Assembly (NCBI GenBank): GCA_002778965.1
Contig: PEXX01000050.1
Coordinates: 1-32,463, forward strand
DNA length: 32,463 bases
Direction of reading: 5' to 3'
Source of the DNA: Candidatus Kuenenbacteria bacterium CG08_land_8_20_14_0_20_37_23
Lineage (GTDB): Bacteria; Patescibacteriota; Patescibacteriia; UBA2196; GWA2-42-15
Shown: positions 1-32,463 of the stretch, piece after piece
Layout of the letters: the number at the start of each line of letters is the position of its first letter
Numbering within the stretch: the first letter of the stretch is position 1
The notes under the pieces: model-generated
The model's database searches: none
Told to the model about the DNA's origin: nothing
Seen by the model: the letters and a program-made list of their open reading frames with translations, nothing else
Made by a program: the position numbers and the translations under genes

Positions 1-1
1 T

Positions 2-724
2 GACGAAAACACTTTTGAGATTGGGGAGACTTACGCTACGATCAACTGGACGACAAGTAAACCGGGGACATCGCGCGTAATTTATGATACTTTTTCTCGT
101 CAGGATATCAGTTATGAACACGGCCCTAATTATGGTTATATGTTTTCCACCAAAGAAGATGCCAGTTTGGTGATAGGACATTCGCTGGTTATTTATAATT
201 TAATCCCGGACACCACTTATTATTTCCGGCCAATATCCCATAGTTCTCCTGAAAAAATAGGCGAAGAATTGTCGCTGACAACTCTTGGAAGAAGCGTTGA
301 AGAGGTTGAGCAAGAGTTGCCGGCCGTGAATTTAAATGGTTCAAGAGCGATTGACGAAGAGAAAAATTTTTCATTGGACCACCCGGTTGCTTCAAACTCC
401 AATCTTATCTTGGAACAAGCTGACGAACAAAGCGGCAGAACAAATTTGAAGGATTTTGCGATGATGGCGGAGTTACCCGCAACATTGGAATTAAATAGCA
501 CAGATTTTCCGATAAAAAGAGTAGCTGGAGCCGTTGTTGATAATTCTTGCAAACAAAAACAATGGTGGATGTTTGTTCTTGTTTTGTTCGGCTACTTGCT
601 CACCCTTGGTTCATATTATAGATATTTAAGCAAGAAAAAATTTAAACATTGGATTTATTTTCCAATTATTTTAAGTATAGCGGTGATTTTATTGATTATA
701 GCGCTGACGAGATGTTTAATATGA
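2..724 (+). CDS. 5'-truncated fibronectin type III-like domain protein with C-terminal membrane anchor
   Basis: Frame is open from position 2 (DENTFEIGETYATINWTTSKPGTSRVIYD...HSLVIYNLIPDTTYYFRPIS), an FN3/purple-acid-phosphatase N-terminal-like pattern. Two hydrophobic segments at the C-terminus. Confidence 0.65.
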   Translation, partial: DENTFEIGETYATINWTTSKPGTSRVIYDTFSRQDISYEHGPNYGYMFSTKEDASLVIGHSLVIYNLIPDTTYYFRPISHSSPEKIGEELSLTTLGRSVEEVEQELPAVNLNGSRAIDEEKNFSLDHPVASNSNLILEQADEQSGRTNLKDFAMMAELPATLELNSTDFPIKRVAGAVVDNSCKQKQWWMFVLVLFGYLLTLGSYYRYLSKKKFKHWIYFPIILSIAVILLIIALTRCLI

Positions 725-895
725 AAGAATGAAAAAATATATTGATTTTGATATGATATTTCAGAATTTGCCGAAAAGTGTTAGAATAAAGGTGTGGACA
801 AAATATCTTGTAGAATTCTTACATTATTTGGTTGAGAAGTTTTTTGGTATTTGAGTTTATCTATGGCGCTAAACAACTATTTCGGGAAATATTTT

Positions 896-3652
896 ATGCC
901 GCAAAGCAAATACAAAAATAAACTTGAAAAAGATTTGGAAAAACTGTCATGGGAGTTTGTTTTGGATGCGGACAACATGGGAAAAGATGAGAATGAGATT
1001 TTTTTAGAGGAGAATTATGAGGACGATACGACTGATTTTACGAAAAAAAAGAAAGCAATTGACAAGAAGACCGAGAACATTCATAGGGATTTGAATATAG
1101 AGAGTCTTTACGGTAAACGCGATGATTTATTTTTGAATATAAATGAACTTAATAGAAATTCAAGCATAATTTTTGACGAAAAAAAGCTTCAGGCTAATAA
1201 AATTACTGAATGGACAAAAGCCCCGCGATTGAGAGAACCGCTTATTAAAAAAGCACTTTGCGGATTATTAAGGGTATTAGCATATCCAGGCGCGCTTTCT
1301 GTCAAAATCATATTCAGTTTATCCAAGAATTCATGGATTGCGGCAAAGAGCATAGGTTTATCAATCTATAGATTGGTTAAAATGATAGTTTCTTTCCCAT
1401 GGCAGATTTTGTTGGCTTTGCGAGCATCTTTTATTTATCTTTTTGGAGATTTGAGTTGGATCAGTATAAACAAAACAGCGTTAGCAGATGTCATGCCAAA
1501 TGAAGGCAATATTTTTCCTTACCGTCGTTTAAGAGCCATGGTGTTTTTTGTTTTTGTTGCTTTGGTTTTAGTTTTGCCGATACAGGGCTATGTATTATAT
1601 AAAAAAAGTCAGGACACAAAAGGGCATGTAATGGGCGCATCGCTTGAGGGCATTGAACATATGAAACTCGCTAGTGCGCTTGGCTTGGATTATGATTTTA
1701 GCGGAGCCGGAGATAAATTTAGGTTGGCCGAAAATGATTTTTTGGAAGCGGAGAGAAGTTTTGGCGAGTTTCAAGACACAGCAAGCAGATTATCTTTTCT
1801 TATTCCGGAAGTAAAAAGCGGGCGTGAGCTCCTAGAGATTGCTAAAAAATCAGCGCAGATTGGCATTCATTTAAGCATGGTGGCAGATGCTCTCGGATTA
1901 ATAGATATTGGGAATGTGAAACTGGAAACTGGAAAGGAGGAAAACGAATTGATTTTGGCCATTGATAAAAATCAATCAATAAAAGAACAAGAAACAGCAG
2001 GACAAGAAAACAACAATTTTAGCGCTATTGATCAAGAATTGAAGCTGGCGCTGGGCGAGGCAATGGAGATAAATGATATTTTGGGAGAAATTGATTTGTC
2101 CGACACCGATTTTGGAGAATATCAGGGAGAGTTTGAGAACATAAAAAAAGAATTTCCGCGGCTTATCGCGTTTTTGGACGAAAGTAAAAATATTTTCAAA
2201 ATCATAACGTATTTTTTGGGGAGCGGCGAGCCAAGAAGATGGATGCTTGTTTTTGAGAATAATAGAGAACTGCGTCCAACAGGCGGGTTTATGGGCTCAT
2301 ATGCGATTCTTGATGTGAAGGATGGCAAAATTAAAAATATTGAAGTGCCTGGAGGAGGATTTTATGATTTAAAGGGATCAATGCAAGTCAAAGTTGACGC
2401 GCCATATCCATTTCATCTTTTTTCTCCAATATGGCAACCATGGAATGCAAATTGGTTTCCGAATTGGCCGGATTCAGCAAGAAAAATAGCGTGGTTTTAC
2501 GAAAATTCAGGTGGAGCGACGATTGACGGGGTGATTGCTTTCACTCCGAAAGTACTTGAAGATTTGCTCGCGTTGACTGGAGAGATTGTGATGCCAGAAT
2601 ATGAAACAGCGGTCAATAGTGAAAATTTTGTGCGTATGGCGCAGATGGAGGTGGAGATTGAATATGACAAAGAAGAAAACAAACCAAAGAAATTTATCGG
2701 AGATCTTTTACCAAAGGTGATTGATCGCATATTTAGCTTGAAGGACGATAGAATGTTGGAAATATTTGAAGTAATTGGCGATGCATTCATGGAAAAACAT
2801 TTGTTGGTATATTTTTATGACAATCAATATCAGGAGCTTGCTCGCAAGCTATCTTTTGCCGGCGAGATTAAGGAGACTTCGTCTGATTATTTGAGCGTAG
2901 TGCACACTAATATTGCCGGCGGCAAGACTGATATGGTCATGATGACGAATATTAATCATAAGATAGAGATTATGGAAGACGGATCATTGCTTAGCGAAGT
3001 AATCATCAGTAAAAAACATAATGGATCGCGAGATGATATATTTGAAGGCCAGCGGAATATAGATTATCTGCGTGTTTATGTGCCGCTAGGAGCCGAACTG
3101 CTTGAAGCGAGCGGGTTTGACAAAATACCGAAAGATCGTATTTTTCAGATAGCCGCTGTTGATGACAACATAGCCGCTGATAACGATTTGTCCAGAATTG
3201 AAACTAATTTAAGAATTGATGGGAAAAGCGGGACGCGCGTAACTGACGAATTTGGTAAAACGGTTTTTGGTAATTGGATGATTGTCGGCCCGGGAGAAGA
3301 AAAAAGCGCTAAAGTAAAGTATCTTTTGCCTTTTAAGTTTGCAGAGATTAATAATAAACCGCAAAAACTTGGATTTTTAGGGCTGGTTAGACAGTATTTT
3401 TTTGGAAAACAAAAAGAAGAGGTAAAAAATTTTATGGCGCGAGAGAAATATGTTTACAGCCTATTAGCCCAAAAGCAGGCTGGAACTGAAAATGACAAAA
3501 TTAAGAGCGAAATAGTGGCAAGTCCGTATTGGGAAATCGCCAATTATTTGCCGAAAACTGGCGAGATTATTTTTTCAGAGAATGGTTTTACTTATGCAAG
3601 CGAGCTTAGAACAGACAGATATTATGGGGTTGAGGTAGTTAGGAAACAGTAA
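896..3652 (+). CDS. DUF4012 domain-containing membrane protein
   Basis: Motifs LVFENNRELRPTGGFMGSYAIL, NANWFPNWPDSA, IDGVIAFTP, TNIAGGKTD, YLRVYVPLG and QKQAG; N-terminal TM segment. ATG at 896 preferred over TTG at 851. Confidence 0.8.
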   Translation: MPQSKYKNKLEKDLEKLSWEFVLDADNMGKDENEIFLEENYEDDTTDFTKKKKAIDKKTENIHRDLNIESLYGKRDDLFLNINELNRNSSIIFDEKKLQANKITEWTKAPRLREPLIKKALCGLLRVLAYPGALSVKIIFSLSKNSWIAAKSIGLSIYRLVKMIVSFPWQILLALRASFIYLFGDLSWISINKTALADVMPNEGNIFPYRRLRAMVFFVFVALVLVLPIQGYVLYKKSQDTKGHVMGASLEGIEHMKLASALGLDYDFSGAGDKFRLAENDFLEAERSFGEFQDTASRLSFLIPEVKSGRELLEIAKKSAQIGIHLSMVADALGLIDIGNVKLETGKEENELILAIDKNQSIKEQETAGQENNNFSAIDQELKLALGEAMEINDILGEIDLSDTDFGEYQGEFENIKKEFPRLIAFLDESKNIFKIITYFLGSGEPRRWMLVFENNRELRPTGGFMGSYAILDVKDGKIKNIEVPGGGFYDLKGSMQVKVDAPYPFHLFSPIWQPWNANWFPNWPDSARKIAWFYENSGGATIDGVIAFTPKVLEDLLALTGEIVMPEYETAVNSENFVRMAQMEVEIEYDKEENKPKKFIGDLLPKVIDRIFSLKDDRMLEIFEVIGDAFMEKHLLVYFYDNQYQELARKLSFAGEIKETSSDYLSVVHTNIAGGKTDMVMMTNINHKIEIMEDGSLLSEVIISKKHNGSRDDIFEGQRNIDYLRVYVPLGAELLEASGFDKIPKDRIFQIAAVDDNIAADNDLSRIETNLRIDGKSGTRVTDEFGKTVFGNWMIVGPGEEKSAKVKYLLPFKFAEINNKPQKLGFLGLVRQYFFGKQKEEVKNFMAREKYVYSLLAQKQAGTENDKIKSEIVASPYWEIANYLPKTGEIIFSENGFTYASELRTDRYYGVEVVRKQ

Positions 3653-3722
3653 AAAGGCAAGAAATAAAATTATAAAGTTGGGAAGTTATTTAATTTTAGG
3701 AAGTTGAATAAAATTGATAAAT

Positions 3723-3747
3723 AGGGTGTTTTATTAACGCCTTTTTT
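3723..3747 (+). terminator. Intrinsic terminator after the DUF4012 gene
   Basis: AGGGTGTT-ttatt-AACGCCTT stem running into a T tract. Confidence 0.55.
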
Positions 3748-3804
3748 ATTTTGGCTAATCTTAGTATAATGTTATATTTTATAATGTTTTTGACATCAGA
3801 CAGC

Positions 3805-3833
3805 TTGACAAGTTTTCAAATGTATGCTATTAT
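3805..3833 (+). promoter_or_regulatory. Sigma70-type promoter with extended -10
   Basis: TTGACA (3805-3810), 17-bp spacer ending TGC, TATTAT (3828-3833). Confidence 0.7.
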
Positions 3834-3850
3834 CATATGATATTTAAAAT

Positions 3851-3859
3851 TGTGGATAA
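3851..3859 (-). promoter_or_regulatory. Consensus DnaA box
   Basis: TGTGGATAA = reverse complement of TTATCCACA, just downstream of the 3805 promoter. Function not established. Confidence 0.35.
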
Positions 3860-4184
3860 GTATGGCTATTTTATAAAAACAGTAATTAAAGATGACTGCT
3901 TTTACAAAATAGCTATAAGCCCAAGCATTGGCGATGATGAATATTTCTTCATACATTGCCTTGCTTGGTCGGCTATTTGACACTGTAGTTAAGCTTGAAA
4001 ATTTGGAGGTTAGGCGTTATCTTGACTTGGTTTTTATCCGGTTCCGACTGGATAATCCCATTTATTTAACGTCAATGAATAAAACAGTTTTGCTGTATTT
4101 ATTCTCTTACCATGCTTTTACATGGTTATTTTCTCTGATTCAGCGGAGAACATAACCTCCAATTTTTCCAGCAAAAACTCGCAC

Positions 4185-4214
4185 AAAAATCCGACCGCTT
4201 GCGGCCGGATTTTT
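4185..4214. terminator. Bidirectional intrinsic terminator
   Basis: AAAAATCCGACCG-cttg-CGGCCGGATTTTT. Confidence 0.75.
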
Positions 4215-4272
4215 AAATTGCGTTTAAATACGAAATTTGAATTTTTCTGTATTTTTGGTAAGCTAAATGCAT

Positions 4273-5343
4273 ATGAAAATCGTTATTTTCGCTGGAGGAA
4301 TCGGCACAAGATTGTGGCCATTATCGCGGAAAAATTCACCAAAACAGTTTTATAAAATTTTTGACGGCAAATCAACCCTTGAGCTTGCTTTTGAGCGTCT
4401 GCGTAATTTTGGCGTGGAAAATATTTATGCGCAGACAATTCAAAAATTTTCAAGCATCATCGCGCAACAACTGCCTGACTTGCCTTGCGAAAATATTTTT
4501 ATTGAACCGGCTATGAGAAACGTTGGCCCCGCAGTGGCGCTTGCAGCGCAAAAATTGAAGGCGCTTGATTATTCAGGGCCAATCGCCATCATTTGGGCAG
4601 ATCATATTATGAAGCGGCCGGAAGAGTTTACGGAGAAGCTGGAAATAGCGGAAAGGCTGATAGAAAAAAATTTTAACAGATTTATTTTTTTAGCTGAACA
4701 ACCGCGTTTCGCCAATAATAATCTTGGCTGGATACGCATTGGAAGCAGAATAGGCGAGACTGATTGCGTTGATCTTTTTGAGTTCAAGGGATGGAAATAC
4801 AAGCCCGATCAGGTGAAATGCAATCAGATGTTTAAATCAGGAGAATATTTTTGGAACCCTGGCTATTTTGTCAGTTCAATTGATTTTATTCTTAGTCAAT
4901 ATAAAAAATTGGCTCCGCGGATTTTCACGGCAACGCTTGCTGTCGCAAGGAGCAAAGACAGCCGAAAATCCGCTGATATTTATTCAAACCTTGAAAAAGA
5001 ATCATTTGACAGGTGCTTGATTGAAAAAACAGATTTTAAAGACGCAATCGTCCTGAAAACTGATATGGGCTGGAGCGATCCAGGCACTTTGTATGCGCTG
5101 AAAGAAGCTCTGCAAAAAAGCTTTGAAGAGAATGTTGAGATTGGAAAAGTTTTCAATTATAGTTCCAAAGATTCTCTGATTTATAATTTGGAAAATAAAA
5201 AATTGGTTGCCACTGTTGGGCTTGATGGAATGATTGTAGTTAATACGGAAAACGCCATAATTGTTACTCGTAAAGATAAAGTCAAAGAGATAACTGGACT
5301 AGTTGAGCAATTGGAAAGATTCGGCTATGGGGAATATTTATAA
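4273..5343 (+). CDS. manC: Mannose-1-phosphate guanylyltransferase-like sugar nucleotidyltransferase
   Basis: IFAGGIGTRLWPLSRKNSPKQF, EPAMRN, ADH, YFWNPGYF and GWSDPG motifs; C-terminal beta-helix region; no fused PMI cupin. Confidence 0.8.
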   Translation: MKIVIFAGGIGTRLWPLSRKNSPKQFYKIFDGKSTLELAFERLRNFGVENIYAQTIQKFSSIIAQQLPDLPCENIFIEPAMRNVGPAVALAAQKLKALDYSGPIAIIWADHIMKRPEEFTEKLEIAERLIEKNFNRFIFLAEQPRFANNNLGWIRIGSRIGETDCVDLFEFKGWKYKPDQVKCNQMFKSGEYFWNPGYFVSSIDFILSQYKKLAPRIFTATLAVARSKDSRKSADIYSNLEKESFDRCLIEKTDFKDAIVLKTDMGWSDPGTLYALKEALQKSFEENVEIGKVFNYSSKDSLIYNLENKKLVATVGLDGMIVVNTENAIIVTRKDKVKEITGLVEQLERFGYGEYL

Positions 5344-5434
5344 ACTGATTATTATACCCGTTGCGTAATAATTTTTTATGCAGCAATTTGAAATTTTGGC
5401 TGTAAATTATTCATATTAAAGGAATTTCGCGATT

Positions 5435-6511
5435 ATGCGCTTAAGCAATATTTATTATAAACAGGAACTAGCGAATCATAAAACGCGATTGTCACGCAAG
5501 TTTTTTGGAATTTTAGTAGTGTTTGTTCTAGTAATAGGATTTATCTTAAGCGTCTGGTTTGTCTTTGCGATTACTGTTCCGCAAAAACTTGAGCATGGAA
5601 CCGGCTTTACTATTATTAAGGGAGAGGGGGTTAATCAGATAAGCCGCAATTTGAAAGATCGGGGAATTATAAAAAACAGTCTAATGTTTGAAGTTTATGC
5701 TTATTTGAAAGGCGTTGAGCGTTGTTTTCAGGCCGCGGAATATAGTTTGCCTGAAATTTTAAATGTCAAGAGACTTGTTGAAATTCTTACCACAGGACAG
5801 AGAGCCGATGAGTGGGACCTGATAGTGATTGAAGGCTGGAGCGCAAAAAATATTGATTCGAAATTGAAAGATTTAGGCAGATTTCAAGCAGGAGAATTAT
5901 TGCGGATGATTGAAGTGATATCCGATAAGACAAGCAGTTTGGCTGGCGGGCAATATGGATTTTTATCAGATAAGCCGGAAAAGGCCGGCTTGGAAGGCTA
6001 TCTTTTCCCTGATACTTACAGATTTTTTGCCAACGCGACCGCAGAAGACGTGATTGTGAAAATGCTTGATAATTTTGATCGCAAGTTGACGCAAGAGATG
6101 AGAGATGAAATCGCGCGCCAGGATAAAACCATTTTTAACGTGGTGATTATGGCCTCAATTATTGAGCGCGAAGTCAGAACTGAAAATGATCGGCCAATTG
6201 TCGCTGAGATTTTCTGGAAGCGCCTTGATAGCGGCATGGCTCTTGAGGCTGATTCTACTATTAATTATATCTCCGGGAAAAATACGCCGTCCGCTTCCTA
6301 TGAAGATCTGCAGATTGACTCACTTTATAATACTTACAAATATCCCGGTTTGCCGCCGGGGCCAATCAGCAATCCTGGCATTGAAGCGATCAAGGCCGCG
6401 ATCTATCCGCAGGAATCGGATTATTGGTTTTTTTTGACTGACAGCAAAGGCAACGTGCATTATGCCAACGATTTTGAAGAACACATTAGGAACAAGAATG
6501 AATATTTGTAA
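5435..6511 (+). CDS. mltG: Endolytic transglycosylase MltG (YceG family)
   Basis: N-terminal TM; LEGYLFPDTY, MASIIERE, YNTYKYPGLPPGPISNPG. Confidence 0.93.
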   Translation: MRLSNIYYKQELANHKTRLSRKFFGILVVFVLVIGFILSVWFVFAITVPQKLEHGTGFTIIKGEGVNQISRNLKDRGIIKNSLMFEVYAYLKGVERCFQAAEYSLPEILNVKRLVEILTTGQRADEWDLIVIEGWSAKNIDSKLKDLGRFQAGELLRMIEVISDKTSSLAGGQYGFLSDKPEKAGLEGYLFPDTYRFFANATAEDVIVKMLDNFDRKLTQEMRDEIARQDKTIFNVVIMASIIEREVRTENDRPIVAEIFWKRLDSGMALEADSTINYISGKNTPSASYEDLQIDSLYNTYKYPGLPPGPISNPGIEAIKAAIYPQESDYWFFLTDSKGNVHYANDFEEHIRNKNEYL

Positions 6512-6540
6512 AATGGGAGATATGGGAGACAGATGTTGAA

Positions 6541-7071
6541 AATCCAAGCAAATCATAAGCCGGATTCTGTTCTATTTTGCGCCGTAGCGCGATAGTGTGG
6601 TCATCTATCTTAGCGAGCTGTCTTTGAGCTCTTGCACCAGGCAGGGTTTTCCGCATTTCTATGTCGCCATAGAGATGTGTGGGCTTTTACCCTCTTGAGA
6701 CAAAAGCTCAAGATTCCGCATTTTACAACGGAACGCATTTTCACCCTTACCCTTCACGTATTTTTCTTCTTGATAATTGAGATTCTGTAAAACAAAAAAG
6801 AAAAATATGTGAAGGGCGGTATATTTTCTGTGGCACTTTCCCTGGGTTTTAAAGTTGTCCGATAAAAAATTACGATCGTATATCTTTTATCGTACTTCTT
6901 ATACTCGGTCGCTTTTACGACTGCCATGACTCCGATTTTGGATCGGAGGGTGTCCGGACTTTCCTCCCCTCGCATAGTCTCTGCTATCCAATATTTTTTA
7001 CTGGTTGAATCATTTATTTGACTGAAGAAGCGAAGACTATGCGAGGGGCAACCACTTGATTTGCTTGGATT
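6541..7071 (-). ncRNA. rnpB: RNase P RNA, ~531 nt
   Basis: Minus strand carries GAGGAAAGTCC (6956-6966), AGTGCCACAGAAA (~6825-6837), GGTAAGGGTGAAA and ACAGAATCCGGCTTA (6556-6570). P1 is the terminal inverted repeat AATCCAAGCAAATCA/TGATTTGCTTGGATT. 15-bp P3 at 6966-6980/7034-7048. Confidence 0.96.
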
Positions 7072-7077
7072 ATTAGT

Positions 7078-7106
7078 ATAATATTAAAAATATTATATTT
7101 TGTCAA
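7078..7106 (-). promoter_or_regulatory. rnpB promoter
   Basis: Minus strand TTGACA (7106-7101), 17 bp, TATTAT (7083-7078); predicted start ~7071 matches the 5' end of P1. Confidence 0.75.
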
Positions 7107-7123
7107 TTTTCTATTTTTTTTCT

Positions 7124-8518
7124 ATGAAAAAATCAGAAATTATATTTTCCATAATTCTTGTTCCGTTGGATTACGCGCTTTTAGTGCTAGCAGGCATTTC
7201 GGCATATTTCACGCGTTATTCTCAAATCTATGAAGAAAATATCCGCGAAGTGGTTTTTAGCTTGCCGTTTGGAAATTATCTTAAATATGTTTATGGTTTT
7301 GCTTTTTTGTGGATAATAATTTTTGCTATCTCCGGACTTTTTTCCATGCGTCCCGCGAAAAGTATGTTTGGCGTGTTAAATAAAATTTTTTTGGCTTGTT
7401 CTACGGGAGCTTTGGCTGTAATTGTCGTCTTCTTTTTTTCACGCGAGCTCTTTTCATCGCGCTTTATCGTTTTAGCGGCGTGGGTTTTGAGTATTTTTTA
7501 TACATTTATCGCGCATTTGCTTCTTCGTTATCTGCAAAAAGCTGCTTATAAAAAAGGTATTGGCGTGCACCGCATTGCGCTGATTGGCACTGACAAAACT
7601 AGCAACGAGCTTGCTCTTGCTTTTGCGAGCCAAACCAAGCTTGGCTATAAAATAGTTTGCCAGTCAGCAGGTTTTGATCGCGGGCTTGAAGCGCAAGTGA
7701 GAGAATTAAATGAAAAAAATCTGCTTGATGAAATAATTCAAACTGATTCAAACCTATCTCGCGAAGAAGTCATTAAATTGATTGATTTAGCTAATGAATA
7801 TCATCTTGATTTCAAATACGCGGCAGACTTGCTCGGTGCTCATCGCACGAATATTGATGTAAAAACTATTATTGGAATTCCTATCATTGAAATTAAAAAG
7901 ACCCCGCTTGACGGATGGGGCAGGGTAATAAAGAGAATTTTTGATATTTTTGGATCAATTTTGGCAATGATTGTTTTAGCGCCATTATTTCTTGTTTTGC
8001 CTATAATCATCAGCATTGACTCGCCAGGGCCGGTTATTTACAAAACAAATAGAGTTGGCGCGACTGGAAAAAAATTTTATCTTTATAAATGGCGTTCAAT
8101 GGTAGATGGCGCGGAAAAGATGAAAAAAGAGTTGATGGATAGCAATGAACGAGCTGGAGGGCCTTTGTTTAAAATGGTTAATGACCCGAGAATCACCAGA
8201 GTAGGCAAATTTTTGCGCCGCACAAGTCTTGACGAAATTCCAAATTTTTGGAATGTGTTATTTGGCAATATGAGTCTTGTCGGTCCGCGGCCGCATGAGC
8301 CAGCCGAGGTTGAAAAATATGAAAAGCATCACAAAAAATTGTTGGATATTAAGCCTGGGATTACTGGCATGGCGCAGATTTCTGGCAGATCAACGCTTGA
8401 TTTTGACGAAGAAGCGAAGCTGGATACTTTATATATTGAAACATGGAGCATAAAGCTGGATATTATTATTTTATTTAAAACGCCATTGGCTGTTTTATTT
8501 TCAAAGACAGCAGCGTAA
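7124..8518 (+). CDS. Polyprenyl-phosphate glycosylphosphotransferase (WcaJ/WbaP-like priming sugar transferase)
   Basis: N-terminal TMs and Rossmann-like linker; KRIFDI, YKWRSM, DPRITRVGKFLRRTSLDEIP, MSLVGPRP, KPGITGMAQ. Confidence 0.92.
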   Translation: MKKSEIIFSIILVPLDYALLVLAGISAYFTRYSQIYEENIREVVFSLPFGNYLKYVYGFAFLWIIIFAISGLFSMRPAKSMFGVLNKIFLACSTGALAVIVVFFFSRELFSSRFIVLAAWVLSIFYTFIAHLLLRYLQKAAYKKGIGVHRIALIGTDKTSNELALAFASQTKLGYKIVCQSAGFDRGLEAQVRELNEKNLLDEIIQTDSNLSREEVIKLIDLANEYHLDFKYAADLLGAHRTNIDVKTIIGIPIIEIKKTPLDGWGRVIKRIFDIFGSILAMIVLAPLFLVLPIIISIDSPGPVIYKTNRVGATGKKFYLYKWRSMVDGAEKMKKELMDSNERAGGPLFKMVNDPRITRVGKFLRRTSLDEIPNFWNVLFGNMSLVGPRPHEPAEVEKYEKHHKKLLDIKPGITGMAQISGRSTLDFDEEAKLDTLYIETWSIKLDIIILFKTPLAVLFSKTAA

Positions 8519-8591
8519 GAGCTGGTTGGACAGAGAAGGCATTATCATATCTGCTTACCAATTTTTATCTAAATGTTATTTTTAAAATAAG

Positions 8592-10079
8592 ATGACTTAT
8601 CGCACGAAATATCGTTTGCTTGAAATTTTTCCGGCCGCTATGGTATGGGCTACTTTTATATTGATAATATTGTTGTCATTTTTTCGGCCAATCTGGGCAA
8701 TTTATATTGTGATTGTTTTTGATTTTATTTGGATGTTGCGCATTGTTTATTTTGTTATCTATGTTTTTATTTCATGCAAACGTTACGTCCAAGCCATTAA
8801 AGTGAACTGGCTTGAGAGGCTTAAAAAAATGCAAGGCTATGAAGATATATATCATTTTGTTTTGCTGCCAACCTATCTTGAGCCCAAGGAGGTTATTTAT
8901 GGAACAATGGATGGTTTAGCAAAATCAAAATACGATACGAAGAAAATTATTGTGATTTGGACGCGCGAAGAAAGGGGAGAAACCAGTGAGTATAAAAAAT
9001 GGGCGGAAGATTTAAAGGAAAAATACAAGGATATTTTTTTTGCTTTAGAATTTTATATTCATCCTTTTCCGCAGGCAAATGAATTGCCAGCCAAGGGATC
9101 CAACGCTCGCTGGGCTGCCAAAAAAGCGCAAAAAGAAATTTTAGATGTCAACCATATTGCCTATAATAAAGTCATTCTATCTTCGTTTGACAGTGATACT
9201 ATTCCGCATCCATATTTTTTTGCCTGCTTGAGTTGCATATATTTAGATCAGAAAAATCCAGTGCAGACAGCGTATCAGCCAATAGCGCTGTATATCAATA
9301 ATATTTGGGACGCGCCTTCTTTTAGCAGGGTTGTTTCAAATTCAACCACCTTTTGGCTGATGGCAGAGCTTAGCCGGCCGGATCGTTTAATGACATGTTT
9401 TTCTCATAGTATGAGCTTTGAAGCGTTGGTCTCGGTTGATTTTTGGGATACAACTTGCGTTGTGGAGGATTCAAAAATTTTTTTGCAATGCTTCTATTAT
9501 TATGAAGGAGATTTTACAACAGTACCAATCTACATTCCTGTATCTATGGATACAGTCTTGGGCGATAATATTTGGGAGACAATTAAATACCAATACAAAC
9601 AAATGCGCCGTTGGGCTTCAACTATTGAGCATTTTCCTTATGAAGTATTTAATTATTTTAGGCATAGAGAGATAAGCGCCTGGAAAAAAATCAGATTTTT
9701 ATTTCTTAGACTTGAGGGCGTGTATTCATGGGCCACGGCCCCGATTATTATCACCATACTTGGCTGGCTGCCTTTGCGCGTGGCGTCGCATATGAATATG
9801 ACGCAAGTATTAGTGCAAAAAGCGCCATTTATTTTGGAGAAATTAATGACTTTTTCTATGCTTGGTATGTTGGTTTGCGCGTTTTTGGGGTTGACTTTTA
9901 TGCCAAAAAAACCGTGTTGTAAGCGCGGTTTTTGGCGCTGGCCAATGATCGCGCTGCAGTGGTTATTGGTGCCCATTACGATGGTAGTTTTTGGATCTAT
10001 ACCAGCGATTGAAGCGCAGACAAGACTGGCTTTGGGTAAATATTTAGGGTTTGACGTTACCAAGAAAAGCAGGAGATAA
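8592..10079 (+). CDS. Membrane GT2 glycosyltransferase, processive (cellulose-synthase-like) type
   Basis: LPTYLE, KG, FDSD, VEDS and QMRRW (D,D,D,QxxRW signature); TMs at both ends. Confidence 0.8.
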
Positions 10080-11087
10080 ATAAACGGCCATATATCCATT
10101 GATAAAACTTGGAGCATCCATTTCTTTTTTGTCTTGAGGCTGTAATTTTAATATTTCAAGAAAAGTTTCCCCCCCGCATTTTACAAGGAGTTTTTTGTTT
10201 TCCACGAAAAATTTGCCGGAAGCGATATTTTTTTTTGTCATAATATTGCCATGAATGGCAACTTGCAATAGTTTAATTATATTTTCTTGCTCTATTATTT
10301 TTACGCCTGACGGTTCTTCTTTTCGGCCGGGGCTAATTTTCTTTTTTGGTTGATTGCTTTGGTGTTTTGTTGCTTTGATGAATATTCCAGGCCATTTTAT
10401 GTATGCTCTCCACTGGTTATATATTTCTCCAGATGTTTTATCACAGTTTATAAGCCCATCTTCTTTTCTTATCATTTGTGTATAGGTAGCTTTTTTATGA
10501 TTTTGTTTTTTAGATTTGATTTTGTCGGCAATATATTCTGGCATTATTTTAATTAACAGACCAGCTCCTATTTTGGCCAATTTTTCAGATAATGTTATAA
10601 ATGTGTCTTCATTGTTTATTATTAATTTTTTATTTTTAATTATTTTCCCATGATCCATTTTTCCATCCATTTTTATAATTGTTACTCCGGTTTCCATATC
10701 TCCATTAAGGAGCGCGGTTTGAATAGGGGATGGTCCCCTGTATTTTGGCAAAAGCGAAGGGTGGATATTAAGAGCGCCAAATTTTGGCATGGCTAGGATT
10801 TTTTTTGAAATTATTTGGCCATAATCAGCCGTTATAAAAATATCGGCTGCTGGCAGAATATCATTTTTGAATATTTTTAAGTTTTCTGGTTGAAAAACCG
10901 GAATTTTATTTTTTTCCGCCAAAATTTTGACAAGCGGGGGAGTGAGAATTTTTTTTCTGCCAATAGGCTGATCAGGTTTGGTAACAACGCCCAAGATAGA
11001 AAGTTTAGCCTCAACTAGTTTGTTTAAAATAACAGCGGCAAAATCCGCTGTGCCGAAAAATATTATTTTCGTATGTGCTTGATCCAT
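10044..11087 (-). CDS. fmt: Methionyl-tRNA formyltransferase
   Basis: [38 protein letters not shown]; directly downstream of def. Confidence 0.95.
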
Positions 11088-11570
11088 TTATTTTAAAATT
11101 CTATCAATAAATAAAACGCCATCCAAATGGTCTATTTCGTGTTGCAAAATTCTGGCCGGCATTTTGTCAAATTTTTGTCTTATCTTTTCTCCTTGCTTGT
11201 TTAAATATTCCACCAATATTTTTCTGTGTCTTTTAACTTTGCCAAAAATTCCAGGAATTGATAGACACCCTTCTTCCATGGTACTTGTTAGCAATGATTT
11301 TTTTAGTATTTTCGGATTGATAAATATTTCAATTTTATCGCCATTTACGCTGCTTGACGTTGCAAGCGTATTGACAGCTATGACTCTTATCAAACGTCCG
11401 ACTTGTGGCGCAGCCAAGCCAATGCCGTCGGACGCGCGCATTGTTTTTTCTAAGTTTTTAAAAAAATTTTGCATTTCACAAGAAATAATTTTGTCAATTA
11501 CAATTTCCTCTGATTTTTGGCGCAGAGTTTTCTCGTTATTGTGGATAGTTAGAATCTTTAAAATGGGCAT
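11088..11570 (-). CDS. def: Peptide deformylase
   Basis: GIGLAAPQVG, EGCLS, QHEIDHLDG; ATG at 11570 lies just after the priA stop. Confidence 0.96.
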   Translation of the reverse strand: MPILKILTIHNNEKTLRQKSEEIVIDKIISCEMQNFFKNLEKTMRASDGIGLAAPQVGRLIRVIAVNTLATSSSVNGDKIEIFINPKILKKSLLTSTMEEGCLSIPGIFGKVKRHRKILVEYLNKQGEKIRQKFDKMPARILQHEIDHLDGVLFIDRILK

Positions 11571-11571
11571 A

Positions 11572-13458
11572 TTAATCCGAGAGTGTTTTCGCATCAACAT
11601 CAATCAACCAGTCATTCGGTACATATTTGACCAAAGAGTTGAAGTTCTCAAGTTTTTCTAATTTTAAAATTATGTTAAATTTATATTTACCTCTGATTTT
11701 CTTGCGTGTAATAGGCATTGGAGAGCTCAAGCTTATTTTTTTGTTGTTTGCCAAAATTGTTTTTATTTTTGAATATACTTTATTGGCATTGTCCGCGGCT
11801 TTCTTTTCCGACTTATTAAGAATGCTTAATTTTATCAAACTAACAAACGGCGGGTAGCCAAAATTTTTTCTTAAGTTAAGTTCTTCACTATAAAATATCT
11901 TTGGATTTTTCTGGTAGATTGATTTTATAATAAAATTATTAGGAGTGAAAGTTTGGATAATAACTTTAGTATTTTCATGAGTTGAAGTCAAAATTTTGGT
12001 CAGTAAAGCATAAGCTATCGCATTGGTATTAAATTCGCTATGTTGCCACAATTGGTCCGCATTGATTATGGCAATCAGGCCTGTTTTTTGCCAGTCTATT
12101 TTATCCAAAGCAAATTCAGTACCCAAAATAACTGATGATTCGCAACTGCCGATTGGCAACTTTTGGACTGTTTTATCAATTTTAGTAATTTTTATGTCAG
12201 GCAAAATTTTTTTTAGATTTTTTTCAATTTTTTCTATGCCAAGACCGCTTGATTTGAAATTCGGTCCTTGGCATTTTGGGCAAAAAGGCGGCAGTTCATT
12301 CTTATTATTACAGTGGTAACAAATTAATTTGTCATTTTTGTATTTTATCAAAGGCATGCCGCACTCCGTGCAGATAAATGTGTAGTGGCAGTCTTTGCAG
12401 ATAGTATTGGTTGATTCGCCTTTTTTATTAATAAACAAAAAAGTTTGTTTTTTATTTTGAATAGTTTTCTTAATTTCCACTTCTAATTTTTCGCTAATAA
12501 ATGAATAGTTTTTTTTTGTGAGTTCATTGTTCAGGTCTTGAATAATAATATTTTTTTGTGTTTTTGCGCTTATCGACTCCTCTTTGCCTTGTCGTGGTAA
12601 ATTGTGTTTTTGTGATTTATAGTAGTTCTCCATTGATGGCGTCTGGCTGGATAAAACGACTTTGCCACCGGCAATGTCAACTAATTTTTGAGCTGCGAGT
12701 CTTACATCATATCTTGGATTCATATCATATTGCTTGTGATTTATAGAATCTTCCTCGTCTATAATTATCGTTTCCAGTTGCGTGAATGGATAAAAGATTG
12801 CCGAACGTGTGCCAATAAAAATTTTGGCATTGCCGGATAAACATTCATTCCATAGTTTTAGCTTTTCCGGTTGTTTTAGCTTGCCGTGTATTTGGCTGTA
12901 TTGTCTTGATTGGAGTCTAATATTTTCAGCCATGGTATAAATCTGATAAACCCTTGGCACAATGATTAAGAGTTGTTTTTTATTTTTTTGGGCCAGCCTT
13001 TGATAATATTTATTTCTCTCCCCATAATTTTTCCACCAAAAATATGCCAATTTTATTTTTTTTATTTTTTTATCTGTTAGCCGTTCTTTTAGGCCGCGGT
13101 CAGTTTGTTTTTTTATTTCGCGCATTTTCGTGTCGCTTGGCAGATTATGACGCACGAATAGAGAAGCTGAAATGAAGCAATATTTAGCGAGTTCTAAAAA
13201 TAACTTGATTTGATTTTCAGTAAACAGCGCTTCAAAGGAAACTAATCCAATGATGCTTTTAAGATATTGCGGATTGAGATTTACTTTTTCTGAATTCAGA
13301 TTAATTTTAGATACTACGCCAGCGGCAATTGAATTGCGCAAGGGGATTTTTACCAATTGTCCGACTTTGATTTTATGCGCCAAATCAGCAGGCACTTTGT
13401 AAGTCAGAACCGACAACTGTCTTGGCATTTTTTTGGTTGGAATTACGTCAATTAGCAT
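11572..13458 (-). CDS. priA: Primosomal protein N' (PriA), helicase motifs degenerate
   Basis: N-terminal 3'-binding domain (LTYKVP...GQLVKIPL), GTRSAIF, IIIDEE, PRYDVR, four CxxC pairs, GLGIEK, IQT, YPPF; priA-def-fmt synteny. Confidence 0.9.
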   Translation of the reverse strand: MLIDVIPTKKMPRQLSVLTYKVPADLAHKIKVGQLVKIPLRNSIAAGVVSKINLNSEKVNLNPQYLKSIIGLVSFEALFTENQIKLFLELAKYCFISASLFVRHNLPSDTKMREIKKQTDRGLKERLTDKKIKKIKLAYFWWKNYGERNKYYQRLAQKNKKQLLIIVPRVYQIYTMAENIRLQSRQYSQIHGKLKQPEKLKLWNECLSGNAKIFIGTRSAIFYPFTQLETIIIDEEDSINHKQYDMNPRYDVRLAAQKLVDIAGGKVVLSSQTPSMENYYKSQKHNLPRQGKEESISAKTQKNIIIQDLNNELTKKNYSFISEKLEVEIKKTIQNKKQTFLFINKKGESTNTICKDCHYTFICTECGMPLIKYKNDKLICYHCNNKNELPPFCPKCQGPNFKSSGLGIEKIEKNLKKILPDIKITKIDKTVQKLPIGSCESSVILGTEFALDKIDWQKTGLIAIINADQLWQHSEFNTNAIAYALLTKILTSTHENTKVIIQTFTPNNFIIKSIYQKNPKIFYSEELNLRKNFGYPPFVSLIKLSILNKSEKKAADNANKVYSKIKTILANNKKISLSSPMPITRKKIRGKYKFNIILKLEKLENFNSLVKYVPNDWLIDVDAKTLSD

Positions 13459-13478
13459 ATTGTAAATAAAGTTTACAG

Positions 13479-14834
13479 CTATTTGACGATTTTAACTGTT
13501 TCGCCGTCGTCATGCAAGGCAAGTACTTTATTACTGACACGAATTACGTTTTTGAATTTGTAGCCCAGTCCCAAGAAAATTTCTTCAGAATCAAATGGCC
13601 TTTTGAGTCCATCGGAGATGACATAGACCGTAGGACTATTTTCTCCGACAACAAGTTCACCATCTCTAAGTATAACAGCGCTTCCTGTATCGTATTTTTC
13701 CAGTTCTTCTGGTAAAACCGGAGTAATTTTTTTTGAACTGTAGTAAATTTTTAGTATTTCTCTGGCTATAATAGGTTGTTTGACGCCATTGGCGACATAA
13801 TATACGCCGCCTGTGGTTTTGTCTTGAAGCAAGGCGCCGGTGGGATAAGCATTTTTAGCTGTGATAGCTGTGCCTATTTTGTATGGGAAAATATCTTTGC
13901 TGGCAACGGAGATTATTTCTTCAGGGTTAAAGCCTAATAGCCGGAAAGTTTCTTGCGAATCAATTGGCCGCAGAGTATCATCATCAAGCAAGTATATGCC
14001 ACCCGTCGGAATCTGAAGCAATGAGTAGTTTGGATGTTCAATTGGAGAGCCAGTTGGATATTTGTCTAGATCGGCTGGAGTGGCGGGCAGGACAAGATCA
14101 AAAGATGGATATCTGGAAAGATAAGCTGATTTTGAACGAAAAGGATGTTTTACGTTGTTTTTGATAAGCCAAATTCCGCCATCCTCCGTGTTTTGCAGTA
14201 GCGATCCGTTAAAGTAAGATATTGAAAACCATTTTTGCCAAATATTAAAAAGGTTTTCATTGCCATGCAGATGGGGTGTGTAAATATAGAGGCTGCGAGT
14301 AGCATGGTTTTTTATGACTATTTTAGTATTATCAATAGTATATGTTTCGCCAATTTGATATTTGAATTCGCTTGGATTGTCAAAATAGTAGCGCGTGCCG
14401 CCTGTTCCCCAATCTACTTGATTTGAAAAACCTTTGTATTTTTGTACTTTTAAGTCTGTTTTTTTACAGTCATCGCATATTCCATAGCCAGTTGCCCAAT
14501 CATATTGATCCTTGTCTGGATGATCATCCAGCACCAAACTTTGTTCTTTTTGCAAAAGCGCTAAGATGTATTGAGGATTTATTTTATGCGTTCTTGCAGA
14601 ATCATAGATTATTTGCGATGCTGTTATTTTTATGTTTGGATCAACGTAAGACGCTAAATTGCTGTTTTTGCTGGTTAGAAAAGATTGTATTTGCTCCATA
14701 TTCATACTTTGATAATTTGTCAGTTCATGATCTGAAATTATGAAATTAGGATCAAATCCGGCTAGCGTTTGCAATGAAGAATATATGAAAATTAGAAAAA
14801 TTACAATTAGATTTAAAAATATTTTGTATTTCAT
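13479..14834 (-). CDS. Secreted protein: lysozyme-like/hemagglutinin-annotated N-terminal domain plus four ~60-aa repeats
   Basis: Signal peptide; FDPNFIISD...INPQYILALLQKEQSLV...ATGYG...YKGFSNQV...ATRSLYIYTPH; repeats of form GxLLQ...GGVYY...KxP...Y.TG. Confidence 0.6.
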   Translation of the reverse strand: MKYKIFLNLIVIFLIFIYSSLQTLAGFDPNFIISDHELTNYQSMNMEQIQSFLTSKNSNLASYVDPNIKITASQIIYDSARTHKINPQYILALLQKEQSLVLDDHPDKDQYDWATGYGICDDCKKTDLKVQKYKGFSNQVDWGTGGTRYYFDNPSEFKYQIGETYTIDNTKIVIKNHATRSLYIYTPHLHGNENLFNIWQKWFSISYFNGSLLQNTEDGGIWLIKNNVKHPFRSKSAYLSRYPSFDLVLPATPADLDKYPTGSPIEHPNYSLLQIPTGGIYLLDDDTLRPIDSQETFRLLGFNPEEIISVASKDIFPYKIGTAITAKNAYPTGALLQDKTTGGVYYVANGVKQPIIAREILKIYYSSKKITPVLPEELEKYDTGSAVILRDGELVVGENSPTVYVISDGLKRPFDSEEIFLGLGYKFKNVIRVSNKVLALHDDGETVKIVK

Positions 14835-15028
14835 AAATGCGTCTATTTTTTAATTTTTATTGGCAGTTTTATTATATCAGATTTTTTAAAAATAAGAAGT
14901 GCAGTAGTTTTATGTTGCCAGTAATAGATAATAAATGTTAATATGTTAATGGATTAATTGGCATACGCAAAATTTGTTTTTATGATTTTTGTGTTATTGG
15001 CGTAGCTTTGGATATTAATTGTGATTTT

Positions 15029-15910
15029 ATGGTTTCTATTATTATCACCTCTAAAAATGAGGGAAAATCCATTGGTCAAGCGATTCATGCTTTTTTAAAG
15101 CAGGATTTTCATCAGCATACTTTTGAAATAATCGTTGTTGCTCCTGACGAAGAGACTCTGCAGGGTGCGCAAGCGCTTGGTTCTGATTTGGTGACAACTA
15201 TAAAAGACACTGGAGTTGGCAAAGTTCAAGCGCTTAATCTGGCGATCAGCAGAGCCAATGGAAATATTTTGATCTTTTCAGACGGCGATGTGGTTGTTGG
15301 CAATTTAGCGGTGGCCGCGTTGCTGGCCAAATTAGAGACTGGCGTTGTGAGTGGGCGCCCAATAGCAGAGAAAAATAGCGTTAATAAATATATTTTTTGG
15401 CAAAATTGTCTTTTTGACAGCGCGCATAAGATGCGCTTGCGCAGAAGCGCGGAGAACAAGTTTATAACGCTGTCAGGATATCTTTTCGCATGCAAGAAAG
15501 AGTTGCTGCGCGGATTTGTTTTTCCGCAAGATATTTTGACAGAAGATGAATACTTGTCATACTATCTTTTTAATCGCAGCATCAGGATAGCTTATGCTCC
15601 GCTAGCTAAAGTTTTTGTTAAAGCGCCTAAAAATTATTCCGATTGGTTAAAGCAAAAAGTAAGAACGCTTGGCGGCTCGTATCAGATTCCTGTCGGTTGG
15701 AAAAAAAATATCGCTATGCGATCGTTTAGCAAGGAAAGCGCGCATGTTTTTTCTTTGCTCTCAAATTATGGCAAAAATTTCAGGCAACAGTACTGGCTGC
15801 AACTGTTATTTTTTGCGCGGCTGTACGCGTGGATAAAGGCTTTTTTTTTAGTTAAAATTTTAGAAAAAAACAGCAGGTCTTTGTGGATAAGAGTTATCAG
15901 CACAAAATAA
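15029..15910 (+). CDS. GT2 family glycosyltransferase
   Basis: VSIIITSKNE, GKVQALN, FSDGD, TEDE, KQKVR. Confidence 0.85.
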   Translation: MVSIIITSKNEGKSIGQAIHAFLKQDFHQHTFEIIVVAPDEETLQGAQALGSDLVTTIKDTGVGKVQALNLAISRANGNILIFSDGDVVVGNLAVAALLAKLETGVVSGRPIAEKNSVNKYIFWQNCLFDSAHKMRLRRSAENKFITLSGYLFACKKELLRGFVFPQDILTEDEYLSYYLFNRSIRIAYAPLAKVFVKAPKNYSDWLKQKVRTLGGSYQIPVGWKKNIAMRSFSKESAHVFSLLSNYGKNFRQQYWLQLLFFARLYAWIKAFFLVKILEKNSRSLWIRVISTK

Positions 15911-15928
15911 TAATTTTATGCTATTTAT

Positions 15929-15956
15929 AAAATTAGCCAATGTTAGCTAATTTTTT
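15929..15956 (+). terminator. Intrinsic terminator
   Basis: AAAATTAGC-caatgtta-GCTAATTTT followed by TT. Confidence 0.55.
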
Positions 15957-15960
15957 AATA

Positions 15961-15989
15961 TTGACAAAATAAATAGATTATATTAGTAT
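15961..15989 (+). promoter_or_regulatory. greA promoter
   Basis: TTGACA, 17 bp, TAGTAT. Confidence 0.6.
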
Positions 15990-16022
15990 GTCTAGCATTG
16001 CTTGTGATTTATTTTAAAATAT

Positions 16023-16493
16023 ATGGATAACAATCAATTATATTTAACTGCGGAAGGTTTAGAAAAACTTAAAAAGGAACTTGATTTTTTGATACACACA
16101 AAAAGAAAAGAAGTTGCTAATCGCATTGAATCAGCTAAAGAACTTGGAGATTTAAGCGAAAACGCCGAATATTCTGATGCCAAAGACGAGCAAGCATTTT
16201 TGGAAGGCAGAATTTCAGAATTAGCAAATGTGGTGCGCCATGCTGTTATTATTAAAAATTCCAGCGCTAAAAAATATTTTGTTGATATTGGTTCTATTGT
16301 TGAAGCCAAAAATGAGAAAAACGATATTAAGACTTACAAGATTGTTGGCAGGCAAGAGGCTGATCCGGGCGTTGGTTTTATTTCTAATGAATCTCCAATC
16401 GGCAGAGCATTTCTTGGGAAAAGAGTTGGCGACACAGTGGAATTTCAAGCGCCAAAAGGCAGTGTTAAATTTGTTGTGGCCAGTATCAAGTAG
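16023..16493 (+). CDS. greA: Transcription elongation factor GreA
   Basis: YLTAEG, GDLSENAEY, ISNESPIGRAFLG. Confidence 0.96.
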   Translation: MDNNQLYLTAEGLEKLKKELDFLIHTKRKEVANRIESAKELGDLSENAEYSDAKDEQAFLEGRISELANVVRHAVIIKNSSAKKYFVDIGSIVEAKNEKNDIKTYKIVGRQEADPGVGFISNESPIGRAFLGKRVGDTVEFQAPKGSVKFVVASIK

Positions 16494-16534
16494 CAAAATT
16501 TTCCTCTTGCGTATAAATATGCTATAATTAAAAT

Positions 16535-17419
16535 ATGCGACGAGAGGAGCAAAATTTAATCAGCGGACAAATACCGGAGTGGAAGATGAAACTGTCGTAT
16601 TTTTACGTTAACAATAAAACTCTAATGAAGCGGGGTTTTGTTTTTTTGTTCTTTCTTTTGGATGTAATCATTGTTTTTCTTTTTGGGAGAATATTTCTCA
16701 ATTATCAAGCATTGTCCGAAGCCAATGACACGCAAATGCGATTGATGTCTGTCAACTTAATCAACCATGAGATAGTTAAACTGATGATTGAACCAGACCC
16801 ACTAATAATAGGCAATACATATTCAATAAAGACGAAGGATCAATACTATGATTTATTGGCGCTTGCGCAAAATAGCAGTAAAAATTGGGCTATAGTTGAG
16901 ATAGGGTATACTTTTATTGTAAATAAGAAGGAGCTTGGCAGCAGAAGTACTTTTATTTTGCCAAATAGCAGCAAATATTTGACAGCATTTAATGTTCTTG
17001 GCGGCCAAGACGCCGAGTGTAAAATTTTATATACAAACTGGAAAAGAACTACGGATTATACGTTGCTTAGCTATAAAGACAGCATCAAGTCGTCTGGCGC
17101 GAATTACGCTTATTCTAGTTCTAATTCTTTGGGCGGGCAAGCCGCATTCACGCTAATCAATGAAAGCCCCTATGGTTTCTGGGAAGTAGGATTTGAGATA
17201 GTTCTCTTTAATCGGTATCAAGAGCCGATAGGGATCAATTATTTATCTGTGGATAAGTTGATGGCGCGTGAGACAAGAGATATTAAATTTGGATGGATAA
17301 ACGGTCCAAGCGCGCCTGTCGCCAAAATAGAAGTTTATCCGGAAATCAATTTTTTAAACAGCGATGACATTATGAAAATAGATGCGCCGATTGGCTCTCC
17401 ACCGGGGAGAGATAATTGA
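16535..17419 (+). CDS. Hypothetical membrane-anchored protein with two beta-rich (Ig-like) domains
   Basis: 294-aa ORF with one N-terminal TM and a beta-strand pattern; TGn-TATAAT 6 nt before the ATG. Confidence 0.6.
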   Translation: MRREEQNLISGQIPEWKMKLSYFYVNNKTLMKRGFVFLFFLLDVIIVFLFGRIFLNYQALSEANDTQMRLMSVNLINHEIVKLMIEPDPLIIGNTYSIKTKDQYYDLLALAQNSSKNWAIVEIGYTFIVNKKELGSRSTFILPNSSKYLTAFNVLGGQDAECKILYTNWKRTTDYTLLSYKDSIKSSGANYAYSSSNSLGGQAAFTLINESPYGFWEVGFEIVLFNRYQEPIGINYLSVDKLMARETRDIKFGWINGPSAPVAKIEVYPEINFLNSDDIMKIDAPIGSPPGRDN

Positions 17420-17436
17420 TTTTAAAGGCAATAACC

Positions 17437-17458
17437 AAACGAGCCCTAACTCGTTTTA
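17437..17458 (+). terminator. Possible intrinsic terminator
   Basis: AAACGAG-ccctaa-CTCGTTT followed by a T-rich tail. Confidence 0.4.
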
Positions 17459-17500
17459 TTATTATTTTAGATATAAAATTTCGCGCTTCGCTATATTAAT

Positions 17501-18604
17501 ATGAATATTGCAAGTTATTCAATTAATTTAAAGAAGTTTGATTTTATGCTTTTTGCTCCTGTTTTGCTACTGGTTATTTTCGGGCTTTCATCTATTTACA
17601 GTATGACGTTGAATGTGGAAAATCCTGATCTGACTTTGTTCAACAAGCAAATTATTTTCGCGATAATTGGATTCGTACTTTTGTTTTTTTTTAGTTTTTT
17701 TGACTATCGCTTTTGGAAGAATTATACTGTTTTTTTATACTTGTCCGCGAATATTTTTTTGGCGGCTGTTTTATTTTTCGGACAAACAATCAGAGGAACT
17801 AGCGGATGGTTTAATTTTTGGGGAATTAGTTTCCAGCCGGTTGAATTTGCAAAATTCAGTTTAGTTATAGCTTTAGCGCATTTTTATAATCTGAAATATA
17901 AAAAATTGGGTTTGACCAGTTTATTTTTTTTTAGCGGATTGATTGCCATATTACCGATTGCGCTCACAATTTTTCAGCCAGATTTCGGATCGGCTTTTAT
18001 TTTAATTATTATTTGGTTCGGTTTTTTTATTCTTTTTGGTATCAAAAAAAAGCAGTTTTTATATTTTTTGGCATTAATTGCGACGGTCGCGCTCATTCTT
18101 TGGAATTTTATTTTATTTGATTATCAGCAGAATAGAATTTTGGTTTTTGTTGATCCGGGGCGTGATCCTTTGGGTAGTGGATATAATGTCCGCCAATCAA
18201 TTATCGCGGTCGGATCTGGAAAATTTACTGGCCGAGGTTTGGGGCTGGGGACGCAAAGCCAATTGCGTTTTTTGCCCGAAATAGCCACTGATTTCATTTA
18301 CGCCAATATTTCAGAAAGTCTTGGTTTTTGCGGTGCGGCCATGGTGGTTGTTTTTTTTACTTATTTTTTCGCAAAGCTATTATTAATAATCAAAAAGGCA
18401 AAAGATGATTTTGGGGCATATTTGGTTTATGGTTTTTTGATAATATTTTTTTCGCAAACAGTCATTAATATCGGCATGAATATCGGACTTTTTCCAGTGG
18501 CTGGATTGCCATTGCCGCTGGTAAGTTATGGCGGTTCGTTTCTAGTGGTGTGCCTTGTCGGCATAGGCATTGTTGAAAGCGTAAGCATAAGCGAGAAGCA
18601 GTAA
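17501..18604 (+). CDS. rodA: SEDS peptidoglycan glycosyltransferase RodA
   Basis: FQPVEFAK, QPDFG, DPLGSGYNVRQSIIAVGSG, FLPEIATDFI, GLPLPLVSYGGS; about 10 TMs. Confidence 0.9.
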   Translation: MNIASYSINLKKFDFMLFAPVLLLVIFGLSSIYSMTLNVENPDLTLFNKQIIFAIIGFVLLFFFSFFDYRFWKNYTVFLYLSANIFLAAVLFFGQTIRGTSGWFNFWGISFQPVEFAKFSLVIALAHFYNLKYKKLGLTSLFFFSGLIAILPIALTIFQPDFGSAFILIIIWFGFFILFGIKKKQFLYFLALIATVALILWNFILFDYQQNRILVFVDPGRDPLGSGYNVRQSIIAVGSGKFTGRGLGLGTQSQLRFLPEIATDFIYANISESLGFCGAAMVVVFFTYFFAKLLLIIKKAKDDFGAYLVYGFLIIFFSQTVINIGMNIGLFPVAGLPLPLVSYGGSFLVVCLVGIGIVESVSISEKQ

Positions 18605-18650
18605 GCGACAAATCTAATGCAATGTCAAGGCGCATAGAAGCATATTAAAT

Positions 18651-18679
18651 TTGACATTTGTTTTATTGTTATTTATACT
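18651..18679 (+). promoter_or_regulatory. Sigma70-type promoter
   Basis: TTGACA, 17 bp, TATACT. Confidence 0.7.
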
Positions 18680-18702
18680 AAAAGTAATGCAAAAATAAAA
18701 AT

Positions 18703-19059
18703 ATGCCGTCAATTATAAATATATTAAAGAAGGAAATAATTATTTATTGCCCGCTTTGCAATGGGAGTTACAGTCCTAGAGACATTGCCACCATTGAACA
18801 GACAGGCAACGTCGCGCTGATTCACAGTAAGTGCCCAAAATGCGCTGGTTCTGTTTTATCTCTTTTATACAAGGATTTGTTGGGTATTACTCTTCTTGGA
18901 ATGGCGACTGATATGGACTTTAATGATGCGCTAAGATTGAAAGATGCTGACTATATCAACGAAGATGATGTTTTGGAAATTTATCAAATGTTAAATCCAG
19001 TTGATTTAAATAACAGGGCAGAATCAATAAAACCAATTGGACAGAGTTGGAATTTATAA
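18703..19059 (+). CDS. Small zinc-ribbon hypothetical protein
   Basis: CPLC...CPKC pair and C-terminal INEDDVLEI helix. Confidence 0.65.
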   Translation: MPSIINILKKEIIIYCPLCNGSYSPRDIATIEQTGNVALIHSKCPKCAGSVLSLLYKDLLGITLLGMATDMDFNDALRLKDADYINEDDVLEIYQMLNPVDLNNRAESIKPIGQSWNL

Positions 19060-19079
19060 ACAATACCGCGATTATATAT

Positions 19080-19769
19080 ATGTCAAATATCAAATTACAG
19101 GCGCGATTAAGAAATAGAGTAGGCAAAAAGGGCAGGGCATTTTTGGATTTTAAAAATATTCCAGCTGTCATTTACGGGCCTAAATCAAAAAATAGGAATT
19201 TAGAAATTGGGCGCGCGGAGTTTAATAGGGCATTGGAAATCTCCGGGCAGTCAAGTCTGGTTGATGTGTATATTGGCGAAGAAAATCCGGTCAAGGCGAT
19301 TATCAATGATGTAGCCAGGGATCCTTTGAGCGGCAATGTCATTCACGCGGATTTTTATGAGTTAGATATGAATAAAAAGTTGAAAATTGACGTGGAACTC
19401 AATTTTATTGGTGAATCTCCGGCTGTTAAGGAGAAAGGGGCTGAACTTATAAAAAATTTGGACAGGATTGAAGTGGAGTGTTTGCCAAAAGATCTAGTTC
19501 CTGAAATTGACGTTGATATTTCGTCGCTGCAAGAGATTGGCGATCATATTTTTACCAAAGATATTATTTTGCCGACAGGTCTTGAGTTTGTTACACATCC
19601 TGGGTTGGCGGTAGCCAGCGTTGAGGAGATTAAAGAAGAAATTATTATGGAGCCTCAAGCGGCAGTTGCCGGGCAGACAAGCGAAGATAAGAAAAAGGAT
19701 GAAGATGGCGATGGCGTGGAACAAAACAAAGTCAAAACAGATGAAGATAAAAATAAAGGAAAAGAATAA
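19080..19769 (+). CDS. rplY: 50S ribosomal protein bL25 (Ctc/TL5 long form)
   Basis: IPAVIYG, IHADFY, GESPAVKEKG, IEVECLP.D.V..IDVDIS; acidic/lysine-rich tail. Confidence 0.93.
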   Translation: MSNIKLQARLRNRVGKKGRAFLDFKNIPAVIYGPKSKNRNLEIGRAEFNRALEISGQSSLVDVYIGEENPVKAIINDVARDPLSGNVIHADFYELDMNKKLKIDVELNFIGESPAVKEKGAELIKNLDRIEVECLPKDLVPEIDVDISSLQEIGDHIFTKDIILPTGLEFVTHPGLAVASVEEIKEEIIMEPQAAVAGQTSEDKKKDEDGDGVEQNKVKTDEDKNKGKE

Positions 19770-19772
19770 TAC

Positions 19773-19892
19773 AGGACTTTCGTGTTTGGATGCGGTTTGG
19801 GGCAGAACCAAGTAATGAGCGAGCTGTATTGCTAACACGGCGAGCGAAAGACGCGGATTTTAACGGAAAAATGCGCCAAACGCGAAAGTCCT
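19773..19892 (+). repeat. 120-nt intergenic element with 17-bp terminal inverted repeats
   Basis: AGGACTTTCGTGTTTGG (19773-19789) / CCAAACGCGAAAGTCCT (19876-19892), one G-U pair; internal hairpin flanked by GAGCGA. Confidence 0.6.
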
Positions 19893-20015
19893 AAAAGAAT
19901 AAATGCGAAGATGAATTGAGATGATTGCAAATATGAATCATTAACGAGTAACGGCGGCGTAGAGATATGCCGTTTTGCTGTATTGATAATGATAATATTT
20001 GTAAATTTTATTTAT

Positions 20016-21104
20016 ATGAAACTTGAGTTTAAATACGCCGTAAAATTTAATTTTTATATTTTGTTTGTTGTATTTTTAGCGATTGAAGCGTTACTTACGC
20101 GTAATTTATTTTTTTTATTGGAAGAAAATGGCATGTCGAAAAATGATATGAAGATTATTGTAAGTGAAGAAAATACAGAGGTAGATATTGCGATTAGAAG
20201 AATTGACGGGACACCAGCGAAGATCGGCAATGATAATTTATTTCCGGTAGCGGTGATTATAGATAATTATCAAGATGCGCGTCCTAACTACGGCCTGTCG
20301 CGGGCCAGTCTGGTATATGAAACCTATGTTGAGAATGGGACTACAAGATTTTTAGCATTATATACTCCTGGCACAGATAATGAAAATAAAACAGAAAAAA
20401 TAGGCCCGGTGCGTTCCGCAAGGCCATATTTTTTGGAAATAGCCAAAGAATATGATGCTTTACTGGCTCACTCAGGAGGATCTTCTGAAGCGCTTGAGAA
20501 AATTAAAGAATGGCGAGTGCATGATCTTGAGGAAATTGCTTGGTGGGGTCCGGATTATTTTTGGCGAGTTTATTCACGCGTATCTCCACATAATTTATTT
20601 ACGTCGGAAGAGAAATTAAGACAGGCCGTAACTGACTTTGAACTGGCAGACAATACGCCTGATTATATGGCATGGAGATTCGGAGAAGGAATAAAAAATA
20701 ATTACGTTGGAGATGCGCATGATATATATATTGATTTTTCTTTGGGTACGGATTTTGACGCTAAGTACGTATATGGCGCGTCAACCGGAAAATATCTGCG
20801 TTTTCAGGGGAACGAGAAACACATTGACGCGTTGAACGGCCAACAGATAGTTGCGGATAATATTGTTGTTCAGTTTGTGCCAAAAGAAAAGATATTGGAT
20901 GCCAATGGACGAATTTCTCTCAGTCTGCATGGGATTGGGAAAGCATTGGTTTTTCGCGATGGAAAAAAGATTGAAGCCAATTGGGCAAGAGGAGAAGGTG
21001 CGAAGTCCAGAACTGTGTTTTATGGAAAAGAAGAAATTGTTTTTAAACAGGGGAATATTTGGATAGCGATAGTACCAGATGACCGGGATGTTGCGGTGGA
21101 TTAG
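20016..21104 (+). CDS. DUF3048 domain protein (YerB-like)
   Basis: PVAVIIDN..DARP..GLSRA..VYE..VENG.TRFLAL, IGPVRSARPYF, H.GGS, PHNLF; N-terminal TM. Confidence 0.85.
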   Translation: MKLEFKYAVKFNFYILFVVFLAIEALLTRNLFFLLEENGMSKNDMKIIVSEENTEVDIAIRRIDGTPAKIGNDNLFPVAVIIDNYQDARPNYGLSRASLVYETYVENGTTRFLALYTPGTDNENKTEKIGPVRSARPYFLEIAKEYDALLAHSGGSSEALEKIKEWRVHDLEEIAWWGPDYFWRVYSRVSPHNLFTSEEKLRQAVTDFELADNTPDYMAWRFGEGIKNNYVGDAHDIYIDFSLGTDFDAKYVYGASTGKYLRFQGNEKHIDALNGQQIVADNIVVQFVPKEKILDANGRISLSLHGIGKALVFRDGKKIEANWARGEGAKSRTVFYGKEEIVFKQGNIWIAIVPDDRDVAVD

Positions 21105-22162
21105 AATTGTATATTTGACACTACTAATCTATTTCGCCCAGCTAGGTCTTTTTTTATCTCCGTAATCGCGCGCGGCAGGTATTTTTTTATTAATTTTGTT
21201 ATTGCCTTGGTTTGCTGCGGATCAATTTCAAAAAAAATTGAAAGTTGGAAATTGAAAGTTGAAAATTTTTTAATTTGTTTTATCAATTTTTCGTATAATG
21301 CCAGTCCATTTTTTTTAGCCAAGAGCGCTCTTTTCGGTTCAAACTTCAAAATGGCATGATTTTCCCGATATATTTTCTGCGATAGATATGGGAGATTGGC
21401 TGTGAGGATGATGTTCCAATTGTTCCATTCTCCCATTGTTTCATTGTTAAATTGTTTTATAATAGGCTCCAACAGATTGCCGCGGAAAAATTTAATTCTA
21501 TTATTTAAGCCATGTGAGACCGCGTTTTTTTGAGCGACACGAAGAGCTAATACGGAAATATCAAAGGCGTAACAGTCGGTAATTGGTGATTGTTGATTAG
21601 ATTTAAGATTTTTGATGATCGCGATTGGAATGCATCCTGAGCCTGTTCCAGCGTCAATTAAGATTAGTTTAAAGTTAGAAAGTTTTAAAGCGGAAAGTTT
21701 TTTTATTTGTTCAATAACACTTTCAACCATCAATTCCGTCTCCGGTCGTGGGATTAAAACATTTTTATTGACTAAAAAATCCAAGCCGTAAAATTCTTTA
21801 TGATGAGTGATATAGGCGATGGGTTCGCCTTTGGCGTGGCGATATATGTAATTTTTAAATATTTTTACTCGCGCTGGAGTTAATTCGTATTCTGGATGGC
21901 CATAGAGCCACGCACGATCATCCACCCGATTTTTGTTTGGATCCAGATTCAATTTTTTGGTCATTATGCCAATATTGCGCTTTGGCTCATCCGCACGTGG
22001 ATGTGGAGACATCCGTAAGGCATGCGCCAATAAAATTTCCGCGTCAAAAATTATGTCATTTTTACGCTTATCGCGTTCTGTTTTTTTATTTGTGCAGCTT
22101 AATTTTTTTATCGCCGAATCTAGAGCCAATTTAATATTGATTTTGCTTTTATTTGCCTTCAT
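21101..22162 (-). CDS. prmC: Release factor glutamine methyltransferase PrmC/HemK with in-frame insertions
   Basis: DAEILLAH, GEPIAYI, VLIPRPETE, DAGTGSGCI, ANLPY, EPKRAL, KDLAGRNR; downstream of prfA. Confidence 0.93.
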   Translation of the reverse strand: MKANKSKINIKLALDSAIKKLSCTNKKTERDKRKNDIIFDAEILLAHALRMSPHPRADEPKRNIGIMTKKLNLDPNKNRVDDRAWLYGHPEYELTPARVKIFKNYIYRHAKGEPIAYITHHKEFYGLDFLVNKNVLIPRPETELMVESVIEQIKKLSALKLSNFKLILIDAGTGSGCIPIAIIKNLKSNQQSPITDCYAFDISVLALRVAQKNAVSHGLNNRIKFFRGNLLEPIIKQFNNETMGEWNNWNIILTANLPYLSQKIYRENHAILKFEPKRALLAKKNGLALYEKLIKQIKKFSTFNFQLSIFFEIDPQQTKAITKLIKKYLPRAITEIKKDLAGRNRLVVSNIQF

Positions 22163-22320
22163 GATGTTATTATAAAGATTCAAGCAAACATTGCCAGCTT
22201 TAATTATTCAATACGGGCTATGCGGATAAAATTTTCGGTCTTTGGCAAGTGGTGTTTTATAATAAAAAAAGTGTTATATTAGGTTATCAGCCATTTATTA
22301 ATTATAGGATTTTGAAATAA

Positions 22321-23382
22321 TCAGTTAGAATTTTGTTGATCTACTTTTTTTAATTCTTCAATAATTTTTTTAATATTTCCATCCAGAATTTGGTCTAATC
22401 CAAACCAGGTTTTTTTGATACGGTGATCTGTCAAGCGATCTTGCGGAAAATTGTAAGTGCGGATTTTTTCCGAGCGGTCTCCGGAGCCGATTTGCGAGTT
22501 GCGCTCCGCTGATATTTTTTTCTTGCGTTCTTCCTCTATAACTGCCAAAATTCTTGATTTGAGAACGCGCATTGCTTTTTCTTTATTCTGCACTTGTGAA
22601 CGTTCATCTTGGCACGAAACAACCGTATTGGTAGGCAAATGCGTGATGCGCACAGCCGAATATGTAGTGTTGACAGATTGTCCGCCATGTCCGCCCGCGC
22701 AAAAAGTATCAATACGCAAATCTTCAGGTTTGATTGTAACATCTACGTCTTCCGCTTCCGGCATTATGGCAATAGTAACGGCTGAAGTGTGGATTCTGCC
22801 GGATTTTTCAGTTGTTGGAATCCTTTGAACGCGATGAGTACCGCTTTCGTATTTTAGCAGGCCATAAGCTCCGTTTCCGTTGACTTCAAAAATAATTTCT
22901 TTAAATCCGCCGATGCCGATTCTATTGGATGAGGCAACATCAATTTTCCATTTATTCATTTCAGCTAGCCTAGAATACATACGGAAAAGATCAGCGGCAA
23001 AAAGAGCCGATTCATTTCCTCCGATGCCTGCGCGTATTTCCATAATAGCTGATTTTTTATCAAGCGGACTTTGTGGATTAAAATATTCATCCAAGTATTC
23101 CTCCAAATTATTTTTATCGTTATCCAGTCCGGAATTTTCTTCCAGCGCCAGACTTTTAAGCTCATCACTTTCTTCAGAGGCGATAATGATATTATTTTCT
23201 CCCATCATCCTTTTTATTTCTTGCAATTTTTTCAACTCATCCAATACTTTTTTGGTTTCGTAAAACTCTTTATTGGCTGAGCTCATTTTTTTAGGATCAT
23301 TTAAAACAGACTGATCCGCCAGGGTCGCCTGAAGCTGTTTTATCTTTTTTTCAAATGTTGGAATTCTATGAAGATAGTCCAT
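22321..23382 (-). CDS. prfA: Peptide chain release factor 1
   Basis: [23 protein letters not shown] (PxT motif), [24 protein letters not shown]. Confidence 0.96.
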
Positions 23383-23496
23383 AAGAATTATTTTCCGGCA
23401 TTGGTCTAAGCGCTCCATCAAAAGATATACGCTGTTCGTACTAAAACCAAAAACCTACTATTTCCATTATAGCAGGCTTTGGCAAGCAGATAAATG

Positions 23497-23850
23497 TTAT
23501 TTTTTATCTGATATATTCTTTTCATTCTTTTTTTTTGTCTTGGTTGCTGGTTGGCGATCAATCCTTACTTTTTGCTCTTTGGCTTTTCTTTGCGCTCTTC
23601 TTAGAGTTTGTTTGACTTTTTTTCCTTTTCTCGTTTTTGATTCAATTGCGGTTTTCGCTTTTTTGGCTTCAAATTTTTCAACCCGTCTGGCTGTATCCAC
23701 AAGTTTTTGGGTGCCTGTAAAGAAAGGATGGCAGTTGCTGCATATTTCCACGTGAATATCATCTAGAGTTGAACCAACCTCAAAATGGTTGCCGCATGTG
23801 CAACTTACTTTGGCATTGGTGTTATATTTTGGGTGTATGTCTTTTTTCAT
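23497..23850 (-). CDS. rpmE: 50S ribosomal protein bL31, Zn-binding type, with Lys-rich C-terminal extension
   Basis: [30 protein letters not shown]. Confidence 0.95.
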
Positions 23851-23963
23851 GGATATTATGTATAATAATATTCTTTTTTGCCAGTTTGATTCTCGTGATG
23901 TACGACCAGCAGGCAAGAATTAAAAATATTGCATTAATTAAACTTTAACATATATTTAAATAT

Positions 23964-23992
23964 TTGACAAGTATAAGAATGCTTGATAATAT
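23964..23992 (+). promoter_or_regulatory. rpsB operon promoter
   Basis: TTGACA (23964-23969), 17 bp ending TGA, TAATAT. Confidence 0.55.
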
Positions 23993-24060
23993 GTTATTGA
24001 TAATTTATCATTTATACAATTTTTATTTTAAATATTTTTTTGTTTTGATTTAATAATTTA

Positions 24061-24120
24061 TTTCTCATACTCTCAAATTTTTCCTGCTCCTTAGAGGAGT
24101 CAGAGAGTAGGGGCTAGAAA
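24061..24120 (+). promoter_or_regulatory. Structured rpsB 5' leader
   Basis: Nested pairings TTTCT/AGAAA, TACTCTC/GAGAGTA and CTCCT/AGGAG just upstream of the ATG. Confidence 0.45.
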
Positions 24121-24129
24121 GGAAAATAT

Positions 24130-24867
24130 ATGAAATTGCCGGAATTAAAGGAAATGATGGAAGCTGGCATGCATTTTGGCCATATGCCGTCAAAATGGAA
24201 TCCAAAAATGAGCAAATATATTTTTGGAGTGCGCAATAATGTGCATATTTTTGATCTTGAGAAAACCATAGAGACTCTGGCAAGAGCTCTTGGCGTTGTC
24301 AAATCTACGGTTGCCAACGGTGGTGTTGTTTTATTTTTGGGCACAAAAAAACAAGCGCGCTGGATTGTAGAAGAGCAGGCGAAAAACGTAGTTATGCCAT
24401 ATATTGTGGAGCATTGGATAGGCGGGACAATTACGAATTTCGTTGAGATCCATAAGCTTGTTAAAAAATTGGAAATTCTTGAAAAACGATCTGCGGATTT
24501 GGATTATGAAAAAAAATATACAAAGTGGGAAAGATCTCAGTTTGCAAAAGAGATTGAAAAGCTGAATAAAAATATTGGCGGGATACGTTATATGAAAAAA
24601 ATCCCTGACTTGGTTTATATAGTTGGCATTAAAGACGAAAAAACAGCGGTAGCAGAAGCTAGGGCCAAGGGCGTGAAAACGGTCGGCATTGTTGATACTA
24701 ATGCTGACCCGGATGACGTTACTTATCCTATCGCCGCGAATGATGATGCCATTAAGTCAATCACAATGATAACTAAATTGGTTGCGCAAGCCGTGGAAGA
24801 AGGCAAAGGCGAAGTAAGCATCGCGAGCGCTGAAAAGCCAATTGAGCAGAAAGAGAAAAATAATTAA
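24130..24867 (+). CDS. rpsB: 30S ribosomal protein uS2
   Basis: EAGMHFGH, WNPKM, FLGTKKQA, WIGGTITNF, VDTNADP, ANDDAIKS. Confidence 0.97.
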   Translation: MKLPELKEMMEAGMHFGHMPSKWNPKMSKYIFGVRNNVHIFDLEKTIETLARALGVVKSTVANGGVVLFLGTKKQARWIVEEQAKNVVMPYIVEHWIGGTITNFVEIHKLVKKLEILEKRSADLDYEKKYTKWERSQFAKEIEKLNKNIGGIRYMKKIPDLVYIVGIKDEKTAVAEARAKGVKTVGIVDTNADPDDVTYPIAANDDAIKSITMITKLVAQAVEEGKGEVSIASAEKPIEQKEKNN

Positions 24868-24945
24868 AAGTAACCGCTCGCGTTACGCAAAGCGTATATT
24901 TAACACGTGTATATTTTGCGCGACATTAATGAGCCATAAAATAAT

Positions 24946-25548
24946 ATGCGAAAAATTGAGATTGGTCAGATTCAAAAATTACGAGAAAAAACATATGCTG
25001 GCGTGATGGACGCTAAAAAAGCGATTGAAGAAGCATGTGGAGATGAAAATAAAGCTATAGAAATTTTACGCAAAAAAGGACAAAAGATTGCCGCTAAAAA
25101 GACATCGGAGAGAATTACTAGAGAAGGATTGGTGGAGGCGTATGTTCATAACAATGGCAAAGTCGGAGCCATGATTATTCTTGCATGCGAAACTGATTTT
25201 GTTGCAAAAAATGAAGAATTCAAAAATTTGTCCCACGAGATTGCCATGCAAGTCGCGGCAATGAGGCCAGAATATATTTCATCTGAAGATGTTCCGAGTG
25301 ATGTTGTTGCCAAGGAAGAGGGTATTTATAGAGAACAGATTACAAAAGATGGCAAACCGGCTCAAATGGCTGATAAGATTATTATAGGCAAGTTGAACAA
25401 ATTTTATGAACAAGTTTGTCTTTTGAATCAACCATATATCAAAGACGAGGACAGAAAGATTAACGATCTCATCATTGAGGCCACGGCTAAATTGGGAGAA
25501 AAGATTGAAGTGAAGAAAATGATTGTGTTTGATTTGTTATCATTATGA
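24946..25548 (+). CDS. tsf: Elongation factor Ts (short form)
   Basis: LREKT.AG.MDAKKA, CETDFVA, IAMQVAA, LLNQPYI. Confidence 0.96.
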   Translation: MRKIEIGQIQKLREKTYAGVMDAKKAIEEACGDENKAIEILRKKGQKIAAKKTSERITREGLVEAYVHNNGKVGAMIILACETDFVAKNEEFKNLSHEIAMQVAAMRPEYISSEDVPSDVVAKEEGIYREQITKDGKPAQMADKIIIGKLNKFYEQVCLLNQPYIKDEDRKINDLIIEATAKLGEKIEVKKMIVFDLLSL

Positions 25549-26243
25549 ACAAAAAAATTCTCATTAAAATATCTGGCGAGCTCTTCAAATCAGACAGAGA
25601 AGCCTTGGACAGTGAAAAAGTATTAGCAGTTGCCGAAGAGATAAAGAAAGCCAAAAGGGACGATTATGATATCGGCATTGTATTTGGAGCTGGCAATATT
25701 TATCGCGGAAGAAATGTTAAAGAGCAAGGCCTTGATATGTCTTTGGCCCACTATACCGGGATGATGGCCACGATTGTTAATGCCTTGGCTTTTAGAAACG
25801 CGTTATCATCCCTTCAAATCAATTGCCGTATTGTTTCGAAGATAGGTTTTCCGGATGTTTTTGGCTCAAGTAATCCTCTTGATATACAGAAGTATTTTCA
25901 GCTAGGCGAAGTATTAATTTTTGCGGGTGGAACAGGCAATCCTTATGTTACGACTGACACCTGTGCGGTTGTGCGCGCTCTTGAGATGAGGGCCGATTTC
26001 ATTTTGAAGGGCACTGGCGTAAGAGGCGTTTATGATGCGGATCCGCGCAAGAATCCAGTAGCTGTAAAATTTAAAGAGATGGACTACGCGACTTTTTTGT
26101 CGATGAAGGAATCAACTATATTTGACAAAACAGCCATGGTTATGGCATATGAAAATAGATTGCCGATTTATATTTTTAAATGGGATAAGGGGAGCCTTAG
26201 GAAAGCGATAAAATTGAAGGCAGGCGGAACACTAATAAAATAG
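25545..26243 (+). CDS. pyrH: Uridylate kinase
   Basis: LIKISGE, GAGNIYRG, GMMAT, GGTGNPYVTTDT, GVYDADP; follows tsf. Confidence 0.9.
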   Translation: MNKKILIKISGELFKSDREALDSEKVLAVAEEIKKAKRDDYDIGIVFGAGNIYRGRNVKEQGLDMSLAHYTGMMATIVNALAFRNALSSLQINCRIVSKIGFPDVFGSSNPLDIQKYFQLGEVLIFAGGTGNPYVTTDTCAVVRALEMRADFILKGTGVRGVYDADPRKNPVAVKFKEMDYATFLSMKESTIFDKTAMVMAYENRLPIYIFKWDKGSLRKAIKLKAGGTLIK

Positions 26244-26284
26244 TAAATATTAAGCTTTGCATGATAAGTTAATTTAAAAAATTT

Positions 26285-27283
26285 ATGAATGAAAAAAGAG
26301 TGGCGATTAATGGTTTTGGCCGTATCGGCAGAGCCGCGTTCAAAATAGCTTTGGAAAAGAAAAATATTGAGATCGCTGCCATAAATGATCTTACTGACAA
26401 CGAGATTTTGGCGCATCTGTTGAAATATGACACGGTTTATGGCACTTATGATAAAAAAGTGAATGTGGATAAAAGTAATTTATATGTTAACAATAAAAAA
26501 GTTCCAGTGTATAACATAGCTGATCCGAAGAAATTACCATGGAAAAAAATGGCGATAGACGTTGTCCTTGAGTGCACTGGCAGATTTGTTAAAGACGGCG
26601 CCGCTGAAAGCCATATTAAAGCCGGGGCCAAAAGAGTGATAGTTTCAGCTCCGGCAGAGGGGGAAGGCAATATTACGACTTGTTTATTGGGAGTCAACGA
26701 TGATGCCATTAATGACACAAAAGTTATTTCTAACGCGTCATGCACGACAAACTCCATCGCGCCAATAACTGCGGTGATTGATGAAAATTTTAAAGTTTTA
26801 AAAGCTGTATTGACAACGATCCATTCATATACAGCTGATCAGAATATTGTTGACGGCCCGCACAGGGATTTGCGCAGGGCTCGCGCCGCAGGGCAAAATA
26901 TAGTGCCGACGACAACTGGCGCGGCTATAGCTATAACTAAGATTTTACCACATTTAGAAGGCAAGTTTGACGGTATCGCGGTGCGGGTGCCGACAATTTG
27001 CGGATCATTGTCCGACTTGACTTATGTTGTTGAAAAGTCAGTTACGGTTGGGAAGGTGAACGCGGTTTTAAAACGCGCCAGCGAAAAAATATATTTAAAA
27101 GGAATTTTGGGTTATACCGAAGAGCCGTTGGTTTCAAGCGATATTTTAAAAACAAGTTATTCGGCAATTATTGACGCTGGGATGACAAGGGTGGTTGACG
27201 GCACTCTTATCAAAATACTTGCTTGGTATGATAATGAATGGGGTTACGCCAACCGCCTGGTGGAAATGGCTGGGCGAATTTAG
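26285..27283 (+). CDS. gap: Glyceraldehyde-3-phosphate dehydrogenase type I
   Basis: INGFGRIGR, SNASCTTN, PTTTGAA, WYDNEWGY. Confidence 0.97.
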   Translation: MNEKRVAINGFGRIGRAAFKIALEKKNIEIAAINDLTDNEILAHLLKYDTVYGTYDKKVNVDKSNLYVNNKKVPVYNIADPKKLPWKKMAIDVVLECTGRFVKDGAAESHIKAGAKRVIVSAPAEGEGNITTCLLGVNDDAINDTKVISNASCTTNSIAPITAVIDENFKVLKAVLTTIHSYTADQNIVDGPHRDLRRARAAGQNIVPTTTGAAIAITKILPHLEGKFDGIAVRVPTICGSLSDLTYVVEKSVTVGKVNAVLKRASEKIYLKGILGYTEEPLVSSDILKTSYSAIIDAGMTRVVDGTLIKILAWYDNEWGYANRLVEMAGRI

Positions 27284-27310
27284 GATTTTTGATTTTTTTG
27301 TTAAGATTAT

Positions 27311-28033
27311 ATGCGTATGAACAAACTCGTAATTGACATTGAAACAGTCGGAAAAAACATGGAGGACACTGACGATATTGCCAAGGACTATTTTCGCGAG
27401 TGGGCGGAGAGTTCGGCAAAGGAAGAAAAAGATATCGCAGTTGAGCTTGAAAAAATCGAGGAGGGTTTCAGTTTTTCGCCGTTGACAGCGGAAGTTGTGT
27501 GCATTGGAATGCTGAATCCTGTCACGAACAAGGGCAGGGTTTATTATCAGGAGCCCGGGAATGAAGGTAAAAAATTTAATGACAATGGCATTGAATTTGA
27601 AGCAATGGCAGAGCCGCGAATGCTTGAAAAATTTTGGGCGGATATTTTAAGCTATGTAGAGTTTATCACTTTCAATGGCCGCGGTTTTGATATTCCTTTT
27701 TTAATGATAAGATCAGCTGTCCATAAGATAAAACCAACGAAAAATTTAATGTCCAACCGCTATTTAAATAGCCAATTTAGCGGCTCAAGGCATATTGATC
27801 TGCAGGATCAATTTCAATTTTATGGCGCTGTTTGGGGCAAGCGCGGTTATAATCTGCATATGTTTTGCCAAGCTTTCGGCATTATCAGCCCAAAAAGAAA
27901 AGGAGTTTCCGGCAGCCACGTTAAGGAGATGTTTCAGGCTAAAAAATATGAGGACATTGCCCGCTATAATGTGGATGATTTATATGCCACAGCCGCGCTT
28001 TATAAATATTGGCAAGAATATATTGACGTTTAG
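27311..28033 (+). CDS. Stand-alone DEDDy 3'-5' exonuclease-like protein (PolB-exo/RNase H-like)
   Basis: DIET (ExoI), FNGRGFDIPFL (ExoII), HIDL, YNVDD (ExoIII). Confidence 0.85.
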   Translation: MRMNKLVIDIETVGKNMEDTDDIAKDYFREWAESSAKEEKDIAVELEKIEEGFSFSPLTAEVVCIGMLNPVTNKGRVYYQEPGNEGKKFNDNGIEFEAMAEPRMLEKFWADILSYVEFITFNGRGFDIPFLMIRSAVHKIKPTKNLMSNRYLNSQFSGSRHIDLQDQFQFYGAVWGKRGYNLHMFCQAFGIISPKRKGVSGSHVKEMFQAKKYEDIARYNVDDLYATAALYKYWQEYIDV

Positions 28034-28038
28034 TAAAA

Positions 28039-28073
28039 CAAAAATTCATACCAATAGAAGGTATGAGTTTTTG
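28039..28073. terminator. Intrinsic terminator
   Basis: CAAAAATTCATACC-aatagaa-GGTATGAGTTTTTG. Confidence 0.65.
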
Positions 28074-28111
28074 GATTTGAAAAAAACAACCGAAAATGAT
28101 ACTTTTAAAAC

Positions 28112-28765
28112 ATGAAAATATCAGCCATTGTGCCGGTCTATAATGAAGATCAACGCGAATTAAACATCTTGTTGCAAGAACTAGACGGTTTTGTCGATAG
28201 TGTCATAATTGTTGATGACGGCTCTATTCCGCGATTGGATTTTAAAAATTACACGCTTCTAAGACACGCAATCAATCGCGGACAGGGAGCAGCCCTGCAG
28301 ACAGGCACGGATTTTGCCATTGCTCACGGCGCCAATATTATTGTTCACTTTGACGCTGACTGTCAGCACAGGCCAGTGGATATTGTTGCTTTAATCAAGC
28401 CCATTCAAGATGGTCAAGCAGATTTTGTTTTTGGCTCCAGGTTTCTTGGCGAAAAAAATGACATGCCATGGAGCAAAAAATATTTTATCCATCCGCTTGC
28501 CAGGATTATCAACCTCATTTTTACGGGTCTGAAGCTTTCCGATGTTCATAATGGTCTGCGCGCTTTTAGTTCAAGTGTCGCGTCTCGCGTTCATCTATCC
28601 CAGGATAGAATGGCACATAATACCGAATATTCTTATTTGGTTAAAAAAAATAAAATTAAATATTCCGAAGTACCAGTTAGAGTAATTTACCATAGATACG
28701 GTCAGACCGCTATTGGGGGTTTTAAAATATTGAAAGAATTATTTTTAGGAAAATTATTAAAATAA
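28112..28765 (+). CDS. GT2 polyprenol-phosphate glycosyltransferase (DPM synthase-like)
   Basis: IVPVYNE, VDDGS, NRGQGAAL.TG, FDAD.QH, GSRF, SD.HNGLR. Confidence 0.88.
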   Translation: MKISAIVPVYNEDQRELNILLQELDGFVDSVIIVDDGSIPRLDFKNYTLLRHAINRGQGAALQTGTDFAIAHGANIIVHFDADCQHRPVDIVALIKPIQDGQADFVFGSRFLGEKNDMPWSKKYFIHPLARIINLIFTGLKLSDVHNGLRAFSSSVASRVHLSQDRMAHNTEYSYLVKKNKIKYSEVPVRVIYHRYGQTAIGGFKILKELFLGKLLK

Positions 28766-28769
28766 ACAT

Positions 28770-29108
28770 ATGTCTTTGATACAAATTCTCGCGCTTGTTT
28801 TTTGCCTTTTCGCCTTATGGCGCGTCATCCTGAAATTTCGTCGCCAAGAGCTCAAAATCACGGAATTTTTCATGTGGCTTATTTTTTGGCTGGCAGTCGG
28901 TGTGGCTTTTGTGACACCAGAGTCTTTGACCAGATTAGCTAACGTGCTTGGTATTGGCAGGGGCGCGGATCTTGTCCTGTATGTCGCGGTGGTGGTCGTC
29001 TTTTATCTTATGTTCCGTATTTTCGTGCGCCTAGAAAACATGGAAAGAAATATTACCAAAATCGTCAGAAAAGACGCGCTAAAGGATAAAGACAGCCAGA
29101 ACGAATGA
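28770..29108 (+). CDS. DUF2304 family small membrane protein
   Basis: Three TMs, LA..LGIGRGADLVLY, LE..ITKIVR..AL; typical position after a DPM-like GT2. Confidence 0.85.
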   Translation: MSLIQILALVFCLFALWRVILKFRRQELKITEFFMWLIFWLAVGVAFVTPESLTRLANVLGIGRGADLVLYVAVVVVFYLMFRIFVRLENMERNITKIVRKDALKDKDSQNE

Positions 29109-29343
29109 TACAAAAAACAACCCATTTTACACAATAACTTTTTAAAAAAAGATACAGTGAAAAATAAGGGTTGTTTTTTGGTTTGGTTTAATTTTTTTAA
29201 TTTTTTATTTAATTCAATAATAGACTTTTTGTTTTAGTTTGTATTCGATCCCGCCAGTACGGGACAAATACATTATCGTACAAAGTCTATGTGAAAACAA
29301 AAATTAAGTTGCTGATTTACGCAAACGCGTAAATCCTAATAGG

Positions 29344-29382
29344 AGTCAGACCATCGGGGAATTTTTCCCCGACGATCTGACT
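29344..29382. terminator. Hairpin downstream of the C25 gene, likely terminator
   Basis: AGTCAGA-cca-TCGGGGAA...TTCCCCGA-cga-TCTGACT; no clear U tract on the minus strand. Confidence 0.45.
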
Positions 29383-29402
29383 TACCCGTCAAAAAAGTCA
29401 TC

Positions 29403-32400
29403 TTAACGTAACAGCATCATCTTCATCGTTTTGCTGTAATCGCCAACTTCCAGACGGTAGAAGTAGACGCCACTTGTCAGGTCGCTAGCATCAAAAGTAA
29501 CTTTGTAGGTATTGGCAGTCTTGTGTTCATTAACCAAATCCGCTACTTTCTGACCAAGAACATTGTAAACACTGAGTTTTACTATGCCAGCTTTAGCAAT
29601 GGTGTAATTGATCAATGTTTCCGGATCGAATGGATTCGGATAGTTTTGGAATAATGAAAATTTGACCGGCACAGCAGTTTCAGCCGACGCCCAAACTTTA
29701 ATGCGGGCTGAAGCGCTCAATTTTTCATCAGCATTGATCCGGTAACTGTCCAGTTTCAATTCACTCACCTTTCCGTAGTTGCCAATGACCGAAAATAAAA
29801 TTTCCAAATATTCGCCGTGTTCTTTTAACGGTTTCAATGAAAAACCGGTAACTAATAATTTCCCAGATTCAACTTCATTCTGATAAACTTCAAAATTGCT
29901 GCCGTAATCGATTTTATTTATCCGGTCAAATTTCAATGCGCCTACATCAAAGGTCAGACAAATATCAAACGAATAAATCATCTGCTCTTTTTCAGCAACG
30001 ATTGGAATGCGGACAGTTTTTCCGGGCTGTGCCTCAGTATCTTTTAAATAGGAATATTTCATATTTGTCGAGGCAGCTTTGGCTAAATTTCCCGAATACG
30101 ACCAGTTGCCATCGACGTCACCCAGAATGACAGCATTAAAATCTTGATTCGATTCATCGCAACTCAATGCTGGATAAGATCGCTTATTCGGATTAAATTT
30201 CCAATCACCAATATAACAACTGGAACCGGGAGAAATTCCAACTGCATACTTGGCGATTAATGATGCGTCATACATCAGGACCGCCCCGTTTTTATCCACA
30301 TCCGCTGCAATTCTCTGTTCATCGCTGACATCCGGCAGCAGCCCCACAGCAATTCTTGCTGCCAAAGCAGCATCATATCCGAGGATACAGGGCTCGGTGA
30401 CAGGGGTGGTTTTCTCAGCCGAAAGAGTATAACTTGCTCCGTCTTGTAATGAATTGAAACTGAATGTGCCACTGGTTCCGGTTGTTTGCGATTGCGATGT
30501 ATCCCCGCTGATACTGACCACAGAATGGCTGAGCGGATTTCCCGAGCTAAAATAAGCGACATTGCCTGATAAAGTATGCGCAGCAACCGGATTTAATCCC
30601 GGTCTGTATAGCGACGGATCGCCGTACAAATTGAAATCAAACATATTTTGCCAGCCCACATAGCCCCAGGAACTGTACATAAAATGCGTTGAATAATAAA
30701 CTTTGGAATTAAACAGCGCATCGCCAACCTTATCGTCGCGATTAATTAAATAATAAAAGAAGTAATAGTCCAGAGAGGCGTTGCCCCCATGGTTTTGGTG
30801 GCACCAGCCAATGCTGTACCAAGATAACCGGCTCGAAGCCACAATTCCGGATGATCCGCGTTTAATCATTTCTTTGCCTAAGTTTGTGCTTTCAGGCCAA
30901 CCATTGTTACAGGAACAAGCAAAAATAACTGGTGAATAAGTATTACTCAATGATCCGCAATCGCCGGCAGAAATCATCGCATCAAAACTGAGTTCTCCAG
31001 CACTGGTCTCTGGTACGCCGTCTCCATCATCAGAACGCCACCATTTTCGGTAAGCTGAAGTTTTGCTGCCGTGCGCCCACCAGTTGATCGTGCCGTATTG
31101 TCCATCAGACCAGTCATTAACGACATTATTGTGAGTCAAGGATTTTGTGCAGGAATAGGCACTGGCATCCAAACCGGCTTTTTCATACATGGTTGTGTAA
31201 CTACCGCTGATGTTTTGAATCAAAACTTTATGAATCTCCATCAGAGTAGCGCCGTCGGTTTTGGCGTAACCGCGGTTATCTTCGTTAGTGTAATTGATCA
31301 TTGCCCCTAGTAACAAAGCATTTTTTTTCCACGATCCTCGGTTACTTTCAAAATTGATTAATTTGTTACATATCATGGAAACGGTGGAAGCATCGCTCCA
31401 GGGAATTCGTCCCACGATAACTTCCGGGACCCAATCAACATTGTCCTGACCATATTCACCGTAACGACTGTCTCCATCTGAATTCCAGTTGCCGGTTAAA
31501 TCAGCATAATAATAATCTGTTGGCGTATCTTCGCTGGTTGTGTCTGGTTTTGGACTGCACATGCGCATCGGAATATCTGAAACATCACCAATGATCAGCA
31601 CATACTCAATTCCGCACTCTGAATATTTATCAATTAAAAAATTCCTTATTTTTTGCGGCAGATCCGAGCCGCTGTAATTACTGTTAATCCAGGTCACTGT
31701 TACAACGTTTACCGAATAGCCAACGCTCTGCTTCCAATTCACGAATGACGTTACTGTATTTTGTAAAGCATCGGTGGTAATAATAACGTAATCATAGTAT
31801 GATGAACTGCTGTTAGGTTCAAAATACTTTTGATACCATTGTTTTGCTTCATCGTAATTATAAATCAAAATAGAAGCATTTCTGCCGGTCGGACTGTCTG
31901 CTAAATTTTGTTTTAAGGGAGAATATTTTTGTTTTGCAGCCGTTAAAGTATATTCAACTCTTATTGACGCGCTTTTAAAATAGACCAATTGTTGCGTAAC
32001 CGGATTGTAAGCAAAAGGTGTGAAATTTATGCGGACAAATTGGAATTGGCGATAGTTGCCCTCCCCGTCAAAAATTACAGCTTCCTGCGGATAAAAAGAA
32101 TCGGTAGAATAAGCAACTCTTTTATTCTCCCGAAAAATCCGCACTGCTTCATCGGACAGGACTGGATCGCCATCCATCGGGAGCATCATGGGAGCAGGCA
32201 CAATCCTATACTTACCATCAAGTAATTCTTTGTCCAAACTTACAATATTTATCGAATTGAATTCAGCGCCCGGCGGAACCGCTACCAAAAAAGTCTTGCT
32301 GGGGAGCATCGGTTTTCCCGGTGTCAGGGTGTTGCCAAAATTGTTCATTCGAATTTCCTGGGAGCTATCAGGCAGGTTGACTATTTCATAATTTTCGGCT

Positions 32401-32462
32401 GTCAAATCAACTGTCAATTGTTCAGCTTTTGCGTTGGAAGCCAATACGCATAACAAGACGAG
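29403..32462 (-). CDS. C25 (gingipain-family) cysteine peptidase with propeptide, dockerin-like and cohesin-like modules and T9SS-type C-terminal domain; start lies beyond the window
   Basis: Signal-peptide end (LVLLCVLASNAKA); propeptide GKPMLP; YVIIT, YVLIIGD, TDYYY, VGRIP; catalytic AHG and CSC; FNLYGDP; ADVDKNGAV...DA; QNYPNPF...YNVLGQ...SGVYFYRL...KMMLLR. Frame is open to the window end. Confidence 0.88.
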   Translation of the reverse strand, partial: LVLLCVLASNAKAEQLTVDLTAENYEIVNLPDSSQEIRMNNFGNTLTPGKPMLPSKTFLVAVPPGAEFNSINIVSLDKELLDGKYRIVPAPMMLPMDGDPVLSDEAVRIFRENKRVAYSTDSFYPQEAVIFDGEGNYRQFQFVRINFTPFAYNPVTQQLVYFKSASIRVEYTLTAAKQKYSPLKQNLADSPTGRNASILIYNYDEAKQWYQKYFEPNSSSSYYDYVIITTDALQNTVTSFVNWKQSVGYSVNVVTVTWINSNYSGSDLPQKIRNFLIDKYSECGIEYVLIIGDVSDIPMRMCSPKPDTTSEDTPTDYYYADLTGNWNSDGDSRYGEYGQDNVDWVPEVIVGRIPWSDASTVSMICNKLINFESNRGSWKKNALLLGAMINYTNEDNRGYAKTDGATLMEIHKVLIQNISGSYTTMYEKAGLDASAYSCTKSLTHNNVVNDWSDGQYGTINWWAHGSKTSAYRKWWRSDDGDGVPETSAGELSFDAMISAGDCGSLSNTYSPVIFACSCNNGWPESTNLGKEMIKRGSSGIVASSRLSWYSIGWCHQNHGGNASLDYYFFYYLINRDDKVGDALFNSKVYYSTHFMYSSWGYVGWQNMFDFNLYGDPSLYRPGLNPVAAHTLSGNVAYFSSGNPLSHSVVSISGDTSQSQTTGTSGTFSFNSLQDGASYTLSAEKTTPVTEPCILGYDAALAARIAVGLLPDVSDEQRIAADVDKNGAVLMYDASLIAKYAVGISPGSSCYIGDWKFNPNKRSYPALSCDESNQDFNAVILGDVDGNWSYSGNLAKAASTNMKYSYLKDTEAQPGKTVRIPIVAEKEQMIYSFDICLTFDVGALKFDRINKIDYGSNFEVYQNEVESGKLLVTGFSLKPLKEHGEYLEILFSVIGNYGKVSELKLDSYRINADEKLSASARIKVWASAETAVPVKFSLFQNYPNPFDPETLINYTIAKAGIVKLSVYNVLGQKVADLVNEHKTANTYKVTFDASDLTSGVYFYRLEVGDYSKTMKMMLLR

Positions 32463-32463
32463 T

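Follow-up and report, generated by a model that had tools for sequence, protein, structure and literature searches.

Judged from comparative sequence analysis, RNA-1, which is encoded on the forward strand at approximately 3840-4214 of the window, is an undescribed family of structured non-coding RNA with strong comparative support, and it is probably a new housekeeping RNA. The window is the whole stretch of DNA that was analysed, 32,463 nt of contig PEXX01000050.1 from Candidatus Kuenenbacteria bacterium CG08_land_8_20_14_0_20_37_23, whose genome is referred to as G000. The evidence consists of the transcription signals and fold of the locus, the homologues and the compensating changes among them, and comparison with known RNA families.

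Transcription signals and fold of RNA-1

The sequence-only reading had placed the candidate between its own TTGACA-17-TGn-TATTAT promoter and a strong terminator (Table 1). The promoter was borne out by a promoter scan, in which it matches 11 of 12 consensus positions in addition to the TG of the extended -10 element, and it ranks best among the seven promoter-like sites within 3400-4500, where shuffled sequences lead one to expect 3.9 ± 1.8. The RNA-1 transcript would start near 3840. A TTGACA-17-TAnnnT site is also located upstream of the core in 18 of the 22 homologous loci, with 20 to 384 nt separating the -10 box from the core. The proposed terminator is visible both in the sequence and in the minimum free energy (MFE) structure as a hairpin (a stem of 8 + 3 bp with one A.C opposition) followed by UUUUU, although the hairpin at 4185-4214 is not listed by the consensus terminator scan, probably because of its internal mismatch. 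Terminators consisting of a hairpin and a U-run are also found 3' of the core in relatives, for example, G006, G028, G005, G007, and G008.

Another element in this region is the palindrome TTRGCTAAT-ATTAGYYAA, of which G000 contains 27 copies at ≤ 4 mismatches (e.g., window 15933-15950), many of them preceding a TTGACA promoter by a few tens of bases. In G003, G005, G006, G007, and G009, a copy separates the RNA-1 promoter from the terminator upstream of it, and a degenerate copy occurs in G000 near 3751-3768. The palindrome may be an operator or another DNA signal.

The forward strand of 3840-4214 folds with an MFE of -130.8 kcal/mol, compared with a mean of -75.9 ± 4.5 for dinucleotide shuffles (z = -12.26), and none of 100 shuffles is as stable; the minus strand is less extreme (z = -9.17). 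The folding check that had been suggested for this candidate is thus in favour of a non-coding RNA. The elements read by eye, namely, hairpins A and B, a closing stem of ~20 bp (P1), and four inner hairpins (P2 to P5), are all present in the MFE structure. The proposal of a structured RNA of ~375 nt therefore stands as far as the fold of the whole region is concerned, but only the 3' domain of ~185 nt is widely conserved. At the inner end of P1, the 5' strand reads UGGAGGU and looks like a Shine-Dalgarno (SD) sequence, and the 3' strand reads ACCUCCA and resembles the anti-SD tail of 16S rRNA. RNA-1 is present as a single copy in G000, and its P2 apex occurs only once as a hairpin in that genome.

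Table 1. Coordinates of the RNA-1 locus in the window (G000).
Feature	Position	Strand	Description and basis
Sigma-70-type promoter, extended -10	3805-3833	+	TTGACA, 17-nt spacer, TGc, TATTAT
-35 box	3805-3810	+	TTGACA
-10 box	3828-3833	+	TATTAT; the 17-nt spacer ends in TGC
Hairpin A	3861-3917	+	MFE; lineage-specific 5' extension
Hairpin B	3918-3974	+	apex AUGAAUAUUUCUUCAU; MFE; lineage-specific 5' extension
Conserved core (3' domain)	3989-4175	+	P1 closing a five-way junction with P2-P5
P1, 5' strand	3993-4012	+	GCUUGAAAAUUUGGAGGUUA; MFE; covariation helix 1
P2, long hairpin	4013-4073	+	stacked directly on P1; apex YGGU-UCCG-ACURG, invariant G.U wobble
P3, hairpin	4077-4104	+	MFE; covariation helix 5
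P4, hairpin	4109-4126	+	ACCAUG...CAUGGU; MFE
P5, hairpin	4131-4150	+	UUCUCUG...CGGAGAA; MFE; covariation helix 6
P1, 3' strand	4153-4172	+	UAACCUCCAAUUUUUCCAGC; MFE; covariation
Intrinsic terminator	4185-4214	+	hairpin, then UUUUU; visible in sequence and fold

Upstream of the core, hairpins A and B are common to G000 and G003 only, and the relatives carry other 5' extensions or almost none, as in G005, G007, G008, G009, and G151. The counterpart of hairpin A in G003 is an analogous hairpin of different sequence, and hairpin A is missing from relatives in which 20-50 nt separate the promoter and the core. Hairpin B has the same 16-nt apex in G003, with the lower stem changed on both sides; in addition, a loop in G010 is similar to the loop of hairpin B. 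Hairpins A and B are lineage-specific decoration. Since the 5' extensions vary in this way, the conserved functional unit would be the core at 3989-4175.

Homologues, covariation and known families

The first homologue, in G003, was found by BLAST with 70% identity over 176 nt, and the upstream gene and the promoter type of this locus match those of G000; weak BLAST matches yielded two more homologues. Searches of this type are insensitive, with matches in 2 of 41 genomes in one set and in 5 of 24 in another, where the real ones are only G003 and one match in G006. Two covariance models then extended the set: R1, which describes the 3' domain, and R2, a shorter model of the P1 5' strand and P2. 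Among the 24 genomes of the same order, R2 has matches in 20 at E ≤ 0.1 and in 17 at the stricter E < 0.01, with one strong match in each matching genome; by family, the matches comprise 10/10 genomes in f1 (G000 included), 1/1 in f2, and 9/13 in f3. Each of the 22 loci tested with R1 gives a forward match over the full length of the model (1-194). In another family, f15, 7 of 14 genomes match, and when 23 other families of the class were searched with sensitive filters, one genome each, only f3 and f8 matched. In an even sample of the class searched with strict filters, R1 matches 10 and R2 matches 6 of 151 genomes, and these counts are lower bounds because such searches evaluate only some of the candidates. 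In metagenome contigs, a pattern scan picked out 16 stretches; 15 of them contain an R1 match over its full length, and the majority are identical to sequences already in the set. RNA-1 is either patchy in the class or diverged beyond detection, and the low counts in the class weaken the label 'housekeeping'.

Several R1 matches were set aside. One of them (L027 in G071) was treated as false, as it is without the P2 apex. Four others, from other families of the class (L022, L024, L025, and L026, here termed class B), are long hairpins with a P2-type apex, YGGUUUCGACURG; a closing stem is found only in L024, where its sequence is different. Three of the four loci (L024, L025, and L026) have a conserved ACGAC bulge at the base (GGC-ACGAC-AAG...CUU-GCC), and L025 contains two tandem copies. 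The class B RNAs may be distant homologues of RNA-1 or another RNA with a common module.

All 22 homologous sequences fold alike, with P1 and hairpins arranged round a junction with short linkers. P1 has 18-23 bp across the homologues, with UGGRGRU in the 5' strand and AYCYCCA in the 3' strand at its inner end. Stacked on P1 is the long hairpin P2, whose apex is YGGU-tetraloop-ACURG, and two to four variable hairpins come after it. The junction linkers are 2-5 nt in length, A/U-rich, and variable, and the invariant positions are base-paired.

The pairing was counted on an alignment of 14 related sequences fitted to the model; whole-core MAFFT alignments, which misaligned G010 and G028, were left out of the counting. 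In this alignment, 90.7% of 808 cells are paired, a percentage inflated by the fitting, compared to 70.4 ± 1.1 in column shuffles, none of 500 of which reaches the observed value, and slid-partner controls pair at 34-49%. Both sides are changed in 44 of 61 pairs, and the covariation among homologues that had been named as a check on the candidate is thus strong in these 14 model-fitted sequences. In P1 (helix 1), 94.3% of the cells of its 20 pairs are paired, 11 pairs are changed on both sides, and 5 are invariant in the GGAGG/CCUCC box. The G.U, G-C, and U-A pairs of the P2 apex are invariant in 14/14 sequences, and the lower stems of P2 covary. Both-side changes affect 12/12 pairs in P3 (helix 5) and 6/6 pairs in P5 (helix 6), whose sequence is entirely different in relatives. 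P4 is absent from the R1 structure and was left out of the pair count; its CCAUG/CAUGG stem is seen again in most sequences of f1 and in some of f3. The G.U cells outnumber the A.C cells (99 vs 18), in agreement with the earlier remark that G-U pairs favour the forward strand, and this excess, together with the direction of the promoter and terminator, fixes the strand of RNA-1 as forward.

No Rfam family matches RNA-1 at gathering thresholds, the sole match in the window being RNase P RNA elsewhere, and the novelty of the candidate stands. At E ≤ 10, 3640-4290 gives 14 weak, chance-level matches that all score well short of their cut-offs; most cover the terminator or lie on the opposite strand, and the best is RsaF (21 bits vs a 60-bit cut-off, other strand). 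In addition, 12 homologous loci searched against Rfam at E ≤ 0.01 gave no meaningful match. A literature search, which took in passages of PMC9297842, turned up no mention of an RNA like RNA-1. ARAGORN detects neither a tRNA nor a tmRNA in the window, as the sequence-only reading had anticipated for the candidate itself, and the canonical tmRNA of G000 lies on another contig (C27:9938-10336; RF00023, 94.9 bits). Mimicry of tmRNA by the P2 apex was likewise rejected, as the 5' region of the genome's own tmRNA reads differently. RNase P RNA (RF00010/RF00011) was rejected as well, since the copy in this genome lies at 6541-7067 (-) with 127 bits. This class A RNA spans 527 nt for a model of 367 positions, with large insertions, and a TTGACA-type promoter is located just upstream of it.

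Alternative roles and the gene neighbourhood

No SRP system is detectable in G000 and 40 related genomes. Small SRP RNA and the SRP54 M domain (PF02978) are each found in 0 of these 41 genomes, the SRP54/FtsY GTPase domain (PF00448) was not found in G000, and RF00169 and RF01854 have no match in G000, including the RNA-1 region, where the absence of an SRP signature had already been noted by eye. The search method works, since SecY was found in G000 and 14/14 control genomes were positive. A literature search found no report of a missing SRP system in these bacteria. RNA-1 was rejected as an SRP RNA: neither family matches it, and without the M and GTPase domains of SRP54, it would have no SRP partner.

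It is unlikely that RNA-1 is a functional analogue of 6S RNA, that is, an abundant RNA that sequesters the RNA polymerase holoenzyme in a clade without detectable 6S RNA. Such a role would be unfilled, as RF00013 is found in 0 of the 41 genomes at E ≤ 0.01 (the best match in G000, 10.1 bits, lies elsewhere), and the strong consensus-like promoter, the ~185-nt domain with paired ends, and the position of the gene directly after rpoC in G151 are consistent with this role. On the other hand, 6S RNA is characterised by a rod with a closing stem, a large central bubble, and a terminal stem; the sequences of RNA-1 form a five-way junction with short linkers in 22/22 cases and show no rod or bubble, their conserved letters lie inside helices, and RF00013 has no match in 3640-4290 even at E ≤ 10. 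The sequence-only reading had offered a highly divergent 6S-like RNA as an alternative, which is not upheld by these results.

A second conserved hairpin RNA, RNA-2, of ~108-200 nt with its own promoter, starts with ..AAAAGGCUGCCG.. and ends with ..CGGCAGCCUUUU...; it is found directly before hrcA in family f1, has no Rfam match in the loci scanned, and has a weak candidate in G000 at C23:6844-7010 (nhmmer E = 3.5e-4). RNA-2 is located 60-612 nt downstream of RNA-1 in 11 of the 22 loci (L029, L030, L034, L036-L040, L042, L043, and L047). Relatives carry a purine block, GAGAAGAGAGAUU, that precedes the RNA-1 core by 80-150 nt, and RNA-2 contains the exact complement of this block, AAUCUCUCUUCUC; about 12 genomes have both motifs, and the others, G000 among them, have neither. 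RNA-1 could thus be a base-pairing regulator whose GAGAAGAGAGAUU block pairs with AAUCUCUCUUCUC in an internal loop of RNA-2, a reading that we consider unlikely. Pairing was judged by counting the longest complement, as RNAduplex on whole RNAs gave meaningless full-length pairings, and by this measure the 9-14-nt block is the longest RNA-1/RNA-2 complementarity in 7 of the 12 genomes tested; the joint presence or absence of the motifs and the proximity of the two genes also speak for this reading. However, neither motif is found beside RNA-1 in G000, where the best complementarity (10 nt) equals the shuffle maximum, and the same is true of G001, G005, G007, G008, and G009; the nearest (g6-type) relatives of G000 are likewise without the purine block. 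The block also lies outside the conserved core and occurs elsewhere in those loci, so it could be a DNA site. In f3 sequences, the P5 loop (UUCUCUAGA) could pair with the purine block.

A ribozyme or ligand-binding RNA of a new class is suggested by the complex multi-helix junction, the strong conservation of shape, and the lack of a known family. We regard this as improbable: a conserved unpaired core is not seen, the linkers being those short, variable A/U-rich segments described above, and no ribozyme or riboswitch of Rfam matches at E ≤ 10.

The downstream gene also bears on a possible role in cis. In G000, the terminator ends 52 nt upstream of the start of manC at 4267, and the promoter scan shows no promoter-like site between 4214 and this start. 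The separate manC promoter that had been assumed is therefore not found, and read-through into manC is possible. RNA-1 could then be a cis-acting leader (riboswitch or attenuator) that controls this read-through, which is very improbable. The genes downstream of RNA-1 vary by lineage (manC, hrcA, PrmC, alaS, and MurJ): 8 of 10 f1 genomes have hrcA, several f3 genomes have PrmC in convergent orientation, and alaS and MurJ are found in other loci. In relatives, the core has its own terminator, and a further promoter lies beyond that; in addition, the junction nucleotides are unconserved. The upstream genes vary as well (DUF4012, an epimerase, rpoC, and a glycosyltransferase), and in the 22 loci, no gene is constantly adjacent to RNA-1 and no partner protein emerges from the neighbours. 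In G011 only, a small ORF of ~60 aa with an upstream AAGGG box follows the RNA-1 core (L030 1760-1900).

Finally, it is extremely unlikely that RNA-1 is the mRNA of a small protein or the remnant of a retron or other mobile element: an ORF of 75 aa does exist at 3928-4155 in G000, a mini-ORF could start at a TTG codon downstream of the GGAGG box, and P1 is like the a1/a2 inverted repeats that flank retron ncRNAs (msr-msd), but the homologous stretch of G003 has no forward-strand ORF ≥ 40 aa, G000, G003, and G006 do not have the P2 apex in the same reading frame, the substitutions in the 14-sequence alignment preserve base pairs, no RVT_1 domain is found in G000, none of the neighbours in the 22 loci is a reverse transcriptase or transposase, and RNA-1 is single copy and syntenic within family f1. 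A conserved coding signature for ORF 3928-4155, which would have spoken for a protein, is thus not observed.

Proposed role and comparison with known systems

The reading that we prefer, to which we give about an even chance of being right, is that RNA-1 is a single-copy, independently transcribed, trans-acting, protein-bound housekeeping scaffold RNA. In general, sequence invariance inside helices combined with drifting linkers is a pattern of scaffold RNAs that proteins recognise, more than of ribozyme cores or ligand pockets, and its occurrence in RNA-1 points to a scaffold of this kind. Similarly, the consensus promoter, the single copy, and the near-universality in the order argue for a constitutive trans-acting RNA. 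We infer that RNA-1 is transcribed, processed, bound by protein, and active in trans.

The proposed mechanism would be as follows. The core, in which the 20-bp P1 closes the five-way junction carrying P2 to P5, would act in trans as an abundant scaffold for one or more proteins. Two helical elements of invariant sequence are the likely sites of protein recognition, one being the GGAGGU/ACCUCC box that ends P1 on its inner side and the other the apex of P2, where the G.U pair never varies; the variable hairpins would only maintain the shape of the RNA. In addition, the long perfect duplex of P1 is a plausible processing site for RNase III, which is encoded in G000, and cleavage there would free the inner ~140 nt.

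The P1 box is a 6-7-bp copy of the SD:anti-SD duplex. The 16S rRNA of G000 (contig C47) ends in ...GGAUCACCUCCUUUCU, the canonical anti-SD tail, and among 458 crudely called long ORFs with unrefined start codons, GGAGG occurs in the -20 to -4 region of 6 and AGGA in that of 18, which suggests that SD sequences are little used in this organism. The likeness of the P1 box to the SD:anti-SD duplex is treated as an unexplained lead and not as evidence. A housekeeping RNP subunit that uses this mimic to dock on the 30S platform, or on a protein recognising the helix, is a speculative and improbable extension. If it is true, docked RNA-1 would retain ribosomes or control initiation in a bacterium that itself makes very little use of SD sequences, and it would form part of a lineage-specific RNP in a clade without detectable SRP or 6S RNA.

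The function of RNA-1 is very likely important, since ultrasmall genomes contain little non-coding DNA and a domain of ~190 nt is nevertheless kept, as a single copy with a consensus promoter and dozens of compensating changes. With no recognisable 6S RNA, SRP RNA, or SRP proteins, the core RNA set of these bacteria differs from that of the textbook. RNA-1 and RNA-2 are candidates for undescribed ribonucleoprotein machinery in bacteria with reduced genomes.

Compared to known systems, RNA-1 shares some features with each of several RNA classes. SRP (4.5S) RNA is a housekeeping RNA, as RNA-1 would be, and is otherwise unaccounted for in G000, but RNA-1 has no GNRA-capped element like helix 8. 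Like RNA-1, 6S RNA is a stand-alone RNA with a similar core size, 5' and 3' ends that pair, and a strong sigma-70 promoter; 6S RNA is abundant, and RNA-1 is probably abundant too. Riboswitches differ from RNA-1 in both their constant class of downstream gene and their conserved unpaired junction pocket; in RNA-1, the invariant positions are the paired ones. The 20-bp P1 corresponds to the flanking inverted repeats of a retron ncRNA, which is a resemblance only; a retron requires an adjacent reverse transcriptase. P1 is also like the RNase III processing stems of rRNA and other precursors, in which a perfect duplex comparable to its 18-23 bp flanks a structured RNA; such stems need no conserved sequence, whereas the inner end of P1 is conserved as GGAGGU/ACCUCC. 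A further comparison is with raiA, OLE, ROOL, GOLLD, and similar structured bacterial ncRNAs that are known from comparative genomics alone and are contained in Rfam. RNA-1 is smaller than OLE, ROOL, and GOLLD, has no Rfam match to any of these RNAs, and belongs to a small-genome clade, but it is like these orphan ncRNAs in its discovery by covariation, its elaborate multi-helix fold, and its restriction to a lineage.

Follow-up and report, generated by a model that had tools for sequence, protein, structure and literature searches.

Results

A gingipain-family protease gene at the contig end

The window (the whole stretch of 32,463 nucleotides that was analysed) closes with a minus-strand open frame of 1019 codons, which reads from 32462 down to its stop at 29403-29405 and runs off the end of the contig. 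The terminus of a second contig, C6, is the reverse complement of the last 64 bases of the window, and this overlapping contig gives the gene its AAGGAGG ribosome site, its ATG and its signal peptide. The full protease, P0002, is 1032 amino acids long, and a 100% identical protein is present on a single contig of 8833 bases. Its N-terminus, MFLKKVRDVRVFALVLLCVLASNAKA, read from contig C6 and from P0002, is signal-peptide-like by eye. The gene is real and intact. Its features are listed in Table 1.

Table 1. Features of the protease gene and of its left border (residue numbers refer to the 1019 codons inside the window)
Feature	Position	Strand	Residues	Remarks
Native CPR flank, left border of the slot	28112..29108	+		GT2 glycosyltransferase (28112-28765) and small membrane protein (28770-29108)
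Native terminator hairpin of the upstream DUF2304-like gene	29110..29180	+
Inverted repeat directly after the protease stop	29343..29383	-		Read from the sequence; a consensus terminator scan did not report it
C25 (gingipain-family) zymogen protease gene	29403..32462	-		1019 codons in the window plus the first 13 on contig C6, 1032 aa in full
Rest of Sec-type signal peptide, LVLLCVLASNAKA	32424..32462	-		Likely cleavage after AKA, by eye
Propeptide_C25 (latency prodomain)	31944..32369	-	32-173	Pfam, 4e-13, 49.3 bits (cut-off 22)
Peptidase_C25 catalytic domain	30609..31790	-	225-618	Pfam PF01364, 5e-55
His464	31071-31073	-	464
Cys518	30909-30911	-	518
Ig-like beta-sandwich (CarboxypepD_reg-like)	30411..30575	-	630-684	Pfam 24.4 bits, under cut-off; strands in the model
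Dockerin-like helical module	30093..30365	-	~700-790	DVDKNG and GDVDGN loops; PF00404 18.9 bits, under cut-off 22.9
Cohesin-like beta-sandwich	29694..30047	-	806-923	PF00963 22 bits, under cut-off 24.1
Type-A T9SS C-terminal sorting domain (CTD, Por_Secre_tail)	29415..29642	-	941-1016 of 1019	Pfam PF18962 (residues 941-1015), TIGR04183

The original prediction had read a secreted C25 peptidase with His-Gly/Cys motifs and a C-terminal domain from the letters, and Pfam, NCBIfam and the invariance among 19 homologues bear this out. The match to the catalytic domain covers positions 1-372 of the 374-position profile at 187.6 bits (cut-off 23), and the search of the genome gave 190.7 bits. All 19 aligned homologues have H464-G465 and C518, and the protease retains all residues that are invariant in this alignment. 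The HGS stretch aligns with GHGSET of RgpB (1cvr chain positions 211-213), albeit in a weak sub-alignment. We take His464 to be the catalytic histidine, and the residues presumed catalytic in RgpB are likewise our assumption; Cys518 would be the catalytic cysteine, judged by its invariance among homologues rather than by alignment to a solved structure. The prodomain gives a profile match to the RgpB pro-domain 4ief_A (3.7e-5) and a Foldseek match to 4ief_C with a TM of 0.64.

The structure model, at a mean pLDDT of 69.8, is moderate in quality, and its catalytic domain is partly poor, with pLDDT below 50 at residues 380-408, 540-565 and 595-612. The predicted fold is gingipain-like, with Foldseek matches to RgpB (1cvr, E 4.4e-11, TM 0.52) and Kgp (4rbm, TM 0.46). 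Helices of the dockerin-like module are modelled at pLDDT 83-89 and PDB dockerins match it weakly. The Pfam Cohesin match, also weak, covers residues 806-872, and Foldseek matches to cohesins (TM 0.6-0.71, rmsd 2.6-4) support the fold of this part. No cohesin or dockerin partner modules were found elsewhere in the genome, where PF00404 and PF00963 matches are confined to the protease gene and are both under cut-off. At the extreme C-terminus the CTD scores 47.4 bits with TIGR04183 (cut-off 23) and 40.5 bits with PF18962 (cut-off 27, 3e-10), carries the motifs QNYPNPF, SGVYFYRL and KMMLLR, and is modelled as a seven-strand sandwich with pLDDT of about 85-89.

Much of this architecture recalls RgpB and Kgp of Porphyromonas gingivalis (1cvr, 4ief, 4rbm), which share with the query the latency prodomain, a C25 fold followed by an Ig-like domain, and a type-A CTD. 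The profile match to RgpB 1cvr has E = 2.7e-6 with the HGS stretch in register, and Foldseek gives TM 0.46-0.53 for gingipain catalytic chains and 0.64 for the prodomain at 12-19% identity in the structural alignments. A phmmer search of PDB sequences with the full protein returned no match at E <= 0.001. Unlike the gingipains, the query has dockerin-like and cohesin-like modules in addition; haemagglutinin/adhesin domains were not seen in it, and its cell is without a T9SS.

The genome is CPR-like and without T9SS

The genome measures 788 kb and is 95.9% complete, and its RF1 has its closest matches (68-73%) in proteins named Candidatus Kuenenbacteria, the order name resting on the names of these RF1 homologues. 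Profile searches of this 95.9%-complete genome gave no match to SprA, PorV, GldM or GldL, and neither SprA nor PorV was found over cut-off in any of the 24 genomes of the order. As positive controls, the FCB genomes with the closest protease homologues yielded SprA in 3/3 and PorV over cut-off in 2/3. Omp85 and LpxC, found in 7 and 5 of 14 control genomes, respectively, were not found in this genome, which is evidence from gene content. The genome is therefore CPR-like, without the T9SS parts and outer-membrane markers searched for, and the prediction of a CPR genome devoid of T9SS held. As for what marks a T9SS cargo, the CTD profile is present, and a T9SS and an outer membrane were not found in the same genome.

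The protease occupies a variable slot between native genes

The genes of the left flank have orthologues 56-81% identical in genomes of the same family. The native terminator sequence that follows them reaches about 75 bases beyond the last native gene, and G003, a relative, has the same two hairpin arms (19 and 17 nt) without a change. Eight same-family loci were compared, two of which end before the site. In five of the eight (G002, G004, G005, G006 and G008) 7-142 bases separate the DUF2304-like gene from the orthologue of the first C6 gene behind it, so that the site is empty; in G003 a 569-aa gene for a papain protein with a CTD (L120) lies in the same slot and orientation and is followed by all four C6 genes. 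The composition of contig C6 is typical (z = -1.3). The window contains no tRNA gene, and neither repeats nor signs of mobile elements were found at the borders of the slot.

Because native syntenic genes flank the protease on both sides and contig C6 overlaps its start, the comparison indicates that the protease is resident in the CPR genome and is not an assembly chimera, its contiguity resting on the assembly and on synteny. Mapping of reads had been proposed to dispel the concern of chimerism; the five empty sites and the occupied slot of G003 settle it by synteny instead. Of the 24 groundwater/aquifer runs listed, 23 contain window positions 28000-30600 in whole or in part, 6 of them with at least 0.97 of the sampled words, and 20/24 reach at least half of the words sampled from the locus stretch; the presence of such words denotes co-presence and not contiguity.

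The gene is of foreign origin

Compared with the 443 frames of at least 200 aa, the protease is richer in GC (42.5% vs 38.1 +/- 3.4%, rank 39), richer in GC at third positions (GC3 42.2% vs 35.8 +/- 5.0%, rank 44) and poorer in lysine (5.6% vs 9.0 +/- 2.8%, 51st lowest). The GC excess and the lysine deficit are each about 1.3 SD, moderate and not extreme, and the difference first noticed by eye is thus real, if modest. In the tetranucleotide check that had been suggested, its distance would rank 3rd of 446 3-kb windows (z = 3.3, against -1.3 for C6).

In the tree, the protease groups with its 82% orthologues P0003 and P0004 at SH-aLRT 100, nested in a 19-row clade (SH-aLRT 100) with KSB1, Calditrichaeota-named and 'Cytophagia'-titled MAGs. 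The best matches in species-representative genomes reach 56% identity in the best segment and about 63% across the first 655 aa; of the 77 loci, not one has Patescibacteria in its title. Proteases of about 1035 aa from KSB1, Calditrichaeota-named and related FCB MAGs (L014, L015, L016, L033, P0018) have the same collinear order of propeptide, C25, Ig, dockerin/cohesin-like modules and CTD; they share 50-64% identity with the query over the first 640 aa and 63-73% in the catalytic domain and fall in one well-supported clade with it. They differ in their genomes, which are of 4.5-4.7 Mb and encode SprA and PorV, and in their CTD, which is of a longer 'WDG.D..G' type and 39-46% identical to that of the query.

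In nearer relatives the gene was not found. It occurs in one of the 24 genomes of the order, and no full-length match was found in 60 relatives. The C25 family was detected in one of 400 other genomes of the phylum sample (G381); this copy is unrelated and was rejected as an orthologue, as it lies on a contig piece of 66.6% GC and has no tblastn similarity to the protease. Given its nested position in a KSB1/Calditrichota-type clade, its atypical composition and its absence elsewhere in the order, we conclude from sequence comparison that the protease gene was horizontally acquired from a KSB1/Calditrichota-type FCB lineage, in agreement with the proposed acquisition from an FCB-related diderm. 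The inverted repeat behind its stop is likely the terminator of the imported gene.

The tail of the protease appears to have been swapped

The CTD has another affinity than the rest of the protein. It is only 48% identical to the CTD of the 82% orthologue, and a word-index search of a large protein collection found it to be up to 86% identical to tails of a ~740-aa family; the single member with a phylum name belongs to Calditrichaeota (P0135, 72%). To the CTDs of CPR relatives it is 48-58% identical. We conclude, on these identities, that the CTD of the protease was swapped. Since it is nearest to non-CPR CTDs and just 48-58% identical to those of CPR relatives, the present tail is not a 'CPR-type' one. 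An origin of the swapped tail in the CPR lineage was considered and rejected: the contigs L092-L097, with tails 75-77% identical, bear operons for histidine biosynthesis besides GH31 and S8 genes, and the neighbouring genes on them are unlike this genome. The metagenome CTD matches are biased by the search pattern YSKTMKMM.

T9SS-type tails are a habit of the order

TIGR04183 domains over cut-off are present in 22 of the 24 genomes of the order, with up to 9 per genome, vs 12 of 201 genomes in the phylum sample. Their carriers include M23, CHAP, papain and propeller proteins, and several CTD proteins are common to different families of the order. Of 40 CTD-bearing frames scanned with Pfam (L159, with masked letters, stood outside the scan), 9 have a peptidase or wall hydrolase domain, namely M23 (five), CHAP, C39-like, M6 and papain. 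Among 7 orthologous pairs, conservation of the tail equals or exceeds that of the remaining protein in 6; the one pair with a lower tail score is L142/L159, probably owing to the masked letters in L159. The CTD proteins of the order, such as the papain protein L120 of G003 and the M23-BACON-CTD proteins, are like the protease in their Sec-type N-terminus, enzyme or propeller body and terminal Por_Secre_tail. They differ from it in that their bodies are unrelated to it, their CTDs are those at 48-58% identity, and several are common to families, whereas the query is a lone recent import.

Since 22/24 genomes carry TIGR04183 domains and several of the proteins are shared between families, the CTD is, as far as sequences tell, a lineage habit of the order and not a lone import. 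The premise of a domain alien to Patescibacteria thus needs correction: 22/24 genomes carry CTDs, and SprA and PorV are found over cut-off in 0/24. On the whole, what the original prediction said of the gene, of a CPR genome without T9SS and of transfer stood, as did its condition of a correct assembly, and what it said of the CTD as foreign to Patescibacteria did not. Its further proposal was that the donor lineage may be the host, with the protein possibly engaging the secretion machinery of that host.

PorU, the C25-family sortase of the T9SS (PDB 6za2), gives the best Foldseek E (4.6e-12) and is alike in having a C25 fold with a CTD, but the TM is 0.17-0.18 over an alignment of 1251 columns. 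An NCBIfam scan at E <= 0.01 returned three CTD-based families and no PorU-specific model. The reading of the protease as a PorU-type sortase was rejected on this result and on the distribution of the genes (C25 in 1/24 genomes, CTDs in 22/24). Since it is found in a single genome though CTDs are common, the protease cannot be the general CTD processing enzyme of the order.

Discussion

The reading that we favour, and consider fairly probable, is that a Kuenenbacteria-like CPR genome received the whole protease gene from a KSB1/Calditrichota-type diderm, and that the gene is resident there in a variable slot. The transfer would have brought with it the prodomain, the dockerin-like and cohesin-like modules and a type-A T9SS tail. 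The Sec signal peptide would carry the zymogen over the single membrane and, because the cell appears to have no outer membrane, this step would already place it outside. Removal of the prodomain would then activate the His/Cys endopeptidase, which may degrade external or host-surface proteins, and the proteolysis may feed a cell unable to make amino acids or aid its attack on a host. In a CPR cell the tail could hardly serve as a T9SS signal. Given that the order retains and conserves such tails on many secreted hydrolases without a T9SS, they probably do something there that needs no T9SS, for instance keep the enzyme at a surface.

The position of the gene at a contig end, its atypical composition and its nearest homologues in FCB genomes could all come from an error of assembly or binning, in which the protease of an FCB organism was wrongly joined to CPR DNA. 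We regard this as extremely improbable. Two independent contigs bridge native DNA to both ends of the gene, the native flanks adjoin in five related genomes and enclose another CTD gene in a sixth, the full-length protein is encoded on the single 8833-base contig, and some 75 bases of native terminator sequence continue past the last native gene. A true import may still be a neutral one. Its presence in one of 24 genomes and its retained foreign composition suggest that the protease may have arrived recently and may bring the cell little benefit, and slot content varies between relatives; the gene would then be a passenger without a role, its tail an inert leftover, both destined for loss. We think this rather unlikely, as the 1032-codon frame is intact with ribosome site, signal peptide and a terminator-like hairpin of its own, and all residues invariant among the 19 sequences are kept. 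In addition, the source name of the 82% orthologue P0004 is 'Patescibacteria group bacterium', a hint that the gene has persisted while diverging, and at least half of the sampled locus words occur in 20/24 listed runs.

The tail could also be directed at another cell. Sec-exported CPR hydrolases might be docked or anchored on the surface of an FCB-type host by the T9SS shuttle and sortase of that host (PorV, PorU), a distinctly unlikely scheme in our judgement. It would account for an order that keeps and conserves tails without its own T9SS, and for cargo rich in wall hydrolases and proteases fit for attacking another cell. It would likewise fit the exchange of the tail for one up to 86% identical to the ~740-aa family (P0135 from Calditrichaeota, 72%), with related contigs that carry histidine-biosynthesis operons, and the occurrence of SprA (3/3) and PorV over cut-off (2/3) in the genomes with the closest protease homologues. 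In its full form, to which we give little credence, the tail would be not a leftover but a host label, by which M23, CHAP, papain and C25 enzymes are fixed on a T9SS-bearing FCB host by its PorV/PorU, and the tail swap would be a match to a Calditrichota/KSB1-type host. Against the scheme, the tails of CPR relatives are just 48-58% identical, so that no single 'host-matched' tail type is evident. In the known pathway, moreover, the tail is recognised on cargo that arrives from the periplasm through SprA, and we know of no host for this CPR lineage.

To our knowledge, most environmental CPR have no known host and their action on other cells is largely open. Our full-text literature search turned up no published account of T9SS sorting domains or of gingipain-family proteases from CPR; supplementary annotation tables, which lay outside this search, may list such domains. 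The tails pose a puzzle, in that a whole CPR order retains a sorting domain for which the sole known function depends on a machine and on a membrane, both absent there. Either the CTD has a second, undescribed function in CPR, or it works on the machinery of another organism. The protease itself would offer a clean, dated case of gene flow from a KSB1/Calditrichota-type diderm to a Kuenenbacteria-like CPR, which makes the KSB1/Calditrichota-type lineage a candidate partner.

Results

The C25 protease gene at the window's end (see table) carries, besides its Pfam domains, a C-terminal type-A sorting domain of the type IX secretion system (T9SS), TIGR04183, which scores 47.4 bits against an NCBIfam cut-off of 23. 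H464-G465 and C518 are unchanged across all of 19 aligned homologues, and when PDB sequences were searched with a profile, HGS aligned with GHGSET 211-213 of RgpB (chain 1cvr), whose His we take to be catalytic. An AlphaFold model built on the same alignment reaches a moderate mean pLDDT of 69.8, with confident prodomain, dockerin-like helices, cohesin-like sandwich and seven-strand tail. Foldseek matches it to PorU, RgpB (TM 0.52), Kgp, the RgpB prodomain (TM 0.64) and many cohesins (TM 0.6-0.71). Given the Pfam and NCBIfam matches, the original prediction of a gingipain-like protease with a T9SS-type tail is borne out, with the invariant H464 and C518 as its putative catalytic residues.

The gene is completed by a second contig of the genome, C6 (4926 bases), whose exact end is the reverse complement of the last 64 window bases. 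C6 provides the AAGGAGG ribosome site, the ATG and the N-terminus MFLKKVRDVRVFALVLLCVLASNAKA. An identical (100%) 1032-aa protein (P0002) with the same start lies on a single 8833-base contig in a large protein collection. The n-region of the putative signal peptide holds a VRDVRV motif that is kept among P0002, P0003, P0005 and P0007 while the hydrophobic core varies, and it is retained though the orthologues are only 56-82% identical. Signal peptides seldom show such a pattern, which may stem from conservation of a 5' nucleotide element.

Coordinates of the protease, its surroundings and related loci
Feature	Position	Strand	Size or evidence
C25 protease frame	contig end 32462 down to stop at 29403	minus	1019 codons
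Propeptide_C25	residues 32-173		Pfam
Peptidase_C25	residues 225-618		Pfam, 5e-55
Por_Secre_tail	residues 941-1015		Pfam
Ig-like CarboxypepD_reg fold			Pfam, weaker match
Cohesin			Pfam, weaker match
VRDVRV-bearing N-terminus	window end plus L013 4828-4926
GT2 gene	28112-28765	plus
GC-rich hairpin cccgccagtacggg	29240-29262
L120, papain-family (C1) protease + Por_Secre_tail	G003:C14 2840-4546	minus	569 aa, Pfam scan
L168, other C25 match	G381:C7:1-2739
L007, distant C25-like locus	G048:C6:8789-9880
Distant C25-like locus	G053:C1:102827-103876
L100, tail-bearing cluster	~2279-19078

The genome (788,340 bases in 55 contigs, the window being one) has an estimated completeness of 95.9% and contamination of 0.96%. 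Release factor 1, encoded in the window, is nearest to source-named Candidatus Kuenenbacteria proteins (73, 68, 68 and 72%) and then to 'Patescibacteria group', and the sampled relatives' genomes all measure 0.6-2.1 Mb. Profile searches of this genome found no match to SprA, PorV, GldM or GldL, nor to Omp85 or LpxC, the last two being positive in 7 and 5 of 14 standard control genomes. Those 14 include no T9SS organism; positive controls for the T9SS models were 2.8-4.7 Mb genomes bearing the closest protease homologues, and these exceeded the cut-off for SprA (3/3) and PorV (2/3). The same profile search found neither protein in two CPR relatives bearing 5 and 9 tails, and across the order SprA was over cut-off in 0/24 genomes and PorV in 0/24, with one weak match at 3e-4. 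With the kinship of release factor 1 and the positive controls, these results agree with the expected CPR genome devoid of a T9SS.

The flanking GT2 gene has clear orthologues in 24/24 genomes of the order, and we compared eight same-family loci around it. In five (G002, G004, G005, G006, G008) the site is empty: pyrH, GAPDH, exonuclease-like, GT2 and DUF2304-like genes are followed, 7-142 bases past the last, by an orthologue (50-58% identity) of the first C6 gene. Two loci stop short of the site. In G003 a minus-strand 569-codon gene, L120, lies between the same two flanks, in exactly the slot and orientation of the C25 gene, and all four C6 genes follow in order. The terminator hairpin of the DUF2304-like gene falls within the first ~75 bases past it; G003 has the same sequence in both arms. 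The composition of C6 is ordinary for the genome (z = -1.3). Since native neighbours lie on both sides of the protease, a chimeric assembly would take two independent misjoins happening to recreate this order; read from the gene order, the protease is a resident whose slot is filled in G003 by a different protease-plus-tail gene. The slot appears to swap 'protease + tail' cassettes. The spacer between the native terminator and that of the imported gene is otherwise AT-rich and holds a small GC-rich hairpin, cccgccagtacggg.

Residues 1-640 have 1013 relatives at E <= 1e-10 in the large protein collection. The nearest after the identical entry are P0003 and P0004 (both 82%), the latter titled 'C25 family cysteine peptidase [Patescibacteria group bacterium]'; beyond this pair, at 52-64%, lie proteins that match in length and layout, one of them named Calditrichaeota, and then more distant relatives from Zixibacteria, WOR-3, TA06 and Thermoplasmatales. 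The best 77 loci (one genome per species) are titled 'Cytophagia' MAG, KSB1, Zixibacteria, Gemmatimonadota, Thermoplasmatota and others, with five titled only 'bacterium', none Patescibacteria, and a top segment identity of 56%. A quick, unrooted maximum-likelihood tree (48 rows) places the query, P0003 and P0004 in a clade (SH-aLRT 100) nested in a 19-row clade (SH-aLRT 100) with KSB1, Calditrichaeota-named and 'Cytophagia'-titled sequences. No full-length match was found in 60 relatives, and C25 occurs in 1/400 other genomes of the phylum sample, in a copy unrelated to this protease; this distribution gives the direction of transfer as FCB to CPR. The tetranucleotide make-up of the gene would rank 3rd among 446 windows, and its GC, GC3 and Lys are each ~1.3 SD off the genome mean. 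Tree, distribution and composition together uphold the proposed horizontal acquisition.

The sole other C25 match in the phylum sample, L168, lies at a contig start of 66.6% GC in a 0.7 Mb genome and may belong to a contaminating contig or have been imported independently. Two very large frames in same-class CPR genomes, L007 and that in G053 (1401 and 1460 aa), distantly resemble (27-30%) the propeptide and the first part of the C25 domain, and belong to another C25-like lineage in CPR, possibly a native one.

Identity between the protease and P0003 is 74-86% over prodomain and catalytic domain and 63-78% over the middle modules, but drops to 48% in the tail, where P0003, P0004 and the FCB orthologues have a longer type in common. 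Searched alone against the large protein collection, the tail is 86, 85, 82 and 78% identical to tails of a ~740-aa family, one member of which is named to phylum, Calditrichaeota; related contigs from metagenomes are non-CPR and bear histidine-biosynthesis operons. The mismatch with P0003 and the match to this family therefore indicate that the tail was replaced and that, on these alignments, its replacement was supplied by a different gene in an organism of Calditrichota type; replacement before or after transfer fits the data equally. Outside its tail the ~740-aa family lacks Pfam domains, apart from a weak indication of CBM_56. Its synteny is conserved in three metagenome contigs (L092, L096, L097), with a Mur ligase gene on one side and nth plus the histidine-biosynthesis operon on the other. 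In L100, a 610-kb metagenome contig, T9SS cargo genes are densely packed: at least 8 tail-bearing frames with near-identical '...YSKTMKMMLIK' ends lie in 17 kb.

The tail itself had been thought foreign to Patescibacteria, and this view was not supported: counting this genome, TIGR04183 is over cut-off in 22/24 genomes of the order (maximum 9 per genome) and in 12/201 of an evenly drawn phylum sample. We collected 41 tail-bearing frames from relatives and scanned 40 with Pfam, leaving out one with masked letters. Por_Secre_tail is listed at E <= 1e-5 in 38/40, the other two having only the related FlgD_ig fold. Their bodies are enzymatic (Peptidase_M23 in five, CHAP, C39-like peptidase, M6, papain) or consist of FG-GAP, BNR and PQQ propellers, beta-helix, CBMs, BACON and PKD, and most have an N-terminus of the MKK-hydrophobic kind. 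Between the order's two main families, several pair up as full-length orthologues (e.g. 58% over 779 aa), and in 6/7 orthologous pairs the last 80 residues are conserved at least as well as the remainder. By this distribution, such tails are a regular feature of this CPR order.

Discussion

This CPR genome holds an intact, foreign, resident C25 zymogen gene whose tail is unusable for type IX secretion in its own cell. A full-text search of the literature, confined to main texts, turned up no paper on CPR that deals with T9SS sorting domains or with proteases of the gingipain family. We propose that Sec export would place the zymogen outside the single-membrane cell, where loss of the prodomain would yield an active protease cleaving external or host-surface proteins. 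Profile searches of the genome found no partner for the dockerin-like and cohesin-like modules elsewhere, so these may pair up across molecules or bind something foreign. Because the tail is conserved across the order, a function is argued for, and its likeness to Calditrichota-type tails leaves room for the view that the machinery it addresses is that of another organism.

Among the relatives, six loci (L150, L153, L155, L158, L161 and L141, in G010, G007, G005, G013, G004 and G015) encode large secreted proteins of 917-1359 aa, in which a peptidoglycan hydrolase (M23 or CHAP) at the N-terminus is joined to BACON, PKD or fn3 modules and a T9SS-type tail. They appear to be candidate weapons directed at the wall of a host cell.
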